NCBI GenBank assembly: GCA_963792585.1
Contig: CAWBWI010000003.1
Coordinates: 576,001 to 640,000, forward strand
Direction: 5' to 3'
Origin: Candidatus Eiseniibacteriota bacterium
GTDB taxonomy: Bacteria; Eisenbacteria; RBG-16-71-46; CAIMUX01; VGJL01
Length of the DNA stretch: 64,000 nt
Shown: positions 1 through 64,000 of the stretch, one piece after another
How positions within the stretch are numbered: the stretch's first letter is position 1
How the letters are laid out: each line of letters starts with the position of its first letter
Notes under the pieces: generated by a model
Database searches by the model: none
What the model was told of the DNA's origin: nothing
What the model saw: only the letters and a program-made list of their open reading frames with translations
Program-made: the position numbers and the translations under genes

Positions 1-98
1 CGATTCCGGTCGAGGACGATCACCTTCCCACCCGCGCGAACGTAGTCGAGATAGCGGCTCAAGTGATCCCGAAGTTCCGTGATCCGAATGCGTTTCAT
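1..98 (-). CDS. Phd/YefM-family antitoxin, N-terminal part (runs off window)
   Basis: Manual translation from ATG at 98: MKRIRITELRDHLSRYLDYVRAGGKVIVLDRNR, a typical prevent-host-death N-terminus. Confidence 0.8.
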   Translation of the reverse strand, partial: MKRIRITELRDHLSRYLDYVRAGGKVIVLDRN

Positions 99-99
99 A

Positions 100-133
100 A
101 CGCCATTATGGCGTGTTTTGAAAAGAAGTTCAA
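100..133 (-). promoter_or_regulatory. sigma70-like promoter (TTGAAC-17-CATAAT) with palindromic operator, probably leaderless
   Basis: Minus-strand hexamers with 17-bp spacer; palindrome ACGCCAT-T-ATGGCGT (100-114) overlaps the -10; ATG lies 6 nt downstream. Confidence 0.6.
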
Positions 134-165
134 CTGGCCCATACGGCAGGCCCTTGCCCCGACCC

Positions 166-655
166 TCATCCATCGACCCCGGCCCGATCCATCGCCCGGT
201 ACCCGATCGCTTCGGCGATGTGCTTTTCCCCGACGGTGGTCGCCCCGTCGAGATCCGCAATCGTGCGCGCTACGCGGATGATCCGGTGGTAGGCGCGGCC
301 CGTGAGGCCCAGCCTCTCCGCGGCCATCCTGAGCATGGCGAGTCCGCGCGGGTCGGGTCGCGCGAAGGCCCGAAGCTGCGCGAAGCGCATCTGGGCGTTG
401 CAGTGGATCCCGACCTGATCCGCAAACCGCCGCGTCTGGACCTCCCGCGCGGCAATCGCGCGGCGACGGACGTTTGCCGACGGCTCGCCATCCACATCGG
501 ACGCGAGGGCGTCGAGCGGCACGCGCGGCACCTCGATGTGCAGGTCGATCCGGTCGAGCAGCGGCCCGCTCAAGCGAGACCGGTAGTGTCGCAGCCGCGT
601 CGGCGTGCATCGGCAGGACTTCATCGAGTCGCCGAGGAACCCACAAGGACATCCC
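166..655 (-). pseudogene. comM: 3' half of comM/yifB (Mg-chelatase-like AAA+ ATPase), interrupted by island insertion
   Basis: CPCGFLGD...CRC...YRSRLSGPLLDRIDLHIEV...RAYHRIIRVARTIADL...HIAEAIGYR; homology stops just upstream of CPCG (expected NPCPCG). Confidence 0.9.
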
Positions 656-668
656 TGCGTTGCCATTT
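653..668 (+). repeat. att-like end sequence CCCTGCGTTGCCATTT, copy 1
   Basis: 16 bp identical to 30628-30643; sits exactly at the comM breakpoint. Confidence 0.7.
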
Positions 669-1277
669 TGTGATCTCGTGCTTCGATCGCCGAAACCCCT
701 TGGGAGAGCATATCCTACGGAACTCCGCACGATCGGTGATCACATCCGGAAACGTCGACTGGATCTCGGCCTGCTTCAGCGGGAACTTGCGTTGCAGATC
801 GGCGTCGACAAGACGAGCGTTTTCAATTGGGAGGCGGGAACCGCCTCACCGCATCTCAAGGCCCTTCCCGCGGTCATCCAATTCCTTGGATATGATCCGA
901 CCGCGACTGGGTCCACGCTCGGCGAGCGGCTCCGGGCCGCCCGGAGACGGCAGGGAGTCTCGCATGCTGACCTGGCCAAACGGTTGGGAGTGGATGCGAC
1001 AACCCTTCGGAATTGGGAGGTCGGTCGGCGCAATCCTCCGGTCAAGTACCTCCCCCGCATTCACAGGGTCATAGGGTCGGAAACCGTCGATCCGGCGGCA
1101 TCGCTCTCCGAACGCCTGCTCGCCTATAGGCGTACCCACGGCCTCCGGCAACGGGACCTCGGGAAGCTTCTCGGGGTCGATCAACGAGTGATCTCCGAGT
1201 GGGAGCGCGGCGCGGCGCCACCGGTTCTGTCCATCGAGCGCCTGATCGTCAGGAGGTTGCGGGGGCTGCTGGGCTGA
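660..1277 (+). CDS. Triple XRE-type HTH transcriptional regulator at the island end
   Basis: Three HTH_3-like repeats (IRKRRLDLGLLQRELA..NWE; LRAARRRQGVSHADLA..NWE; YRRTHGLRQRDLG..EWE); probable TTG start just inside the att-like site. Confidence 0.8.
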   Translation: MPFCDLVLRSPKPLGRAYPTELRTIGDHIRKRRLDLGLLQRELALQIGVDKTSVFNWEAGTASPHLKALPAVIQFLGYDPTATGSTLGERLRAARRRQGVSHADLAKRLGVDATTLRNWEVGRRNPPVKYLPRIHRVIGSETVDPAASLSERLLAYRRTHGLRQRDLGKLLGVDQRVISEWERGAAPPVLSIERLIVRRLRGLLG

Positions 1278-1389
1278 GGCCTGTTTGGGGTGTCAGGAGG
1301 TCTTCCGGACCTTCGCCGGCGTGAACCGGCTTCGGCTTCAAAATGTCTGGCCCACGGAGCCACTTACCCGAAACGTCCCCCACACCGGG

Positions 1390-1900
1390 CGCATGATGCC
1401 GACGTCACGCCAGCCCTTCCCGAAGTGAAGCGCGGTCGAGCACGCAAATCCGTGCTGTCCGGCAATGGCTTTGAGGGCGGGCGCCCCATCACAGTCGGGG
1501 GCATCCGGCAAGGGACGCATCTGGTCTCACTGCCGGGAACAGGTCGACCAGCTCGTTCAATGGCACCGCAAAGCGGGGATCGGACTTCTCGACGCTTCGA
1601 TCAAGTGGGATGAGGTGCTCAAGAGCGCCCTCGAAAACGAGGCGACCACAATCTGGCGTGCCGGGATGCCGATCTGCGTCGATTGGCCAGAGGAGATCTA
1701 CACTGCCCCGGAGGCCCTCTGGTTCGCCGTGATTGGTGACCGCCAGGTGTCCATCGAGGAGTTGATTTTGGAGCTGCTTTCGCCAAGTACGGACGGAGAT
1801 CTCCTTTTCGCCATTGTCGGCAACGACATGCGCGAGGAGTTCCCGCAAGAGTTGTTCGAGCAAGGTGACACTGCAGACTATCAATATCTACCCGCGGAGT
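1390..1900 (+). pseudogene. Frameshifted internal fragment resembling a DEAD/DEAH (type III Res-like) helicase family protein
   Basis: RKSVLSGNGFEGGRPITVG / ASGKGRIWSH...MPICVDWPEEIY split over two frames; no helicase motifs in the fragment, so the family is recalled, not proven. Confidence 0.4.
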
Positions 1901-2688
1901 CCCGCACCGTCTTCGCGCAGGGCGTAACGGAGAACTACCCCTTGGAGACTTATCAGGTTCACCTTCGTGTTCTTCGCGAGTGCATAGCCACCGGAGTGCG
2001 CATCCCGCACGGACGACAGCATCGGCCGAATCGAACAACGATTATCCGACATCCAACCAAGCAACGGGTGCCGAGGCCCGCGAACTCGAGCCACTTCAAC
2101 CGACGTGTCGGTACCTTGGGTCACCTCGTGTCCGTCCATGCCGCCGGGCGATCTACCGGGGAGCCCGCAGATGAGTCAACTTCCGGGACCACGGCCATAT
2201 GTGCGGCACTTAGACGCGTCGCTCGATTCGCCCCAATATTGTGAAGTCTTCCCTTTGCATGTTGCGAACTTGTGCAGATCAGCGAGGCGGCCTGATCTCC
2301 AGGGGAAAAGTAAACCGGATCGAGCAACCATCGACTTGACGGGGGCGGCCGCGGATCAATAGCATACGTTCCTGACGCAATCAGCAATCAGGCCCGACCC
2401 AATTGAATCGATCCAGGGAGACGACGGTGCGTATGCCGCAGAGCCAGCCGTGGAGGACGCGCCCGATCAGAGACGACATTCTCAGCATAACTATGGCGCC
2501 ATCAATTTTTCCAGACATAATGTCGCGACGAAACCGAGACTGTTGGCGATGCTGTATCCATCAACCGCATCTTCCTGGCCAGACACTGGGGAGTTCGCGA
2601 GGCGAGGGTGGGGAAGGGTCCTCAGAGTGGTTGCTCTAGACTGAGTGTGCTGTCCTGTGGCGCCCAACGGAATGTGAGGGCAGAGAGA

Positions 2689-4044
2689 ATGCGGGTTGCA
2701 TCACTGTCGCGGATCTTCGCGACGCTCCTTCTAGTACTGGCTGGTGGCATGATCGCTTTCGTTGTTTGGACTCCAACTCACAGAGGGCGGGAAGTTAGCG
2801 TACCGCCCTGTCCGCTCGGGACAGGCTGCCCATTAATGGCGCTCCATGCGCATCCCGCGTCATTGACGCCAGAGGCGGTCGAGTTTGCCGAAGCTCAGTA
2901 CGTCGACTATCTCTCCTCGGTACCGCCGTCCACGCTCAAGTTCTATCAAACCGAGATTGAACATTTCGAGATCATTCGGCAGCTTATCCTGCTTCCGAAG
3001 CTCGAGGAAGAATTGATTCGGAGAAGTGACCGGCTCCACCGTTCCCTGCGGACGCTCAATCTTCTCATCCAGGCATCGTATCTGCGTTCCCTCCCCGTAC
3101 CGGCGCTCGCAACAGCCCTTTCCGTAGGTTCTCTCGACCCGTCATTTGCATCGACGCCGGGGTCGCGCGCGGTTCTCGCGACCCTGCGCTTCTCAGAAGA
3201 CCTGGAACCAACCGCAGTCTACCTGATGCCGCAAAAGAACCATATCCTCAATCGCGCTAAGATCTTGTCCGTCCTGAACGAGTCATCTCGTAACGCGCCT
3301 TTCTGCTATATCGCGGCAGCCACGGTCTGCGTCACGAGCGTTGATAGCTGCCTAGCTCTTGAACGACGGCACCTGCTCTTGGACAATGCCAGCCTCCTAA
3401 CTGCGGACTCGCTGTTCACACTGGCAGGCCTTCGCGGCATCTCGGAGATCCAAGGAGGCAGTCCGAACAGTGCGGGCGCGTCTGACTCTCTTTTCCTGGG
3501 CGATGACATCTGGATCGACGCCAATGCGGAAGCACTGAGATCTCCCGCTCGGCGTCTCATCTTCAACTACCTGAACAACCGCGTGGCCACACTCACGCTG
3601 GTGATCGCTACATATCGTCGGCACGGGCTGACAAGTGGCCGTTGGCGTTCTCCCGCTGTTCCCCTTCGCGATCGTCGATTTCTGAAGCTCTTCGATTCCC
3701 TCGCATTACTGGCGAGGAAGGAGGACGTCCAAATCCCTCGGCAAGTGCGGCTCTTTGGGCTCATCACCTGCGCCGAGTTTGCGGAAGCCACCTCCCAATT
3801 CCACCGTGACATGGCAGAGATGGCCGTTATCGACGATTCGCGCAAGGAGACACTGACCTCGGTGTCCGCGCATTACGACAGTCTAGCGACGTCGCTTCTG
3901 AAGGTTCTTGCGGGGACCCTTCGCGAGGGGGTACCGCTGAGCCATCGGGATAAGGTGTACTGGTATCTCTCGCACAGCGACATCCTCGGTCCGAGGCTCT
4001 CGCCCAAACCAAAGAAGGCGCTTGAGCGCCTACTGGAGGAGTAG
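2689..4044 (+). CDS. Hypothetical membrane-anchored/exported protein
   Basis: Long ORF with N-terminal hydrophobic helix; stop abuts the next gene. Confidence 0.65.
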   Translation: MRVASLSRIFATLLLVLAGGMIAFVVWTPTHRGREVSVPPCPLGTGCPLMALHAHPASLTPEAVEFAEAQYVDYLSSVPPSTLKFYQTEIEHFEIIRQLILLPKLEEELIRRSDRLHRSLRTLNLLIQASYLRSLPVPALATALSVGSLDPSFASTPGSRAVLATLRFSEDLEPTAVYLMPQKNHILNRAKILSVLNESSRNAPFCYIAAATVCVTSVDSCLALERRHLLLDNASLLTADSLFTLAGLRGISEIQGGSPNSAGASDSLFLGDDIWIDANAEALRSPARRLIFNYLNNRVATLTLVIATYRRHGLTSGRWRSPAVPLRDRRFLKLFDSLALLARKEDVQIPRQVRLFGLITCAEFAEATSQFHRDMAEMAVIDDSRKETLTSVSAHYDSLATSLLKVLAGTLREGVPLSHRDKVYWYLSHSDILGPRLSPKPKKALERLLEE

Positions 4045-5012
4045 TGACCGCCTCTCTAAGCCGCATTCCAAGAGGAGAGGGCCAGCATCTGTTCAGCTTT
4101 GTACTTCTGATCTTTGGATTCACTCTCTTAACGACGTTTCAGGCTCTCTTTGATGCTGCGAAGTGGCTTCTCGGAGATATCGATGGTATGGAGGCCGGGA
4201 TCAGGTTCATCCATCTATTTGGCGATCCCTTCGAGCTTCCGCTAATTGTTCCGTCGCTTGACGCGACCCTGCTCGCGGTAACGGTGATCATCACGTTGGT
4301 CCAATACTATGTGATCATCAACCGGCTCGCCCTAGTTTATGAGGTAGTGTACGGACTTTGGGAGTTCGGGCTCGACATGGCGGCCGCGATGCTCTTCTTC
4401 TTCTCGGCAAGTGCGCTGAAGACTGGCCGCGGAGCGTCGTTCCTTGCCACGGACAAGTACTGGGTATTGCTCGGGGCGCTCTATTCTGTCCTCACTCTGC
4501 GTATGGTACTGGCGGCAATTCGGATCTCAAGGAAGTCGTCAGGTGCGACCCCGGAGAATCGACGTGCCATGACGTTAGCGGTCGCGGGGATTGGATGTTA
4601 TTGGACGACTGCGATCATGATGCTATGGGGACTCGCCTGCGCACGCTTGGGTGTGTCCATCAAGACAATTGCCCATCTTGAACTGGTCGGAACGAGCGCG
4701 GTGTTTTCGGGAGCGGCGATTGTGGCAGCGACGGCAATGATGCAGCGTACTTGGAGGGCGCTGATTCGAATTGACGTCACGACGATGCTGCCAATGGTTG
4801 TAGCGGTGGCCGCGCCAATTATGACTCTTGCGGCACGACGGCAGCAGTCGGGATTGATGCGATTGCTGCTGCATGACCGGTTTGCGTTCCCGTGGTCGCT
4901 ACTGCCATTGGGAATGATGGTCTGCTTCCTAATGACGATCGTGGTGACGCATTCGACGGTAGGGGACGAAGGTGATCAGGCTGCTCCCGCCGCAATTCGT
5001 CCCCGGTCATGA
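4044..5012 (+). CDS. Hypothetical polytopic membrane protein
   Basis: About 8 hydrophobic segments; paralogous pseudogene at ~50558-51290. Confidence 0.75.
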   Translation: MTASLSRIPRGEGQHLFSFVLLIFGFTLLTTFQALFDAAKWLLGDIDGMEAGIRFIHLFGDPFELPLIVPSLDATLLAVTVIITLVQYYVIINRLALVYEVVYGLWEFGLDMAAAMLFFFSASALKTGRGASFLATDKYWVLLGALYSVLTLRMVLAAIRISRKSSGATPENRRAMTLAVAGIGCYWTTAIMMLWGLACARLGVSIKTIAHLELVGTSAVFSGAAIVAATAMMQRTWRALIRIDVTTMLPMVVAVAAPIMTLAARRQQSGLMRLLLHDRFAFPWSLLPLGMMVCFLMTIVVTHSTVGDEGDQAAPAAIRPRS

Positions 5013-5440
5013 CGGAGGAGATCGCCCTGCATGGGAGTGACACCGAACCAGCGTCACCAGATGGACCATCAGCAGGGGCGCCTGGGGTCTTCAAGGTCGC
5101 CATCGGGAGCGTGTGGAGCTGGGCGGCCCATCAGGTATTCCCGCTTCTTACCAGCAGACCGGATAGCGACGAGAGGGATACTTGATGGATTTCGGTTTCG
5201 GGCTGTTCCCCCGCGAGTCAGGGTGGGGTTTTCACCACACTCGCTATGGGAAGGCAAGCTCGCCCCTGCCGACCACACTCCGGTTATCTATGGCAACTTG
5301 CAAGCACGAACAACTGTATGGTACAAAGAGATGGGCAGAGGAATCTTGCCCGCTCGCCTGGATCGGGCTACGGTCAGGTGGCTCTCAAAATTCGACGCTC
5401 AAGTTGTCTGCTGTCCGCCCGAAAGAAAGGAAGGACTTCA

Positions 5441-5614
5441 ATGACCGCAGTCAGAGTGGAGAGAGGGACAGGAAGGTTGGCCAACGTGACGTCGAATGCT
5501 CCGACGGGTTCGGAGAGACCAAACTACCCGCTGCTTGTTGCTTCTGCTGTGCTCATTATCACTGGCGTTCTCACTTTGTTCATCCTGCTCTTTGGCTCAG
5601 ACCTGACGTTCTAG
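5441..5614 (+). CDS. Small single-TM hypothetical protein
   Basis: AAGGA RBS, ATG at 5441, C-terminal hydrophobic helix. Confidence 0.4.
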   Translation: MTAVRVERGTGRLANVTSNAPTGSERPNYPLLVASAVLIITGVLTLFILLFGSDLTF

Positions 5615-6308
5615 CACGTGGCGTTGCACGCGACAATCCCCGTTCCTTCCAGTTAGACCGCCCAGCAAGCGGTCTTTCTCTCCTTTCCACGGTACCGCCC
5701 CGCCCGATCCCCTCCTCGGTTTTCAGACGAAGCGGACTCTCACAATGCCGATCCTCCGGGTCGAACCCAGGGCGCATGGGACTCAGGGGGGACGGATGCG
5801 AACGAGTGAATTTAGCAATGAGCTCATCGCAATCGCCCTGCGGCAGGTTGTGCCGAGGACCACGGTCGAGGAGGGCTGGTCGGGCTTTAGGCCAGCCGCA
5901 GTTCACGAACCTCCTTGGCCGAAGACGGCCGAAGTATCCGAACACCATCAGCACCTTCCTCCGCCGACTTGGGTTGTCTACTTGGGAAGAACTTGACTGC
6001 TAGACCTAGGGCGTGTCGCATCCATGCCCTGAGCCCTGCCGCAAAACGGACCCTCTGGTTACTCCAATTCAGTGTTGAATGGGCCTCGGCCCATCGGGGG
6101 GCACCGGGCGGATTTGGTGTGTTTGTCCAGGTGGAAACTATGACCAGCCCCCATGCAACAAGCTGATGTTCCAGAATTAAATGGTGCTGGGTACATGTTG
6201 ACGGAACGGAGCCGTTGATCCGTCGGCAGTTGTGGGTGGCCTTCCCTAGCTTTGGCAGTCAGTGTAGGTTACGAGGGTCAGAACCTAATCACCCGTACGC
6301 GAGGTCGC

Positions 6309-8132
6309 ATGCGAGTATCCAGACTAACGATTTCAGATTTCCGAGGCATCCACCAGGCCACCCTGCACTTCGATGGTCACACGCTGCTGATTGGCGCGAA
6401 CAACGTCGGCAAGTCGACCATTTGCGACGCGCTCGATCTTGTCCTGGGACCCGACCGCATGCGGCGGCAGCCCGTCGCCCAGGAACACGATTTCTACAAC
6501 TCCGTCTATCTCAACGAGGACGGCACCACCGTCCAGATCACCATAGAAGTTGTGCTCACTGGGCTGACCGACGAAGTGCTTCGGAGCTGCCCGACCAATA
6601 TCGAGTTTTGGGACTCCTCGGCACGACGACTCTTGGAAGCGGGAGAGCTGCCAGCGGTCGATCGTCCCGACACATCCCCGTGTCTTCGGCTCACGGCGAG
6701 TATCCGCTACGACCCCGACGAAGACGACTTCGCTGGACAGACATACTACGCCCATTCGCCCGATGCGGCAGAGGGGGAGCTAACTCCCGTCCCGCAACGC
6801 GTGAAGCGTTCCATGGGCTTTCTCTACCTGCGCGCCCTCCGGACCGGCGCACGGGCGTTGAGTCTGGAGCGGGGCTCGCTCTTGGACATCATCCTCAAGC
6901 TCAAAGAGGTCCGGACAGGGCTCTGGGAGGACACGAGGAGCCGACTGCGCGGACTCAATCCGCCGATCGACGATGCCGCGAAATCCCTCGGACCTGTTCT
7001 CGACGCGATCGAGCAACGGGTTGGGGAGTACATCGCCCTGGAGGGCAAAGGGCGGGCGACTCGCCTCTTCGTTTCCCAACTCACGCGCGAACACCTCAGG
7101 CACACACTGTCATTCTTCCTCTCGATGACACCCGGACAGGAGCCGGTGCCATTTCAGCAGGTCGGAACCGGCACACTCAACACCCTCGTGCTCGCCTTGC
7201 TCAGCTTCATCGCAGAAACCAAGGGGAACAACGTCATCTTTGCCATGGAGGAGCCGGAGATCGCTCTCCCGCCGCACACTCAGCGACGGATCGCCACCTA
7301 CCTACTAACCAACACCGCTCAGTGCTTCGTGACCTCGCATTCTCCCTATGTCATTGAGTGCTTCGAGCCCGAGAGAATCATGTTGCTGCGGCGCGCGGAT
7401 GACGGAAGCGTTGCCGGCCTTCCCGTCGTGCTTCCTGCCGGCATGCGGCTGAAGACCTACCACTCACAGCTACGACGCTCGATCGCCGAGGCCATGTTGG
7501 CGGAGGCGGTCATCGTCGTCGAGGGGACGTCGGAACGTCAGGCATTGACCGTCGTAGCGCGGAAACTCGAATCGACCGACCCTGTCCTGTTCCCCCTCGA
7601 CGTGGCGGGAGTAACCATCGTCAACGTTGAGGGCGACGGTAACCTCTCCGCCTTCGGCACCTTTTTCCGCGGCCTCAATCTCCAGGCCTTCGCTCTCTAC
7701 GATCAGAAACCTCGGAAAGATGATGAGGCCGAGCGCATCCGAGCCTCTTTTGACTCCTCCTGCGAGATTCCATACCGCGGGCTCGAACGACTCCTGGCGA
7801 GCGAGCTTCCCCTCGACCGCCAATGGACATTCCTGAACAACCTCCAGGCCGAGACGACAGCCCCCGCTGGTGACGCTACGCCAGCGAGGCCCGATGACGA
7901 CGAGCTGCGAGAGCGTCTGGTTGACGCGCTGCGCCAGATGAAGGGCGAGGGCGGTGCCGCACGGCTCCTCGACTCCTGCGCAGCCGAGGAGCTTCCGGTC
8001 ACGCTCCGGACCTTTCTCCTCGACGTGTACGCACGGTTTCCCCGTCCGGTAGCAAAGCGCGACCCCTTGGCAGATCCGGCCACGTCCTCCGCTCCTCTTG
8101 AAGACGGAGCCTCGCCTCCATCCGGGACATGA
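6309..8132 (+). CDS. gajA: OLD-family ATP-dependent nuclease (ABC ATPase + TOPRIM), Gabija GajA-like
   Basis: MRVSRLTISDFRGI, Walker A GANNVGKS, Walker B AMEEPE, TSHS H-loop, TOPRIM VEGTSE; ATGA overlap with the UvrD gene. Confidence 0.85.
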   Translation: MRVSRLTISDFRGIHQATLHFDGHTLLIGANNVGKSTICDALDLVLGPDRMRRQPVAQEHDFYNSVYLNEDGTTVQITIEVVLTGLTDEVLRSCPTNIEFWDSSARRLLEAGELPAVDRPDTSPCLRLTASIRYDPDEDDFAGQTYYAHSPDAAEGELTPVPQRVKRSMGFLYLRALRTGARALSLERGSLLDIILKLKEVRTGLWEDTRSRLRGLNPPIDDAAKSLGPVLDAIEQRVGEYIALEGKGRATRLFVSQLTREHLRHTLSFFLSMTPGQEPVPFQQVGTGTLNTLVLALLSFIAETKGNNVIFAMEEPEIALPPHTQRRIATYLLTNTAQCFVTSHSPYVIECFEPERIMLLRRADDGSVAGLPVVLPAGMRLKTYHSQLRRSIAEAMLAEAVIVVEGTSERQALTVVARKLESTDPVLFPLDVAGVTIVNVEGDGNLSAFGTFFRGLNLQAFALYDQKPRKDDEAERIRASFDSSCEIPYRGLERLLASELPLDRQWTFLNNLQAETTAPAGDATPARPDDDELRERLVDALRQMKGEGGAARLLDSCAAEELPVTLRTFLLDVYARFPRPVAKRDPLADPATSSAPLEDGASPPSGT

Positions 8133-9862
8133 CGCTCTCGCTCACCGACGACCATGCCCGGATCATCGAGGCCCCAGGCCATGTGCTCGTGACCGGTGGC
8201 CCGGGGAGCGGCAAGACGACCGTCGCGCTTCTCAAGGCGAAGGCGAGAATCGACCAGGGCTTAGCGACCGGCCAATCCATCCTCTTCCTCAGCTTCTCCC
8301 GCGCTGCCGTCGGACGCGTTATCGAAGCGGCGCAGGCCGACCTGCCAACGGACATCCGTGCCCGGCTGGATGTCCAAACGTTCCATGCGTTCTTCTGGGA
8401 GCTGCTCCGCACCCATGGGTATCTCCTCGGGGCACCCCGGAAACTTCGGCTCTTCCTGCCGCACGATGAGGCCGCGCGCCTGCCCGATTTCCAACGTAGC
8501 GGCCCTGCCTGGCACGCTGAGCTCGAACGACTCTTCCGGATCGACGGTCTCGTGGCTTTTGATCTCTTCGCCCCAAAGGTGCTTGAGATCCTCAATGGCA
8601 GCACTGGGATCTGTGCCATGACAGCCGACCGGTTTCCGCTCATCGTCGTCGACGAGGCGCAGGACACTGCGGATGACCAGTGGGCCTGCATTCGCCGACT
8701 CTCGGAGCGAACGACGCTTGCGTGTCTGGCCGATCTCGAGCAGCAGATCTACGACTTCCGGCCGAATGTGAGCTCGCAGAGGGTTATCCAGATCATGGAG
8801 CAGCTCAGGCCCCTCCGCGTCGACTTTGGGCCGGCCAACCACCGCAGTCCTGCGAATGACATCCTGGCCTTCGGCAACGACATCCTCCTCAACACCCCGC
8901 GCGGTCGCCCGTATGCCGGGGTCACCCTCGCCGGATATCCGCCGAGGGCGGTCGACCGGGATAAGTACATCCGTAGCAGCATCGGCCGTATCCGCCACGC
9001 GGTCGAAAGAGCGAAGGGTTCGCCCGCCGAGAGCATCGCTGTACTGGCGAGCTGGGGACGGGGAGTCCTCCTCGTCTCCCGGGCGTTAGCCGAAGCACCG
9101 GGACGCGCGCGCATTCCGCATCACCCGCTGATCGACGAGGCCCCGGTGCTACTCGCTGGCCGCGTCATCGCCTACCTCCTGGAACCTATTCCATCCGGGA
9201 CGGAGCTCGCGGATTTAGCGGCCTGGCTCGAACTCATCGCGACCGTCCTCAAGGCAAAGGACACGGCGGGCGACCTCACCCAAGCAAGACGGCTCCTGGC
9301 ACAGGCGACGCAGGCTCGCGATGAGCGAACGCTGGCGCGTTCCGCGTCCGGGCACAAGGCGCTGGGCGTACTCCGTGACCTCCGGACAACGCCCCTCTCC
9401 GGCGATCCGCGCCAAGACTGGCTTCGCGTCCGCAATCACCTGAAGAATTCCGACTGCGGCGTGCTCGTCACGGTCGCAGGCGCAGCGGAACAGCTTTTCC
9501 TGCTCGGACGGGGACAGCACCTGGCCACCGGCTTGACTGCGGCATGGCAACGCACCGGAACGTATGCGGACGCTTGTCGGATATACGATTCCGCTGTCGC
9601 CGAAGACCAGATTCTGTCGGGAGGGCGAGACAGCAGGGGCATATCGGTGATGACCCTCCACAAGGCGAAGGGCAAAGAATTCGACGGCGTGGTCATCCTC
9701 GACGAATTCCGCAACTGCCCGCTCGTCCTGCGGGGTGACGCGCCGCCCTACCCGCGGAGTCGACGCCTACTCCGCGTTGGAATCACCCGCGCTCGGTATC
9801 ATGTGCTCATTTTACATTCAGTGATCGAGCGTCCACTGCTGCTTGACGCGAATCGACGCTAG
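8129..9862 (+). CDS. gajB: UvrD-like SF1 helicase, Gabija GajB-like
   Basis: GGPGSGKTT, TFHAF, VDEAQD, QQIYDF, NHRS, MTLHKAKGKEFD, VGITRAR. Confidence 0.85.
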   Translation: MTLSLTDDHARIIEAPGHVLVTGGPGSGKTTVALLKAKARIDQGLATGQSILFLSFSRAAVGRVIEAAQADLPTDIRARLDVQTFHAFFWELLRTHGYLLGAPRKLRLFLPHDEAARLPDFQRSGPAWHAELERLFRIDGLVAFDLFAPKVLEILNGSTGICAMTADRFPLIVVDEAQDTADDQWACIRRLSERTTLACLADLEQQIYDFRPNVSSQRVIQIMEQLRPLRVDFGPANHRSPANDILAFGNDILLNTPRGRPYAGVTLAGYPPRAVDRDKYIRSSIGRIRHAVERAKGSPAESIAVLASWGRGVLLVSRALAEAPGRARIPHHPLIDEAPVLLAGRVIAYLLEPIPSGTELADLAAWLELIATVLKAKDTAGDLTQARRLLAQATQARDERTLARSASGHKALGVLRDLRTTPLSGDPRQDWLRVRNHLKNSDCGVLVTVAGAAEQLFLLGRGQHLATGLTAAWQRTGTYADACRIYDSAVAEDQILSGGRDSRGISVMTLHKAKGKEFDGVVILDEFRNCPLVLRGDAPPYPRSRRLLRVGITRARYHVLILHSVIERPLLLDANRR

Positions 9863-10412
9863 GAACCGCAACGGGATCACAGTCCAGTTTATGCTCGCCT
9901 GCCTTCACACACTGTCATCGCCTTTGCTTCGGGTCGGCGAACGGCGGTCATGCTCCGTCTGTTGGCAGTGGGCTTCGTCGTGAAACCCTGGGATGCGAGA
10001 TCCAAGCTGTCTTGAATGGTGCTGATTGTTCTGGCGGGCCATTCGCTCGGGGTCAGCTCCTCGAGGGCCCGGCGGTCTCGAAAACCGTGCGAAGGCGTTT
10101 TGAATCATAGCAGCCCGGTCCGCCGAAGCGACGTTGCGGCAACATAATACAAAGCACCCCATCAGGTTAGGTCCTGCAGGGGCGTTTCCATTCCTTCCAG
10201 TCTGGTTCGGGCCGTTTCGGTCACTTCCAGTCTGAAACCGTAGCAAGACCGTAGCAGCTTCTGAGGCGGGCAACTAGACGCACGCGGCTGGCACGGCCGG
10301 CGATTTCCAGACGGACCCGCGAGCGCAGTCTGAATGATTGAGCGGGAGGGTCTGGAAACGCTCTTGGTTTGATATTGCCTGCGCGATCATTCCGTCGGAC
10401 ACTTCCGCCCAT

Positions 10413-10919
10413 ATGTCACATCCCACCTCGGACAGTGAAGGCAACGAGAGTCTTGAACCCAGATATACCCTTCGCGAACTCGTGTCGATCGCACTCCGGC
10501 AGCAGGAGATGGTCCTCCACGATGTGGACACGCTTGACTGGAAGGCCTACATTGTCTTGGCGGGTCAGCTTGGGGTGTTTGGTGCTGGGCTTGCACTTAC
10601 ATGGCCGCCTTGGAGGGCATGGCTGCTGGTTCTCGGCCTTGTAATCGGACTGGCCAACCTGCTGGTCACGGGGACGGCGATACGGACGAACCAATATGTG
10701 CTCGCCCCGAATGTCAAGGAGGTCTGGGAAGAACACGGGCTGGAGACGAGCGATGCCGTTGCCCGACAGCTTGTGTCCGACATTGAGGATGCGATCGAGA
10801 AGAACGTTGAGGCTTGCAGGAGTAAGGGCCATCGGATAAACAGGGGCTTTGAACTTCTCTTCTTCTCAATCCTGGCTATCGGGTTGGAGTGGTTTCTCGA
10901 ATGGGGGATGAAGCATTGA
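10413..10919 (+). CDS. 3-TM hypothetical membrane protein (PycTM-like topology)
   Basis: LDWKAYIVL + two TM, soluble loop, KN...K motif, final TM. Confidence 0.7.
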   Translation: MSHPTSDSEGNESLEPRYTLRELVSIALRQQEMVLHDVDTLDWKAYIVLAGQLGVFGAGLALTWPPWRAWLLVLGLVIGLANLLVTGTAIRTNQYVLAPNVKEVWEEHGLETSDAVARQLVSDIEDAIEKNVEACRSKGHRINRGFELLFFSILAIGLEWFLEWGMKH

Positions 10920-11080
10920 GTGAAAAAGGTGATTCTGGGACCTCGAAGCCGACACCAGCAGCTCCGGCAAAGAAGCCAGCCCCGCTGCCGCCGCCGGACA
11001 AGAAGCCGCATCTGGTCACGAAGGGCGCCGACAAGACAAGCCCGGCGACCAAGCCTTCCAAGCCGGAGAAGTCCAAGTAG
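10916..11080 (+). CDS. Small Pro/Lys-rich low-complexity peptide
   Basis: TTGA overlap with upstream stop; SKPTPAAPAKKPAPLPPPDKKPHLVTKG. Confidence 0.55.
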   Translation: MSEKGDSGTSKPTPAAPAKKPAPLPPPDKKPHLVTKGADKTSPATKPSKPEKSK

Positions 11081-11320
11081 CGTCCGGTTTCGTCTCTGTC
11101 AGTTGGCCATGGGAGAGAGGGCTCTCTGATCCTGGAGCCGCGATGTTGACGGATCAAGGCGCGCACGACACCGGCTGGCCCGACCGAGCCGGTGCTGCTA
11201 CCAGCTCGATGTCGCTGGCGAAGACGGGGTCGATGCCGTCGGTCGGGGAAACGCCGGCCCGGCTTCCTTCCCAGGGCGGCTTACTCAGGGGTCGAATCCG
11301 GCGGCAGGAGAGAGATGCTC

Positions 11321-12967
11321 TCACATGGGTCGTCGTCTTCTCGGGTAGGTTCTTTCCCTTCCGAAACGATAAGGTTCATCGTCGTCAAGCTGAATCCTCT
11401 CGCTGGCCTGGAAATCGATGATGGAGCCAGGGACATGCAACGCAAGAAAGACGGAGCCATAGCGATTGGCGGTCGGGTCGGTGATGACCTCCCCCAACAC
11501 TGCTCTGCGATCCGGATCCGATGCGTTCATCCTAGTGCTTGTAGTGACTTCGGTGACCCAGATCGCCCTCGGCCAGTGGCAGGCTCGGTAATGATCTTGC
11601 GCCATGGGAGAGAAGCCAGCAAAGTCCTCAGACCGCAGGGCTGAAAGGAATTCCATGGTGTCCACGAGGTAGGTGCGCATTACGAACCGGTTCGCGCTGT
11701 CGAGTCGGCGGCAAGTCTGCCACTCGCGCGCCGCCGCACAAGTAGCCTCATTCGGGTTCGTCAGCGCCGCGGCGATTGCACCATCGATGGGGTTGTCGAC
11801 ATTGGGAGGGCGCAGCAGCGTGCGAACACGCCCTTCAACATCCGCCGCATTCATATAGACGCGATCGGGGAGTGGGACAATTGCGGCTTGGACCGCATGG
11901 AGGTTGCTGCCATCCAAGAAAGCGGCCCCGACCGGGAATGCCGGCGTGTCCGGCGTGACATCGCTTGTATCTCGAACGATGACGCGATACGGCCCGACTG
12001 CGTCGTCGTGAACGACCACCGCCGACGCCCAGTCGGATGTGGCCTGGAGGTCACTCTCGGCCGACTGGCGCTCAGGCGCCAGGATGTACCCGATGCAGCA
12101 GACCGCGTGACCCGGGACGATGAGAATCACCGGAAGTTCTGAATCAAGGTAGGGAACGATCCACCGGAGGACTTCGGTTGGCAGAGCTTCGCGCTCTCGA
12201 TCAAGGAAGATCTCTCCGACTGGTGAGTACCCCATGTGTGAGAGGCCATTTAGCATGTGTTCGTACGTGAGCCCACCGGTCGGGAGAGGGCGTCCTGCCC
12301 ATGCCAGATTCCGGTAGGCTTCGTCGGTAATCTGTGGCGGCAGAAAGAGAGTCTGATCGAAGCGGTGATGGAGGAACCTGGCCGCCGTCCACATCGCCGC
12401 CTCGGCACAGACCATCACCATGGCCTCTTGATGAATGAAGGGGCAGCCCTCCACTAGGATCTCGGTGCCTAGCAGATGGCCGGGAAGGTCCGTTCTGCAG
12501 GTAACTCGCACTTGGTCGTCCGGCCAGTTCGGTACAGGGAGATGGCATCGCCCCACCCGACCGACCTCAAGCGGTCGGAGCACGACAAAGCCATGGTACT
12601 TGACTGGGGCGGCAGGCGACGGGAACAGGAGATCTGTGACTTTCGTGGCAGGGTCTGTGGTCTGAAAGAAGTGAAGCCGACTCGCATTCGGTTGGGTGGG
12701 CGGTAGATGAACACGAGAGTAGATGGCCGAGAATTCTGAGCGAAAGTCACGATCGATGTACCGGGACTCGTATACGACGAGGTTCGCCCCGTGCGAGCGA
12801 GCCACGTCGAACGCGGCGCGCAAGACAGCTGCCTCCCTTGTGTGAGCGATGGAGATGTCTTCGGTTAGGCACTCGCAAAGCGAGTCCCAATCTGCGGGAC
12901 TGGCCATCGGCCAGAGTTCAAACGGCTGATCTGAACTAGTCACGATCTGATCGTACAGAGCGGCCAT
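11321..12967 (-). CDS. Papain-fold (C39-like) cysteine peptidase domain protein
   Basis: YIDRDF N-domain; Q..CAEAAMW (catalytic Cys), GHAVCCIGY (His), VHDD (Asp). Confidence 0.7.
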   Translation of the reverse strand: MAALYDQIVTSSDQPFELWPMASPADWDSLCECLTEDISIAHTREAAVLRAAFDVARSHGANLVVYESRYIDRDFRSEFSAIYSRVHLPPTQPNASRLHFFQTTDPATKVTDLLFPSPAAPVKYHGFVVLRPLEVGRVGRCHLPVPNWPDDQVRVTCRTDLPGHLLGTEILVEGCPFIHQEAMVMVCAEAAMWTAARFLHHRFDQTLFLPPQITDEAYRNLAWAGRPLPTGGLTYEHMLNGLSHMGYSPVGEIFLDREREALPTEVLRWIVPYLDSELPVILIVPGHAVCCIGYILAPERQSAESDLQATSDWASAVVVHDDAVGPYRVIVRDTSDVTPDTPAFPVGAAFLDGSNLHAVQAAIVPLPDRVYMNAADVEGRVRTLLRPPNVDNPIDGAIAAALTNPNEATCAAAREWQTCRRLDSANRFVMRTYLVDTMEFLSALRSEDFAGFSPMAQDHYRACHWPRAIWVTEVTTSTRMNASDPDRRAVLGEVITDPTANRYGSVFLALHVPGSIIDFQASERIQLDDDEPYRFGRERTYPRRRRPM

Positions 12968-12982
12968 TCAAAGAGGATGGGC

Positions 12983-14120
12983 CGTCAAGGTATCCTTCTT
13001 GGAGATCTCACCCAACCAAGGAGGATGGTCCATGACGACCCAAGAGAAGCTTATCAAAGGGAAGCTCAATCTGCTCGATCTAGGAGCCTACCTCGGCAAC
13101 GTCAGCGAAGCCTGCCGGACACTCGGGTACTCCCGGGACACCTTCTATCGCTTGAAGCGACAGTTCGATGAGAATGGACTGGAGGGGCTTCAGGAGATCA
13201 GTCGGCGCAAGCCCAACTTGCGCAATCGCGTAGCTCCAGAGGTCGAGAGTGTTGTCGTCGAGTTGGCCCTGGAGTTCCCAGCCTTCGGACAGGTTCGAAT
13301 GGCCAATGAGCTGCTGAAGAAGAACATCTCCCTGTCGCCGGCAGGAGTTCGAGGCATCTGGCTGAGGAATGGCCTGGAGACCATCGCCAAGAGGCTGAAG
13401 GCTCTCGAGGCAAAGGTGGCGTCGGAGGGTGGGGTACTCACGGAAGCCCAGATCCAGGCGATGGAGCGAGCCCAGCAGGAGAAGGAAGCCCACGGGGAGA
13501 TTGAGACCGAGCATCCTGGATACCTGGGGGCCCAGGACACCTTCTATGTCGGCCACCTGAAGGGAGTCGGGCGGATCTACCAGCAGACCTTTGTGGACAC
13601 ATACAGCCGCCACGCGATCTGCAAGCTGTACACGACGAAGACGGCCTTGACGGCGGCAGACCACCTCAATGACCGAGTGTTGCCATTCTATGAGAACGAG
13701 GGAGTTCCCCTGCTCCGGATCCTCACCGATCGGGGGACCGAGTACTGCGGCCATGTCGAACGTCACGAATACCAGCTCTACCTGGCGCTGAACGACATTG
13801 ACCACAGTCGTACGAAGGCCCAGAGTCCTCAGACGAACGGAATCTGCGAGAGATTCCACAAGACGATCAAGGACGAGTTCTACGCCGTGGCGTTCCGAAA
13901 GAAGATCTATCGCACGCTCGAGGAGATACAGCGGGACCTGGATGACTGGCTCGATGAGTACAACCTGGAGCGTCCACACTCAGGCAAGCGGTGCGACGGG
14001 AGGACACCGGCAGCCACCTTCGCGGCAGCGAAGGAGCTCGTGAAGGAGAAGATGATCAGCGTGTGATCTGACGGACGATCTCCGGAAGGATACCTGTCAG
14101 ATCAGATTGCGACTTCTACA
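12983..14120 (+). mobile_element. IS481-family insertion sequence
   Basis: Transposase; right end ...GACTTCTACA; subterminal inverted repeats at 12988-13007 and 14077-14095. Confidence 0.85.
13032..14066 (+). CDS. IS481-family DDE transposase
   Basis: GNVSEACRTLGYSRDTFYR HTH, QDTFYVG, LTDRGTEY, PQTNGICERFHKT, YNLERPH. Confidence 0.95.
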   Translation: MTTQEKLIKGKLNLLDLGAYLGNVSEACRTLGYSRDTFYRLKRQFDENGLEGLQEISRRKPNLRNRVAPEVESVVVELALEFPAFGQVRMANELLKKNISLSPAGVRGIWLRNGLETIAKRLKALEAKVASEGGVLTEAQIQAMERAQQEKEAHGEIETEHPGYLGAQDTFYVGHLKGVGRIYQQTFVDTYSRHAICKLYTTKTALTAADHLNDRVLPFYENEGVPLLRILTDRGTEYCGHVERHEYQLYLALNDIDHSRTKAQSPQTNGICERFHKTIKDEFYAVAFRKKIYRTLEEIQRDLDDWLDEYNLERPHSGKRCDGRTPAATFAAAKELVKEKMISV

Positions 14121-14154
14121 GCTGATCGGTCATAGGCACGCGGCAGATTCCCAG

Positions 14155-14184
14155 CAGAAAGGGCGCAAGACATCTTGCGCCCTT
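14155..14184 (-). terminator. Intrinsic terminator-like hairpin
   Basis: AAGGGCGCAAGA-N2-TCTTGCGCCCTT perfect inverted repeat followed by a short U-tract on the minus strand. Confidence 0.6.
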
Positions 14185-14192
14185 GGTGAGGC

Positions 14193-14378
14193 TCAGTCCT
14201 TGCCGTTGCTAACAACGATCGTGCGCGCCCTGGCGAGGACCTCGACGCGTCGACGGTCTAAACGCGCCATTTCGTCGCGGTCGTGCTCTGCAAGCCGAAC
14301 CAAGAAGCCCCGAAGACGTCGTTCATCTAGCTTCTCGCGCTTCGGCTTCACTTCAGCGTTGCGGGGTTCATCTGACAT
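14193..14378 (-). CDS. Small charged hypothetical protein upstream of the peptidase
   Basis: GGAGG RBS, ATG at 14378; 61 aa, helical, Arg/Glu-rich. Confidence 0.55.
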   Translation of the reverse strand: MSDEPRNAEVKPKREKLDERRLRGFLVRLAEHDRDEMARLDRRRVEVLARARTIVVSNGKD

Positions 14379-15438
14379 CCTGCAATCCTCCATAACGGCA
14401 GAGGGTATCGACTCTTTGACCATACGGAGCAAAAAACGTACCACAGTACCCAAACTGCTTCAGGCTGCGTTTGGGGAAAAAGAAATATGCCGCGGACATT
14501 CGCCCGCAGGCACTTCATGAATTGCAGTCGCCCCCTCGACGCAACCATTGCCAGCATAATCCACTGGGAAAGATCTAGTTACCGGAACCAATTATAGCGA
14601 ACCCTTTGCCGCCTGTCAATGAGATCCATGCCTCCCCGTCACATGTGTACCTCCTAGTTAGTGCGACTTGCAGCCAGGGAGTAACGGTCCTGGTCGTACG
14701 AAAACCGACACCTGTCAAGTTGCTTGTCATGGGCCGCACCAGTCGCCAGTGGACCCGGACGGATCTCGAGCGGCAACGCTCCCGTCTCGTCGACCTGCTC
14801 CGGCCGGGTCTGACCGATGAAGACGAGTACAACTCGGGCGGGCGAGCCTGACCGCGAGTCTCAACGAACTCAATCGGCAGCTATACCTCGACGGTCCCTC
14901 CCATCCGCTCCATGTCGAATGACTCCTGTCTGCGCCCCTGGGGACCGTCCTCCTTGATCACCTTAACACGCTGGAGCCCTCGGCACGGCGGGCGCCCCTG
15001 ACCCGACTCGGCTCCTTCCAGCTCACGAACCGACGCGTCATGCTCGAGGCGCTTCCCTCGGAGGAGTTGGCACGGTCCATCGTGGCCTTCGTGACCCGTC
15101 TACCAAAGGTCAGGGTTCTATGACCTCACGCCTACTACCTCGCCGGTGGAGCTCTGCGATACTGTGGATGCGTGACCTTCGATATCCAGCTCCGGCAGCG
15201 CGAAATACTCGGTAGTATCTTGAATCCACGTTCTGACGTCGTCCCAGTTAGCGCACCAGGGTCTTGTGTCCTACTCGTAAGACATTCATCAGCGCGAGTA
15301 GTAGAAGAACCGCTCAACAGAGCGGTGTTCAGTTGTGGGTGGAATGTCTGACGGGTCAGACTTCCGGGAGAGTTGTCCCCGACCCTGGAGGGATTTGAAC
15401 TCCCACACCGGCAAGCAAGTCAGGCGGGATCCATAGTG

Positions 15439-18400
15439 CTACTCTGGCAGAAGCCGCATCCTAGACCAGACAACGAGGGTCTGTTCAATTTCGCGACATC
15501 CAAGATAGTCGATTTCGAACTCCCGACGAATCGTAGCAAGAAAAGCATTTCGTACCTGGCGATAGTTCGGCTTAGACGCCAGTACATCAAAGCACGAGAA
15601 GAGTAGGAGTCGACGCCGCTGCTCCAAGAGGTCTCCTGTCCTCCATATCAGCTTAAGGAACTTCGCTAGTACCGGAGCGGCTGATAGTCCCACGGTACTA
15701 GGATCCTTGAGTGACTCCAGGACAGTATTAACATGACGGCCAGGGTTCCATCCATCCAAACGTAGAGCGGATCTGAGAACCGGCGGAGATACCGATACAA
15801 AGAAGTATCCCCATTGAATCAAGCGCACGACGAGATCATCGTATCGATCATGCTCAAGATGCCCGGCATCTCTCAGGCGCAGGGACAAGTCGGCCACCGT
15901 ACAGCTCATGATCCGGTGTTCTTTCAAGCTGTAGCCCCGTAGCCGGGCGTCTTCACTAATGAGTACGGCCTGTTCATGCATCGCAAGGACGATAGTATCT
16001 GCGCTCGCTGGCAGCAATATGCTTGTGAGCCTCTTGTATCGCACACCGTCTGGAATCGCGACACCGGTGACCTCACAATTCTGCCGAATCCAACCTATCG
16101 TGCTAGTCCAAAGCCGTTCGATCCGCTCACGGTCTTCGGCAGTCACATCCTGTCGGAAATATTCATCACCGTGTTTTCCCACTGTCATTGACACTGGTCT
16201 GCGTGCTTCCAGTCGAGCGTGGTTCAAGAGGTCGATCGTTGATTGTGATACCAGCATTCTGACGCCGAGCCTCGGTAGCTCCTCAAGAAGTTGCAGCTCC
16301 TGCAGGGCACAGATACTCGTGGGATCGAGCGCGATGGCCCGCTTCGTGGTCGCTACCTCCCCGGCCGCTACGGTAGCCGCCGGCGCGCCCGGCGACGCGT
16401 AAACGCGTCCGAAGTTCCCACTCACGAGTGCGTACCAGATGGCAATCTCATCATCGTGCGCTATTTGGGCCAACGTCGACATCGGCAGTGGCTGCTCTTG
16501 GTATCCCTTCTTCATCTCGTCAACCCAGCTTGCTCGTCTGTCCATTGCTTGCAGGAAGGGCTGCAAGCCCGCCGCACCGAATCTAAACCGCCGTAGCTCC
16601 ATGTTCTCCGGGAAGCGTGTGTGAAACTTCTCGAAGACACGCCGACAGATAGCAGCATACTTGCTGGAAATGCTCAGCACGCTTACTTCTTGCGCGCCAT
16701 ACTCGTCCTCCCGCAGACGGACTACATCGCCCCCCTTGCGGCCGAGCAGTTTCTGACCAAACGGACCAGTAATCCGCTCTTGATCGTCTGTGAGAGTTTG
16801 CTGATCGGCGCCAACGATCTCAATCTCTCGCTTTGCTCCGTCATCATCAATCAGGACGAATGACCCCTGCACTACTTCCGTAGGTTCTAGCTTCGTGATC
16901 TCTGCCTCGGGTATGGCGAGACACAGGCCTACATAGCGAAGGTGCGCTTCAGCCTCATTAGGATTGCTACGGAGCGAAAGGTACCCCGTCTCGAGCGCCT
17001 CTCGATACTGTCCAAGCTCTACATGGATTCCGGCCACGGCCATTGCCGCCGACACAGGCAGCCTTGATGCCGACTCTGCGTTGGGCACCAGTTCCCGAGC
17101 TGACTCGGTGTCACCCTTCCGGTGTGCGATGATTGCCCGTTGATATGCCCAGTTGGTATTCTTCGGATCAGCCTCCATGAGCTTCCCAAGGATAGCGTCG
17201 GCTTCATCTAGTCGACCAAGACCCGCTAAGAGCTGGGCCTCGGGGCCAGCGCACTCAGCGATGAGTCCTCGTTCTGCGCGGACGCGTTTGGCGAATTCGA
17301 AGAACTTCGGGAGATCATCGGACCGTTCAAGGGCGACAAGGTATTGCCGTAGTAGCGCGGATGGGGACCTCGGCGTGACCAGGTTTCCAAGCGTTTCGGC
17401 GGCCTGCTCCCACCGGTCCGCCGACGAGTACAGGTGGGCGAGGGTTAGGCGGAGTCGCCACGCCAAACTCGGTTCTGCTACCGCGATCGCGTCCTGTAGA
17501 ATGGCGACAGCTTCATCGGTTTTCTGCTGCATGAAGCGCAGGCGCGAGAGGACAATCGCGGTTTCCCAATCATTCGGATCGTGGGGTAGTGACTCCAACA
17601 GATTGGCTGCTTCCTCCCGGTCGCCCTTGTCGAGAAAGCACTCGGCCGCAGCCACGTTCGCGCGCTTGCTACCCAGAATGCGGACGACTTCCGACGTGTG
17701 CAGAAACGTCACCGCGGCATCATGACCTTCTATGCTCTCAAGAAGCTGAACGCGAAGTCGGATGAGGTCCGCGGTTTGTACCGCATGTTCATCTGCGAGA
17801 ATCTGCAGTGCTCGCCTCTCGTCTCCGGTGCTCATGAGCAGCAACACGACACCGGTGATTGCGTTGGCGTCATGGGCGCCATACCGACCAGCCTCCTCGA
17901 ACGCCGGAAGAGCTTCGGTATCCTTCTGGAAGGCAAGCAGGGAGACCTTCGACAGAAGCATCGTTCCGAGTAGAACACGATTCTCCAACTTGCGCGCTGT
18001 TTCTATTGCCTCGGAGAGAAGCCCGGTGCCTCTTGCCAAGTCCTGCGTTGCTTGTGGAGGAAAGGCGCTCCAGGGCGCCAGGCCCTGGTCATTGATGGTG
18101 GCCTGGAAACGTCCGAGGTACGCCTGAGACAATTGGAACGTAATCTCGGCGGAATCCGACGCCTCGTGGGCAGACTCAAGATGAGTGATCGCGTCGTCAA
18201 ACCTATGGGAGTTAAGGTAGAGAATGCCTCGGAGATGGTGACGCGCCATGCTATCTGAAATCCTCGCCGCGAGTTCGATTGCTTCCTCCAATCGATCGAG
18301 CTTGGCGAGAGCCTGGGACTTCGCGATGATCGCTGTCGCATGGTTCGGTTCGTATTGGAGGATCTGGTCCGCCTTCGCGACTGACCGATCCAACTTGTCT

Positions 18401-19221
18401 ACATCAAGCAGAGCTAATGCTGTATTCCCAACAGCATTGAGACGACTTGGCTTCAATCGTTCAGCTGATTCGAAACAGCCCAGCGCGGCCCCGTGTTCGT
18501 TTCGCTGACGCAGGGCCAATCCCCTGGTGGCATGCCATTGATACTGTTCATCGATGGAACGGGCGCTTCCCTGTGACTTCTTGCGTTGCTCCAACCAGCG
18601 CAGAGCCGAATCGATGTTGTTCGCGCGGATCAGGGATTGGACAGTCTCATAATCTCGGAGTACAGATGGTTCAATCTCAGAGTCCGGCGTCGGCGATCCC
18701 ATCTCATTCAATCGCGTCAGGTTTGCGAGCTGTGGTTGAGGGAATTGGGTATTCCTCTCTCGCACTGCTTCCATGATCTCCCGGAGGCGGAGGTCCATGA
18801 ACCGCGTCTGATACACAAGGCCATCAGACGACTTGAGATACTCCTCAAAGAGGACCGTAAAGAACCGCGCCAAGATCCTGTCGGCGAGCTCCGCGGACTC
18901 TTCCGAGGGTCCCGTGTATAGGGCCGCTAGGTCCAACGACCCAATCAGATCGGTAATTTCAGATTGTGAGGGAAGTTCACCCCGCTCAAGGCAAGCTAGT
19001 CGCGCTTGGAACGTTGCGGAGGTGACCCACCTCCGAAGATGATCCGAAACACCCTCTATGTCTTGACCCGCGAACTCTAAGTCAACCTGGACAATGGCCC
19101 GATCTGTTTCTGAGGAAGTCCACCATGTCTTGGCGAGCTTGAGTCCACCCGAGGTTGCAAGCTGTTTGAGTGTAGCCAAGAGGACCGAACCAATGAGGGG
19201 ATTCATATTCGATACCACCAC
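15439..19221 (-). CDS. TPR-repeat + GreA/B C-terminal + PIN domain protein (TPR-GreAB-C-PIN conflict-system type)
   Basis: Many TPR-like helices; GPFGQKLLGRKGGDVV (GreAB-C); IALDPTS...ADTIVLA...LISEDARLR (PIN). Start may be the ATG at 19206. Confidence 0.8.
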   Translation of the reverse strand: MVVSNMNPLIGSVLLATLKQLATSGGLKLAKTWWTSSETDRAIVQVDLEFAGQDIEGVSDHLRRWVTSATFQARLACLERGELPSQSEITDLIGSLDLAALYTGPSEESAELADRILARFFTVLFEEYLKSSDGLVYQTRFMDLRLREIMEAVRERNTQFPQPQLANLTRLNEMGSPTPDSEIEPSVLRDYETVQSLIRANNIDSALRWLEQRKKSQGSARSIDEQYQWHATRGLALRQRNEHGAALGCFESAERLKPSRLNAVGNTALALLDVDKLDRSVAKADQILQYEPNHATAIIAKSQALAKLDRLEEAIELAARISDSMARHHLRGILYLNSHRFDDAITHLESAHEASDSAEITFQLSQAYLGRFQATINDQGLAPWSAFPPQATQDLARGTGLLSEAIETARKLENRVLLGTMLLSKVSLLAFQKDTEALPAFEEAGRYGAHDANAITGVVLLLMSTGDERRALQILADEHAVQTADLIRLRVQLLESIEGHDAAVTFLHTSEVVRILGSKRANVAAAECFLDKGDREEAANLLESLPHDPNDWETAIVLSRLRFMQQKTDEAVAILQDAIAVAEPSLAWRLRLTLAHLYSSADRWEQAAETLGNLVTPRSPSALLRQYLVALERSDDLPKFFEFAKRVRAERGLIAECAGPEAQLLAGLGRLDEADAILGKLMEADPKNTNWAYQRAIIAHRKGDTESARELVPNAESASRLPVSAAMAVAGIHVELGQYREALETGYLSLRSNPNEAEAHLRYVGLCLAIPEAEITKLEPTEVVQGSFVLIDDDGAKREIEIVGADQQTLTDDQERITGPFGQKLLGRKGGDVVRLREDEYGAQEVSVLSISSKYAAICRRVFEKFHTRFPENMELRRFRFGAAGLQPFLQAMDRRASWVDEMKKGYQEQPLPMSTLAQIAHDDEIAIWYALVSGNFGRVYASPGAPAATVAAGEVATTKRAIALDPTSICALQELQLLEELPRLGVRMLVSQSTIDLLNHARLEARRPVSMTVGKHGDEYFRQDVTAEDRERIERLWTSTIGWIRQNCEVTGVAIPDGVRYKRLTSILLPASADTIVLAMHEQAVLISEDARLRGYSLKEHRIMSCTVADLSLRLRDAGHLEHDRYDDLVVRLIQWGYFFVSVSPPVLRSALRLDGWNPGRHVNTVLESLKDPSTVGLSAAPVLAKFLKLIWRTGDLLEQRRRLLLFSCFDVLASKPNYRQVRNAFLATIRREFEIDYLGCREIEQTLVVWSRMRLLPE

Positions 19222-19266
19222 TGCGACAGCGCCCGCTCCCGGGGCTCGCGCACCACAGACGAGTGG

Positions 19267-19563
19267 CTATTCCTCGAGCTGAGGGAAATCCTCATAACCC
19301 GCTAGCATGACATTACCGACGTAGTCGACGTGTTGAACGTGGCCCACTCGGTTTCCGAGCGAAGGAACTGAACCGGATATCTTTGACCGCTCTGACGTAT
19401 TCGTTATCAACCGCCCACCGCGAAGCTCTCCAAGATAGGATCCATTGTGGCCATATACCTCATCACCTCGGAACCGTCCTACGTGTTTGCCGTCATGGGT
19501 CCAGAGGTCGTCTCCGTCGCGATACCCGAATGAGCGTCCTCCCCATGTGTGAAGCCATTCCAT
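19267..19563 (-). CDS. 4-fold beta-flower-like small protein
   Basis: Repeats GRSFGYRD / DGKHVGRF / NGSYLGEL. Confidence 0.7.
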   Translation of the reverse strand: MEWLHTWGGRSFGYRDGDDLWTHDGKHVGRFRGDEVYGHNGSYLGELRGGRLITNTSERSKISGSVPSLGNRVGHVQHVDYVGNVMLAGYEDFPQLEE

Positions 19564-19566
19564 TGT

Positions 19567-19773
19567 CTATTTCTTCCTCCGGTTGTACGGACTCTGGTTC
19601 GGGGGAGCCAGGGATATCCCCTCACTCTGAGCCTTGCTCCGGACACCGCCCTCGGGGCGCCCGAGCCTTACCCCGATGACCCGGGTTGGGGTATTGCCTG
19701 CAGCGAGCTGCTGGAGTTGTTTGACCTCTGCGGGTGTCCAGTGTTGTCCCGCGTTGCGTGTTGACTTAGGCAT
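19567..19773 (-). CDS. Small HTH-like conserved hypothetical protein
   Basis: AAGGAG RBS; WTPAEVKQL..NTPTRVIGVRLGRPEGGVRSKA. Confidence 0.75.
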   Translation of the reverse strand: MPKSTRNAGQHWTPAEVKQLQQLAAGNTPTRVIGVRLGRPEGGVRSKAQSEGISLAPPNQSPYNRRKK

Positions 19774-20423
19774 GTGCAGATTCTCCTTGGTTGGTGGGGA
19801 GCGTCGCGACGACAACCCCCTGAAATTGTAAAATCTTCATGAATGATAAATGGCTTGTTGGACGGTTCAGTCGAGGAGGGTTCGAGGACGATGGCTCCCT
19901 TTCCGGGCCGGAAGTACTTCACGGTCGCCCCCTCCTCCATGAGGACTACAACCTTCTCTCCCGGGTCAGCGGTGGGTTGCTGTCGAACCAAGACGATGTC
20001 ACCGTCCAGCATCCCCGCTCGATTCATCGAGGTGCCATGCACGCGGAGGAGGTAATAGCGGAAAGGTGGACGAGCGAGAGCGCGGGAGACCGGCAGGTAG
20101 TCCTCGATGTTCTCATCAGCCAAGATGGGTGTCCCGGCCGAAACATGGCCAACCAGGGGGATGAGCACGGTGGAGACAGGCTCGGACCCGGAATCTGGTG
20201 GAGGTGGCGCGACAAAGCGGATATTCCGCGCTCCCTTTGCTCGTTTGATGTACCCGGCGATCTCTAGGGCGTCGAGGAACTGGATGATGCTCCGCGTTGA
20301 CTTGAATCCCCCGATCACCTGCATTTCGCGCACGGTAGGGGGGACCCCCTCGCGCTTCTTGTAGTCCAGGAGCACGCGGAGGAAGCTGGCTTGCTGTTCT
20401 GTAATCCGTTTGGGCATAGTCAT
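19766..20423 (-). CDS. lexA: LexA-like S24 repressor with a +1 frameshift near the C-terminus
   Basis: PPTVREM wHTH, VSAG cleavage site, GTSM (Ser), TVK (Lys). Removing one base at 19816-19825 restores GVVVATL and a stop at 19766; the unrepaired ORF ends at 19668. Confidence 0.85.
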
Positions 20424-20457
20424 TTATTCCGAAATGCCAATATACTCAAGCGCTTTC

Positions 20458-20486
20458 AGACTAGCGCGAGAGGAGATTTCAGTCAA
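20458..20486 (-). promoter_or_regulatory. sigma70 promoter of the lexA operon (TTGACT-17-TAGTCT)
   Basis: Read directly on the minus strand, 17-bp spacer. Confidence 0.65.
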
Positions 20487-20636
20487 GAGGATTGCCTGCC
20501 CGACGGTGGACTGAGGCAGTAGACTGGACGAACCAAACTTCACCCTAGCTTCTGCGATGGTTCCGAACTGCTATCCCGTGGTGCGATCGCCACCGAGTGG
20601 GGACGATGTGGATGTTTTTGAGCTTCTAACCCATTC

Positions 20637-20927
20637 ATGATGAACCATCTATCTAGTAGCCTCGACAACCTTCCCGCGACCCCCGAGCTCTCCGATGACG
20701 ACGTGGCCGAATTCCAACAACTCATGAAGGACGAAGCCGGCGTTGACCTGACGCCGGGCGAAGCCCGACTCCGAGCCCAGGACCTGATCCGTCTGATGGC
20801 CGTGATCGCACGGCCGTCGAAGCCAGCGACAGAGGAACCTGCCCCGGTCGCCTTGAAACATCTGGAGCACTGGGACCACCTGCTCGGCAGGCTCCAGACC
20901 CTCTCGCAAGCCTTGCTTCAGATTTGA
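20637..20927 (+). CDS. Small hypothetical protein, paralogue of 23056-23304
   Basis: DVAEFQQLMKDEAGVDLTPGEARLRAQDLIRLM. Confidence 0.65.
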   Translation: MMNHLSSSLDNLPATPELSDDDVAEFQQLMKDEAGVDLTPGEARLRAQDLIRLMAVIARPSKPATEEPAPVALKHLEHWDHLLGRLQTLSQALLQI

Positions 20928-21011
20928 CCCCACTCGAACGATTGGGTCTGGCCGCTCCGAGAAGCGCGAGCCCTCCTCACGGACGTCTTCTCGCTCCGGA
21001 TTCTTGAAGCC

Positions 21012-21383
21012 GTGAAGCGTAAACCTTGGCAAACACTCGGCTACGACCCACTCCTGGTTCCGCTCCCCAAGCTCCTCGATGACCTGCGTGATCGCGTGCG
21101 TCCGGAGCTTCCACTTCGGACTACGAGTGTTGTGGCCCTACTCGAGCGCCTGAACCACGAGGCGAACATGATGACCGTGGGCGGCTGGGTTCTCCTGAGC
21201 CGGGATCTCCCTCGGCTCTTGCTCGACGTCATCCTCGTGACTCGCGTCGGGCTCCTTCCGGCGACGTCGATCTGTCCGCCCGAGTACACACAGACGATTG
21301 AGCGCGAGCTTGAGTCGCTCGACCACCGACTCTTGCTCCTCGAAGCTGAAGGACAAGGGAGGCTAGCTCACCCGCCGCGGTAG
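21012..21383 (+). CDS. Hypothetical protein
   Basis: 123-aa ORF converging on the recombinase at a hairpin. Confidence 0.45.
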   Translation: MKRKPWQTLGYDPLLVPLPKLLDDLRDRVRPELPLRTTSVVALLERLNHEANMMTVGGWVLLSRDLPRLLLDVILVTRVGLLPATSICPPEYTQTIERELESLDHRLLLLEAEGQGRLAHPPR

Positions 21384-21398
21384 GCGGGGAATGCGTCG

Positions 21399-21438
21399 CA
21401 AGGGGGAGGTCCGAGTGCTCAGACCTCCCTCCCCCTTG
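21399..21438. terminator. Hairpin between convergent genes
   Basis: CAAGGGGGAGGTC...GACC...TCCCCCTTG. Confidence 0.5.
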
Positions 21439-23040
21439 TCAGGTTTCTCGTGGCGTGATTTGATAGGGGTCGGTGGCCGCACCGGACGCATTCTCGAGGT
21501 CAGGAATCACGAAGTATTCGGTCGTATCCTGGATCCAGGTTCTGACGTCCTCCCACCGGGTGCACCAGTTCGACAATGACCCCGCATCCGAGATGAGACT
21601 GAACGGATTCTTGAGTAGGATTCGCAGTTTTCGGTCGCGGAGCGTCGAGTTCAGACCGACTGCCTCGAGTATCATCCGGCGCTGAACCGGCGTCCCGGAT
21701 CGAAACGTTTCCGCAGCCCGGGCCGCGAAACTGAATGTTGACGCAGTAAGTCCGGCAAGTTCCTCTCGTGATCGCATCGGTGCCGCCAGGCGAGCCTGGA
21801 GGCTCTTTTCGCGTTCATCCATCTCTTGCTTCCGACTCAGGTACGTTTCATCCGGGACGAGTTCCTTCAGACGCAATGTCAGGAGGTTTCCGGCCTCCCG
21901 CCGGACGGATGCCAACGACTTCTCGAGCATCCGACGGGATGATTCGCTCCGCGCGTGTTCGCTCGCGAGCGTCTGCCGCACGCGTCCGAGCACCCACTCC
22001 AGAACTCGCTCAGGCATCGTGAGTCGAGCCAGGACACGCTCGATCTGTACTTCGAGATCCCCTTCCGCGACCGCGGCCTCGCGACAGGTCCTTCCGGTCC
22101 GATTCCAGGAGCAGCGATAGTAGACGTACCGGCGGCCCGATGGCTTGACGTGCTCTTCGGCCGACACGCTCGCGCCGCAGTTGCCGCACCGGAGTAGTCC
22201 GGTATATGCGAACGCGTGTCTCTTGGGTCGCGGGCGTCCCGGCCGTCCCAGGAGTTCCTGAACGCGCACGAACTCCTCACGCGTCACCATGACCGGGTGC
22301 GATCCCGGGAAGGTCTCGCCGGATCGCAACCGGAGCACGCCCATGTAGTACGGATTCGCGAAGATCTTGTAGAGCGCCGACGCGGTGAGCGGCTGCCCTC
22401 CGGTCCGCTTGAACTGCCGGGTACGGAAGCCCCAGTCCTTGTTCGCGATCGCGCGAATCTGAGACGGTCGCACGGTTCCGGTCAGCATGAGCTCCCACAT
22501 GCGCCGAACCAAGTCGAAGCGCTTCGGGTCCTTTACGATCGTCTTCGCGAGAGGGTCGTTGACGTAGCCGAGGGGCGGCAAGAAGTTCGGCCACCCGCGC
22601 TGGAACCGCGCGCGATTGCCCCGCTTCACGTTCGCTCGGAGGTCGTCGATGAACTTCGTTGCGATGCCCAGCTCGAAGTTCCCCATGAAGCGGTCGTTTC
22701 CGTCTCTGGTGTACGTGCGGTCGGATGTAACGACTTCCTCCAGTTTGCCGTCGGCGAGTGCCTGGAGAATGGCGCCTGTGTCCAGATGGTTGCGCGCAAG
22801 GCGGTCCATCTTCCAGCAAATGACCCCACGAATCTGCCGCCGGTCAATCCGACGCATGAGGTTCCCGAACACGGGCCTCCCTGGCGCCTTCGCCGACTTC
22901 GCTTCGGTAAGCACCTCATGGACCGCAATCCCTTTCCGCGCGGCAATGGAGTGGAGTTCTCGTACCTGAGAATCGATCGAGAGGACCTGGCGGTCTTCCG
23001 ATTCTGTCGATTTGCGGGCGTAGATGACGTAAGGGGTCAT
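21439..23040 (-). CDS. Large serine recombinase (resolvase + recombinase + zinc ribbon)
   Basis: YARKSTESEDRQVLSIDSQ, WKMDRLARN, NPYYMG, GLLRCGNCG, YYRC. Confidence 0.95.
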   Translation of the reverse strand: MTPYVIYARKSTESEDRQVLSIDSQVRELHSIAARKGIAVHEVLTEAKSAKAPGRPVFGNLMRRIDRRQIRGVICWKMDRLARNHLDTGAILQALADGKLEEVVTSDRTYTRDGNDRFMGNFELGIATKFIDDLRANVKRGNRARFQRGWPNFLPPLGYVNDPLAKTIVKDPKRFDLVRRMWELMLTGTVRPSQIRAIANKDWGFRTRQFKRTGGQPLTASALYKIFANPYYMGVLRLRSGETFPGSHPVMVTREEFVRVQELLGRPGRPRPKRHAFAYTGLLRCGNCGASVSAEEHVKPSGRRYVYYRCSWNRTGRTCREAAVAEGDLEVQIERVLARLTMPERVLEWVLGRVRQTLASEHARSESSRRMLEKSLASVRREAGNLLTLRLKELVPDETYLSRKQEMDEREKSLQARLAAPMRSREELAGLTASTFSFAARAAETFRSGTPVQRRMILEAVGLNSTLRDRKLRILLKNPFSLISDAGSLSNWCTRWEDVRTWIQDTTEYFVIPDLENASGAATDPYQITPRET

Positions 23041-23055
23041 AGAAGGAGGGGGAAA

Positions 23056-23304
23056 TCACACTACCGTTTTTGTCGCCGCGGTGTCGAGTGCGACGACGTC
23101 TGAACTCGGACGGCCGGCGGCGCCGGGATCCTCTGGGAGCGGTGAGAGGAGCATCCGCATCAAGGCAATCAGTTCAATCGCTCGATTCCACGCGTCGTGG
23201 TCCGACAGCTCCACGCCGGTCTCGGCCTTCACCAATTCCGCGAATTCGCGAACATCACCTGGCCCGAGCGGAACACTTGGGGAAGAGAGATCGTCTAACT
23301 CCAT
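23056..23304 (-). CDS. Small recombinase-associated protein (candidate directionality factor)
   Basis: DVREFAELVKAETGVELSDHDAWNRAIELIALM; directly upstream of the recombinase. Confidence 0.7.
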   Translation of the reverse strand: MELDDLSSPSVPLGPGDVREFAELVKAETGVELSDHDAWNRAIELIALMRMLLSPLPEDPGAAGRPSSDVVALDTAATKTVV

Positions 23305-23412
23305 CGGGGTTGTTGCATCGTCCGCAGTCACGCCTCCAGCGTGACACCGCACCGGGAAGAGCTGTACGGATGGCGAGGACTGACCTATTGGACCTCGTGA
23401 GGATTATATGAG

Positions 23413-23421
23413 TTATCCACA
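23413..23421 (+). promoter_or_regulatory. Consensus DnaA box TTATCCACA
   Basis: Perfect 9-mer in the divergent intergenic region. Confidence 0.55.
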
Positions 23422-23486
23422 ACTCGTCCGAATCCCCAGGCCATGCCCCCTCTTTTCCTCTCTGCTGGGCGGATTATTCTAGACTC

Positions 23487-23771
23487 ATGCCACCACAGTT
23501 CACCCTCCGGAGGGGTCGGTGCCCGGTGCGCTACCCGAACCAGATACGGGAATACCGCCTCCGAGACAAATTTACGCAGCGGGATCTCGCACGAGAGACC
23601 GGTGTGAGCCGGAGCATGATCTCGGCTTGGGAATGCGGCCAGATGCTGCCTTCCGCGCCGAATCTCTTCAAGCTCGCGCGGGCGCTCTCCACGCTCTGCG
23701 AAGCGCTCTACCCGGCCCTGCGCGCAGCCGAGCGCGGTTTGGATCCCTCCGTTGAGACACAGATCGAGTGA
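23487..23771 (+). CDS. XRE-family HTH regulator
   Basis: NQIREYRLRDKFTQRDLARETGVSRSMISAWECG. Confidence 0.85.
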   Translation: MPPQFTLRRGRCPVRYPNQIREYRLRDKFTQRDLARETGVSRSMISAWECGQMLPSAPNLFKLARALSTLCEALYPALRAAERGLDPSVETQIE

Positions 23772-24406
23772 CCAATTCCCTGGATACCGTTCCTAGCTCG
23801 GCGGTCAAAGCCCCGCTTAGCCTCTCGCGTCCCGTCGACATCCTGGGACCGGCGATCTGGCTCTACGTCGCGCTCGTCAACGCTGCGGGCACATCGGGGC
23901 TGGCCATCCGTACGCGATCGCGCCTGGCGAGAGATCTCAGCGTCCCCGAGTCTGCCATCGACGGCTGGCTCGTGCAGCTCGTGAAAGCCGGGCTCGTGAC
24001 GGTTCACAGCCCCCTGCCGTTCCTTGTCCTGACGCTCCGATTCTGGTCTGGTAGCGAGGCGAATGAGCGTGGAAACCCGAGCAAGAGCGGGGAGCAGACC
24101 GCAGCCGCACTAGATAGCGTACCCGTCAGCAGCAGAGCAGAAGCTATAGCTCTTAGAAATGATTCTGTTGGGGATAGGGGGCTGGGGGAAGGGGAAACGC
24201 TCCGCAGCGAGGTCCTTGTCGTCCTGCCCGACATCGATGCCGGCGAACTCGAGAAAATCCTCGCGCGGTATCCGGCCGAGACGATCCGACAGGCAATCAC
24301 ACGGGTCAAGCGCACGCCCGAGCGTTCGATCCGGAAGTCCAAGGCCGCACTCTTCCGCTACCTCCTCGGGAAGTTCTCCCAATCCCCCCATGCCAACAAC
24401 CCCTGA
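23768..24406 (+). CDS. wHTH protein, replication-initiator-like
   Basis: AIWLYVAL..RLARDLSVPESAIDGWL wHTH; C-terminal IRKSKAALFRYLL. Confidence 0.7.
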   Translation: MTNSLDTVPSSAVKAPLSLSRPVDILGPAIWLYVALVNAAGTSGLAIRTRSRLARDLSVPESAIDGWLVQLVKAGLVTVHSPLPFLVLTLRFWSGSEANERGNPSKSGEQTAAALDSVPVSSRAEAIALRNDSVGDRGLGEGETLRSEVLVVLPDIDAGELEKILARYPAETIRQAITRVKRTPERSIRKSKAALFRYLLGKFSQSPHANNP

Positions 24407-24938
24407 CCGCCTCACGATCTCTCTCTCTCGATCGCTTCTCTTCCACCCGCGAGCCTTCCACGTGCGCCGAATGCACTTCGCCCTCTGGCTCTACCTGGCG
24501 ATCCTTGCCATCCTGCCGGCGAAGTCGGACGCCGTCGAAGTGAGCCCACGGGATCTCGGGACCGCGATGGGTCTCCCGGAAGGAACGGTGCGTGGCTGGC
24601 TCGGCCATCTCCGGAAGCACCGGTACCTCGCGGTCCGTTCGGTAAACGGAGTGACTTGCGTCCGGTTGAAGCGCCACGTCCACGTGGATCTGCCGAAGGA
24701 GTCGCCGCCCGAACGCTTCTTCACGGTTCCGAAGCTCGAACGGGCCTTGGGGGAGACCGGGTACCGGCAACTGCTCGATGGCGCTCTCGCCACCTTCCCG
24801 GACGCAGTCGTGAAGCCGGCCCTCGCCGCGGCCCTCGCGGTCCCAGCTTCCGAGATCCGTCGCTCCCGAACTGCCCTCTTTCTTTATCTCCTCAAACATC
24901 ACCCAAATGAGGCACCCATCAACGATCCTCGCCATTGA
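24390..24938 (+). CDS. wHTH protein, paralogue of the preceding gene
   Basis: ALWLYLAI..DLGTAMGLPEGTVRGWL; C-terminal IRRSRTALFLYLL. Confidence 0.7.
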   Translation: MPTTPDRLTISLSRSLLFHPRAFHVRRMHFALWLYLAILAILPAKSDAVEVSPRDLGTAMGLPEGTVRGWLGHLRKHRYLAVRSVNGVTCVRLKRHVHVDLPKESPPERFFTVPKLERALGETGYRQLLDGALATFPDAVVKPALAAALAVPASEIRRSRTALFLYLLKHHPNEAPINDPRH

Positions 24939-25401
24939 CCCCGGGCTTCGAGACCTCGGTTACGCCGTCCTTCGCGGACGCACGCTCGTGGATTCCGGAG
25001 TGCGGACTTTCCGCTTTGTGCCGAACAATCAACGGCACGCGGCGATCCTCCGGGCGCTATGGGACTGGATCGAGCGTTACCGGCCCACCGTTCTCGTTCT
25101 TGAGGCCACGCCGGGGAATGGGCATCCCACCTTCCGAGCGCTGAGAAGGTTGAGCCGTGCCATCCGGCGGCTCTCAGGGGCTGCCGGCATTCCGTGCTTC
25201 GAGTACCCCGCCCAGACCGTCCGAAAGGCTCTCGTGGGCAATGGCTGGGCGAGCAAGCGGGACGTGGCAGTAGCTCTGGCGAGCCAATATCCGACGCTCC
25301 GGATCTACGTCGCGCAGAACCGGGAGTGGAAAGAGAAATACTTCCAGAACATGTTCGATGCGCTCGCGTTGGCCGTTCATCACGAGAGGCACGGCCGATA
25401 G
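24907..25401 (+). CDS. ruvC: RuvC-like Holliday junction resolvase
   Basis: ILAIDPG, LVLE, ASKRDV, FDALALA. Confidence 0.8.
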   Translation: MRHPSTILAIDPGLRDLGYAVLRGRTLVDSGVRTFRFVPNNQRHAAILRALWDWIERYRPTVLVLEATPGNGHPTFRALRRLSRAIRRLSGAAGIPCFEYPAQTVRKALVGNGWASKRDVAVALASQYPTLRIYVAQNREWKEKYFQNMFDALALAVHHERHGR

Positions 25402-25562
25402 CCCAACCGCCCTCCCGGGGCCTCATCTGAGGCTCGTTCCCATCGGCAGCTCTCCTTGCGGACTGCCCCGTGCACCGCCGATTCCCGCGCAAGAAGGGAC
25501 CGGAACCGCACGGTCCTCTCGGGAGGGCACCACCTCATCCAAATTTCACTTCAACACGCACT

Positions 25563-26066
25563 ATGCTTCCCATCATCCTCGGCATCGATCCCGGCACGAA
25601 GTATCTCGGCATGGCCGTCACGGACGGCCAGCGCTTCCTCGGCGGAGGCGTCCACACACTCCAGAATGGGCACCGGCCGCATGACGTCATCGGACAAGCG
25701 CGGAAGGTCGTCCTCTCTTATGTGGAGCGGTTCAACCCGAAGATCGTGGCGATCGAGAAGCCGCTCCTCTACCCAACCAAGCGAGCGGCGCTCGTCTCGG
25801 TCATATCTGAAGAATTGCAGGCGCGCTCTCGTGATATCGGCATCACCGTGCACGAGATCGGCGCCCGTGAGGCGCGCCAGATGGTCCTCGGAAATGAGCG
25901 GGCAACGAAGTTCGATGTCGCGCACGCGCTCGTGAAGATGGGGTTCACGGAACTGCAGGAGAAGCTACCCGCGAAGCCGCCGCACCCGGTGCTGGGGTAT
26001 CCGGCCAAGGAGCTGTACTGGTTGCACATGTTCGACGCGCTGGCCATTGCGGTGGCAGTAGCATGA
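25563..26066 (+). CDS. ruvC: Second RuvC-like resolvase
   Basis: ILGIDPG, VAIEKP, ATKFDV, FDALAIA. Confidence 0.8.
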   Translation: MLPIILGIDPGTKYLGMAVTDGQRFLGGGVHTLQNGHRPHDVIGQARKVVLSYVERFNPKIVAIEKPLLYPTKRAALVSVISEELQARSRDIGITVHEIGAREARQMVLGNERATKFDVAHALVKMGFTELQEKLPAKPPHPVLGYPAKELYWLHMFDALAIAVAVA

Positions 26067-26305
26067 AGGGGTCGACGCGGGCCTGGGCAAGAGTAGAGAG
26101 TCTCGGAGCTTGTCGGCCGCAGGCGCGTCCAAGTAAGTAGTTTGGGAAATGGCGAAGTCCGGATGACCCAGACTCCCCGAGAACGCCACCATTATGGATC
26201 GCGACCGGCTGCGGCCTTCTGACATCTCGACGTCAACTCTCGAAGAGGCGAAGATAATATGCGGTCGACCATTCTCAGAATATCAGATCAAAAGGGGAGA
26301 GAGCC

Positions 26306-27199
26306 ATGGAAGCATACGCCTTCTATATCCGGTGCGTGCTGACAGGAGGTGACTTTGAAATTGATGAGTGGGAAATGCGTCTGCCGCTTCCGAAACCGGC
26401 GCGACCAATCGACGCGACGTTAGGGAAGCTGGTAGGTCGGACAGCGGAGTGGACGCTACACCTTCGGGCGAACGGGTTCCCGTCGGAGGCGGAAGCACGA
26501 GCCGTAGCCGTGCCGGTGAGGACGGCCATCGTGCTTGCCGGAGTGCTCCTCGGTGTTGGGATCGACGTCGGGTCTGAACAGACAGTGGGTCACCCACCGG
26601 CGACGACGACGGCTGGTCCATCGGGGCTGGTGATCGGACCCGAGATCGGCGGGAAAGGGTCTCTAAATGTCTGGGCTGGCCGCCCGGTGAGGAGGCTCCT
26701 CCCAGGCGACTTCGAGGAGGCCTTCGCTGAGAGCTACGCGTTGGATAGACCGCTCACCAAGAGGCAGATTCTCGCGACGCAGCTCTATAACCAGTCGCAC
26801 TTCCACACGTCAGAGGCTGCCCGTCTGTTCACGTTGATCTCGGCCGTGGAATCCATGGCGGAACGAGGTTCCAAATCTCCGGCCGCGGTCGCGCTAGTAC
26901 AGCGCATGATCGAACTGACCGGGCCGAAGAGTGATGTAGAGGAAGACGAGCTCGTGGCCCTGCGCAATGGGCTCCTGGATCTGCGGCGGCAGTCGATCTC
27001 CGCAGCGTGTCGAGCGCTCGTGCGGACACACTGTGGAGCACCCGCCGAGAAGAGCTTCGTACAAGCATACTCCCTCCGAAGCGCGTTGCTCCACGATGGT
27101 GAGCCGCCCTCCGGGACCGACCTAGCGGCAGAGTCCCGTGAGCTGGACGCGCTCGTCAGACTTCTTGTGACTCGCCACGTGGCGCTGATCGCAAGGTAA
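26306..27199 (+). CDS. HEPN (ApeA-like) domain protein, putative RNase
   Basis: ARLFTLISAVESM helix and C-terminal Y..RSALLHDG (Rx4H). Confidence 0.7.
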   Translation: MEAYAFYIRCVLTGGDFEIDEWEMRLPLPKPARPIDATLGKLVGRTAEWTLHLRANGFPSEAEARAVAVPVRTAIVLAGVLLGVGIDVGSEQTVGHPPATTTAGPSGLVIGPEIGGKGSLNVWAGRPVRRLLPGDFEEAFAESYALDRPLTKRQILATQLYNQSHFHTSEAARLFTLISAVESMAERGSKSPAAVALVQRMIELTGPKSDVEEDELVALRNGLLDLRRQSISAACRALVRTHCGAPAEKSFVQAYSLRSALLHDGEPPSGTDLAAESRELDALVRLLVTRHVALIAR

Positions 27200-27235
27200 A
27201 GTGCGAACTGATTAGTGGTGGGGAAGAGAGTCAAA

Positions 27236-27275
27236 TCGCGGTAGGGGCGCCGGGCGACCGGTCGCTCTACCGCGA
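27236..27275. repeat. GTAG-type REP-like palindrome
   Basis: TCGCGGTAGGGGCG-CCGG-GCGA-CCGG-TCGCTCTACCGCGA. Confidence 0.5.
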
Positions 27276-27418
27276 GTAGTGTGGTGCCAAGATCAGCGGC
27301 ATGTGTGTGTTGTCGACAATGGCATGGATTCTACAACTCAAGGGCGATATCCTGTCGGATGCAAAGAGGCCGCTGGTACTTGGGTGGCCACTCGGGCCGG
27401 CGACATTGGAGGTGGAGG

Positions 27419-27928
27419 CTGGACACGAATACGAGGAAGGAGCTCTTCGAGTACGCCAAGGTGGCGTTTCTCGAGCACGTTCGGATCGACGACCTGGTCG
27501 AGGTGAAGGCGCTACGCTACCTCACGGTCCTGACCGTCGTTCTCGGGGTGGCGGCGTTCTTTACGAATCGCATCCTTTCCACAGCCCTGCCGCCATCGTC
27601 GGGCCTTGATCGCATTCTCGTAACTGTGGGCGCAATTCTATTGATTTGGCTCCTCGTGGCATGGTCCGAGATCATCCGCCTTCTGGGCACGGGCGCCCTC
27701 CACACTTTGCCACTTAACTCGGCGGTGATAGGGTCATTTACGACCAACCCGGCAGACGACCTGTTCGTGTCGATAGCCAAAAGTATGGAGGACGGCCACG
27801 CCGAGAACGTCAAACGGACCAATCGCAAGTCAATAATCCTCAAGAGAGTGCACGGGATCATGAGGAGTGTGTTCGTTGTCTTTGTACTTTACGTTATCCT
27901 GATCGCGATACACCTCTGGACTCGGTAG
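27419..27928 (+). CDS. 3-TM hypothetical membrane protein (same topology as 10413-10919)
   Basis: VEVKALRYL + 2 TM, EN..N.K, final TM; strong RBS precedes a CTG at 27419 (start uncertain). Confidence 0.65.
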   Translation: MDTNTRKELFEYAKVAFLEHVRIDDLVEVKALRYLTVLTVVLGVAAFFTNRILSTALPPSSGLDRILVTVGAILLIWLLVAWSEIIRLLGTGALHTLPLNSAVIGSFTTNPADDLFVSIAKSMEDGHAENVKRTNRKSIILKRVHGIMRSVFVVFVLYVILIAIHLWTR

Positions 27929-27954
27929 ACCGGAGAACACGAGGAGGACCCGCT

Positions 27955-28293
27955 ATGAACGAGGAGAGTCAGCAGCCAACGCCATCATCACCAGCACAAC
28001 TCAATGGTGCCCCGGATAGCGCGCCGACACCGACTCCGCCTCGGCCACAAATGTCCGGGGAAGGGACGCAGGCGGAACCGACCCCAGTCACCGAAGTCCC
28101 CGTCGGCGACGGACAGCCGGAAGCGCCAATCGTGGTCCCAATTCCTTTTCCATCAACGACAATACTGATACTCACGGCAGACCCGAAAGACCCGACCGGG
28201 ACGGTCGATGTTCCGGTCTCGAAATTGGATGCACCGTTCCCCAACGGCGCCAGCGAGGCAGAGGCTTCGTCACCGGGGTCGACGGACGAATAG
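27955..28293 (+). CDS. Pro-rich acidic low-complexity protein
   Basis: GAGGAGG RBS, ATG at 27955. Confidence 0.55.
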   Translation: MNEESQQPTPSSPAQLNGAPDSAPTPTPPRPQMSGEGTQAEPTPVTEVPVGDGQPEAPIVVPIPFPSTTILILTADPKDPTGTVDVPVSKLDAPFPNGASEAEASSPGSTDE

Positions 28294-28778
28294 GCCGGAC
28301 TTCAGGGTCGCTGGGTACAGCCGGGATTATGCTCAATGCTTCGATGGGCGGCGCGATCATCACGGGCGCTTCTCGGTCGAGTGCGCGCTCTCCCTCGGCC
28401 CGTAGGGGAGTGTGGGGGACGTCCTTCATATTGTTCGAGCCTATGAAGTGGAACAAAGATGGTCGAGTTCCTGAGAGGTAGAGGCCCTCCTTGTAGCGGT
28501 GCCTCTGGTTCCTCCGGTCCAAGATGTCCGTGGCTGAGCCTTCACCATTACGAGCTTCAAGCGGTACCGGAACCCCGCGGCCTCGCCCGACTCGCTGGCG
28601 CCACCAAGGTCCCGGGCTCTGAGGCAGGATCTTGGAGGAAGCGCCGTATTCGGGGTCCGGTTCCCGGCCCAAGGACAAGCACTGGTTGGACATGATCGAA
28701 GCGCCGGCGGTGGAAATCGAATCCCGCTCTTCGCTCGAGGCCGGAGCGATCGGCCCGGGTCAGATCCCAGCCAGCGAC

Positions 28779-29174
28779 CTATTCTCCAAGCGCGTCGAGG
28801 ATGCGCGCACGCTTTGCGACAGAGAGCGGATCGGCGAAGTCGGTCTCTGCGGTCGGCGATGCGAAGTCGGCCGACCCGTCGACCAGCGTCGGGCACGCCC
28901 AGAGAACCTCCTCGCCGCCAGCAACCCGGGGAGCGAGGTAGTAGGTGTTGCCGTCGTCTGGATTCGCGTAGGTCCTGTGCGCCGGATCAGATCGATCGCT
29001 ATCGGGTTCTGTCATCGCGACGGCGTTCTGACTGTCCTCCCAGCGGGCCAGCAACTCCTGGCCGCGGGGGCTGGCAAACGGAACGAATTCGGGGACCTGC
29101 CCGACCTCGGCCCGCCGGAACGCGCCCAACCGGGCATCGACGGTCCAACCTTCGAACACGGGAAGTGAATTCAT
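28779..29174 (-). CDS. Hypothetical protein
   Basis: 131-aa ORF, LPVFEGWTVDARL...PFASPRGQELL. Confidence 0.6.
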   Translation of the reverse strand: MNSLPVFEGWTVDARLGAFRRAEVGQVPEFVPFASPRGQELLARWEDSQNAVAMTEPDSDRSDPAHRTYANPDDGNTYYLAPRVAGGEEVLWACPTLVDGSADFASPTAETDFADPLSVAKRARILDALGE

Positions 29175-29238
29175 AGGTGTCTGGGGTTACTAATGAAATG
29201 AGACGGGTCCTTTGGAGGGCGGCGCTCCGCTGCCTGTT

Positions 29239-29511
29239 CTACGGCCGCTTGAGCGTCGCGTCGTGGTCGCCGATCACGCGGAGATAGAGCGTGTCCTCGT
29301 GGATCTGGAACGTGAGCCGGTATTTCATCGTCACGGTCGCTTCCCAGATGTCGAGGGTTCCCTGGATCCGCTTCGCCCGCAGGCTCGGATGGAAGGGCTT
29401 CCCGCCTTCCTTGGCGGCGAGGAGGCGGATCGCCTTGTCAGCGCGGGGCTGCACTTCTTTTGGGAGTGAGTGGTAGCAGACCGCGAAGGTCTCGGAGAAG
29501 ACGACCCTCAT
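29239..29511 (-). CDS. RelE/ParE-family toxin
   Basis: HPSLRAKRIQGTLDIWEATVTMKYRLTF..LRVIGDHD; ATGA overlap with the antitoxin. Confidence 0.85.
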   Translation of the reverse strand: MRVVFSETFAVCYHSLPKEVQPRADKAIRLLAAKEGGKPFHPSLRAKRIQGTLDIWEATVTMKYRLTFQIHEDTLYLRVIGDHDATLKRP

Positions 29512-29801
29512 TGCTTTCGAGATGGCCGCTTCTTGAGGGCCAGGATGGCAGCGTCGGCGGATTCCGCTTCGAGCGTGCGCCCCGCCCGGAAGTCGGCGTC
29601 GGTTTTCGTCTCGAGCGCCCGCCAGCGGGGGCTCCAGAACCACGCTTGCTCTGGGTCGATTTCCGCAACGGCGGTGATGAGGATCCCCTGAGGAGTGGCC
29701 TCGAACGAGACGTATTGCCCCTCTTCCACGGGATAGGCCTTTCGAACGTCCTCCGGGATCGTGACCTGGAACTTCCGGCGGATCCGGGCTTTGGTGGCCA
29801 T
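29508..29801 (-). CDS. AbrB/MazE-family antitoxin
   Basis: FQVTIPEDVRK..EEGQYV; EQAWFWSPRW. Confidence 0.85.
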   Translation of the reverse strand: MATKARIRRKFQVTIPEDVRKAYPVEEGQYVSFEATPQGILITAVAEIDPEQAWFWSPRWRALETKTDADFRAGRTLEAESADAAILALKKRPSRKQ

Positions 29802-29857
29802 TTCGGGCTCCTTGAGGTGGGTTGGCATGCGGTTGAGAGTTAGAGAATCGTACTGTC

Positions 29858-29886
29858 AGACTAGCGTACTATCGGAATCATGTCAA
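29858..29886 (-). promoter_or_regulatory. sigma70 promoter of the TA operon (TTGACA-17-TAGTCT)
   Basis: Read directly on the minus strand. Confidence 0.7.
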
Positions 29887-30269
29887 ACGGGATTTTCCAG
29901 TCATGGGGGGGTCGCCGATCCGTATCGCCTCTCGTCCGGCCCCCTGCCTGCCAAGGAGGGGTTTGTTATCGCCTTCGTTTCCGCTTCGTTCGGGCGGCCC
30001 CACGAGGTGGAAACCGTGGGTCTTGCCTACCACAAGGGGCAGTCGGGCCCGGTGGCACGCGCCCTTGAGCTGGCGAAGCAGCGCCGATGATTGGCTCCTG
30101 GGAAGACTGACTTGCGACCTCGGCCGGTCATCAAGGGGGGATCAGGTCAACGGCTGCTGTCGCGTAGGCGTGAGGGAATTTTCAGGATCGTCTTTTGCTG
30201 TACCAGATAGAGCTACTCCGCCATGCAGCACCGCAGTGACCAAGAAGGCAATGCTGATCTGGACTCTCA

Positions 30270-30520
30270 TCAGGCAATCTTCGATTCTTCCACCCGGAGC
30301 GATGGAGCCGCGATCGTTTCTGGATTCTGGGTGGCGTATCCGAGAGCGCCTGCGTCCGCTGCCAAAGTAGGCTCGTGCGCGGCCTCCGGCCCGTCGAACG
30401 GCAAGTCGAAGATCAGTCGAGCCCCACCCTCCGGGCGGTTCTCGGCCCAGACCCGGCCCGCGTGGGCCTCGATGATCTCGCGGCAAATGGCGAGCCCGAG
30501 ACCGGTTCCCCCCGGACGAG
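30270..30520 (-). pseudogene. Orphan C-terminal fragment of a sensor histidine kinase (HATPase_c)
   Basis: Manual translation GGTGLGLAICREIIEAHAGRVWAENRPEGGARLIFDLP; no start codon, upstream stop. Confidence 0.8.
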
Positions 30521-30627
30521 ATGGGCCGCGGCTGGCTGGTAAGGACGGGGTCCCAAACCCCTGGAAGCTGGCCTAATGCGCGGCACTTCATGTTTCGTTG
30601 ATGCCAGTTAGGCCCATGTGGCTTCAC

Positions 30628-30643
30628 CCCTGCGTTGCCATTT
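30628..30643 (+). repeat. att-like end sequence, copy 2
   Basis: Identical to 653-668; similarity continues into CGATCnCCGAAACC. Confidence 0.7.
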
Positions 30644-31109
30644 GTGTTTTGCGGCTCCGATCACCGAAACCACGTATCCTACCAAGGAGTTACCCGCGCG
30701 AACCGAAGAACTGGGCCGACCGTTTCCGCCAGCGGAGGATGGACCTTGGGCTCACACAGGCGGGACTGGCCGACCGCCTCGGCCGGACGACGCGGGCCGT
30801 GGCGGATTGGGAATCGGGGGCGACCAGGCCGCTCGCGTCGTCGTGGGGAGCGATCGCCCGGGTCCTCGGGTCCGATCTTCTGCCTGACTGAGCCGAGATC
30901 GGGTCCCGACTCCTGACCGCCCCCTGGCGCCTCGGGCGACCCAGAGGGAGTTGGCCGTGAGGGTCGGCCTGGATCCCCCGACGATACGGAACATGGAGCG
31001 GGGGCGGTATCGGTCGAGCCGGGCGACTCTGGCGAAGCTCGGGTCAGCTCTCCAGGACACTGAAGCGGTCAATCAATCGGTCGCGGAGTGGTCCGTGCAA
31101 CATGTGTGA
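30628..31109 (+). pseudogene. Disrupted multi-HTH XRE regulator, paralogue of 660-1277
   Basis: LRSPKP..YPREPK..RQRRMDLGLTQAGLA..WE, then a second HTH (TQRELAVRVGLDPPTIRNMERG) after a stop. Confidence 0.7.
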
Positions 31110-31211
31110 CCTACCCAGCAAGGCGACTAGGTCTCGGTATTGGTGAACCGAACAGGGCAGCGTTGATATCGGCCGAAGCCTTCCCACGCCGACTTCGCAG
31201 TCAAGAGGCGC

Positions 31212-31260
31212 TTGACAGGATGGACAGGTGCATGGCATATTCCTGACAGGAGGATGTCAG
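31212..31260 (+). promoter_or_regulatory. Promoter (TTGACA...TGnCATATT) plus palindromic operator CTGACA-N6-TGTCAG
   Basis: TTGACA at 31212-17, -10-like at 31236-41, palindrome 31243-31260 overlapping the AGGAGG RBS. Confidence 0.7.
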
Positions 31261-31262
31261 CA

Positions 31263-32597
31263 ATGCGGATCGTCCTTTACCAACCACCCACCGAAGCGAC
31301 TCGGGCTTACCTCGACGCAACGGGGCGAGAGCAGACTTGGCTACCTCATGGGCTGCTTTGCGTCGCTGGAGTCTTGGACGATCGTCTGTGGGAGATCTGC
31401 CTGATCGATGGGCGTCTTCAGCCTAATGGGGCATTGGACGATCTTCACATCCGCTTGCAGGGTGCCGACGTGTTGGCCTGCTCCGTCATGACAGGGCATG
31501 CGATCACCTGGGCACTGAGAGCTTCTGGCCTAGCCAAGGAGTCCGGCATCTCGACCATCTGGGGAGGACCACACCCCACACTCTTCCCGATCCAGACTCT
31601 AAGCCACCCGCTCGTGGATTACATAGTCGGGTCGGGACGAGGAGAAGAGACGTTCGGTCAATGGGCCCGTGCTTTCGCTTCGGGCGAGGCAGTCGAAGGC
31701 ATCCCAGGTCTCGGGTACAAGCATGACAGCACCCCTATCCTAACACCTAGGCCAAACACCCCTTCACGGCCGCGAGACGACTTCCCCCCGCCTCGGCTCG
31801 ATCTCCTGGCCGACTTCAGTCCTTACCTAATGGACGACCCCGCCATTAGCCCAATGGTCACGAATCACGTAACATCCCTAGGGTGTCCATATGCCTGCAC
31901 GTTCTGCTCTGAGCCAACACTGTCAGGACGCAATTGGTTCGCGTGGTCGGCTACTAGATCATTCCAGGAGGTTCAGCGGCTCGTAGCCGCCAGTGGAGCG
32001 ACGGGGATCAAGCTTCACGATGCTCTGTTCTTCGTCGACATGCGCCGGGGCCTGGAATTTGCACGACGGGTCACCGCACTCAATATCAGGTGGGCTGCCA
32101 CCATGCACCCGGTCACTCTCTCGAAGATTGACCGGGGCACGCTCTCCGATCTCCGCCGCAGCGGCTTATCGCGTTTGATGGTGGGATTAGAGTCTGGTAA
32201 CCAGCAGGTAGTGGATCTGGTGGGCAAACGGTTCAGCGTCCGCGCCATTCCGACCATGGCGAGCAAGCTCCGGGATGCGGACATTATCGGAATGTTCAGC
32301 ATGGTGGTCGGCTTTCCCACCGCCGACCCGAGCGAGTACTCCGACACCATCCGGAGCGCTCACGAGATTCACCGGATTTGGGACCGCCATCAGGTCAAGA
32401 TCCACTACGCCAGTCCTTGGCCTGGTACTACAATGTGGGAATCTGCTCTCACAGTGCCCGGCTTCACCCCCCCCGCTGACCTCCTCGGATGGGCTAGCTA
32501 CGACTACTACCTTGCCCAAATGGTATTCCATGACAGGTCCTGGACAACTGCAATCGACGCTATCAACCGTGCTTACTGTCCTTACTACCATGCGTGA
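31263..32597 (+). CDS. B12-binding-domain radical SAM enzyme
   Basis: PHGLLCVAG, WGGPHPT, GEET, TSLGCPYACTFC, GLESGNQ, VGFP, PWPGT. Confidence 0.9.
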   Translation: MRIVLYQPPTEATRAYLDATGREQTWLPHGLLCVAGVLDDRLWEICLIDGRLQPNGALDDLHIRLQGADVLACSVMTGHAITWALRASGLAKESGISTIWGGPHPTLFPIQTLSHPLVDYIVGSGRGEETFGQWARAFASGEAVEGIPGLGYKHDSTPILTPRPNTPSRPRDDFPPPRLDLLADFSPYLMDDPAISPMVTNHVTSLGCPYACTFCSEPTLSGRNWFAWSATRSFQEVQRLVAASGATGIKLHDALFFVDMRRGLEFARRVTALNIRWAATMHPVTLSKIDRGTLSDLRRSGLSRLMVGLESGNQQVVDLVGKRFSVRAIPTMASKLRDADIIGMFSMVVGFPTADPSEYSDTIRSAHEIHRIWDRHQVKIHYASPWPGTTMWESALTVPGFTPPADLLGWASYDYYLAQMVFHDRSWTTAIDAINRAYCPYYHA

Positions 32598-32607
32598 GGA
32601 GCGCCCC

Positions 32608-33720
32608 ATGAATGCGACCCATGCACCCCTATCTGACATCCTTCTACGCGCATCCGTTAGTTCCCGATGCAACTTCAACTGCAGTTACTGCCCGAAGGAT
32701 GCTACGGCTTCGGGAGGGATGGAGAACTACGCCCCAGATCATCTCGCCGGAAACGCTTTGTCTCCTAACGGCTGCACCGAAGCTCTCCAGCACATCCGCA
32801 ATTGTCTCGGTGTAAGAACAGTCAGCTTCACGGGTGGCGAACCAACACTCAACCGTTCCCTTCCTGACCTGTTGGTATCAGCTCGCGCGCTATTCGATCG
32901 TGTTGAGATCACAACTAACGGGTCCGACCACGACGACTCCATGGCCACGCGGTTCGCGCGAGTGCCACTAGACCTCGTCAAGATTAGTCTCGATGCTACG
33001 GACCCTACCTCATTCGCCGTGATCACCGGCGTCAACAACCCTGCGGTCTTCCAGGGGGTGATTGAGACGGTACGGACGTTGGCAGCTCGCGGGGTACCGA
33101 TGGCGCTTAATGCCGTCGTGATGCGCAGCACTCTAGCCAGTCTTCGCAAACTGATCGCGTTCGCTCGGATGGTGCCCTGTCCCATCCATCTCCTCGACTA
33201 CGTCTTCTATCCCTCCAAGCGAGACCACTGGGAGACTGAGTTCGTCCCCATGGAATTCCTCGCGAATGTCTTCACCGAGGAGTACGGTCCCCCTAAGACA
33301 GTCACCCGATACGGATGCACATTTTACACCTACAACTTAGAAGACATCTACATCCGCTTCAAGGATTCCATGACGGCGACAACTCGCGCTCCGGCTTGTA
33401 GCCGCTGTATGGAGTACTGCCAAGAAGGCCCCTACGGCCTAAAGCTAAGCGTCGAAGGCTGGGTCACTGCTTGCCCATCAATCGATCCGAGAAAGGGGGT
33501 CGCCCTGCCAGCGGGCTTGGACAGCAACGACGCTGCGGATCGCCTCGCGACGCTCGTTCCAATGTTCACCAATACAGAAGTAGACACGCGCTCATTCGCG
33601 CACTTTCTTCGCAGGTGGGATCTACATCCTGCGGTCACGAGAGATGAGGTTCGGCGGACTGTCAGGTCTTGTGGACCTGTGACACAGCGCACCACCAAGC
33701 GTTCCGCTGGATGGTCATGA
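32608..33720 (+). CDS. MoaA-like radical SAM enzyme
   Basis: LRASVSSRCNFNCSYC, FTGGEPT, ITTNG, KISLD, C-terminal CSRC..CQEG..C. Confidence 0.85.
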   Translation: MNATHAPLSDILLRASVSSRCNFNCSYCPKDATASGGMENYAPDHLAGNALSPNGCTEALQHIRNCLGVRTVSFTGGEPTLNRSLPDLLVSARALFDRVEITTNGSDHDDSMATRFARVPLDLVKISLDATDPTSFAVITGVNNPAVFQGVIETVRTLAARGVPMALNAVVMRSTLASLRKLIAFARMVPCPIHLLDYVFYPSKRDHWETEFVPMEFLANVFTEEYGPPKTVTRYGCTFYTYNLEDIYIRFKDSMTATTRAPACSRCMEYCQEGPYGLKLSVEGWVTACPSIDPRKGVALPAGLDSNDAADRLATLVPMFTNTEVDTRSFAHFLRRWDLHPAVTRDEVRRTVRSCGPVTQRTTKRSAGWS

Positions 33721-35120
33721 CCTCACGTCGGACAATGGAGACGCACGGTATGTTCATAGTCAACCCAACACCCGACAAGCACGAAGAGGAGCTCCTCGAT
33801 CTGGCTGCTCCAATCAGATTCGATCCATACTTTACATTTGGGCGTGGGCCAGCGGTGATGGGGAGGGTTGTCGACCTTAGAGCCTCTCCGGACGGGGCGC
33901 ATCTCGTCCTACGCTCGCCGGACGGCGACCGACGCTTCTTAATCCGGTTCCCCGATACGCCGGGAGTCGCCGAGGTACGACCAGGAGACCACATCGCACT
34001 CGTAGTCGAATCTACCTCCATAACCGCGTTCGCGATACTCAGTCGAGCGGAACGTGCCACCCCGGACGCTGCGGATTGGGGCTCTCCAGAGAACGAGACC
34101 ACCCGCTTGCGACAGCGTGAGGTCGACTTGTTGGTCCGGCCTTCCGCCCGCCGCATGGTCGAACAACGCAGCGCGATTCTCTTCGGAATTCGCCAACACC
34201 TACAGCAACTGGGTTTCATTGAACTTGAGCTCCCAGTCTTGAAGCGGCATCCAGACGTGGCTCCAGCGCAGCACTTTGAGGTCGTCGACAACAACGGACG
34301 GCACCTCTATCTTCGCACCACGTTCCCGCCATTCGAGCGCATGTTCGTGTCCCTCGACCGTGCATATACGATCGGACCCAACTTTCGCAACGGGGACTGG
34401 AGCCATAAGAACATACCGGAGTTCACGATGCTGTGCTTGATGATGCGCGGGGCTACGTACCTTGACGCGCACCGTCTTGTCCGCGCGATGATGGCGACGG
34501 TTGTTGCCGACGTAATGGGCACGAGCATTGTTACTTTCCGTGGCCAGCAGTTCAATCTCCGCTCCTGGGAGGAGGTCAGTCTCGTGCAGGAGGTTCGCGC
34601 TCGGCTTGGCGTAGAACTGGCTGAACTGGACGACGACAAAGAGATGACGCGGTTCGCGTCCCGTCATGGGATCACATCTCCAGCTAGCTCGCCAGGTGGA
34701 CATTTGATGCGGGCCGCTCTCTTCGATCGGCTCTTCGAGGCACTGATCGTTCCAGCCTTTCCTGGCCCCACATTCTTCACTGACGTGCCCTGGTATCTGG
34801 CTGGCCCCGCCGAACCGCACCCAAGCATGCCAGGTATCAAGCTCCGTGGAGAGGGTTATGTGGCCGGCATGGAACTCACCAATGCGAAGAACATCCTGAC
34901 CGATCTCGACGCGCTTCGCAGGTGGCACGAGCGCATCGCTCAGGAGAAGCGTAGTGCGGGCTTTAAAGAGGAGTACGCGGCGGTTGATAAGGATTACCTG
35001 CGATCTATTGAGTACGGCCTCCATCCCGGCGCACTGTCCTCGATCGGCATCGATCGTCTCGTCATGTTGGCTCTCGGTGTTGACCATATCTCGGAGGCCG
35101 TCATGTACCCCGTCCCTTGA
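33717..35120 (+). CDS. Class II lysyl-tRNA-synthetase-like ligase (divergent paralogue)
   Basis: Motif 1 GFIELELPVL, motif 2 FRNG..PEFTML, motif 3 YGL..IGIDRLVM; degenerate OB fold. Confidence 0.85.
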   Translation: MTSRRTMETHGMFIVNPTPDKHEEELLDLAAPIRFDPYFTFGRGPAVMGRVVDLRASPDGAHLVLRSPDGDRRFLIRFPDTPGVAEVRPGDHIALVVESTSITAFAILSRAERATPDAADWGSPENETTRLRQREVDLLVRPSARRMVEQRSAILFGIRQHLQQLGFIELELPVLKRHPDVAPAQHFEVVDNNGRHLYLRTTFPPFERMFVSLDRAYTIGPNFRNGDWSHKNIPEFTMLCLMMRGATYLDAHRLVRAMMATVVADVMGTSIVTFRGQQFNLRSWEEVSLVQEVRARLGVELAELDDDKEMTRFASRHGITSPASSPGGHLMRAALFDRLFEALIVPAFPGPTFFTDVPWYLAGPAEPHPSMPGIKLRGEGYVAGMELTNAKNILTDLDALRRWHERIAQEKRSAGFKEEYAAVDKDYLRSIEYGLHPGALSSIGIDRLVMLALGVDHISEAVMYPVP

Positions 35121-35155
35121 GCGGCAGCTCACCATTAACGTAAGAAGGAGTACCT

Positions 35156-36121
35156 ATGCTCACACTTCTCCCTAAGCCCCTAACTCCAGGCGACACGGTC
35201 GGAATAGTCTCACCGTCCGGACCTGTTCGTGACCAGCAGCAATTCGAGCGGGGTCTAGCCGTGCTCAGAGAGCGTGGGTACCGGCTGAAGATCGCACCTC
35301 ACGCCCTAGGGCGCACATTCCATATGTCGGCCGCTGGATCAGACAAAGCCGCCGACCTCATTGCGATGTTCACTGATCCTGAAGTGACGGCGATCTTCCC
35401 TAGTGTAGGTGGCCACACGGCCAACCAGGTTCTCGAGCAATTGGATTACCATTCAATCGCACTGCACCCGAAGCTTCTACTCGGCTTCAGTGACAGTTCC
35501 GTTCTGCTGAATGCCATCTACGCGCGCACCGGACTTGTGTCGATTCATGACAACGCTGATGTCATGTTTGGTCTGGGCCGGTTCGGGGACGAGCGGTTGG
35601 CGACCCGAGGCGAATACACGGCCCGCTACCTCTTTGCGGCCCTTGAGACGCCCTTACCTCTCGGACGGATCGAAGCACTAACGGAGTGGCAGTGTTTGCG
35701 ACCTGGGCGCGGGACTGGCCTCGCCCTCGGAGGCAACCTGTCCACGCTGCGTTCAATTATCGGATCTCCGTTTGAGCCGGACTGGGCCTCGGCCATTCTC
35801 TTCCTGGAGGACAAGGCCGAGCCTCACGTGTGGGATCAGCAGCTCGGCCATTTACGGTTGACGGGCATACTGGCCAAGATAGCGGGACTCGTCGTCGGTA
35901 AGGTGGAGAACAAGCCGGAACAGTTCTACAAGGAGAACTATCAAACCCTCGCCGACATTGTGCTTCGCCACTGCGAAGGCTATGGGTACCCGGTCCTATA
36001 TGGCGCGGATTTCGGCCATGACGTTGAGAACTTCGCGATCCCCATAGGCGTTCGGGCGCAGGTGGATGGCGCTGACAAGTCCGTGACCTTCCTGGGCGCC
36101 GCAACGACCAACCGGATGTAG
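35156..36121 (+). CDS. S66 peptidase (LD-carboxypeptidase / MccF-like)
   Basis: PGDTVGIVSPS, GFSD (Ser), GGNL, LFLED (Glu), DFGH (His). Confidence 0.9.
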   Translation: MLTLLPKPLTPGDTVGIVSPSGPVRDQQQFERGLAVLRERGYRLKIAPHALGRTFHMSAAGSDKAADLIAMFTDPEVTAIFPSVGGHTANQVLEQLDYHSIALHPKLLLGFSDSSVLLNAIYARTGLVSIHDNADVMFGLGRFGDERLATRGEYTARYLFAALETPLPLGRIEALTEWQCLRPGRGTGLALGGNLSTLRSIIGSPFEPDWASAILFLEDKAEPHVWDQQLGHLRLTGILAKIAGLVVGKVENKPEQFYKENYQTLADIVLRHCEGYGYPVLYGADFGHDVENFAIPIGVRAQVDGADKSVTFLGAATTNRM

Positions 36122-36125
36122 GGGC

Positions 36126-37352
36126 ATGACACCGCAGCGTCTCGTCATCGGTTTGCCGTCTTTCAATGAAGCCGCCACGATCGGAGCGGTTACCCGCGTA
36201 CTTGACGACGCTGCTTGTAGCCTTACCGGTCTGTGTTGTCTGCTCTGTAATGCGGATAGCGCCTCCGAGGATGGCACGGCCGACGTGTTCCTACGTACCC
36301 CGACAAGGACGCCGAAAGTGTCGCTCGTAACTGGATCCGCCACCGAGAGGGGCAAGGGTCGGAACGTGTTGGCTATTCTCGAACGCGCATCTGGCCTTGA
36401 CGCCGCTTGCGTCTTCTACGATACAGATCTGGTCAGCATCACGCCAGAATGGCTCAAGACGTATGTCGCCGCAATCATCCGCGGATACGACTTCGTCACA
36501 CCGTCGTATCGGCGCGCAAAGCACGCAGCCTCAGTGACAAACACGACACTATACCCCCTCGTTTGCGGCATTCTAGGGGCCGACATTCGGCAGCCGATCG
36601 GGGGCGATTTCGGCCTGTCCAGCGACTTCATCGCTCACGTTCTGAAGAGTCGTAGCGGTCTCGATCCCGCGCTGGACCTTTCCGGCTTCGGTATCGACGC
36701 CTTTCTGACTTGCAGCGCTCTTGAGCGTGACGTGCGTATCTGCGCGGTTCACCTCGGGACTAAGGTACATCGCCCGAAGAATCCCGCTCATGACCTTCTG
36801 CACATCTTTGCCGAAGAGGTGTTGACTACCTTCGCATTCATTCTGCGATACGCCGAGGGCCCGACGGCGCAAAGAACAATTCCCGTCCTTGGGCAGGCGG
36901 GGGAGGGGGACCTTCCTCACCCAGGCGTGGACTGCGGAGAGCTGAGCCTGGCAGCAACGCGTCTTTACGCAGCGCAGGAAAGCGAGATCACTGCATGGCT
37001 CCCTGTTGATGCCTTTCCAGACGTACATAACACACTTCGCACGTCCTTGCGGCCGCGTCTGTCCAATGGCCTATGGTGCGACATTCTTGTAGAAGCGCTG
37101 GTCGCGTTTGCCCGCGCTAGAGCAGTCGAATCCGTCGAGACGCGGCGAGTGAGCTATCGGAGACTTGGATCCAACTTGTATCCTCTCTATCTTGCCAGGT
37201 TGGTCGATCTCGTGGAGGAGACCAGAGACCTGCCCGATGACCTTGCAGAGGACGTGTTTCTATCTTATCCCACAGCGCTCCAACAGAGAAGCGGCCACCT
37301 TATTCGTAAACTGACGCAATGCCTATCCACAGCGCCCACGCTGGTCCGATAA
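36126..37352 (+). CDS. GT-A glycosyltransferase, glucosyl/mannosylglycerate-synthase-like
   Basis: PSFNEAATI, GKG, DTD, IRQPIGGDFGLS, FGID, LGTKVH. Confidence 0.85.
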   Translation: MTPQRLVIGLPSFNEAATIGAVTRVLDDAACSLTGLCCLLCNADSASEDGTADVFLRTPTRTPKVSLVTGSATERGKGRNVLAILERASGLDAACVFYDTDLVSITPEWLKTYVAAIIRGYDFVTPSYRRAKHAASVTNTTLYPLVCGILGADIRQPIGGDFGLSSDFIAHVLKSRSGLDPALDLSGFGIDAFLTCSALERDVRICAVHLGTKVHRPKNPAHDLLHIFAEEVLTTFAFILRYAEGPTAQRTIPVLGQAGEGDLPHPGVDCGELSLAATRLYAAQESEITAWLPVDAFPDVHNTLRTSLRPRLSNGLWCDILVEALVAFARARAVESVETRRVSYRRLGSNLYPLYLARLVDLVEETRDLPDDLAEDVFLSYPTALQQRSGHLIRKLTQCLSTAPTLVR

Positions 37353-37456
37353 CGCAGCAGGAGGAGTCGAATGTCCGTGGATCGGATACCCAACCAAACG
37401 CGATATGCAGTCAGAGGCGCTCCTTCCATGGAGCGGTCTGTGTCGCGAGGGAGGGA

Positions 37457-38764
37457 ATGACGATGATTCTTGTAATCGGCGCTTCTGGCTTCCTGGGTAG
37501 CCGCCTCATTGCGGCACTGTCGCGGGAAGGGCCGGCCGTCGGTACATGCTGCAATGACAGGCTTCGCGACATGCTGGACTGCGATCTGCGCGTCGATTCG
37601 GCGCTGGACCGAGTGTTGTCCATGGCCGCGGGCAAGGTCGTTTACTTCTGCGCCAACGTTGGTGGCCGCCAGACTGCTGCAAGTGCTCCGGCCGACGCCT
37701 ATCGTGTGAACGCCTACGCACCGAGTCGCATCGCTGCAGTGGCAGCTCAGTTCGTTTACTTCTCGACGGACTACGTGTTCGACCGGCCCGGCATGGCTAC
37801 GGAAGAATCGGCGCCGAGCCCTGATTCGATGTACGCAAGGTCCAAGGCGGACGGCGAGCGTGCCGTTCTTGCGGCTTCCGATACCGTACTGGTAGTCAGG
37901 ATATCGGGTCTGTTCGATGCGCGGGGCACACGAAACGTGCAGTTTGCAGACGCAACAGCTGTTCGGCCTCCCGACAACCGAATGAGCAACCCGACCTTCG
38001 TTCCCGATTTGCTCTCGGTCGTCCGCCTATGGCAGTTGGCCGGCATACGTGGTATTCGTCATGCCTGCGGTCCAGATACGCTTTCCGAATATGAGTTCCA
38101 TCAACTCGCAAGCTTGCGCTGGGGTTACGACGTCCATCCATCACTCTCCTCATCGCCCCGATTCGGAACGCGCTTAGTGTCCTCGTCGCCCGGTGCCATT
38201 CGAAGTCCTTCAGAAGTGTTTATTGATGAACGCTCGCAGGCCTCGTGTGAGATGTGCGGTGACCAGGTGCTCGTTGCTGACACCGTGGGAGTCGTTCTTT
38301 CCGGAAGGAGATGGAAGGAGACCGACCCTCGCTTCTGGTTGGACGTCAATTCCGATCCGAGCGCGACCCTTCGTACCTTGGGCCCAGAGCGAGTGGCCGC
38401 TGCCTACTGCCCAAACCCTCGCTTCTGGCGCATGCTTCGTACGCGACCTGCGGCGGTCAGGATGGTCCTGGCAAACAACGGACCCTGGGAGTCGTTTTTC
38501 CTATGGCAGACTAGGTATGGCCTCTCACGCATATTCGAGCTTGTCATAAACTCCGAGCGAGACAAGATAGTTAAGCCGCAGCGGGCGTTTCGGGCCGGAA
38601 TCGACGCATTTGCAGGTGGACGGTCAATCCATCTGATCGATGACCATTGCGACGTCGTGACCGCCGCAACGAACTGGGGATGGATCGCCAACCAGACGAC
38701 TCTCGTTTCTACGTGGCCCATCGAGGAGTACAGCTACCCGGGAATGGAGGCTATATGGGCATAA
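37457..38764 (+). CDS. RmlD-like NDP-sugar reductase (SDR) fused to a HAD-like domain
   Basis: GASGFLG, STDYVFD, YARSK; C-terminal DTVGV, LANN, KP, IDD. Confidence 0.8.
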   Translation: MTMILVIGASGFLGSRLIAALSREGPAVGTCCNDRLRDMLDCDLRVDSALDRVLSMAAGKVVYFCANVGGRQTAASAPADAYRVNAYAPSRIAAVAAQFVYFSTDYVFDRPGMATEESAPSPDSMYARSKADGERAVLAASDTVLVVRISGLFDARGTRNVQFADATAVRPPDNRMSNPTFVPDLLSVVRLWQLAGIRGIRHACGPDTLSEYEFHQLASLRWGYDVHPSLSSSPRFGTRLVSSSPGAIRSPSEVFIDERSQASCEMCGDQVLVADTVGVVLSGRRWKETDPRFWLDVNSDPSATLRTLGPERVAAAYCPNPRFWRMLRTRPAAVRMVLANNGPWESFFLWQTRYGLSRIFELVINSERDKIVKPQRAFRAGIDAFAGGRSIHLIDDHCDVVTAATNWGWIANQTTLVSTWPIEEYSYPGMEAIWA

Positions 38765-39762
38765 CGAACGTGAGAACCGGTACGCGCGCCATTCCCCTGT
38801 CACCGATCAGCCGGCAGATACACACCGTCAACGGGCCGTTCGCCCCCCGAACGACGCTGATCAAGCCATCCCATTTCCCGAGTCCTTATGATCGCTTCCG
38901 GACCGGTGAGTATCTATTCATGACTCGGATCGCCGGATACCAGATTGGCGGATCCGCGCGGTACAGAGAAGGTAAAAATCGTGTCCTCGTAACTCTATAC
39001 GCACCGCGTCAGCAGTCTAGTCCGGGAAACCTCGGTCAGGTCCAGCAGGAAGTCGCCCGACGTTTGGGCCTGCATGACGACCTGAGCGGCTACGAACGCA
39101 TCTGGGCAGGAGACCCCATTCTACGTTCCCTACCGTCGGAAATGATGGGCGCCCGGCCGTCTAGTCCATTTGCGCTCTATGAGTTTCTGGTGATTTGCAC
39201 GCTGCTGCAGAACACGGTGGTACGTCGGACAGTTCAGATGGCCAATGCACTCGCGGAATACCTCGGGGGTCTCTTCCAGTTCCCGGATGGCACGACGCTC
39301 CGTGGGTTCTGGGAACCTGGTGCGTTGGTGAGTGTCGGCGAGTCGCGCCTTCGTGAGTTGCGTCTCGGATACCGGGCGAAGACCTTAGTCCGCTTCTCCG
39401 AGCAGTTCTCTAACCAACCAACACTCGAAGCGGACCTGCTTGGCCTTGCGGGACATCCTGATAGTCTTCGCGACGCCATCGATGACATATATGGTGTTGG
39501 ACCGGCCTCCGCAAACTACGTTCTTTTCGAGTGGTTCAAGTGCACCGGGGCGCTGTTTACACTGTCGCCTTGGGAAGCCAGGATCTTGTCTCGCCTGCTG
39601 TTCAAACGGGATGATGTCGTTGCGTCCCGAACGATGGCGTTCTGCCAGCGGCGGTGGGCACCGCACGCGATGCTTGCCGTTCACGCGGTCTTTGAGACGG
39701 CGTTTTGGGCGCGCGCACGAGGAGAGGGACCGGAGTGGCTCAATGAACTCATTCGGCTCTAA
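38755..39762 (+). CDS. HhH-GPD DNA-glycosylase-like protein (AlkA/OGG1 fold)
   Basis: LYEFLVICTLLQNT, LRLGYRAK, HhH IYGVGPASA, W.P.A.LA. Confidence 0.75.
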   Translation: MGITNVRTGTRAIPLSPISRQIHTVNGPFAPRTTLIKPSHFPSPYDRFRTGEYLFMTRIAGYQIGGSARYREGKNRVLVTLYAPRQQSSPGNLGQVQQEVARRLGLHDDLSGYERIWAGDPILRSLPSEMMGARPSSPFALYEFLVICTLLQNTVVRRTVQMANALAEYLGGLFQFPDGTTLRGFWEPGALVSVGESRLRELRLGYRAKTLVRFSEQFSNQPTLEADLLGLAGHPDSLRDAIDDIYGVGPASANYVLFEWFKCTGALFTLSPWEARILSRLLFKRDDVVASRTMAFCQRRWAPHAMLAVHAVFETAFWARARGEGPEWLNELIRL

Positions 39763-40579
39763 CAACCTTCGGCGGATGCGGACGGCAGTGCGCAACGCGC
39801 TCGCAGCTGGAGGAGCGGAAGAACTCGAGGAGGAAGCTGATGCAATCATGGAGCATATCGCACGTATGGGATTCTTGGCGGAAGAACCGATGAGTGCACT
39901 CTTGAGTTCCTTGGCAGCCGGGGTATCTCCGTACCTGCTAACCGGCAAGTATCGTATTCGGGGGACAGATCATGTGATCCGTGTGGCACCGGGTGTGATG
40001 CCACCAGGTGGCGACACGTCGCATGTCACCGATATCCTCCGCGAATTCGTACGCAGCTCATCTCCGAGGCTGTTGGCGGACATCGGGTGCGGGACCGGAG
40101 TCTTGGGCATTTCGGGTTTGATCGCCGATCAGGGCTGTCTAGCTGTCCTAGTGGACTCAGACTTCACGGCCTGCCGCGCCGCTCACAGTAACCTTAGGTA
40201 CCTTGGGCTCTTGAGCCGTGCGCACGTCGTTTGTGCCACGGGGTTGGAGTCCCTTCGCTCGAACGTACTGGACTTACTGGTCGCCAATTTGCCATTCGTG
40301 CCCACTGCCTTGGTATCCTCCTTGCCGGCACGCTTCGGCCGATACGTCCCTTCTCACGCCGTGGATGGAGGCCCCGATGGACTGGCCCATATACGGCACC
40401 TACTGTCCCAGATCTGTAGGGTGGTTCGACCGGGCGGTAGACTGATCCTCCAAATCGGCACCGGTCAGAAGGGGGCTGTCGCCAACATGCTGGGCAGCTC
40501 GTGGCTGCAAGACCCGGCTTCGACGATCCAGCACGACACCTTGGTGGTGGCACACCGTGTAGGGAATCAGTTCTCATAA
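39743..40579 (+). CDS. PrmC/HemK-like SAM-dependent methyltransferase
   Basis: YLLTG, PGVMPP, DIGCGTG, ANLPFVP, AVDGGPDGL. Confidence 0.8.
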   Translation: MNSFGSNNLRRMRTAVRNALAAGGAEELEEEADAIMEHIARMGFLAEEPMSALLSSLAAGVSPYLLTGKYRIRGTDHVIRVAPGVMPPGGDTSHVTDILREFVRSSSPRLLADIGCGTGVLGISGLIADQGCLAVLVDSDFTACRAAHSNLRYLGLLSRAHVVCATGLESLRSNVLDLLVANLPFVPTALVSSLPARFGRYVPSHAVDGGPDGLAHIRHLLSQICRVVRPGGRLILQIGTGQKGAVANMLGSSWLQDPASTIQHDTLVVAHRVGNQFS

Positions 40580-40583
40580 TTCA

Positions 40584-41657
40584 ATGCAATCACACATGCA
40601 ATCAGGAGCTTCAGCAGCACTTCCCTTCGGCACACGTGCGAACGCCGCACGTCTTTCGGCCATTGTCTTGATTTTGTACGCCCGCAACAACGTTACCGGC
40701 GAGGAGCTGGCATCTAAGCTCGGCGTGACGCTTCGCACGGTTTATCGCGACGTAGCTCGCCTCGAGGGACTCGGGTTCCCCATAGCAGCCAGTCCAGGCC
40801 CTGGCGGTGGCTTCACTCTGGACTTCATGTCAGCAGAAGAAGGAGGCATCGCCACTGAACGAGACCTTCTCGATGTCTTCGCACGGACCGGGCTGACGGC
40901 TCCCGATAATGCGACCCTTGACGCAGTAATCGGAATGGCCGGCGATGCTATTACTGCGGCCGATTTGCAGAGTCTTCGCAATGCTGCAGATCGTATCCTC
41001 TTCGATCCAGAAGAGTGGTACAGGAGAACGAGACCTCCGGCGGACTTCGGGGTCGTTAGGCACGCCGTGCTGAACGATGTACGTCTTGACGTGGCATTCA
41101 CTGAGCGCACAGGGCCGGGACTTATCGAAGACGTGTTTGATCCCTACGGGCTTATTTGGAAGGGGGGGGTGTGGTACATCTACGGCTACAGTCATCGGGA
41201 ACGGGGGATGCGCCGGATTCGCGTTGAGCGGCTTGTTCGAGCACAGATGAGCGCTGAGCACTTTCGGCGGCCCAAGGACTTCGACTTGTTGCAGCAATGG
41301 CAAGAAGAGCTTGAGTCCTTCGGCAAAGGAACTACGCGCGTTGTCATTCGCATTGAGCAGTCCGTCGTGCCAGAATTCGAGCACTTCAATTGGAAGCGCG
41401 AGAACAAGATCATCAGGAAGCGGGACCATTGGCTCGTGGAAATGCGGGTCGACAATGTCGCATGGCTGGTGCCGCTCGTTCTATCATATGCCGGCGACGT
41501 CAGAATCCTCAGGCCTCCGGCACTCTGCGATCTCGTCCTCGCAGCTGCCCGGGCGGTTCTTGCCGCCCATTCTGGGGAACACGCCGGACCAAGCGGGAGC
41601 CATACCGACGATTCGCGTAGCCGCGCTGCCATTCATCGCCGTAGTCACCAGGAATGA
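40584..41657 (+). CDS. WYL-domain transcriptional regulator (HTH_11-WYL-WCX)
   Basis: ELASKLGVTLRTVYRDV, GPGGGF, DPYGLIWKGGVWYIYG, RVER, PKDFDL. Confidence 0.9.
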   Translation: MQSHMQSGASAALPFGTRANAARLSAIVLILYARNNVTGEELASKLGVTLRTVYRDVARLEGLGFPIAASPGPGGGFTLDFMSAEEGGIATERDLLDVFARTGLTAPDNATLDAVIGMAGDAITAADLQSLRNAADRILFDPEEWYRRTRPPADFGVVRHAVLNDVRLDVAFTERTGPGLIEDVFDPYGLIWKGGVWYIYGYSHRERGMRRIRVERLVRAQMSAEHFRRPKDFDLLQQWQEELESFGKGTTRVVIRIEQSVVPEFEHFNWKRENKIIRKRDHWLVEMRVDNVAWLVPLVLSYAGDVRILRPPALCDLVLAAARAVLAAHSGEHAGPSGSHTDDSRSRAAIHRRSHQE

Positions 41658-41723
41658 CCGGCTGCGCCGATCTCCCCATCGTTCGGGAAGGACTTTGTCA
41701 GCAACCTGCTAGAGGAATTGCAT

Positions 41724-42287
41724 ATGGTTACAGGCGAGTTCCATTCAGGCGAGCGCCTTTCGGTACTCCTCGCTGAGTACCAACGTGTGCGAGACGAGAT
41801 ATTGCACCACAAGTCGACACAACAGACGGTCATGAACTTCATCATCCTGCTCGCCGCGGCCGAGGTCGCGATGTTTTCTCAGATTGTGGAAAGAGGCTTC
41901 GACGCGCGGTATACGACGGTGCTATTGCTGCTGCCGTTGCCCTTCGCCCTGCTAGCGGTGTACCACTCTGCGTACACAGCGCGGATTCACGTACTCGCCG
42001 AGTACCTCGACGGTGACCTCCGGCATAAGCTCGAGCACATCGTAGGCGATGGGGCGCTGAGGGCCAAGTCGTACTATGCCACACGTAACGTTCTCGGCTT
42101 AAGGCACGCTCGATCGGACGGCAAAGCTACCTATCTCGCACTCTTGGGGCTGAAGAGTCTACCGCAGATCGTGCCTCTGGCCGCTTGCGTGACTCTGGGT
42201 GTGGAAGGTCTCTCTTGGTGGCAGTGGGCCTGGTTGTGTGGCGACGTTGCTCTACTGCTTGTGTCATCTCTGGGTCAACATGACTGA
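41724..42287 (+). CDS. Hypothetical 4-TM membrane protein
   Basis: EYQRVRDEI coiled N-terminus followed by hydrophobic helices. Confidence 0.7.
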   Translation: MVTGEFHSGERLSVLLAEYQRVRDEILHHKSTQQTVMNFIILLAAAEVAMFSQIVERGFDARYTTVLLLLPLPFALLAVYHSAYTARIHVLAEYLDGDLRHKLEHIVGDGALRAKSYYATRNVLGLRHARSDGKATYLALLGLKSLPQIVPLAACVTLGVEGLSWWQWAWLCGDVALLLVSSLGQHD

Positions 42288-42675
42288 AACACTTCGGAAG
42301 CATCGGGGGACCTGTGACATCGGACCAGACGAGCGTGGTTTGTCCGTTTCCTCTGTCGGCCTGGACTACTGCGGGGTGATGGTGGTTACGCGACTCCCCT
42401 CGAGGGACGAGGTGTTTCGACTCGTGAACGGACTTTCGCACCCACCGAACCTCTCCGCGCGCAGCCATACCGCGCAGTTCACCCTATCCACTCCACAATC
42501 ACGAAGCCCTTCTGCTCGGTCCACTTGACGCTGACAAGGTCCTTCGTTGGGGCGCTCGTGTCCCTGGGGTCATGAAAGATGAAAGAGGAGGTCGCGACGG
42601 TGCAGCAGTTGCTCCTCCGTTCCCCTGCCAAGATCACAGGTCGATCCCGGCCGTGAGGAGCCGTATTGCTACCCC

Positions 42676-43377
42676 TCACGCATCAGTATCGTCATCACCG
42701 GGCAGGAGTGCTACAAACCGCGCAATGAGCGCGATGGAGAGTATCACCCCTGTCACTGCCTCACTCGCAACGACTAGCCGCATTGTCCCAGTCGCAGCGA
42801 TATCTCCGAAGCCGACCGTAGTGATTGTAGCGACGCTAAAGTAAAGTGCATCAGCGGGCGTATGCACTGATCCGATCAAAGAGTCGCGGAACGCCCAATA
42901 CAAGAGTCCGTAGAGAAGCGTGATCTCCAGAAAACAGCCGACACCTAGGATCAGGCGCCGTGTGATTGAATACTGCTGGAGATTCTCCCGCGTCCCGTGG
43001 ACACGCCGAAAGAGAAGGAGATTCCCATAGACCTGGATCACCTCGACCATCCGACAGACCACCAGACCGAGTACAACTCGGGAAGTCACTCCAAGGGAGT
43101 AGGACAGTATCTCTAAGACCCAACAGCCGACCACGTAAGCGTCAGTGAACCAGACCTGAGCCACCCGCGATCTGCGGCCCAAGAATCGTTGAATGTGCGT
43201 AGCTAGCGACAGTTGTGCAAGGAACCAAAATGCACTTGTGAGGAGAGCTTCGAGTGGAGAGAGTGATCGATCGGCACGACGCACGACTAGCCTCCTGCCT
43301 ATGCGCGAGACACGAGATGACCAAACGGCGCAACAGCTGCCCGGCCATTCTAGCGTCGTACCAAGCAAGCTGGCCAC
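42676..43377 (-). CDS. Potassium-channel (Ion_trans_2) domain membrane protein
   Basis: DALYFSVATITTVGFGDI filter motif. Confidence 0.85.
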   Translation of the reverse strand: MASLLGTTLEWPGSCCAVWSSRVSRIGRRLVVRRADRSLSPLEALLTSAFWFLAQLSLATHIQRFLGRRSRVAQVWFTDAYVVGCWVLEILSYSLGVTSRVVLGLVVCRMVEVIQVYGNLLLFRRVHGTRENLQQYSITRRLILGVGCFLEITLLYGLLYWAFRDSLIGSVHTPADALYFSVATITTVGFGDIAATGTMRLVVASEAVTGVILSIALIARFVALLPGDDDTDA

Positions 43378-43588
43378 CAGGTAGTCCCTTGAATGGCCGG
43401 TGCAGCATTTGCCGGCACGTTGCGGGAGCGTTCCTGGCGGTCTCCCGAGTGGCGTCGCTACGGCGAGGATGCACGACCGAAGGGCGTTGCCCAGCGTGAG
43501 GACGAGGCTTCGCTCCGGGCTCGCGCCCTCCGTCCCACTATCGCGCAGCCCCCGGCCCAGCTACGACGCGCCGGTTCTCCTGATGAAT

Positions 43589-43910
43589 GGGTAACGTCAC
43601 TTGTTTTGTGTCAGCAGGAATGGGGTAGCTGCCCCCTCTCTCCTATTCGCATAGTTGAAAACGGCATACAGAATCCGTTCGATGCTCATTCGATCGCTGA
43701 ATGCTCCCATCGGACGGGTCCTGCGCCGCACCTCCCGGAATCGACGCTCGATTGCATTCGTCGTCCGGCTCATCCGCTGCCAGTCCGGCTCCTTCAGCTC
43801 GTAGTGGTTCAGCAACTCGTCAAGGTCCTTCATCAGGCATCGCACGGCCGCATGGTAGAGCTTGTCCCACTTCGCGCCGAATCGCATCGCCGCCTGGTCG
43901 GCCCTTTCTA
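43589..43910 (-). mobile_element. IS256-family remnant (transposase C-terminus + one terminal IR)
   Basis: RTTNAIERRFREVRRRTRPMGAF; end sequence GGTAACGTCACTTGTTTTGTGT. Confidence 0.8.
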
Positions 43911-43935
43911 GGATCATGGATCACCTGGACTAACG

Positions 43936-44436
43936 ATGTACTACGAGATCGGGACCTTTGCGAAACGCATTCTATCTCAGAAGTCAATTTGGAAGGATGG
44001 CGAGATTTGGACGGCGCTCGCTGGGGGCGTCGCATCTGTCACTTGGTTCTATTGCGACCTTGACGCAATCAGAAGAGTGCGAGGTCATTTCAGCGACCTG
44101 CTAAGCGTGACGAGCATCATTTTCGGATTCGTGCTGGCGGCGCTATTGTTCTATATCCAGGCAGCTACTGCTTGGGCGAAGGACTCAAAGGTCGCATCCG
44201 TGGCAGACAAGATCGTTGACCGGCATGTGTGGACCATCGTCTGCATGTTGCTCCTGATCGCGTCGTTGCTGGGGCTATGGTCGCTCGGATCATATCTTGG
44301 TGCGGGAAGGAAGCTCGACGCGGTCCTCTATGGTTGGCTCGCGTTTCAACTTCTGTATTGCGGGCTCCAAATCCTGAATCACACGATGACGGTCTGGTGG
44401 TCCTTCCGCTCACGGGGAACATTGAATCCAAAGTGA
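43936..44436 (+). CDS. Hypothetical 4-TM membrane protein
   Basis: LLSVTSIIFGFVLAAL and further hydrophobic helices; 5' end may be clipped by the IS remnant. Confidence 0.65.
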   Translation: MYYEIGTFAKRILSQKSIWKDGEIWTALAGGVASVTWFYCDLDAIRRVRGHFSDLLSVTSIIFGFVLAALLFYIQAATAWAKDSKVASVADKIVDRHVWTIVCMLLLIASLLGLWSLGSYLGAGRKLDAVLYGWLAFQLLYCGLQILNHTMTVWWSFRSRGTLNPK

Positions 44437-44695
44437 GCCAGTGGAATTTGTAGTCCGCATCGCCGTGGGCAAAAGCCACATCAAGTCGGCAGCGCCTCTC
44501 CCTCGCCTGACCTCATAAGATCGCGAACATAGGCATCTCCGTCCCCTCCGCCCGGGCCGTCCCGAATCCCTGACCTCCCTCCCCCTACGCCGATCCCTCC
44601 TCCCTCGATACCGTGACTCCTGGAGACTCGCTCTCCATCTCACCTGTTCCTTACACAACCCAACTCTCCCTGCATGGCAAAGGAGGACTGCTCCC

Positions 44696-45382
44696 ATGTC
44701 CGAGAATGGACTCATCCGCACGATCGAGATCAAGGACCGCACCGGCCGAGTGATCGGCACGAAGGAAGTCGTCACGTACCAGGGTCTTCTCTCCAAGGCC
44801 CACGATGAAGGCCTCCAGCGTGTCGCGACCCGCCTCGTCCAGGTTCCCTCGGACGAGAACGGCCGCACCGCGATCGCGAAGGCGCTCGTGGAGACGAAGA
44901 AGGGTCGGTTCGAGGGGATTGGCGATGCCAACCCCGAGAATGTGAACTCCTTCATCGTCCCGCACCTGATCCGCATGGCCGAGACCCGCGCGAAGGCCCG
45001 CGCCCTCCGCGATGCCGTCAATGTCGGCGTCATCTCCTTCGAGGAACTGGACGGCGACGGGGTTCTTCCCAACGGATCGGACCTCGGGTCGGGTGCTTCC
45101 GAGCCGGCTCGCAGCTCGCCCGGCAACGGCCGCACGAGTCCGCGTCCGGCTTCAGGGAATGGCAGTGGAAACGGCAACGGGGCCCTCATGACCGAGGCCC
45201 AGCGCCGCTACCTGTTCCGCATTCTGGCGGGGCAAGGCATCGACAACGAAGCTGCCCATGACTACCTGAAGGGCCACTTCGGGGTCCCTGCTCTCGCTCA
45301 GGTCACGAAGGCGCAGGCCACGGCTGCGATCGACGAACTCCTGAAAGGTGAGGAGGTCCCGCATGGATCCCCTCAGCGTTAG
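44696..45382 (+). CDS. Conserved hypothetical protein, putative ssDNA-annealing protein
   Basis: AGGAGG RBS; YQGLL..AH, RMAETRAKARALRDA; coupled to a PD-(D/E)XK nuclease. Confidence 0.7.
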   Translation: MSENGLIRTIEIKDRTGRVIGTKEVVTYQGLLSKAHDEGLQRVATRLVQVPSDENGRTAIAKALVETKKGRFEGIGDANPENVNSFIVPHLIRMAETRAKARALRDAVNVGVISFEELDGDGVLPNGSDLGSGASEPARSSPGNGRTSPRPASGNGSGNGNGALMTEAQRRYLFRILAGQGIDNEAAHDYLKGHFGVPALAQVTKAQATAAIDELLKGEEVPHGSPQR

Positions 45383-46124
45383 CCGGGTCCAGACCTACCT
45401 CGGTTGCCCGCTCCAGTACCGCTTCCGCTACATCGACAAGATCCCGCCCCCGTGGCGTCCGGCCGCCCTCGTCTTCGGCTCCACAGTGCATGCGACCATC
45501 GAGTGGTTCCACCGAGAACGCCTCGCCGGTCGCAACCCTACGCCCGAGGCAACGGCTGCCATCTTCAACGCCGACTGGTTCGCGGAGAACCTCGAGCCCG
45601 TGGTCTTTCCCGAGAAGGAGTCCAAGGACTCCCTTGCGGAGAAAGGCCGCGCCCTCGTCACCCTCTACGTGGAACAGATCGGCGAGACGTTGCCCAAGCT
45701 CATCGAGGACCGCTTCGAGATCGACTTGGTCGATCCCGAGACCGGGGAAGTGCTCGATGTGCGCCTCCGCGGGATCATCGATCTCGTTGAGGCCGACGGC
45801 ACGCTCGTGGAGCTCAAGACCGCGGCCCGGACCTTCGATACGGGCACGCTCGAACGGCACCTCCAGCTCTCCACGTATGCCTTGGTCCGCTTCCTCGCGA
45901 CGGGAGAAGTCCCACCGCTTCGGATCGACGCGCTCCTCAAGACCAAGGTCCCACGCCTCGAGCGCCTCCCGGCAAGCCGTACGGTCGAGGATCTCGCCTG
46001 GACCGTTCGGTTGATCGAGCGCGTGGCCCTGGCCATCCGCAGCGGCTGCTTCTACCCGAATCCCTCCTGGCGGTGTGGGGAGTGCGAGTACTTCGCACAC
46101 TGCCAGTCGTGGCGGGGGGAGTAG
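45363..46124 (+). CDS. PD-(D/E)XK nuclease (RecB/Cas4-like, Fe-S cysteines)
   Basis: YLGCP, FGSTVH, LRGIIDL, VELKT, QLSTY, CGECEYFAHC. Confidence 0.9.
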   Translation: MDPLSVSRVQTYLGCPLQYRFRYIDKIPPPWRPAALVFGSTVHATIEWFHRERLAGRNPTPEATAAIFNADWFAENLEPVVFPEKESKDSLAEKGRALVTLYVEQIGETLPKLIEDRFEIDLVDPETGEVLDVRLRGIIDLVEADGTLVELKTAARTFDTGTLERHLQLSTYALVRFLATGEVPPLRIDALLKTKVPRLERLPASRTVEDLAWTVRLIERVALAIRSGCFYPNPSWRCGECEYFAHCQSWRGE

Positions 46125-46143
46125 CCCGCTCCTCTCCAGCACC

Positions 46144-46171
46144 GGGGCTCTTCATCACGAGGAGCCCCTTT
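46144..46171 (+). terminator. Terminator-like hairpin
   Basis: GGGGCTCTTC-ATCAC-GAGGAGCCCC-TTT. Confidence 0.5.
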
Positions 46172-46230
46172 CCCTTCCCACCGGACACCTCGGACAAGGG
46201 CGCGTGCAACGTGCCCGTCATGGAGGAACC

Positions 46231-46884
46231 ATGCTTGAAACGGATGTTCCCCAGGGCATCACGCCCCAGGTCCACTGCCGTGAGGACTGCCGATCCTGGC
46301 CGGTGACGCGCCTCCTCGGCGCCGTGCTCTGCTCCGACCACGCGGCCGAGGCGCTCCTCACGAAGTTCGGTTCGCTCGACCTCATCGCCGATGCCGGATC
46401 CGCCGACCTCGTGTCGGTGCCGGGAATCGGGCGGCGTCGGGCCACGCAGGTCTTCGCAGCCTTCGAGCTGGCGCGCCGCGCTACCATCCCCCGGGCGGAG
46501 ACGAAGGTCGAGATCCGCTCGGCCGAGGATGTCGTCCGCCTCGTTGCCCCGGCCCTCCAGGACCTGAAGCGTGAGATGTTCGTTGTCCTGCTCCTGAACA
46601 CCCGGCACCGGCTCCTGAAGATGGAGACGGTGAGCCTGGGGAGTCTCAGCGCGTCCATCGTCCACCCGCGCGAAGTGTTCCGCTCCGCGATCCAGGCGGC
46701 CGCGGCCGCGATGATCCTCGCGCACAACCATCCCTCCGGGGACCCGCAACCGTCCGACGACGACATCGAGATCACCCTACGACTTCGGGACGCCGGCCAG
46801 ACGATCGGCATCAATGTCGTGGACCACGTCGTCATCGGTGGTAACGGAACCCACTACTCATTCCAGGAGAACGGGGGTTTCTGA
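46231..46884 (+). CDS. radC: RadC/JAB-domain protein
   Basis: VPGIG HhH, VHPREVF, LAHNHPSGD..PS..D, DHVVIG. Confidence 0.92.
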   Translation: MLETDVPQGITPQVHCREDCRSWPVTRLLGAVLCSDHAAEALLTKFGSLDLIADAGSADLVSVPGIGRRRATQVFAAFELARRATIPRAETKVEIRSAEDVVRLVAPALQDLKREMFVVLLLNTRHRLLKMETVSLGSLSASIVHPREVFRSAIQAAAAAMILAHNHPSGDPQPSDDDIEITLRLRDAGQTIGINVVDHVVIGGNGTHYSFQENGGF

Positions 46885-46910
46885 CCCTGTCTCTAGAGAG
46901 GAGTCCTGTC

Positions 46911-47639
46911 ATGTCCGGCATGCTTGTCCTGCACCGCGGCGGCTGGGAGGCGACGCCCGCCGACCTCGCCGCCGTTCCCGTGCCTGAAGAGACCGACTCG
47001 TACGTGCCGGTGCCCCATGGCCGCTTCGTCGAGGAGGTCGAACTCCACGTCCCACGCTTCGGCCTCACGATCACCGATGCCCGCTACGCGCTCGCTCACG
47101 ATGGAATGCAAATGTTTGGGGTCCTGACCTGCACGAACGGTCAGAACCACGCGGACTACGGGCTCGCCATCGGTCTCCGGAACTCCTACGACCGTTCACT
47201 GTCCGTGGGTCTCGTGGCGGGAAGCCGGATCTTCTGCTGCGACAACCTCGCCTTCTCGGGTGAGGTGGAGACCAACCGCAAGCACACGGTGAACGTGTTC
47301 CGGGATCTGCCCGATCTCATCTACCGCATGCTCTCGCAGGTTTCGTCGATGCGGAGCCGGATCCACGCGGAGATCGCGGCGATGAAGGAGCGGGAGCTGT
47401 CACCCGAGACGGCCGACCATCTCATGGTCGAGGCGGTTCGCAGGAACGTCCTTCCTGCTTCGAACCTTCCCAAGGTGATCGAGGCATGGGAGAAGCCGGC
47501 GCACGAGGCCTTCGCGCCCCGGACCGCCTGGTCGCTCTTCAACGCCTTCACGGAAACACAAAAGTCACGGAGTCCGCGTGTCCAGATGGACTCCGGGCTC
47601 CGGCTCGCCAGCACCTTCCGGAGCGCGCTCGCGCTCTGA
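46911..47639 (+). CDS. DUF932-family protein
   Basis: YVPVPH, MFG, GLRNSYDRS, FCCDNLAF, TAWSLFNAFTE. Confidence 0.85.
   Translation: MSGMLVLHRGGWEATPADLAAVPVPEETDSYVPVPHGRFVEEVELHVPRFGLTITDARYALAHDGMQMFGVLTCTNGQNHADYGLAIGLRNSYDRSLSVGLVAGSRIFCCDNLAFSGEVETNRKHTVNVFRDLPDLIYRMLSQVSSMRSRIHAEIAAMKERELSPETADHLMVEAVRRNVLPASNLPKVIEAWEKPAHEAFAPRTAWSLFNAFTETQKSRSPRVQMDSGLRLASTFRSALAL
47609..47639 (+). repeat. 31-bp direct repeat (DUF932 3' end), copy 1
   Basis: CAGCACCTTCCGGAGCGCGCTCGCGCTCTGA identical to 49370-49400. Confidence 0.9.
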
Positions 47640-47645
47640 TCCTCT

Positions 47646-47674
47646 AGGACCACCCCACACAGGGTGGTCCTTTT
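47646..47674 (+). terminator. Intrinsic terminator
   Basis: AGGACCACCC-N6-GGGTGGTCCT-TTT. Confidence 0.7.
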
Positions 47675-47791
47675 CCTCAGCTTCGAAGACGGCCCCCGAT
47701 ACGCCGGCTTGCGCTATCCTACTTGGCAGGGATGCACCACTTGTGGCCACCCCTATACCAACAGCGGAATGGGCCATCATGGAGGTCATGG

Positions 47792-49183
47792 GTGACTTCG
47801 ACGAGATTCAACCCCTTCGATAAGGACCTGAAGGACTTGCTTCCGGCCGATCTCGCTGTGCTGCGCACCATCTCGGAAGGTTGGTACGTCGAATACAAAC
47901 AGACCCTTATCGAGACCGAGCGCCTTGCTAGGTCCATCGCCTCGTTTGCAAATCAATACGGGGGATGGCTGTTTCTGGGCATCAAGCAGAGCGGCGACGG
48001 GCGCGACACGGCGGGCACATTCGTCGGCATTTCGTGTGATCAGATCCAGCTCGCGCGAACTGAATGCAGGAATGCTGTCCTTACGAAACTCTCTCCGGCC
48101 CCGTATTTCGATCTCAAGCTTCTCGAGGGACCGAGTGAGGAACTCGGACTACCGAGGGGCCGGGGCGTGCTGGTGCTCTCGATTCCCCAGGGGATGGATC
48201 CACCATACGTCCATAGCTCCGGCGTGATCTACCGACGTGTTGCCGACGGTTCTGACCCGAAGCCGGAGACTGACCGCCATGTTCTAGACATGCTCTGGAA
48301 ACGGCGCGGCGATTCACAGAAGCGCCTAGCCAGGCGATTCCACCGGCAACCGCCCCGTTCGAAGGCAGAGGCAGACCAGACCTACGTTCACCTCCACCTC
48401 CTTGCGGATCCCCTTGGCGACCGGGGCATCCGCTCCCGGATGACGTTCGAGACGTTTACGAAGCTAATGCAACAGCCGCCGGGGAACGAGGTGAACATGC
48501 CGTTCGACAACGTATTCCCGGCCACCGACGCATATGTGGCTAGACAGGTGCAGGGCAACCGGCCTTGGTCTCTCGTGCCGACGTGGAGATATGGTCGCGA
48601 CTGTTCGAGCGTGGTTACCCTTCCCCTCAATCAGGCTAAGGCTTACCACGAGAATGCGTTGGCGTTCTTGAGAGGCTATGCTCACGCTAGCCCACTGATC
48701 GAGCGGCTGCGATTCTCTGACTACGCACCTTGTCGGATACTCGATCTGAACTTCATGTGCGTAGGCCTGCAGTGCGCAATCATCCAGCATCGTGTCCTTG
48801 CCGCTGACGACGGCGTCTTCGGACCATTCTACTTCAGGGCGTTCATTGAGAGCACGTGGCGGCGGATTCCATTTTTGGATCTCGATTCCTATGTTGACTG
48901 GATCAAGGTGGCAGGAGTACCGGTCGTGCAAGACAGTGGGGCACTGGCACCCATGGGGACGGACTACGCCGGCATGGTGGCGCTCCCCGAGCGAACGGAT
49001 GGGTTCCTAGCGGCGGCCACGGCTGCGATTGATGCCCTGTTACCGTTCGTCGCAATTCTACGCGCCCTTGGCGTCCCGCCCGAGGTTCTGATCAATTCTG
49101 ATGGGGACTTCCTCCTACTTGTTGAGCATGCGAAGGAGGTGCAGAAGCTTCGCATGGCAGCGCAACGCACTTACGAGTCGTAA
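47792..49183 (+). CDS. AlbA_2/Schlafen-domain protein
   Basis: SEGWYVEYK, IASFANQYGGWLFLGI, PPYVHSSGVIYRR; GGAGG RBS before GTG at 47792. Confidence 0.85.
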   Translation: MTSTRFNPFDKDLKDLLPADLAVLRTISEGWYVEYKQTLIETERLARSIASFANQYGGWLFLGIKQSGDGRDTAGTFVGISCDQIQLARTECRNAVLTKLSPAPYFDLKLLEGPSEELGLPRGRGVLVLSIPQGMDPPYVHSSGVIYRRVADGSDPKPETDRHVLDMLWKRRGDSQKRLARRFHRQPPRSKAEADQTYVHLHLLADPLGDRGIRSRMTFETFTKLMQQPPGNEVNMPFDNVFPATDAYVARQVQGNRPWSLVPTWRYGRDCSSVVTLPLNQAKAYHENALAFLRGYAHASPLIERLRFSDYAPCRILDLNFMCVGLQCAIIQHRVLAADDGVFGPFYFRAFIESTWRRIPFLDLDSYVDWIKVAGVPVVQDSGALAPMGTDYAGMVALPERTDGFLAAATAAIDALLPFVAILRALGVPPEVLINSDGDFLLLVEHAKEVQKLRMAAQRTYES

Positions 49184-49369
49184 TGGGTCTACTTCCGTCG
49201 GGTGGCTGGCGTAATTGCGGCTTCCCTGATTCAGGTTGGAACTCGGTCGAGGGGTAGTAGAGGCTGGAAATTGCTGCTTCCCACGCAGTGCAGATCATCG
49301 AGTCTGCATTCACGGAATTCCAATTGTCGGAGAGTCCGGGAGTGGGATGAAACTGGGGCTCCGCTTGAG

Positions 49370-49400
49370 CAGCACCTTCCGGAGCGCGCTCGCGCTCTGA
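49370..49400 (+). repeat. 31-bp direct repeat (DUF932 3' end), copy 2
   Basis: Identical to 47609-47639; followed by its own hairpin GAGGCCGT..ACGGCCTC. Confidence 0.9.
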
Positions 49401-49558
49401 ATCCACCACGCGAGGCCGTGCTTAATTGAACGGCCTCTCTTCGTGCGGGGCTCTCGGTCGGCGGACGAGTCTTGGCGCAACCATCACCCGGCCCGCGTTC
49501 TTGCACGCGGCGTCCGTCGGAGCTACACTGATCTGCGCAAGACCTAATCGATACCACG

Positions 49559-49982
49559 ATGAACCCACCTCGAACGACGAAGCTGACCCCTGGACGACAT
49601 CCCAGAGCGTCCGCCGCCGCTTTCGAACCGCACCGCGCAGACGGCCATGATCCTCGCCGTAGCGGTGAGAAACGCGATGGAGGACTTCCACTGCAAACAT
49701 CTCTCCGACGCCCAGATGAAGGAGCTGAACCCGATCATCCGAAACGCGATCGCGACTGCGCTGTATGCGCTCGAGCACTCCTCGTCCAATCCCCGAGCCC
49801 GCAACTACGTCCGAAGCACGGCCCGGCAGATTCCGGCATACTGGGAAGCCCCGAAGCTCCTCGTCCCCTTCTCACAGGGTGGTTTCCTGAAACTCGTCCG
49901 CCAGTGGTGCCGGGACTCCGGAAAGATCGAGCCGGCTGAGGTCCTGGAGATGGCCGAGGGGATCTTGAACAGTGATTATTGA
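49559..49982 (+). CDS. Conserved hypothetical protein, probable frameshift near the 5' end
   Basis: VRNAMEDFHCKHLSDAQMKELNPIIRNAI; promoter TTGCAC-17-TACACT at 49501-49529; ATG at 49559 joins the frame if one C of 49587-90 is removed. Confidence 0.6.
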
Positions 49983-50557
49983 TGTGATGGGCAAGGGCTG
50001 GGGCATGCCGGATGTCCCCATGGGGAAGCGAAGGAGCGCGAGTCCGAGACACGGGCAGGGTCGAGGCCTGCGCGAACCTCAGAGCGGCGAAATGGATGAG
50101 GATCGTCCACGGTGAAAGCAGGAATTCTCGGAGCGAGTGTTCTCCTGGAGTGATCGGGGGCATCCTCAGGAGCGTCTATTCATGTCAGCCCTCGCCATGA
50201 TTGATGGGATGATCCTTGCCCGTACGTACCTCTTGAAAGGGAATCTTGCGAGCCGCGCACCTTCCCAAAGCGATCCCAGTCTCGGAGCGGCTGGCGCACG
50301 AGGAGTTCGCTCCCAGGACCGACGGGTTGCTCTTCGGCGCCTTCACGGAAGCACAAGCGTAGCGAAGTCTGAGAGTCCAAATTGATTCCGCCCTCCGGCT
50401 GTCACTACTCATTCGCAAGCCCACGGCATGAGGCTCGCACCAACAGCTCCTTCTCGAAGACCTGAGCCGAATCCCATTGGCGCGACTCGTTCCAACTACT
50501 GCAACATCGAGTCCCCTCGGCGAGCGTCCATCCGGATACGTCTCTCGCCGCCTCGCT

Positions 50558-51290
50558 TCAACAGGGCACAGGAAGCGACGCCGTGCCCTCGACGCCGCCG
50601 TCTGTGTCGATTGAGGGCCGCGGCTTACTTTGTTTGGGCGTCTGGCGGGTCAAGATGGTCGTGGTAAAAAACGTCACCATGAGCATGAAGTGAATCAGCG
50701 ACCAGGGACACACATGCCTGGAGCGAAGAAGTGCGACGATTGAGCGAGACCATGAATAGCGGACCATCACCGCAATCAACATGCTGACAATCATGAGGAC
50801 CGAACGGAATGACTACTACAGCACTGACGGTGACGACCTTTCGCCATCTCTCAAACCAAAGCGTCGAAGCCGACAGGAACACGAGGCCAGCGAATATGGT
50901 GCAACCACCAACCACAATTGCTCTTGCCATGTGCTGCGCTGCAACGTCATTGCGCGAATGCAAAGATCCCCAGAGCATGACGACCATACTGATCCAGTAC
51001 CACGCGGTGCCTGCAATGGCGAGAGTCGTGGCGCGACGCGACCGTGGCGTCTTAGGCTTTCGGCCGATCCGGACGGCGGCCAAAAACCATACGCAGTGTC
51101 AGAACGAAGTAGAGGAACCCGAGAGCAAGCCAGGCCTTATCGTACAGAAGGAAAGATGCATTACTCATCCCCTTGAGACTATTGGCAGAGAAGAAGAATA
51201 ACAGGGCCACCATGATGTCTGCGGCGAACTCCAAAAGACCGTAGACGACTCGGTAGCTCTTGGTGAAACTGTGCGCGTACCAATGGTTGG
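50558..51290 (-). pseudogene. Frameshifted paralogue of membrane protein 4044-5012
   Basis: VVYGLLEFAAD..FFFSA..SFL..DK.W..LG.LY.VLTLRMV / RRATTLAIAG..YW / PWSL spread over three frames. Confidence 0.75.
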
Positions 51291-51601
51291 GCCGAGTCGC
51301 AGCACGCAATGGGAATCTGTTTGCCCATTGGAGCCTCGGAGAGCGACTACCGGCTGGACGGTAAGAGCCGGATGAGTGCCCGCTACGGTCGGATCTGGAC
51401 AGCAATCGCCGGACCAAGAGCCCGCTGGCGGCGAACTCCGCTCCTTGACGGCTTACTTTGCCGGCGCGAGACTCCGTCCACTGATCGCTTACGGTGGCGA
51501 GGCGCGGGGATCGCGAGAAACCGAGTCATGGGCGAGTCCCTCTTGTGCCCGAAAGAAGATCGCCCCACGGACTCAGAGACTTGACCTAACTTCGTTCCAT
51601 A

Positions 51602-52102
51602 CTATCGCAGAATGACCAACCTCTGCTCCTTCAAGGCCTCCCCGACGCGCAGTCGCGCGAAATACACACCTGACGGCAGCGCTGCTCCTTCTTCTCCGCG
51701 ACCATTCCAGAGCACCGTGTGTATCCCCGCAGCCCGCGGGCCTTCCGCTACACGCCTCACCACCCGTCCATCCAGCGTGAAGATCTCAAGGAGGCACCGG
51801 CTCTCCGCTGACGCACGGAAGGTCAGACTCACCTGCCCGCGAGAAGGGTTGGGACCGACCCTGAAGTCCAAGCCCGTGGGCATCTCATTGTCTATCCCCG
51901 AACCCAGATGAGGTGAGTTCAGCTCATATTGTCCGTCACCTCCGCTGGCATACCCTCCACTTTGCGCTCCACCGCCACTGGGGAACGTCGATCCGCAGCA
52001 GTTGCCTGCGCGAACGTTGACAGCGAGCCCCATATGGAGCCCTATCACAAAGACGACGGTGACGAGGCTCGCTCTTCTCAGTGATTGACCGGTATCTCTC
52101 AT
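51602..52102 (-). CDS. Small secreted protein with FlgD-Ig-like C-terminal domain
   Basis: Signal peptide; GPNPSRG..LEIFTLDGRVVR..WNGRGEEG..PSGVYFARL. Confidence 0.85.
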   Translation of the reverse strand: MRDTGQSLRRASLVTVVFVIGLHMGLAVNVRAGNCCGSTFPSGGGAQSGGYASGGDGQYELNSPHLGSGIDNEMPTGLDFRVGPNPSRGQVSLTFRASAESRCLLEIFTLDGRVVRRVAEGPRAAGIHTVLWNGRGEEGAALPSGVYFARLRVGEALKEQRLVILR

Positions 52103-52456
52103 CGCGACCCCCTTTGTAGGATAGTCTCTCAGTTAGTAGCGGAACTCCGATCGCCTACTTCTCGCGAGTTCCACTCCATAAACAAATTGCCCCAATCGCA
52201 AGCAAGGCGTCAGTGGACAACATCCGGAATCGGACCAATCCGTTCCAGATCTCCGGCCCGTAATGTTCCATCCTCGCAATCGGCTGGCCGCATCGGCTGT
52301 TTTGGCTTCCGCACACGTTACGTCAACTGGTCGGCACTTCCTCATTCATATCTCTCCCGTCAATAGGCAACGCACTCCTTCACTCTATTGGTGCACTTGC
52401 AATGCGTTGGTAGCCTATAACCAATGTCCGTGCTCTTGACGCAGCGTCAATAAGCT

Positions 52457-55400
52457 CTACAAGATCATTCGCGCCACTTCTGCCCCGGCTGATATGAACT
52501 TAGTCAGGATGACCGTCCAATCTAGCGATCCACCACCGGAATGCTTCTCAATACATCTGCATCCGTTGCTGCAGTCTGCGACAGCCCCTCTTCCGCAGCA
52601 AGCATAGCAGACGTTAATGACTCTGCAGAAGCCACCCTTACAGTCTTTGAAGGTATCATGAGGATCCTCTTTGTCAGGGCCTGAGACTTGGCACGCCGAT
52701 ACGCGAAAGGATGAACCGACACCTGCCGAGTTGCCTGTTCCGCCTGACCTTGGGGCCAGGGGCCCTAACTTGAGCGCGTCTAGTGGTGTGACATACTTCT
52801 CCCTAAGCTTTTCCAAAATCCGCGCATCTTTCTCCAAGACAAGCGCGGCGGCGGCTCCGACGGCTCCGTTCAGCAATGCCTCGGGCGGCCCATCCCCAAA
52901 CGGATCCACATAGTTGATGGGATTATTGCCTACATACGCATGACTGTTTCCTGGGCTACGCGCATCACTCCACACACCAATCGGATCTCTCTGCATGAAC
53001 CTTCCGAGCCAAGGAGCGTAGTGCCGGTCACGGTAGAAGTACAATCCGATCTCGGCGTCATACTCACGGCCAGTGAAGAGGAAGCGATTGCCTACAACGG
53101 ACCTTGTGCGTGTCGTGGAGTAAACCCCGTCCCAGATAGTCGGAGTGCCGAAGGCATCATACTGATAGCGTTCCACCACGTGACCGGAGACGTCGGTCAT
53201 AGCGACAACCGACCCGAGGGCGTTCGTCACGTAACAATATGTTGCTCCCTGATGGGTCATTGTGAGACGATCATCGACCCATTCATCGCCATATCCATAT
53301 GTGAGTGTGACGGCATCCGACGCGTTCCGCTCTTCGATGACCCTATTGCCGTCGTAGTAGTAGATGATGGTTTCTGAACCGACTGCCTTCTGGATCCGGC
53401 GCCCGAGCGCATCATAGCGGTAGAGCCCTTCATTGGGAGGACTCGTGACCTCTCCGTGGACCAGGCGACACTCATAGTCGTACGCACCCGTAAACGCGCT
53501 ACTTGTGGTTAGGTTGCCAGTTGGATCGTAGCCGAAGGCCCCACCGGGATCTGATGACGTATACTGGTTTAGGACGTTGCTCGTGTACGTTGTGAGGTCC
53601 GCACCATGTTTCACGGAAGTCCAGTTGCCAGCATAGTCGTAGTTGAACCAAGTACTGTCACCTCCGCCTAGTTCAGGGGCTGTCCTGCTGGTCGTGTTCC
53701 CCTCAGGCAATACGGCCGTAGGGCTAACGGATACGGGAGAAGCTCCAGCCGAGCAATGGGTTAGAGAGTCTCCTACCGGTGTTCCCCGCTGGGCCGTCGT
53801 CAGCCAGTTCACGCCGTTGTAGCCGTAGAACTCCGATCGGCTCAAGTCGTAGTTGTCGATTGCAGCCGTGCGGTTCCCTGTGTCGTCGTAGGTGTACGTG
53901 AAGCCGGCAAGCAGCTCGCCCCCTGCGCGATGGTTGAGGGCCGTCATGAGATCGCGATTGTCGTACTGATAACTGGCAGTGTGGTTGTCGCCGTACGAGG
54001 CCGAGGACAGCCGACCTCCTGGATCGTAGGCAAATGCTATCGTGACGTCGTCGCGAGAAAGGGAGATGAGACGCCCTCGCAAATTGTGCAGCTCCTGGGC
54101 AATGGATCCACCTGGGTATGTGATCACTCTCTCTCGCGCTGCCGTGTTGTACGAGTAGCCGGTCGTGTGGCCGTTCGTTGTTTCGCTGAGGACACGGTCC
54201 GCCTCATCATATGTAAATGCGATCGCTGCCTGACTGTTGTTTGCTGTTAGCATTCGTCCCGCAGGATCATAGGTGTAGAGATCATCTTCGACGGGAAAGT
54301 GCCGCCATGTCAGCTCTCCATTGGCATCATAAGTATAGGTGGTCATAGCGCCGGAGTTGTCGATGCGACTGACGAGGTTGTCGTTGCCGTCATAGGCATA
54401 TTGCCGGTAGGAATAGTCGGGGTATGTCGCTTGTATGAGGCGGCTAAGAGCGTCATACGCGTACGTGGTCCGATTTCCCATAGCGTCGATCCGCCAGGAT
54501 ACGTTGCCACATTCGTCATAGCCGGTAAATGTCGTAAGTCCTCCCCTAGATACCGACTCACTCCGATTCAACGCATCATAGGTGATCGTCGTTGTGTGGC
54601 CATTACCATCCGTGATGGTGAGCATGTTGCCGCTGGCATCGTACGTGAAGAGGTCGGGGATGCCGCCCCGGGTGACTGAGGTAACACGACTCTGAGCATC
54701 ATAGGTAAGTGACGTGGCATTCCCGTTGCCATCAACGGTGGAGAGCAGATTGCCGGAACCATCAAAGCTGTTGATCCGTACGATCCCGATGCCGTCACTT
54801 ATCTGAGTTGGCCTATTGAGAGCGTCGTATGCGGCGGTTACCACATTCTCGTTTGGATACGCGGTGGTCACGACATTATCATTTAGATCAAACGCATAGG
54901 TTGTGATCTCGGAGAGGGCGTTCTCGGTGGCAGTGAGGCGATCGAGAGCGTCGTAGGTGTTGGTGGTGGTATTCCCATTGGCATCCGTATGGGTGAGCGG
55001 GTTGCCTACAGCGTCGTACGTGAAAGCCTCAGTCCCGATCGGGCGGGTAATACCTGTTCTGTAGCCGTTGTCGTTATATGTACAGGTTGTTGTATTGCCA
55101 CGGGCGTCGGTGTTGGAGGACACCTGTCCAAAACTGTCGTATGAGAAGTGGAAGGTGGAGTCAAGTGGCCTTGTGAGCGCCGTGCAGTTGCCATGAGTAT
55201 CGTATGTGAGAGCAGTTGTGTTCCCAGCCTGGTCGGTGACGCTGGTTACCTGATTGAAGACCGGCTCGTATGTCAAAGTGGTGGTGTATGTTAATGGGTC
55301 AGTTGTAGTAAGCTGGTTGCCACGGGCGTCATAGGAATAGGTTGTGACGTTGTTGTTGGCGTCAGTCACAGTAGTGATGTTATTGGCGTCATCCCATGCG

Positions 55401-56362
55401 AATAGCCGGTGGTAGCCGCAGCAAAGGCCCGTGATCTCGGTGATGCGCGCGGAGTTGTCAAAGACATAGACGGTCGCGCGGCCGTCGAGTGAATGCGTTG
55501 TCGTTCTGTGCGCAGTGTCGTAGGTAAAGCGCTCATCTGACAGGGGTGACTGGACTCGCGTGACGGCGCCGCTGTCAGTATATGCTATTTGGTAGGGGAT
55601 GCCGCGCCAATCGGTGACTTGGAGAAGACGCTTGTGATCATCGTACCCATATTGCGTGACCCTGCCAGCGGCATCATAGACACGAATTAGGTCACGTTGC
55701 GTAGAGCTGCTGTACTCGTAGGCGATGGTTCTGGGTGGAGATGCGCAATCAGTGATCTGTGTCATTCTGTCGGCGGACCAGGTGAGGATTATGGACCGCC
55801 CGCTGGCATCGGTAATGAGGGTCGGATGGCCCCCGGAGTATGAGAGGGTTACGGTGTTGCCATTGCGGTCGCGTACACTGGTGACGCGCTTGTGTGACGA
55901 GTCCGCAAAGTCATACTCCAGACCGTACTTGGCGCGCAGGCGAAACCGGCCCGGTTGGTACTGGCTGAGGGAATCGTAGCACGCGACGGGTGGTCTGTAG
56001 GCGCCCCCTTCAAAGGTGAACAACTGTCGGTTCCCGTCCCAGCGTTTGACCGAGATGTCGGCGCCGGCTTTCTCATAGACGATGTTGAAGGAATGGGTCC
56101 ATCCGGCCCCGTAGCCGAAGTCGTACTTTGTCTCGCCACTGTTGTAAGAAAAGGTTAGATCGAGGTTGATGCCTCGGGCCGGGATATTGAGCTCCTGGCG
56201 AGCGTAAAACAGATTGCCCGTATAGGTGTTGACCTGGAGCTGGCCCTCGCAGATCACGTTCGGTGCGGTATATTCGCCCGCAACCGCCGGGGAGCCGGAG
56301 AGCGTGAGACAGAGGAGGACGACGGTAAGGAGGAAGTGCCGAGAGCGGCGGGCGGTGTACAT
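52457..56362 (-). CDS. RHS/YD-repeat protein with signal peptide and Cys-rich C-terminal tip
   Basis: VNTYTGNL, YGAGW, many YD repeats, FTGREYDAEIGLYFYRDRHY..GRFMQRDP, YVGNNPINYVDPFG; GGAGG RBS before ATG at 56362. Confidence 0.92.
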   Translation of the reverse strand: MYTARRSRHFLLTVVLLCLTLSGSPAVAGEYTAPNVICEGQLQVNTYTGNLFYARQELNIPARGINLDLTFSYNSGETKYDFGYGAGWTHSFNIVYEKAGADISVKRWDGNRQLFTFEGGAYRPPVACYDSLSQYQPGRFRLRAKYGLEYDFADSSHKRVTSVRDRNGNTVTLSYSGGHPTLITDASGRSIILTWSADRMTQITDCASPPRTIAYEYSSSTQRDLIRVYDAAGRVTQYGYDDHKRLLQVTDWRGIPYQIAYTDSGAVTRVQSPLSDERFTYDTAHRTTTHSLDGRATVYVFDNSARITEITGLCCGYHRLFAWDDANNITTVTDANNNVTTYSYDARGNQLTTTDPLTYTTTLTYEPVFNQVTSVTDQAGNTTALTYDTHGNCTALTRPLDSTFHFSYDSFGQVSSNTDARGNTTTCTYNDNGYRTGITRPIGTEAFTYDAVGNPLTHTDANGNTTTNTYDALDRLTATENALSEITTYAFDLNDNVVTTAYPNENVVTAAYDALNRPTQISDGIGIVRINSFDGSGNLLSTVDGNGNATSLTYDAQSRVTSVTRGGIPDLFTYDASGNMLTITDGNGHTTTITYDALNRSESVSRGGLTTFTGYDECGNVSWRIDAMGNRTTYAYDALSRLIQATYPDYSYRQYAYDGNDNLVSRIDNSGAMTTYTYDANGELTWRHFPVEDDLYTYDPAGRMLTANNSQAAIAFTYDEADRVLSETTNGHTTGYSYNTAARERVITYPGGSIAQELHNLRGRLISLSRDDVTIAFAYDPGGRLSSASYGDNHTASYQYDNRDLMTALNHRAGGELLAGFTYTYDDTGNRTAAIDNYDLSRSEFYGYNGVNWLTTAQRGTPVGDSLTHCSAGASPVSVSPTAVLPEGNTTSRTAPELGGGDSTWFNYDYAGNWTSVKHGADLTTYTSNVLNQYTSSDPGGAFGYDPTGNLTTSSAFTGAYDYECRLVHGEVTSPPNEGLYRYDALGRRIQKAVGSETIIYYYDGNRVIEERNASDAVTLTYGYGDEWVDDRLTMTHQGATYCYVTNALGSVVAMTDVSGHVVERYQYDAFGTPTIWDGVYSTTRTRSVVGNRFLFTGREYDAEIGLYFYRDRHYAPWLGRFMQRDPIGVWSDARSPGNSHAYVGNNPINYVDPFGDGPPEALLNGAVGAAAALVLEKDARILEKLREKYVTPLDALKLGPLAPRSGGTGNSAGVGSSFRVSACQVSGPDKEDPHDTFKDCKGGFCRVINVCYACCGRGAVADCSNGCRCIEKHSGGGSLDWTVILTKFISAGAEVARMIL

Positions 56363-57414
56363 TTGGATCCCTCCAGTTGGTTCGGGCCGATCTCGGACTG
56401 GGAGAACGGAAGGTTGCGGGCGAAGAAAGGCTGCCCGGTAGCCGGGATGATCCGAGGATCCGCCGCCGGGCGCTCCTCTCTGGTTTGAGGCAACATGGAC
56501 GGCACGCTGAAATCTGGCACACCATTCCGGGGGGGCTGGCGGGCCGCAGAGCGATGGTGCGGGTCCGGACAGAGCACATCCAGCGGATGCACTCCGCAAC
56601 CGGGTCAGAGATCGGAATCGAGAATGCATGTCAGTTCCCTCCATGGGAGATGAGCCGAGTCGGGATTGGGCGGTCGGGGGAAGCGCGGGTGGGAAACGAT
56701 GAGACGGGCCAGGACCGGAGAGAACGGACACCGGAACTGCACCCAAGGGATGATCGCCAATCGATCCGGATCAGCATTCCGCATCGAGCGCCCACCATTC
56801 GCCACGAGCAGAGGAAAGAAGTGCACGTTTACAAGCGCAAGTAAGCATGCGGAACGACGCAGACGATAGCAACTGAAAAGGTTCAGGTGATTCAACAAAA
56901 CACGTGTGTCATCCATATCCAGGGATGTGCACTCAATATGTGCAATACGGACATACACTGCACCATCTTGCAGCCTCACGGAGCCAGAGCGCTACGAATT
57001 ACCCGCGCACAGGAATAAGCGGACACCATCTCCACCATTCCAAGATCCCGCTCGACGACCACCCCCAGCAGACTTAATCTATTTGCGACTTCTCCAGAGA
57101 AGGTTACTGCTGGGGCTGCGGCCACCCTCAGAATGCGCGATGACGTTAGCTTGGGAATTCGGAGCCGCAATGGAAGCCGCGAGTCCATATGAATCGCTGC
57201 GTGCTGCCATCGCCCCCGCGACTGCTGGCGCGCTCCCGTCTCTGTACATCCACAAGTCAATCCCGACAAGACTCGGAACCCATGTCATTAGGGATCAGTC
57301 CCACGTGGCAATGGGGCGTGCTCCACCCATTGGCTAATTCCAGGGCTACTGGAGTTAACCAATCTTGAAACAAATGTCAGAGTGGTGCTCTCAAGAGAAA
57401 GGACGTCTACTGCT

Positions 57415-57630
57415 ATGAAACGAGCATTGCACTGCGTCAGCGTGTTACGAGCGTCTCTTGCGGTTGCCATCTTCGGATTACTAAGTCCAGGCCATGTCCT
57501 TGCAGGAAGAAACGCAGGCGGGGCGATCATTCTTCACGCGAACGACAGCGTGGAATACACATATACGGGGCAGTACTGCTCCTATGACTTCGACAATCCA
57601 GGTACGTGCGCTCAAGCCCATACGCGGTAA
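57415..57630 (+). pseudogene. N-terminus of a secreted protein truncated by IS66
   Basis: Signal peptide + GRNAGGAIILH; the stop codon is supplied by the IS end. Confidence 0.65.
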
Positions 57631-57860
57631 GCGGTCAATCCTCGGAGGAGTCCCCTTCGGTTCCAACTGAGCTACAACCCTCCTGAGGCGGGCCGGTCGT
57701 GCCCGTCGATCGACAGGTCTATTCACAGGAGGTCAAGATGCAGCTCATGTCGAACGGCAGGGTCCGGCGCACTGATATCGAATGGCGAGTGATCCTCGCC
57801 CGGTGGAAGAAGAGTGGTCTCAGTCCCGTGGAGTTCTGCAAGAAGCAGGACATACGGCTC
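57627..57860 (+). mobile_element. tnpA: IS66-family remnant (left end + tnpA fragment)
   Basis: GTAAGCG terminus; RRTDIEWRVILARWKKSGLSPVEFCKKQDI from ATG at 57738. Confidence 0.75.
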
Positions 57861-58071
57861 TTGATCACGGGGCCTATCCTAATCGCGATCTCTCCAGAGA
57901 TGATCGTCGTGGAGTTGCGCGATCACCTAATGCGTGATGTCGGGGTTGAGAACCAGTGCTCTATCCATGATAGTCTAGGCCGATTCCTCCACGAATTGCG
58001 CGAGAGCGATCGGCATCCTTGCGGAAACCGATCGCCCTCATGGTGCGCCACCGACTGGCGCCACTGACGGA

Positions 58072-58926
58072 TCAATGATCCAAGAGGAACTTCCCGTGCA
58101 GTTCCCGATCGGGAGCCTTGAGGCGGTACATGTAGACGCCCGAAGGGGCGGCGATGGCTGTAGCAAACCGCCCATCCCAAATCACCTCGTGGATTCCGGG
58201 TGCCAGTGTGGCATCCAGCACGCTTCGGACGAGCCGTCCCAGGACGTCGAAAACGTCGAGCGTGGTCCGTCCCTGTTTCGCCAGGTAGAACCGGATCGTC
58301 CCCTGCGATTGCATCGGGTTGGGACTGACACTCAGGACGATCGTGCTTGCGCTCCATCCCGCTCCGGCCCTTCGGAGCACATTCAGAGTGGCTGAAGAAA
58401 CATCGAGACCGAACTTGTGGTAAGCACCGGACTCGTCCACAAACCCGAGTCCACCGGTCTGCGGTACGCTAAGGATCTTCAATGCGGAGTTGAGGCTCCC
58501 GACCTGAAGGCGCAGAGTGCCAAGCGGCACATCCGCCCCGCTAATCAACTGAGGCACCGCGGCGATGAAGGCCTGCCGGCGGGCAGCCTTCGCGGGCTCC
58601 GGCCGGCTGACGGTGATGGATCCCTCGAGGGTCTGGGACCATCCGAGCAGACGCCATCCGTTTCCCCACTCGAATCCGACCTCGACCGCGGCGAGTGAGT
58701 GAACGTCAGACAGGACGACTGGGATCTCGATCTCCTGACCCTCCATCAGAATTCCCTCGCTCGTCAACTGCGCCTCGGTCTCGGTCCCTTGAGCATCGGC
58801 CGGCCGGGGTGCACCGAAGTGGACGCTCGGGCTCCCGGCGCCCGCCGCACCGACCGCGGCGATCGAGGCAGCTACTGCCAGCACGAATACAGCGCTTCTC
58901 ACGATGTTCTCCCTCCGTCCTGTCAA
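58072..58926 (-). CDS. Secreted protein with FlgD-Ig-like C-terminal domain
   Basis: Signal peptide; SPNPM..LDVFDVLGRLVR..WDGR..PSGVYMYRL. Confidence 0.85.
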   Translation of the reverse strand: MTGRRENIVRSAVFVLAVAASIAAVGAAGAGSPSVHFGAPRPADAQGTETEAQLTSEGILMEGQEIEIPVVLSDVHSLAAVEVGFEWGNGWRLLGWSQTLEGSITVSRPEPAKAARRQAFIAAVPQLISGADVPLGTLRLQVGSLNSALKILSVPQTGGLGFVDESGAYHKFGLDVSSATLNVLRRAGAGWSASTIVLSVSPNPMQSQGTIRFYLAKQGRTTLDVFDVLGRLVRSVLDATLAPGIHEVIWDGRFATAIAAPSGVYMYRLKAPDRELHGKFLLDH

Positions 58927-61380
58927 GGAGCAGCCGCGTGCTGCTGATACCAGGTTACGTCCGTCAGGCCAATTGCGCCGTCGGGATTCATGTCCCCTTC
59001 ATGCAAGGGCGATCCTGAGTTGAAGGCCGCGTTGAACGTGGTCTCGTCCGTCGCGTTGATCACTCCATCCCCATTCTCATCCGGGCTCGAGATCGATGAG
59101 AAGGTCCTGAACTTGTAGAACGTGCCGTCGTTGAAGTAGTCGATCCAGATCGTGACCACATCGCCGCCGCCGAGGTCCGCGTAGCTTCCACCGGTATTCA
59201 GTCCGGCCGCGTATGTCCATTTGCCGGCCACGTCACCGAGCCCGTGAACGGGAAGGTTCCCGGTGCTGCCGTTGCCAGCGGCCGCCGCGATGTCCATCGG
59301 CATTCTGCTGTTGGTCCACTTTTCAATCGGAGTACCTCCTCCGTCCTTCAAAACGACGGACAGCCTGTACCTGTACCCCGAGGGGACGGTGTTGTTCTTC
59401 GGGCTCCGCCCGACCGAGACCGGGAACACAGAACGCTGTGGATGGGGCATCATCGGTGTCATCACGACTGGCTGCTCTACCCCGTTGACCTGCATTGTCG
59501 CTGGGAAGAACGGACCGACCCAGCAACTCTGGATCTCGGCTGGTTCACCGTCCATGGTGAGCAGATCTGGCCCGAAGGTAACCGTCCCCCGATTGGTCGT
59601 GGACTTCAGGGATACGACCAGATAGTCGTCCACACTAACTCGGGAGCCGTTCGCCAGAAGCCCGCTTGTGATGTCCTCCCAGCGAGCCACCGAGCCGCTG
59701 AACCGGAGGACCATGTTGTGGGCGTCGGTCTTCACAATGTGCCCGTCCACGTCGACGACGATGGTGCCGGTCGAATCAAGAGCCTTCGTGATGATGACGT
59801 CCAACGCTCCGTTGGTCAGGACCTTCCGAGCGCGGGCCGGACCGCCGGAGACGATGACGGCGTCGGATACATCGCTCGGACGCGGTTGCCCGACGTCGTA
59901 GAGATAGAGGTCGGACTGTTGAACGAGCGAGTTCCCCGCTGGATCGTATTGGACTGACAGGCGTTTGTGGGTAGGCCAGTGGGTGTAGTTGCTGTTGCTG
60001 TTGTTCCCGGAGGGGGTGAACGACGACTGGCTGATCGATTGCGGACCGCTAAGCAGGTCGAGGTGAGCTCCGACCAGGCCGTCCTCCCATTCCACTGGTC
60101 CTGTCTGCGGATCGGCGATGCCGAAGCCCGTATCGGTGGGGGCATGCCACAACCACGCAAACTGCGGATTGGACACACCGGGAACGTAGAGGTCGTCGTC
60201 GATGTAAAAGGACGGCGGCTGCCCCGAATGCTCCATGATCGTCACCTCCCGAATGGCATTGGCCGACGGGACCAGCGATGATCCGTTGCAAGCCGAATTA
60301 CTGCTGCACAAGGAGCATTCGGGAGTCACACATCCGGGGTCACCGTGGCAGCAATCCTTGCTCCAGGCTCGTGAATTGTCCCCCGTGAGGTAATAGATCG
60401 CGCTCCCGCTCGTCACACTCATCGATGTGCCAAAGCGATGGTCAGCGTCGATCATGTCTGTCCCGATACCGTTGACGAGCATTGCGTTGTGACCTTCGGA
60501 CATGAAGGACTTCTTTTCGTTGTACGGTCTTTGGCAGTTGCGAAAACCAGAATAGCCGGAGTCGTAAAACAGTGGACGTCCCTTGTAGAAGATCGTAATC
60601 GCGTTTTGATCATGCTGCGCGTGCCCAAAGTAACGACCGATGCTTGCGTCGCTAGCCTTTGGCTTCCGACACTCCATCGTTGCGAGAGCCCCGATCGGAT
60701 CCGCGACGAGAGTCCCATTGCTAAACGTCCAGAAGCCACTCTTCCAGATCGCCAAGCCTCTTCCCCTGAAGAGCTTCATCTTGGTCAAGCTCGATGGATC
60801 GATGAAGGCGTTGGACGGAACGTTGTCCTCTGGCCAACCGAGAAGAATGGCGACGGGGTTGTATTCGCGCGCCCGCTGCGCCGCGGGGTAGGAGGTCGCT
60901 GGATCTCCAATGAACGGCGTCGCTGCGAGGTTTGCTAGCGGATTGGTGACGCTAAACGTCTCACCTAGCGCGGTGGTCCAGGTTGCCGGGGGGTAGTGGG
61001 TCCGGAAGAGGTACGTCGCCGCCATTGGCCGCGGAGCGTACCTCAGGGCCATGAGCCATGGCCAGCTCCTCCAGTTCAAGGGATTCAGGCCATAGTGATT
61101 CGAGAACGTGTCATTGAGGGGCGTCGACCACCACGGGTCGTTCCCAAGCTGTTGGTAGACGAGCCGGGTGGCGGCCTACTGTACGCTTCTTTGGGGCGCC
61201 GTATTGACCCGGTAAGTGGACAGCATGAAGCTGTCATTCAGCCGGTCGACGGCGAGTGCATACGGCAGCGCCACATTCATCCCATACCAGGATTACATGA
61301 CACCGTCCATGCCTGCTCCATCCATATCGAAGCCTGTGTCGAAGTAGGTCGTCACCCGATTCGCTGCGTCCAGGAGCCCC
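58923..61380 (-). pseudogene. Heparinase II/III-like protein with dockerin-like tail, 5'-truncated with two nonsense codons
   Basis: GHAQHDQNA..DSGY, GHNAMLVNG, DENGDGVINATD; the same frame continues upstream through TAG (61176-78) and TAA (61293-95). Confidence 0.7.
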
Positions 61381-61556
61381 TGACGGGACGGAGAAGTGCC
61401 CTTCGACCCCCATTCAACGGGTGCGACCGCCGCTCCCCCATCGCGACCTATCCAAACGTTTCCGATGACGACGCTTCCCGACTCTGCTATCCTTGTGAAC
61501 GAACGGACGAACCGGAGACACCCCCCTCCCCGGATTTCAAGCCGACGGGGGTGGTC

Positions 61557-64000
61557 ATGAGCCGAGCCGCTTCGTTTATCTTCCTCGCATTTCTCATCCT
61601 CTCCCTACCCGCCCATGCGTATTCGCCAAATGGGCCCCGCTTGCAGACGACGCGCTCCGACCTCGGGGGTGTCTCATTCGAAGTCACGTTCGAAGACCTG
61701 GCTGTGGTCGATCTCATGGTCGATGGCCTGGTCTTCCATCGAATCGAGATTCCTGGCGGCGGCTCGGTCGGTACGGATGGCGAACCGGAGATCCCTGTGC
61801 TGGGTCAGATGATCGCGATCCCCGACGGGATGGGAATCCGAATTCACACCGAGGTGATCGAGGAGGAGGAGCGGGGGGGGATCCTGCTCGCGCCATTCCA
61901 CGAGGTAATCGAGCGGGAATTCGCACGCGACGCCGCTGCCTACGCTCGCGACGAGTTCCTGCCGGAGGAGTCCGCCCGCATCTCGCCGCCGGCGACGATT
62001 GCCGGGATCCGCATTGCATCCATCCTATTGCAGCCGGTCTCGTACAACCCTGCGCAACAACGTCTGAGGATCGCCCGCAAGATGATCCTGACTGTCGACT
62101 TCGTCCCGCAGGCGGGTGAGAAACCGGGGGCACAACTAAGCCGCCCGATTGCACGCTCCTTCGCATCGATGCTGCGGCCACTTATCCCGAACCTCGATAC
62201 CGTCCTCGGCAACCGCGCGGTCTCTGCGGGCACATGGGTGCTCATCGAGCCGGACGATGCTGCGGTGGAGTCCCGGCTCCAACCCCTCGTCGATTGGCGG
62301 ATCCGAATGGGCCTCCCGGTGCGGGTGGCAACGACCGCCGAAACCGGGACGACGAGCGCAAGTATCAAAGCCTGGCTCCAAAACGGATACGATACGTGGC
62401 CATCGCCCCCCGAGTACGTCGTCCTCGCGGGAGATGCGACGGCCCCCTACCAGATTCCAACGTGGTTCGAGAATCTATCGGGCTACGACGGCGAAGGGGA
62501 TTTCCCGTATGTCCAGCTAGACGGCCCCGACGCGCTGCCCGACGCGCACATCGGAAGACTCTCCTTCTCCACGCTGACCGAGCTGGAGGCGATCGTATCC
62601 AAGATCACGGGTTATGAGGCGTCGCCCTACATCACCGATCCGGATTGGTTCCGCCGCGCCTGCCTGATCGCGGATCCCGGGGCATCCTCCTTCGCCAGCG
62701 CCCATATCCTCCAGCATTGGGTGAGGGCCCGGCTGCTCGATTTGGGATATGCCGAAGTCGATACCGCGTTCGGGATGCCGCTGATTCCACTGATGCAGGA
62801 GCAGATGAACAGGGGGGACACGATCATCTGCTACCGAGGGACCTATCAGATGAGCGGATGGTCGAATAGCCTGACCTATGGTCTCACCAACGGCTGGCGC
62901 CTGCCCTTCCTCGTCGCCGTCACGTGCGAGACCGGCAGTTTCCATGCTGAGGGGGCCTCACTCATCGAGGGGTTCCTGCGCGCGAACGCAGGCGTCAACA
63001 ACCCACGGGGCGCGATCGGCGCGATCGGTTCCGCTACTCCCGGCACCCATACCCGTTACAACAACTGCCTCACCTACGGGATCTACCAAGGTTTGCTCTA
63101 TGAAGGTGACCGCACGCTCGGCGCAGCCTTCGCTCGGGGCAAGTTGGAGATGTACCGAAACTACCAGGCGACCGAGCCGGATCAGGTGATGATCTGGGCG
63201 CACTGGAACAACCTGATGGGAGACCCGGCGGTCGAGTGCTGGACCGGCTACCCCGAACCACTGTCGGTGGAGTATCCGTCGAGTCTGCCGGTGGGTGGCA
63301 ACGCAGTCGCTGTCCATATCACGCGAGCGGGCGTCCCCGAAGCGGCCGCGCGCGTCTGCCTGTGGGATGGGACCACGCAAGTGATCGGATTGGCCGATGA
63401 CAACGGCCGCGTTGAACTTTCCTACCACCCCGTTGCGGCGGGGAGCGCCACATTGACCGTCACTGCCCACGACCGACATCCCTTCCAGGCGACGATTCCG
63501 ATCGTCGATGAGGAGTCCTTCATCGCTCTCGAATCGAGCACCGTCGACGACGATGCCATTGACGAAAGCCAAGGCAATGGAGATCAGACCGCGAATCCAG
63601 GCGAGACGATCGAGCTGTCCGTTCGGCTCCGCAACTACGGCACAGCGCCGGAAACCGGGGTGACGGCGACCCTCACATCCGAGGATCCGTACGTGACGAT
63701 CTCGGATGCGGAGGAGTCGTTCGGCGACATCGAGCCGGGGGGTGCGGCCGTAAGCGGGGATGACTTCGGGTTCGTAGTCGCCTCCGGTTGTCCCGACGCC
63801 CGGGTCGTTCGTTTCGGTCTCGAGATCGACGCGGGTCAGCGATCATGGCATTCGTTGATCGACCTGCCCTTCGCCGCCCCCGCGTTCGCCGCTTCGGGCA
63901 CGAGCATCCAGGACCAAGGCGGCAACGGAATCTTGGACCCCGCCGAGTCGGGGTCGCTCGTAGTTCAGATTCGAAACCAGGGGACGATGGATGCCGCCGG
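61557..64000 (+). CDS. Gingipain-type C25 cysteine peptidase (propeptide + catalytic domain), runs off window
   Basis: Manual translation: signal peptide, GEPEIPV propeptide, PPEYVVLAGD, DAHIGRLS, CYRG, TCETGSF, NLMGDPA. Confidence 0.9.
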   Translation, partial: MSRAASFIFLAFLILSLPAHAYSPNGPRLQTTRSDLGGVSFEVTFEDLAVVDLMVDGLVFHRIEIPGGGSVGTDGEPEIPVLGQMIAIPDGMGIRIHTEVIEEEERGGILLAPFHEVIEREFARDAAAYARDEFLPEESARISPPATIAGIRIASILLQPVSYNPAQQRLRIARKMILTVDFVPQAGEKPGAQLSRPIARSFASMLRPLIPNLDTVLGNRAVSAGTWVLIEPDDAAVESRLQPLVDWRIRMGLPVRVATTAETGTTSASIKAWLQNGYDTWPSPPEYVVLAGDATAPYQIPTWFENLSGYDGEGDFPYVQLDGPDALPDAHIGRLSFSTLTELEAIVSKITGYEASPYITDPDWFRRACLIADPGASSFASAHILQHWVRARLLDLGYAEVDTAFGMPLIPLMQEQMNRGDTIICYRGTYQMSGWSNSLTYGLTNGWRLPFLVAVTCETGSFHAEGASLIEGFLRANAGVNNPRGAIGAIGSATPGTHTRYNNCLTYGIYQGLLYEGDRTLGAAFARGKLEMYRNYQATEPDQVMIWAHWNNLMGDPAVECWTGYPEPLSVEYPSSLPVGGNAVAVHITRAGVPEAAARVCLWDGTTQVIGLADDNGRVELSYHPVAAGSATLTVTAHDRHPFQATIPIVDEESFIALESSTVDDDAIDESQGNGDQTANPGETIELSVRLRNYGTAPETGVTATLTSEDPYVTISDAEESFGDIEPGGAAVSGDDFGFVVASGCPDARVVRFGLEIDAGQRSWHSLIDLPFAAPAFAASGTSIQDQGGNGILDPAESGSLVVQIRNQGTMDAA

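Follow-up and report, generated by a model that had tools for sequence, protein, structure and literature searches.

A mobile, low-GC radical SAM gene cluster of Candidatus Eiseniibacteriota, probably for synthesis of an acylated nucleoside-like compound

The window (the whole 64,000-nucleotide stretch of Candidatus Eiseniibacteriota DNA analyzed here) contains a real, horizontally moved, low-GC operon at 31263..42287, comprising ten ORFs (g1 to g10), all on the + strand. These genes probably form a mobile pathway, inducible by stress, to an analogue of a nucleoside or nucleotide that has a modified sugar and an acyl group, in which the HhH and S66 proteins would protect or release. The likeliest product is a nucleoside-like, acylated compound that would target DNA; the substrate is not pinned down as a nucleotide by any of the genes. 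A modified, acylated nucleoside or nucleotide was already foreseen in the original prediction and is still the best reading; the genes are co-conserved in distant genomes. As also foreseen, no characterized cluster matched in searches, and the gene set was found in no paper of the literature searched (main texts, few of them from subscription journals). The features are as follows.

31212..31241, + strand: sigma-70-like promoter candidate, TTGACA-18-CATATT with extended TG; 10/12 positions match
31243..31260, no strand: perfect palindrome CTGACA-N6-TGTCAG, candidate WYL operator, over the g1 ribosome-binding site
31263..32597, + strand: g1, B12-binding-domain radical SAM, 444 aa, core gene
32590..33720, + strand: g2, MoaA-like radical SAM with four-cysteine twitch motif, about 370–376 aa, core gene
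33717..35120 (database start 33750), + strand: g3, class II aminoacyl-tRNA synthetase (LysRS) paralogue with remodeled amino-acid pocket
35156..36121, + strand: g4, S66 serine peptidase, S66 N and C domains, S112/E218/H288 triad intact
36126..37352, + strand: g5, GT-A glycosyltransferase of mannosylglycerate/glucosyl-3-phosphoglycerate synthase type
37457..38764, + strand: g6, fusion of an RmlD-like SDR with a HAD phosphatase
38755..39762, + strand: g7, Ogg/AlkA-fold HhH protein in which the canonical catalytic Asp and Lys are missing; may serve in self-protection
39743..40579 (start maybe 39776), + strand: g8, PrmC/HemK-like N-methyltransferase paralogue, NLPF motif
40584..41657, + strand: g9, HTH_11-WYL-WCX transcription regulator
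41724..42287, + strand: g10, membrane protein matching no known family, outside the conserved cluster

The predicted arrangement of ten co-oriented, partly overlapping genes was confirmed from the ORF positions: four junctions overlap (−8, −4, −10, and −20 nt), and the remaining gaps are 4 nt (twice), 35, 66, and 104 nt. The family assignments (B12 radical SAM, MoaA-like, LysRS-like, S66, MGS_GT, RmlD, PrmC-like, WYL) were likewise upheld. GC content of the operon genes is 57–59%, as against 65% for the genome, and the operon is absent from 205 other genomes of the same phylum. A repeat search returned repeats at chance level only, and promoter and terminator counts were no higher than in shuffles. 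That the genes are a chance mosaic of island cargo is barely credible. The unconserved g10 and the variable gene order would fit such a mosaic, but 9/10 genes recur together in locus L004, in a different order, from which it follows that the grouping is not chance; seven are held together in L003, the radical SAM trees are congruent, and low GC is uniform across the genes. For g1 to g9 the mosaic is refuted by these shared gene sets, congruent trees, and uniform composition. The ten-gene unit itself did not survive: g10 has no match in 79 other loci and no Pfam family, and its Atlas neighbors are unnamed.

Related clusters occur at 16 further loci in Bacteroidota, Patescibacteria, Chloroflexota, Bacillota, Actinomycetota, Cyanobacteria, and ANME-1, and plasmids from cultured Streptomyces and Calothrix carry compact copies. 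Co-conservation held insofar as the genes recur in distant genomes, but what is conserved is a trio, the two radical SAMs and an SDR, rather than ten genes. The fixed core of the family is a B12-binding radical SAM with a MoaA-like four-cysteine twitch radical SAM; g1 and g2 co-diverge across 17 loci (Spearman 0.87, reached by 0/999 permutations), and both match the identical 9 of 72,556 plasmid records. Around this core the family keeps functions while swapping folds. The SDR slot is filled in 15/16 loci (RmlD, epimerase-type, or classical SDR) and the phosphatase slot in 9/16 (HAD, PHP, or histidine phosphatase), while the ligation slot holds a synthetase paralogue with adjacent S66 in 11/16 and AMP-binding plus condensation (NRPS-type) domains with ABC/MFS exporters in 2/16. 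Locus L030 encodes a threonine-transaldolase-like/aminotransferase fusion, and several copies are flanked by HIT, NUDIX, APH, and glyoxalase genes. A damage-inducible operon that detoxifies an outside genotoxin or repairs damaged nucleotides, making nothing, appears distinctly improbable given this content: WYL, HhH, glyoxalase, S66, and phosphatase are a typical stress set (available text of PMC10693628), and g7-family genes mostly stand alone, but the ATP-dependent ligases, whose pockets vary, are enzymes that build, as are the NRPS domains, the methyltransferases, and the L030 fusion.

The PDB entries closest to the g1 family profile are AprD4, 9ccb, and OxsB, of which AprD4 and OxsB are sugar-modifying; g1 itself best matches HpnJ in NCBIfam and AprD4 in the PDB and meets no named-family cut-off. 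For the g2 family, the closest solved relatives (MoaA, 1.8e-44; BlsE; viperins) have nucleotides or nucleosides as substrates. Hallmarks of MoaA are a three-Cys auxiliary site, the CTRARL arginines, and a C-terminal GG. The equivalent of MoaA R17 is retained in g2, and across its family the R266 position is taken by an insert, four twitch Cys are invariant (17/17), and the GG is missing (17/17). Assignment of g2 as MoaA was rejected on the four Cys, the absent GG, and a TIGR02666 score of 92–93 bits versus a cut-off of 284; the host's true MoaA has its gene at another genomic site. Nor is g2 a viperin, since it scores 48.6 versus 180 bits (NF038283/pVip) and carries the twitch cysteines, unlike viperins with their single Fe-S cluster. 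PDB 8wm2, labeled 'Fe-S radical SAM' and possibly AbmM, has the same cysteine spacing as g2. Of the basic residues common to MoaA and the other g2 subgroup, three are gone from window-type g2. The window contains neither a kinase nor an enzyme for base tailoring nor a ribonucleotide reductase. Both observations run against the nucleotide reading.

The sugar-related genes bear on the scaffold. The MGS_GT match of g5 is weak (E 2.4e-5, under cut-off); in an alignment to MGS that is also weak (E 0.014, below family cut-offs), the DxD, glycerate-binding Arg/Thr, QPxGG, GID, and His motifs, which have assigned roles in MGS, are present. Its L004 counterpart exceeds the GpgS cut-off (309 versus 262 bits). 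In g6, GxxGxxG and YxxxK are intact, and the HAD half, which has no Pfam match in the window, aligns with HAD-matching orthologues and keeps motifs I–IV; the RmlD-HAD fusion is found in 5/5 type I clusters. The RmlD-like SDR, GpgS-type glycosyltransferase, and HAD are sugar-phosphate enzymes and, together with the HpnJ and AprD4 matches of g1, would suit a pathway whose small-molecule product has a scaffold other than a nucleoside (a derivative of an NDP-sugar, cyclitol, or glycosylglycerate). We regard this as quite unlikely: a glycosyltransferase is present in only 2/16 related clusters, the HhH, WYL, HIT, and NUDIX neighbors indicate nucleic acids, and type II g2 proteins retain the MoaA basic phosphate-binding positions.

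The acylation step of the proposed nucleoside pathway would fall to g3 and g4. g3 matches Pfam tRNA-synt_2 and is closest to LysRS (198 versus a LysRS cut-off of 468 bits). The ATP-binding motif 2/3 residues R262, F274, E421, and R480 are retained, whereas the lysine-pocket positions G216, E240, E278, Y280, F426, and E428 (E. coli LysU numbering) read D, P, C, M, K, and I, with E240P, E278C, and F426K common to 11/11 g3 family members. g3 thus appears to have lost the lysine and alpha-amino binding pocket while keeping its ATP residues. Because the pocket is remodeled and the alpha-amino binding residues are missing, g3 is predicted to be neither a lysine ligase nor a resistance copy, and the earlier notion of a synthetase paralogue as resistance gene is not sustained. 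EpmA was also rejected as an identity, given a score under cut-off (107 versus 287 bits), about 110 additional N-terminal residues, and the wrong neighbors, with no EpmB or EF-P genes beside g3; an OB-like N-terminal remnant is retained. The synthetase paralogue always adjoins an S66 peptidase (11/11), and paralogue pockets vary from cluster to cluster with constant ATP residues. The g3-type pocket accompanies a glycerate-type glycosyltransferase in 4/4 loci long enough to judge (the window and L002–L004; two GT subfamilies), and that glycosyltransferase type occurs with other paralogue types in 0/10 loci; this association is drawn from a single g3 clade. The prediction of an MccF-like S66 peptidase stood in part: the triad is intact and MccF is nearest among solved structures (5e-37), but the MccF aromatic loop (adenine-stacking W186) appears absent, g4 aligning about 16 residues shorter there. 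In alignment the loop is missing from all cluster S66 proteins aligned and present in AgnC5. Fold-level and pocket statements derive from sequence alignment.

g7 has no Pfam match, and its family profile matches Ogg/AlkA structures (3.8e-20, 4ejy; Atlas 0.97). Of the expected HhH glycosylase-like self-protection, the HhH-GPD fold was recovered but not the canonical glycosylase Asp: the catalytic position after the HhH motif is S/P/A in 120/120 sequences, and the Lys position of lyases is A or Q. Glycosylase activity is therefore uncertain. No radical SAM is present in 21/27 well-flanked g7-family loci, so g7 may be an ordinary repair gene. In a quick tree with long branches, cluster-linked HhH copies need 6 changes versus 14.6 shuffled and appear not to form one clade. 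The HhH alignment was the productive bait for the genome scan, so that counting HhH proteins in the loci it recovered is circular; a genome scan with the g3 alignment gave no matches.

These features also touch on modification of a macromolecule, in which the radical SAMs and SDR would produce an altered base or residue, with g7 as a DNA transglycosylase or base-swapper, or g3 and g8 would act on a tRNA or protein as EpmA and PrmC do. The DNA-binding fold of g7 without hydrolytic Asp, the OB-like remnant on g3, and the HemK amide-binding motif retained in g8 (a separate PrmC-like gene lies elsewhere in the host) are consistent with this. It is nonetheless unlikely: NRPS-type domains and exporters substitute for g3/g4 in two loci, plasmid copies carry distant HhH proteins with Asp retained and the Calothrix copy shows none, there is no nuclease partner, and viral contigs and phage records yielded no relative apart from a weakly similar B12 radical SAM of Streptomyces phage SF3. 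Unlike phage DNA hypermodification clusters, the operon has no phage location, and g7 has no PHROG match. DNA-base modification, one of the products originally envisaged, loses likelihood since some variants employ exporters and NRPS domains.

The predicted WYL regulation gained a candidate operator in the palindrome at 31243..31260. Across the 5.4 Mb genome, CTGACA-N6-TGTCAG has no second exact occurrence; the site recurs in promoters of the related clusters at L007 (two exact), L021, and L077 (one mismatch each). Against the proposed control, only 3/8 loci with a visible WYL gene have it within one mismatch; the WYL gene is present in 7/16 related clusters. No published WYL operator matching it was found in the literature searched. 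The promoter candidate at 31212..31241 is weak alone, with 3 such sites found versus 4.1 expected in shuffles.

Intracellular anti-phage defense, in which the analogue poisons phage replication or enters new DNA and g7 excises it, is a possible but less likely sub-case of the nucleoside-analogue pathway. The repressor-like placement of the palindrome and WYL control point toward it, as do the lack of an exporter in 12/16 related clusters (clear in 4/16) and the copies in Patescibacteria and ANME-1. The scarcity of clear exporters also counts against the broader nucleoside reading. The "defense-rich island" of the original prediction holds as to content, with Gabija (a strong PADLOC match), one gene each of the TPR-PIN and Schlafen kinds, and a small TA pair, but Gabija ends 21 kb upstream of the operon, the others being nearer. 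AbiE pairs flank L004 on both sides, but among 44 flanking proteins at 8 related loci they are the sole clear defense match, and the majority of related loci lack adjacent defense genes. No cluster protein is a true PADLOC family member: the PADLOC 2023 check proposed for known anti-phage systems gave weak, superfamily-level matches only (PDC-M51A ≤31 bits, pVip ≤76 bits). Actinomycete exporters and stand-alone g7-family genes beside an S66 or small partner suggest a compound reaching other cells, and WYL regulators also govern ordinary genotoxic-stress genes (available text of PMC10693628). The case for an anti-phage role is circumstantial.

Several characterized systems share parts of this chemistry. 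Agrocin 84 (agn, pAgK84) combines a radical SAM, S66, SDR, methyltransferases, and a class II synthetase-like (AsnA-like) gene, and its product bears a hydroxy-acyl group and a sugar. The likeness is at superfamily level only: AgnC5 is 29% identical to g4, a profile comparison of AgnC7 with the g2 family gives 20%, and AgnA has no BLAST match to g3; agn lacks a B12 radical SAM, HhH, and WYL and has a resistance LeuRS. Orthology to AgnA, AgnB2, and AgnC1–C7 was rejected. In blasticidin S, BlsK is a LysRS paralogue serving as acyl transferase, and a twitch radical SAM (matching BlsE) and a glycosyltransferase are shared; however, the BlsE score is 32 against a cut-off of 400, and the window is without the aminotransferase, aminomutase, and ATP-grasp ligase. 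For microcin C, g4 is nearest MccF with its triad intact, but the MccA precursor and MccB adenylase are missing among the ten genes, as is the aromatic loop. Prokaryotic viperins are radical SAMs acting on nucleotides in defense islands, whereas g2 has a second cysteine cluster motif and works within a multi-enzyme cluster. As described in the accessible text of PMC9092360 and PMC8323819, albomycin/SB-217452 (abm) uses two radical SAMs on the nucleoside sugar, an acyl-adding synthetase-like ligase, and a methyltransferase; an SHMT-like gene is shared with L030. Compared by description, AbmF is SerRS-like and g3 LysRS-like, and the window lacks the carbamoyltransferase, kinase, resistance synthetase, and siderophore NRPS. 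In oxetanocin A and albucidin, a B12 radical SAM (with a second in albucidin) remodels the nucleotide sugar (accessible text of PMC7074753 and PMC13331322), and OxsB matches the g1 profile at 5e-18; OxsB is 744 aa versus 444 aa for g1, those clusters lack an acylation module, S66, HhH, and WYL, and the window lacks the albC reductase or HD hydrolase partner. A radical-SAM-made analogue that enters DNA, 4'-thiothymidine, is also on record (accessible text of PMC12691670).

In the proposed pathway, the WYL regulator would bind the palindrome that covers the ribosome-binding site of g1, releasing or activating upon single-stranded DNA or a similar signal. The MoaA-like g2 would abstract hydrogen from a nucleotide sugar, g1 and the SDR would finish the sugar change (C-methylation, deoxygenation, epimerization, or ring contraction), and the HAD would strip phosphate. 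g3 would then adenylate and attach a carboxylic acid without an alpha-amino group, for which (phospho)glycerate or a glucoside of it is the likeliest candidate; g5 may glycosylate the glyceryl unit and g8 methylate a nitrogen. g4 would cleave the acyl group, releasing or disarming the compound, and g7 may shield producer DNA from the analogue or its lesion. A doubtful but conceivable extension is a cross-domain chemical defense, in which an ssDNA-sensed, radical-SAM-made nucleotide analogue is stored as an acylated pro-compound through the synthetase/S66 pair (the acyl varying between clusters; here a non-amino acid, e.g., glucosylglycerate), with the Asp-less HhH protecting own DNA or destroying analogue-bearing phage DNA.

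These data define a cluster family in which two uncharacterized radical SAM enzymes form an obligate pair; it extends over six or more bacterial phyla and one archaeal lineage and includes Patescibacteria, where biosynthetic clusters are rare. A LysRS paralogue without the alpha-amino pocket would be a synthetase-fold hydroxy-acid ligase, and sugar-modified natural nucleosides are a proven antiviral and antibiotic source. Since plasmid copies exist in cultured Streptomyces and Calothrix, the product, inducer, and function are directly testable.

As the original prediction had it, the operon holds ten co-oriented genes, found as ten plus-strand ORFs (31263-42287) with four overlaps and short gaps between the others. 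The families assigned to these genes were backed by Pfam and NCBIfam profiles, and none of the ten reached an NCBIfam cut-off for a named function. The operon genes have 57-59% GC, compared with 65% for the genome, and lie within a lower-GC stretch of the contig (C3). The host carries LysRS, MoaA, PrmC-like, and S66 genes of its own elsewhere in the genome, so the operon copies of these families represent extra paralogues. The LysRS paralogue (g3) was not seen in 40 relatives, and the family profile of the B12-binding radical SAM protein (g1) found no match among the 205 further genomes searched in the phylum, many of them incomplete, with the best eight candidates per genome scored.

An alignment search with g3 recovered four metagenome loci: L004 (56% GC), with nine of the ten operon genes in a different order; L003 (34% GC), with g1-g6 and g8 before the contig ends; L002, with g3-g4-g5; and L005, too short to judge gene content. 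A search with the HhH protein (g7) returned 68 genome loci, nine of which contain both radical SAM genes; these occur in Bacteroidia, Patescibacteria-type bins, Streptomyces, Actinomadura, Anaerolineales, ANME-1, and Bacillota. Among 72,556 plasmids, g1 matches nine records and a protein of the g2 (MoaA-like radical SAM) family matches the identical nine; six of the nine were examined, and L080, in which an integrase gene interrupts the cluster, was excluded from counts. Cultured, non-pathogenic carriers of the compact cluster form include Streptomyces sp. F12 (pFRL6) and Calothrix NIES-4101. Besides L080, two copies are decaying: L021 is cut by insertion sequences, and the RmlD-HAD gene of L026 is split into two ORFs. 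The predicted co-occurrence was thus borne out by both radical SAMs in 16 related loci, which together with the window form the comparison set. The ten genes do not hold as a conserved set; the membrane protein (g10) has no match in 79 other loci.

Gene content across the 16 related loci is given here with the reservation that absences are soft, several loci running into contig edges. An SDR is present in 15 and an S66 peptidase in 12. Eleven have a class II synthetase paralogue, adjoined by S66 in each. Phosphatases appear in nine (HAD in four, PHP in four, histidine phosphatase in one), a WYL gene in seven, a PrmC-like gene in five, clear exporters in four, and a glycerate-type glycosyltransferase (GT) in two. 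AMP-binding and condensation domains occur in two loci, both without the synthetase paralogue and S66. Within the Bacillota copy (L030:3853-9953), one gene encodes a PLP decarboxylase and another a fusion protein of 881 aa (SHMT-like/aminotransferase), recalling the threonine-transaldolase chain extension of nucleosides.

Pairwise identities of g1 and g2 correlate across 17 loci (Spearman 0.87; 0/999 permutations as high), and their trees are almost congruent, with close kin inflating both the figure and the agreement. The cluster family is real and co-evolving. Two cluster types were observed. Every type I locus (the window, L004, L009, L026, and L030) has the RmlD-HAD fusion, and in type I g2 proteins MoaA positions 71, 163, and 192 are no longer basic; in type II these basic residues are mostly kept and the SDRs are separate. 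The four-cysteine twitch motif is retained in all g2 proteins aligned and the C-terminal GG in none of them; the MoaA R17 equivalent is kept in the 16 whose N-terminus is included. Closest to the g2 profile is MoaA (1.8e-44), followed by 8wm2, PqqE, SkfB, BlsE, and viperins. Closest to the g1 profile are AprD4, 9ccb, OxsB, and TokK, a set that would fit either methylation or sugar rearrangement. Acylation modules are distributed independently of radical SAM type: the block of g3, S66, GT, and methyltransferase accompanies type I radical SAMs in the window and L004 but type II in L003, and NRPS-type domains also occur with both types (L009, L017).

The g3 family is small (10 proteins at E < 1e-40, 8000 scored; a handful of 50% clusters). 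All 11 aligned members keep the ATP residues, and all 11 show E240 replaced by Pro, E278 by Cys, and F426 by Lys, positions (LysU numbering) that contact lysine. Judged from the alignment, the g3 family is without the side-chain and alpha-amino contacts of lysine. Other cluster synthetase paralogues mostly keep E240 and E278 and vary elsewhere. Additional LysRS paralogue groups (P0013, P0015-P0020) have lost E240 and E278 in pockets remodelled differently. A glycerate-type GT accompanies the g3-type ligase in all four loci long enough to judge and in 0/10 loci with other types, the ligase type of L081 being assumed by likeness to L075. The L004 GT passes the GpgS cut-off and is only 24% identical to g5, and g5 motifs align with mannosylglycerate synthase. 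This pairing, drawn from one clade, leads us to hypothesize that the acyl unit handled by g3 may be glycerate-like. The cluster S66 proteins aligned all retain the triad and all lack the loop found in AgnC5 of the agrocin 84 cluster; the equivalent loop of MccF bears W186 (PMC8323819). Five Patescibacteria-type loci (L008, L010, L011, L015, L019) have a second, distinct S66 gene on the other strand, and the triad is intact in both copies.

Profile comparison gives the g7 family (347 proteins at E < 1e-10 among 4505 candidates) an Ogg/AlkA fold. Aspartate at the catalytic position is found in 0/120 aligned members. Plasmid clusters carry distant HhH proteins that keep this Asp, so HhH function, not lineage, is conserved across clusters; an HhH gene is present in 5/7 loci retrieved by routes other than the HhH search. 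Radical SAM genes are missing from 21/27 g7-family loci flanked on each side by 5 kb or more, and among scanned loci L041 and L064 pair the g7-family gene with S66 alone. In eight scanned loci, mostly Patescibacteria (L034, L047, L050, L055, L059, L061, L068, L069), a 130-aa gene of no known family directly upstream abuts an Asp-less stand-alone HhH gene; this small gene also occurs in clusters and is absent from the host genome. The two genes are a possible protection cassette, and stand-alone g7-family loci are consistent with orphaned cassettes for protection or with ordinary repair genes. Such orphan cassettes, together with the exporters, point to an antibiotic acting outward.

The palindrome CTGACA-N6-TGTCAG (31243-31260) overlies the g1 ribosome-binding site, directly behind promoter-like sequence. 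It has a single exact copy in the 5.4 Mb genome, where it is one of two sites at no more than one mismatch; at that threshold it recurs in the promoters of the L007 (two sites), L021, and L077 clusters, whereas 60 other loci totalling 838 kb yield one site. It is present in 3/8 loci with a visible WYL gene, the other five having half-sites alone by eye, and in L077, which shows no WYL gene in 23 kb. The position of this candidate operator suggests repression. A HisG (ATP phosphoribosyltransferase) gene lies behind the palindrome inside the L021 cluster (L021:3432-4106), and another near the Nocardia farcinica cluster (L078:16671-17229) with a dGTPase and GT4. WYL domains of g9-like architecture sense single-stranded DNA, with roles in damage response and phage defence (PMC10693628).

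WYL control and the copies without an exporter point inward, to an anti-phage agent. The operon's neighbours in the window are:

6252-9862, Gabija GajA-GajB pair (PADLOC E 9e-220 and 1e-179)
15439-19221 (minus strand), 1260-aa TPR protein with a PIN domain as in the TPR-GreAB-C-PIN system
19668-26066, LexA-like repressor, two RuvC-like ORFs in tandem, and large serine recombinase; resembles an integrative-element boundary
29239-29828 (minus strand), AbrB/MazE-type antitoxin and ParE-like toxin
42676-43917, two-helix potassium-channel-like gene (Ion_trans_2, minus strand), then a Mutator transposase fragment, directly after the operon
44696-49183, PD-(D/E)XK nuclease, RadC, DUF932, and Schlafen AlbA_2 protein; plasmid/ICE-type leading-region genes
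51602-63998, C25 peptidase, Rhs repeat protein, and FlgD-Ig/Por-tail proteins; hints at a host of the FCB group

The description of a defence-rich island is partly true of the window, where Gabija, TPR-PIN, the toxin-antitoxin pair, and Schlafen share the island with LexA, the serine recombinase, and RadC. Among 54 proteins scanned, 44 of them from eight related loci, clear defence genes flank the window's operon and the L004 cluster only, which weighs against the anti-phage reading.

The albomycin, agrocin 84, and blasticidin clusters follow the same working logic as the operon, BlsK of the blasticidin cluster being a LysRS paralogue used as acyl transferase; by the membership tests run, however, the operon falls outside the known systems tested, with albomycin likened by gene logic. 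The comparison drew on PMC8323819, PMC7074753, PMC13331322, PMC12691670, PMC9092360, PMC10693628, and PMC11880434. In agreement with the claim that no named system has this gene set, the literature searched gave no account of it; supplements and subscription journals lay outside the search and may bear on novelty. Each slot of the cluster (reductase, phosphatase, acyl ligase, HhH) stays fixed while the fold that fills it changes, as in small-molecule pathways, and this argues for such a pathway; modification of a macromolecule is unlikely, and a role in detoxification very doubtful. A non-nucleoside product also seems quite improbable. Slot-wise fold swapping, together with nearest characterised relatives that act on nucleotides, favours an acylated sugar-modified nucleoside or nucleotide as the probable product of a cluster family that belongs to a general kind already known and itself appears to be undescribed; this product could act outward as an antibiotic or inward against phage.

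Follow-up and report, generated by a model that had tools for sequence, protein, structure and literature searches.

The 64-kb window, which is the whole stretch of DNA analysed, encodes a two-domain class II homologue of LysRS, with LysRS as its nearest family and fold. The protein keeps the residues for adenylation around an amino acid pocket that was rebuilt and then fixed. Rebuilding of the pocket that would hold lysine supports the view that the protein does not act as a LysRS that charges lysine. The best explanation, held with about even confidence, is a putative adenylate-forming ligase that would use a substrate other than lysine in a small-molecule pathway. The gene is followed by one for an MccF-type peptidase and lies within a cassette of predicted enzymes and a regulator, all on the forward strand:

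31212..32597 (+), B12-binding radical-SAM enzyme (Pfam B12-binding and Radical_SAM; orthologues in L009, L008, and L019)
32590..33720 (+), MoaA-like radical-SAM enzyme (NCBIfam MoaA is the best match, below its cut-off)
33717/33750..35120 (+), LysRS-derived paralogue in which an OB-like N-domain precedes the class II core (open reading frame, Pfam and NCBIfam scores, pocket table, model)
35156..36121 (+), MccF-type S66 serine peptidase (Pfam S66 N and C domains)
36126..37352 (+), GT-A glycosyltransferase, GpgS/MGS-like (Pfam MGS_GT 24.4 bits, below the cut-off of 27)
37319..38764 (+), RmlD-like reductase extended at its C-terminus by a HAD-type region (Pfam RmlD_sub_bind)
38647..39762 (+), Ogg/HhH-GPD-like protein (weak TIGR00588 match)
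39440..40579 (+), PrmC/HemK-family methyltransferase (Pfam MTS; the true start is probably later than that of the open frame)
40584..41657 (+), HTH-WYL-WCX transcription regulator (Pfam HTH_11, WYL, and WCX; PADLOC WYL)

Reading frame and family assignment

The full open extent of the LysRS-like frame is 33669..35120 (+), giving 483 aa when counted from a TTG codon. Two ATG starts within it are possible. The ATG at 33717, adopted in an earlier note on this DNA, shares bases with the stop codon of the preceding gene (ATGA). The ATG at 33750 is the likelier start: it has GGAG 9 nt upstream and agrees with the N-termini of homologues and with the database form P0001 (456 aa).

The protein has a class II D/K/N-type synthetase core, recognized in Pfam by PF00152 over residues 142-481 of the 483-aa frame (115.9 bits, cut-off 25). 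Its scores against the LysRS models TIGR00499 and NF001756 (lysS) are 177 and 198 bits, below the respective cut-offs of 427.6 and 468, and its closest solved relatives are LysRS (E 5e-41). The host genome carries a separate true lysS (at G000:C7), which scores 578 and 648 bits, above the LysRS cut-offs.

The earlier note was right to call the gene a LysRS paralogue: the frame is unbroken, no family matches better than LysRS, and the pattern is common to 10 of 10 members, which are 38-62% identical to the window protein. All the strings it quoted (YLRTTFPPFERMF, GPNFRNGD, PEFTMLCLMM, TNAKNILTD, and SIGIDRLVML) occur in the translation. Its reading of FRN, PEFTM, and GIDRL as class II motifs 1-3 is correct in that the motifs are kept, but FRN and PEFTM are two parts of motif 2. 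GIDRL is motif 3, and the motif 1 proline (P162 in ELPVL) is likewise invariant in the family.

Active site

Residues were numbered by alignment to the annotated E. coli LysU, the literature number being the precursor position minus 1. In this numbering the window protein retains R262, F274, R412, E414, E421, N424, and R480. All of these except N424 make up a set of six catalytic residues that is invariant in the 10 core family members, in line with the earlier claim that the ATP motifs persist. The same six are found in all 40 Lys-type rows compared, with the exception of P0065, a canonical LysRS in which R412 is replaced by Q and E414 by D.

The amino acid pocket has a different history. The window protein carries the replacements E240→P193, E278→C229, Y280→M231, F426→K380, and E428→I382, and further G473→L429, G475→S431, E264→G215, and H270→N221. 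Seven exchanges are fixed in 10/10 members (E240→P, E278→C, F426→K, G473→L, G475→S, E264→G, and H270→N), and the other two positions are also replaced in every member, E428 by I or V and Y280 by M, A, V, C, or T. Positions E240, E278, Y280, and E428 read E/E/Y/E in 12/12 LysRS rows, in E. coli LysU, in 8/8 EpmA rows, and in 3/3 rows of the sister clade sisC. The exchange pattern, common to all 10 members, is far beyond chance. Thus, alignment to E. coli LysU and to the EpmA rows finds the pocket residues not conserved in the LysRS-like family, and the earlier claim that the residues holding lysine are replaced is upheld, with 10/10 members changed against E/E/Y/E in LysRS.

Two of the exchanges lie in the motif 2 loop, where E264 and H270 presumably help to hold ATP in LysU. 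These positions are G and N in the family and E and mostly H in relatives, so that nucleotide use by the enzyme may be altered or weakened. As to the pocket, E240, E278, and Y280 are lysine-binding residues of LysRS. Arg480 is reported to contact the ATP gamma-phosphate and Glu428 to contact lysine (PMC8251883).

The LysRS-like gene is under purifying selection, with a dN/dS of 0.119 over 348 codons between the window gene and its L007 orthologue. Conservation of the new pocket itself, together with this low ratio, points to a changed function and not to decay. An AF2 model of the 456-residue form, obtained from a 10-sequence alignment, reached a moderate pLDDT of 72.9 and fell below 50 in the active-site loops; the size and charge of the pocket are judged from the alignment.

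The N-terminal domain and tRNA recognition

About 105 residues, predicted to be all-beta, precede the core. Foldseek aligned 446 columns (gaps included) of the 456-residue model with full-length LysRS, and a Pfam scan of the protein detected no PF01336 (OB domain). Pairwise identity within the family is 0.30 in the N-domain vs 0.54 in the core, the corresponding values for canonical LysRS being 0.47 and 0.59. A degenerate OB fold, as the domain had been described from the first reading of the sequence, is therefore a fair term for a beta-rich region that still aligns to LysRS. The canonical LysRS columns with the aromatic of GK..F, the glutamine of IQ, and the glutamate of GE are variable or deleted in the family. 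In human LysRS, F144, Q155, and E195 are reported to touch U35 and U36 (PMC11878792), and we infer that they correspond to the GK..F, IQ, and GE motifs. tRNA recognition by the family looks eroded, because the N-domain evolves faster and the motifs for anticodon contact are variable or deleted. All family members keep the OB-like domain; hence a nucleic-acid partner could exist.

Retention of this domain bears on the reading in which the aminoacyl-tRNA synthetase (aaRS) mechanism persists, a non-lysine amino acid being loaded onto tRNA and then used by a cassette enzyme, possibly the S66 protein, as a transferase. Such a route is unlikely, though it draws on the full two-domain architecture seen in all members, on the intact catalytic residues, and on the absence of the N-domain from eight rows of EpmA, which modifies protein. 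There is also a parallel in the ascamycin cluster, where AlaRS homologues flank the hydrolase-fold alanylation enzyme AcmE, a proposed user of Ala-tRNA (PMC4257720). It is opposed by the divergence of the N-domain (0.30 vs 0.54 in the core) and by the loss or variability of the anticodon-contact motifs of canonical LysRS. Moreover, no tRNA gene occurs in the 64-kb window, and Pfam and NCBIfam scans found no cassette gene like a known aminoacyl-tRNA-dependent transferase family.

The enzyme cassette

Five loci with gene context were available, all from metagenomes or metagenome-assembled genomes. The window, L008, L009, and L019 share the cassette, its genes being arranged in different orders. 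Besides the LysRS-S66 pair it comprises a WYL regulator, two radical-SAM enzymes, a glycosyltransferase, an RmlD-HAD protein or a PHP phosphatase, and proteins related to PrmC methyltransferases and to Ogg. The frame of the MoaA-like gene is open from 32275, with ATG 32590 as the likely start; the nearest solved chain of its product is MoaA (1tv7), and its L008 orthologue scores 182 bits with MoaA and 32.4 bits with Mob_synth_C, the latter below the cut-off of 37.4. The glycosyltransferase lies well below the cut-off of NF010496 and has orthologues in L008, L007, and L009. The RmlD-like protein matches over its full length an L009 orthologue that has HAD domains. The methyltransferase scores 96 bits against TIGR03534 and its L008 orthologue 177 bits (cut-off 199), and orthologues of the WYL regulator occur in L009 and L019. 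The Ogg-like protein is 36% identical to the product of L009 12464-13462 and related to that of L019 3632-4867. In alignments of these proteins the usual catalytic Lys is absent from 3/3 copies and the Asp from 2/3, and an active Ogg DNA glycosylase was rejected as a cassette member for this reason.

The cassette sits amid defence and mobile genes, with Gabija, AbiE, and toxin-antitoxin genes as neighbours. In PADLOC the LysRS-like, S66, glycosyltransferase, and RmlD proteins were without a match, and the radical-SAM proteins matched pVip or PDC models only weakly. The presence of a conserved enzyme cassette around the LysRS-like gene fits activation of another substrate.

If the acceptor were instead a macromolecule, the cassette would be a modification system acting on a protein, in EpmA style and maybe on a translation factor, or on a DNA or RNA base. 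EpmA shows that LysRS paralogues can modify protein, the OB-like domain is retained, and the PrmC/HemK-type methyltransferase and the HhH-GPD/Ogg-like protein come from families that act on translation factors or nucleic acids. This reading is nevertheless quite improbable, given an Ogg-like protein devoid of its catalytic residues in most copies (Lys in 3/3, Asp in 2/3) and gene scans of the cassette that found neither a nuclease or restriction partner nor an EF-P-like gene. The peptidase, the GT-A enzyme, and the RmlD-phosphatase also suit small-molecule chemistry better.

The MccF-like partner

The S66 gene begins 36 nt past the stop of the LysRS-like gene, behind a strong ribosome-binding site (AGGAG), and its product matches the Pfam N and C domains at 111.8 and 108.9 bits. 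The protein is nearer to MccF than to murein LD-carboxypeptidase: its nearest solved chains are MccF (131 and 117 bits), and chains whose titles name an LD- or muramoyltetrapeptide carboxypeptidase reach 56-75 bits. Residues S112, E218, and H288, which we take to be the catalytic triad, are invariant in 7/7 rows. The loop of MccF with the nucleobase-stacking Trp does not align with the window S66 protein, and an additional loop at about 137-165 is common to the S66 proteins of the cassettes. One study names S118 of E. coli MccF and describes this enzyme as stripping the aminoacyl part off aminoacyl-nucleotide antibiotics (PMC8323819).

An S66 gene lies directly 3' of a LysRS-clade gene in the six informative cases (6/6), namely the window, L007, L008, L009, and two in L019; L010 ends inside its LysRS-like gene. 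Since the L019 relative that adjoins an S66 gene retains the lysine pocket, the pairing is independent of pocket loss.

The same neighbour, as an enzyme of an immunity type, would suit a LysRS-like protein that is a binder and not an enzyme, that is, an immunity, sequestering, or sensor protein mimicking the target of an aminoacyl-adenylate-like product of the cassette. Clusters for synthetase inhibitors are reported often to encode a synthetase homologue for self-immunity (PMC5059758; PMC8323819), and the E264→G and H270→N exchanges might weaken ATP turnover. However, all residues for adenylate chemistry are invariant across 38-62% identity, which a pure binder need not keep, and with its lysine pocket apparently gone the protein could not stand in for LysRS. 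A binder is about as improbable as macromolecule modification, or slightly more so. A self-resistant LysRS copy was dropped because binding of lysine appears to have been lost.

Comparison with known systems

LysS and LysU provide the best sequence and fold match and share with the window protein an arrangement in two domains, the class II motifs 1-3, and the residues of the ATP/Mg site. The window family differs in having lost E240, E278, Y280, F426, E428, G473, and G475, in its changed E264 and H270, and in an OB domain that is shortened and poorly conserved.

EpmA (also PoxA or GenX) shares the concept of a LysRS paralogue turned into a ligase with a non-tRNA acceptor. It differs in keeping the lysine-binding residues (8/8), in having no N-domain, and in forming a clade of its own. 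Against the EpmA model TIGR00462 the LysRS-like protein scores 106.8 bits, with a cut-off of 286.9; eight reference EpmA rows score 290-389 bits, with open frames of 320-419 aa that match from about residue 15-95. No EpmA above the cut-off was found in the host genome. EpmA may therefore serve as an analogy only, since the score, the N-domain, the tree, and the lysine residues kept in EpmA argue against more. The earlier note had proposed adenylation of a different substrate or EpmA-type ligation. The part that stands is that the adenylation residues are intact and that the protein is probably not lysine-charging; kinship with EpmA is not supported (107 vs 287 bits, N-domain kept, position outside the EpmA clade, and an EpmA pocket of E/E/Y/E).

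In the mycothiol pathway, a glycosyltransferase and a phosphatase are followed by MshC, an ATP-dependent, CysRS-derived ligase that joins an amino acid to the amine of a sugar. MshC differs in being a class I enzyme with its cysteine pocket kept and is not known to be homologous to the LysRS-like protein. MccB is an E1/ThiF-like enzyme that acts on a ribosomal peptide. The MccB/MccF system is similar in that an adenylating enzyme is encoded together with an MccF-type S66 hydrolase; here, in contrast, the adenylating enzyme is aaRS-derived, and the genes of the cassette abut so closely that a precursor-peptide gene would not fit between them. On that ground the cassette itself was not taken for a RiPP or microcin-C-type cluster.

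The ascamycin cluster leads to an aminoacyl-sulfamoyl nucleoside and includes aaRS homologues (AcmD/AcmF), a hydrolase-fold enzyme needed for alanylation, and the B12 radical-SAM protein AcmH (PMC4257720). It thus resembles the present cassette in combining aaRS homologues and a B12 radical-SAM protein with a hydrolase-fold enzyme connected with attaching or detaching the aminoacyl cap. It differs in the AlaRS family of its homologues, in the family of its hydrolase, in its sulfur-activation genes, which are absent from the cassette, and in being a Streptomyces antibiotic cluster and not a WYL-regulated cassette in a defence island.

Distribution and phylogeny

Members of the LysRS-like family are very rare. 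When 1.84 billion representatives were searched with a profile, three clusters and two fragments were obtained, and the family alignment, used as a pattern against 185,579 species genomes, gave 65 pattern matches and no relatives. Viral contigs scanned with two alignments contained no relatives with either. Among plasmids 102 records matched, and among phage records 21, all at less than 60% identity; the 10 of the 102 plasmid matches that were listed had 31% identity or less, and 6 of these 10 were annotated as lysS or lysU. Most of what the sister alignment picked up in genomes was EpmA or LysRS, L019 alone being informative. When 401 genomes of the L019 phylum were scanned with the sister profile, 6 matches of 321-333 bits and about 500 aa were obtained, which are taken to be ordinary LysRS.

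Within the host phylum, the gene is present in 1 of 206 genomes, the host itself, which indicates that the host lineage acquired it and that it is not a local duplicate. In the tree, the family groups with other divergent LysRS paralogues outside the EpmA clade (EpmA support 96/94), and the clade of the query is sister to canonical LysRS. The sister clades are graded: the pocket is kept in sisC, partly changed in sisB and sisA, and fully changed in the core family. No paper on the LysRS-like family or on the cassette was found in a literature search outside subscription papers, and PoxA/EpmA was the only 'LysRS paralog' found there.

A decaying lysS duplicate devoid of function would explain scores far below the LysRS cut-offs and the absent lysine residues, but it deserves next to no credence in view of the intact frame, the dN/dS of 0.12, replacements invariant in 10/10 members, a partner conserved in 6/6 pairs, and a gene acquired by the lineage rather than duplicated locally. 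The conservation data likewise led to rejection of a pseudogene.

Proposed function and significance

In the ligase reading that we favour, the LysRS-like enzyme would be catalytically active and would activate a different carboxylate as an adenylate, probably a smaller and non-basic one. It would then pass the activated substrate to a non-tRNA acceptor built by the neighbouring cassette enzymes. The product would carry an aminoacyl or acyl group, bound as an amide or ester to an intermediate of nucleoside or sugar type, and the S66 enzyme might either cleave that bond, for immunity or pro-drug release as MccF does, or transfer it.

A bolder version, which is distinctly unlikely, would have the WYL-controlled radical-SAM cassette, placed in defence islands, build an inducible poison, an aminoacyl-nucleoside that mimics an aminoacyl-adenylate. 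The ligase would make this poison, and the MccF-like protein would be its antidote. If true, this would be a new chemical weapon against phages or other bacteria, jamming a tRNA synthetase or nucleotide metabolism.

To our knowledge, ligases that descend from synthetases are few, among them EpmA, AsnA, MshC, and GluQRS, and each of them revealed new biochemistry. The LysRS-like family offers a natural experiment in which the adenylation machinery appears frozen, the amino acid pocket having been rebuilt and then fixed. The strict pairing with an MccF-type peptidase and the location in a WYL-regulated radical-SAM cassette among defence genes point to an undescribed natural product or conflict system, and the LysRS-like gene would provide a direct handle for finding it.

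Identification and rarity of the LysRS-like gene

The LysRS-like gene lies in a frame open from 33669 to 35120 (+ strand), with 483 codons counted from a TTG. The ATG at 33717, taken as the start in an earlier note on this gene, overlaps the stop codon of the upstream radical-SAM gene (ATGA), and a further ATG at 33750, with GGAG 9 nt upstream, agrees with the N-termini of homologues and with the 456-aa database form (P0001). The motif strings quoted in that note were all found in the translation. The protein matches the Pfam tRNA-synt_2 model at 115.9 bits (cut-off 25), its closest solved structures are LysRS (E 5e-41), and NCBIfam ranks LysRS models at the top, far under their cut-offs (198 vs 468; 177 vs 428). 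In the host genome (5.4 Mb, 7 contigs), contig 7 bears a true lysS scoring 578 bits, and nothing reaches the EpmA cut-off.

When 5.8 billion proteins were searched by word index and 7997 candidates scored, nine relatives came out at 323-634 bits, the next score (178 bits) belonging to ordinary LysRS. Against 1.84 billion representatives, a profile search recovered three full-length clusters (629-759 bits) and two fragments, followed by a set of sister proteins at 224-251 bits. No member of the core family, that is, the window protein and its nine relatives, was found by a pattern scan of 185,579 species genomes, nor in viral contigs, plasmid records or phage records; within the host phylum the gene occurs in one of 206 genomes, the host itself. 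Every relative derives from a metagenome or a MAG, five loci offer gene context, and no paper describing the family or its gene cassette was found in the open-access literature.

Lysine pocket and conservation

Annotated E. coli lysU was aligned with the core family, the sister groups and canonical LysRS, the literature number being the precursor position minus 1. This offset gives LysU G216, E240, R262, E264, H270, N271, F274, E278, Y280, R412, E414, E421, N424, F426, E428, G473, G475 and R480; for residues other than Glu428 and Arg480, the presumed roles follow the LysU structures. The numbering agrees with the two residues named in the accessible text of PMC8251883, where Glu428 binds lysine and Arg480 binds the ATP gamma-phosphate.

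Alignment to LysU and EpmA bears out, in all ten members, the earlier note's claim that the lysine-binding residues were lost and the ATP motifs kept. R262, F274, R412, E414, E421, N424 and R480 are retained throughout the family, and six substitutions are equally uniform (E240→P, E278→C, F426→K, G473→L, G475→S and H270→N). In the same ten sequences E264 is replaced by G, followed by an invariant D, E428 by I or V, and Y280 by M, A, V, C or T. In canonical LysRS (12 of 12 rows), in LysU and in all eight EpmA rows, every one of the latter above the EpmA cut-off, the lysine positions are E/E/Y/E. In the core-family pocket, three acidic residues and one aromatic are gone, a lysine and a cysteine are new, and bulkier residues occupy two former glycine positions. 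The alignment suggests a shallower pocket lacking negative charge, which would fit lysine or another basic side chain poorly. Given E264→G and H270→N, the nucleotide used may or may not still be ATP.

The ten aligned sequences (38-62% identity to the window protein) share 95 invariant columns, which take in the new pocket residues as well as PWYLAGPAE, a segment specific to the family. Comparison of the window gene with its counterpart at the metagenome locus L007 across 348 codons yields a dN/dS of 0.119; dS is 1.67, close to saturation. Decay of the gene is ruled out by the invariant columns, new pocket included, and by this ratio.

Phylogenetic placement

A tree of 41 rows was built with IQ-TREE (LG+G4, ultrafast bootstrap and SH-aLRT, AspRS outgroup; long-branch row L025 omitted).

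Nested clades containing the core family, with support
Core family: 100/100
Core family plus sister clade sisA (P0124, P0126): 100/98
The preceding plus sister clade sisB (P0125, P0127-P0130): 99/100
The preceding plus sister clade sisC (P0135, P0140, copy from Bryobacterales contig L019): 94/90

The last of these clades is sister to canonical LysRS (95/89), and EpmA (96/94) falls outside the grouping of the two. Neither this branching nor the score of the LysRS-like protein against the EpmA model (107 bits, cut-off 287) supports kinship with EpmA, and the EpmA-type repurposing proposed earlier would be an analogy. At the E240/E278/Y280/E428 positions the pocket is graded: E/E/Y/E in sisC, T/T/G/(P or H) in sisB, P/(S or C)/G/(V or F) in sisA and P/C/x/(I or V) in the core family. 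Among divergent LysRS paralogues, the sister proteins make up three or more additional undescribed clades, all under the LysRS and EpmA cut-offs, with lysine pockets lost to graded degrees.

Fold and N-terminal domain

An AF2 model from the core-family alignment is of moderate confidence (pLDDT 72.9, pTM 0.68), with several active-site loops below 50. Its top Foldseek matches are LysRS chains (9slz_A, E 5e-25, TM 0.71, 446 alignment columns), so the two-domain LysRS architecture is predicted to be retained, and residues 14-98 are modelled as all-beta (pLDDT ~80). The earlier note's description of the OB fold as degenerate is reasonable: pairwise identity within the family is 0.30 in the N-domain vs 0.54 in the core (36 pairs), the corresponding values in five canonical LysRS being 0.47 and 0.59; the Pfam OB model matches no core-family member, and variation or deletion affects the canonical GK..F, IQ and GE motifs. 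In human LysRS, according to the available text of PMC11878792, F144, Q155 and E195, along with R136, contact U35/U36 base-specifically; we infer that the first three correspond to the bacterial GK..F, IQ and GE motifs. Because an OB-like domain persists, a tRNA-dependent route keeps some standing as an unlikely reading.

The cassette and its S66 partner

Besides the window, a metagenome scan provided loci L007 (2.2 kb), L008 (10.1 kb), L009 (16.9 kb) and L010 (1.4 kb, ending within the gene). Pfam scans and tblastn revealed shared genes in shuffled order.

Genes of the cassette
B12 radical-SAM enzyme
MoaA-like radical-SAM enzyme (L008 copy: 182 bits to MoaA; Mob_synth_C 32.4, cut-off 37.4)
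LysRS-like gene and S66 peptidase
GT-A glycosyltransferase
RmlD-like reductase (HAD fusion in window and L009)
PrmC/HemK-type methyltransferase
Ogg/HhH-GPD-like protein (window and L009)
HTH-WYL-WCX regulator (window and L009)

L008 carries two PHP-domain phosphoesterases (139-903 and 2975-3676, - strand) in place of the RmlD-fused HAD; the pathway seems always to require a phosphatase step. Directly upstream of the first window cassette gene, two short ORFs (30598-31109, + strand) appear by eye, in translation, to be XRE-type helix-turn-helix-like and could represent either an additional regulator or a broken one.

A variant in L019, a Bryobacterales MAG contig, comprises MoaA-like and B12 radical-SAM, Ogg-like, sisC-type LysRS-like, S66 and WYL genes. 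Its sisC-type protein (4806-6668) keeps the lysine pocket intact and is considerably extended at the N-terminus; a second, sisB-type gene (9513-10268 / 12853-13416) is split by an IS66 element (transposase 10368-11870, tnpB-like 12051-12410) and followed by a second S66 gene.

The S66 gene lies directly downstream of the LysRS-like gene in all six cases with downstream DNA. Its product has both S66 domains (Pfam) and scores 131 and 117 bits with MccF of B. anthracis and E. coli, compared with 56-75 bits for chains titled LD- or muramoyltetrapeptide carboxypeptidase, MccF being the closer of the two. S112, E218 and H288 are retained in 7/7 aligned rows, and an extra loop (~137-165) is common to the four core-cassette copies. 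No other cassette protein is as well conserved as this one (53-71% identity, dN/dS 0.079); a second, distant S66 gene (30% identity) lies elsewhere in the host genome. MccF provides immunity by removing aspartate from processed microcin C, an aminoacyl-nucleotide, as described in the accessible portion of PMC8323819.

The Ogg-like copies (window 38647-39762, + strand; L009 12464-13462; L019 3632-4867) all have A, E or Y for the GVGPK-motif Lys, and two of the three have S or A for the catalytic Asp; the protein may bind a base or nucleotide rather than act as a canonical glycosylase. PrmC-like and Ogg-like genes in the cassette could point to a macromolecular acceptor, but these losses of the usual catalytic residues speak against it, and we regard it as improbable.

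Genomic setting

Features of the window outside the cassette
6252-9862 (+), Gabija-like pair: OLD-family AAA_15/TOPRIM ATPase (6252-8132), then UvrD-like helicase (8129-9862)
15439-19221 (-), 1260-aa protein with TPR repeats, GreA/GreB C-terminal domain and the TPR-GreAB-C-PIN system's PIN domain
19668-20423 (-), LexA-like S24 repressor
21439-23040 (-), large serine recombinase
25470-26066, RuvC-like gene
29508-29828 (-), small MazE/AbrB-type antitoxin gene, overlapping a 134-aa partner ORF (29239-29643)
46911-47639 (+), DUF932 protein
47723-49183 (+), Schlafen AlbA_2-domain protein
52457-56746 (-), 1429-aa RHS-repeat protein
60996-63998 (+), C25 (gingipain-type) peptidase with propeptide
rve transposase, within the window

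The LexA-like repressor and serine recombinase suggest an integrated mobile element adjoining the cassette, and immediately upstream of the cassette lies a probable toxin-antitoxin pair, 29239-29828 (-). No tRNA gene was found in the 64-kb window. Two AbiE pairs and a UvrD-like fragment border L009, and a DUF4011 helicase and IS66 border L019. Conflict systems travel in DNA of this kind, which is an association and not proof.

Proposed role of the LysRS-like protein

A non-catalytic binding or immunity role is improbable, being hard to reconcile with the invariant catalytic residues. The reading that best fits the data, to which we give about an even chance, is that the LysRS-like protein is an active adenylate-forming ligase with a changed substrate, working within the cassette. 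A small-molecule acceptor for such a ligase would agree with the presence of glycosyltransferase, reductase and phosphatase genes and of an MccF-type partner, and would have a precedent in the ascamycin cluster; it also resembles the logic of mycothiol MshC. In the available text of PMC4257720, the ascamycin cluster includes AlaRS homologues and a B12 radical-SAM protein, along with a hydrolase-fold enzyme that alanylation requires.
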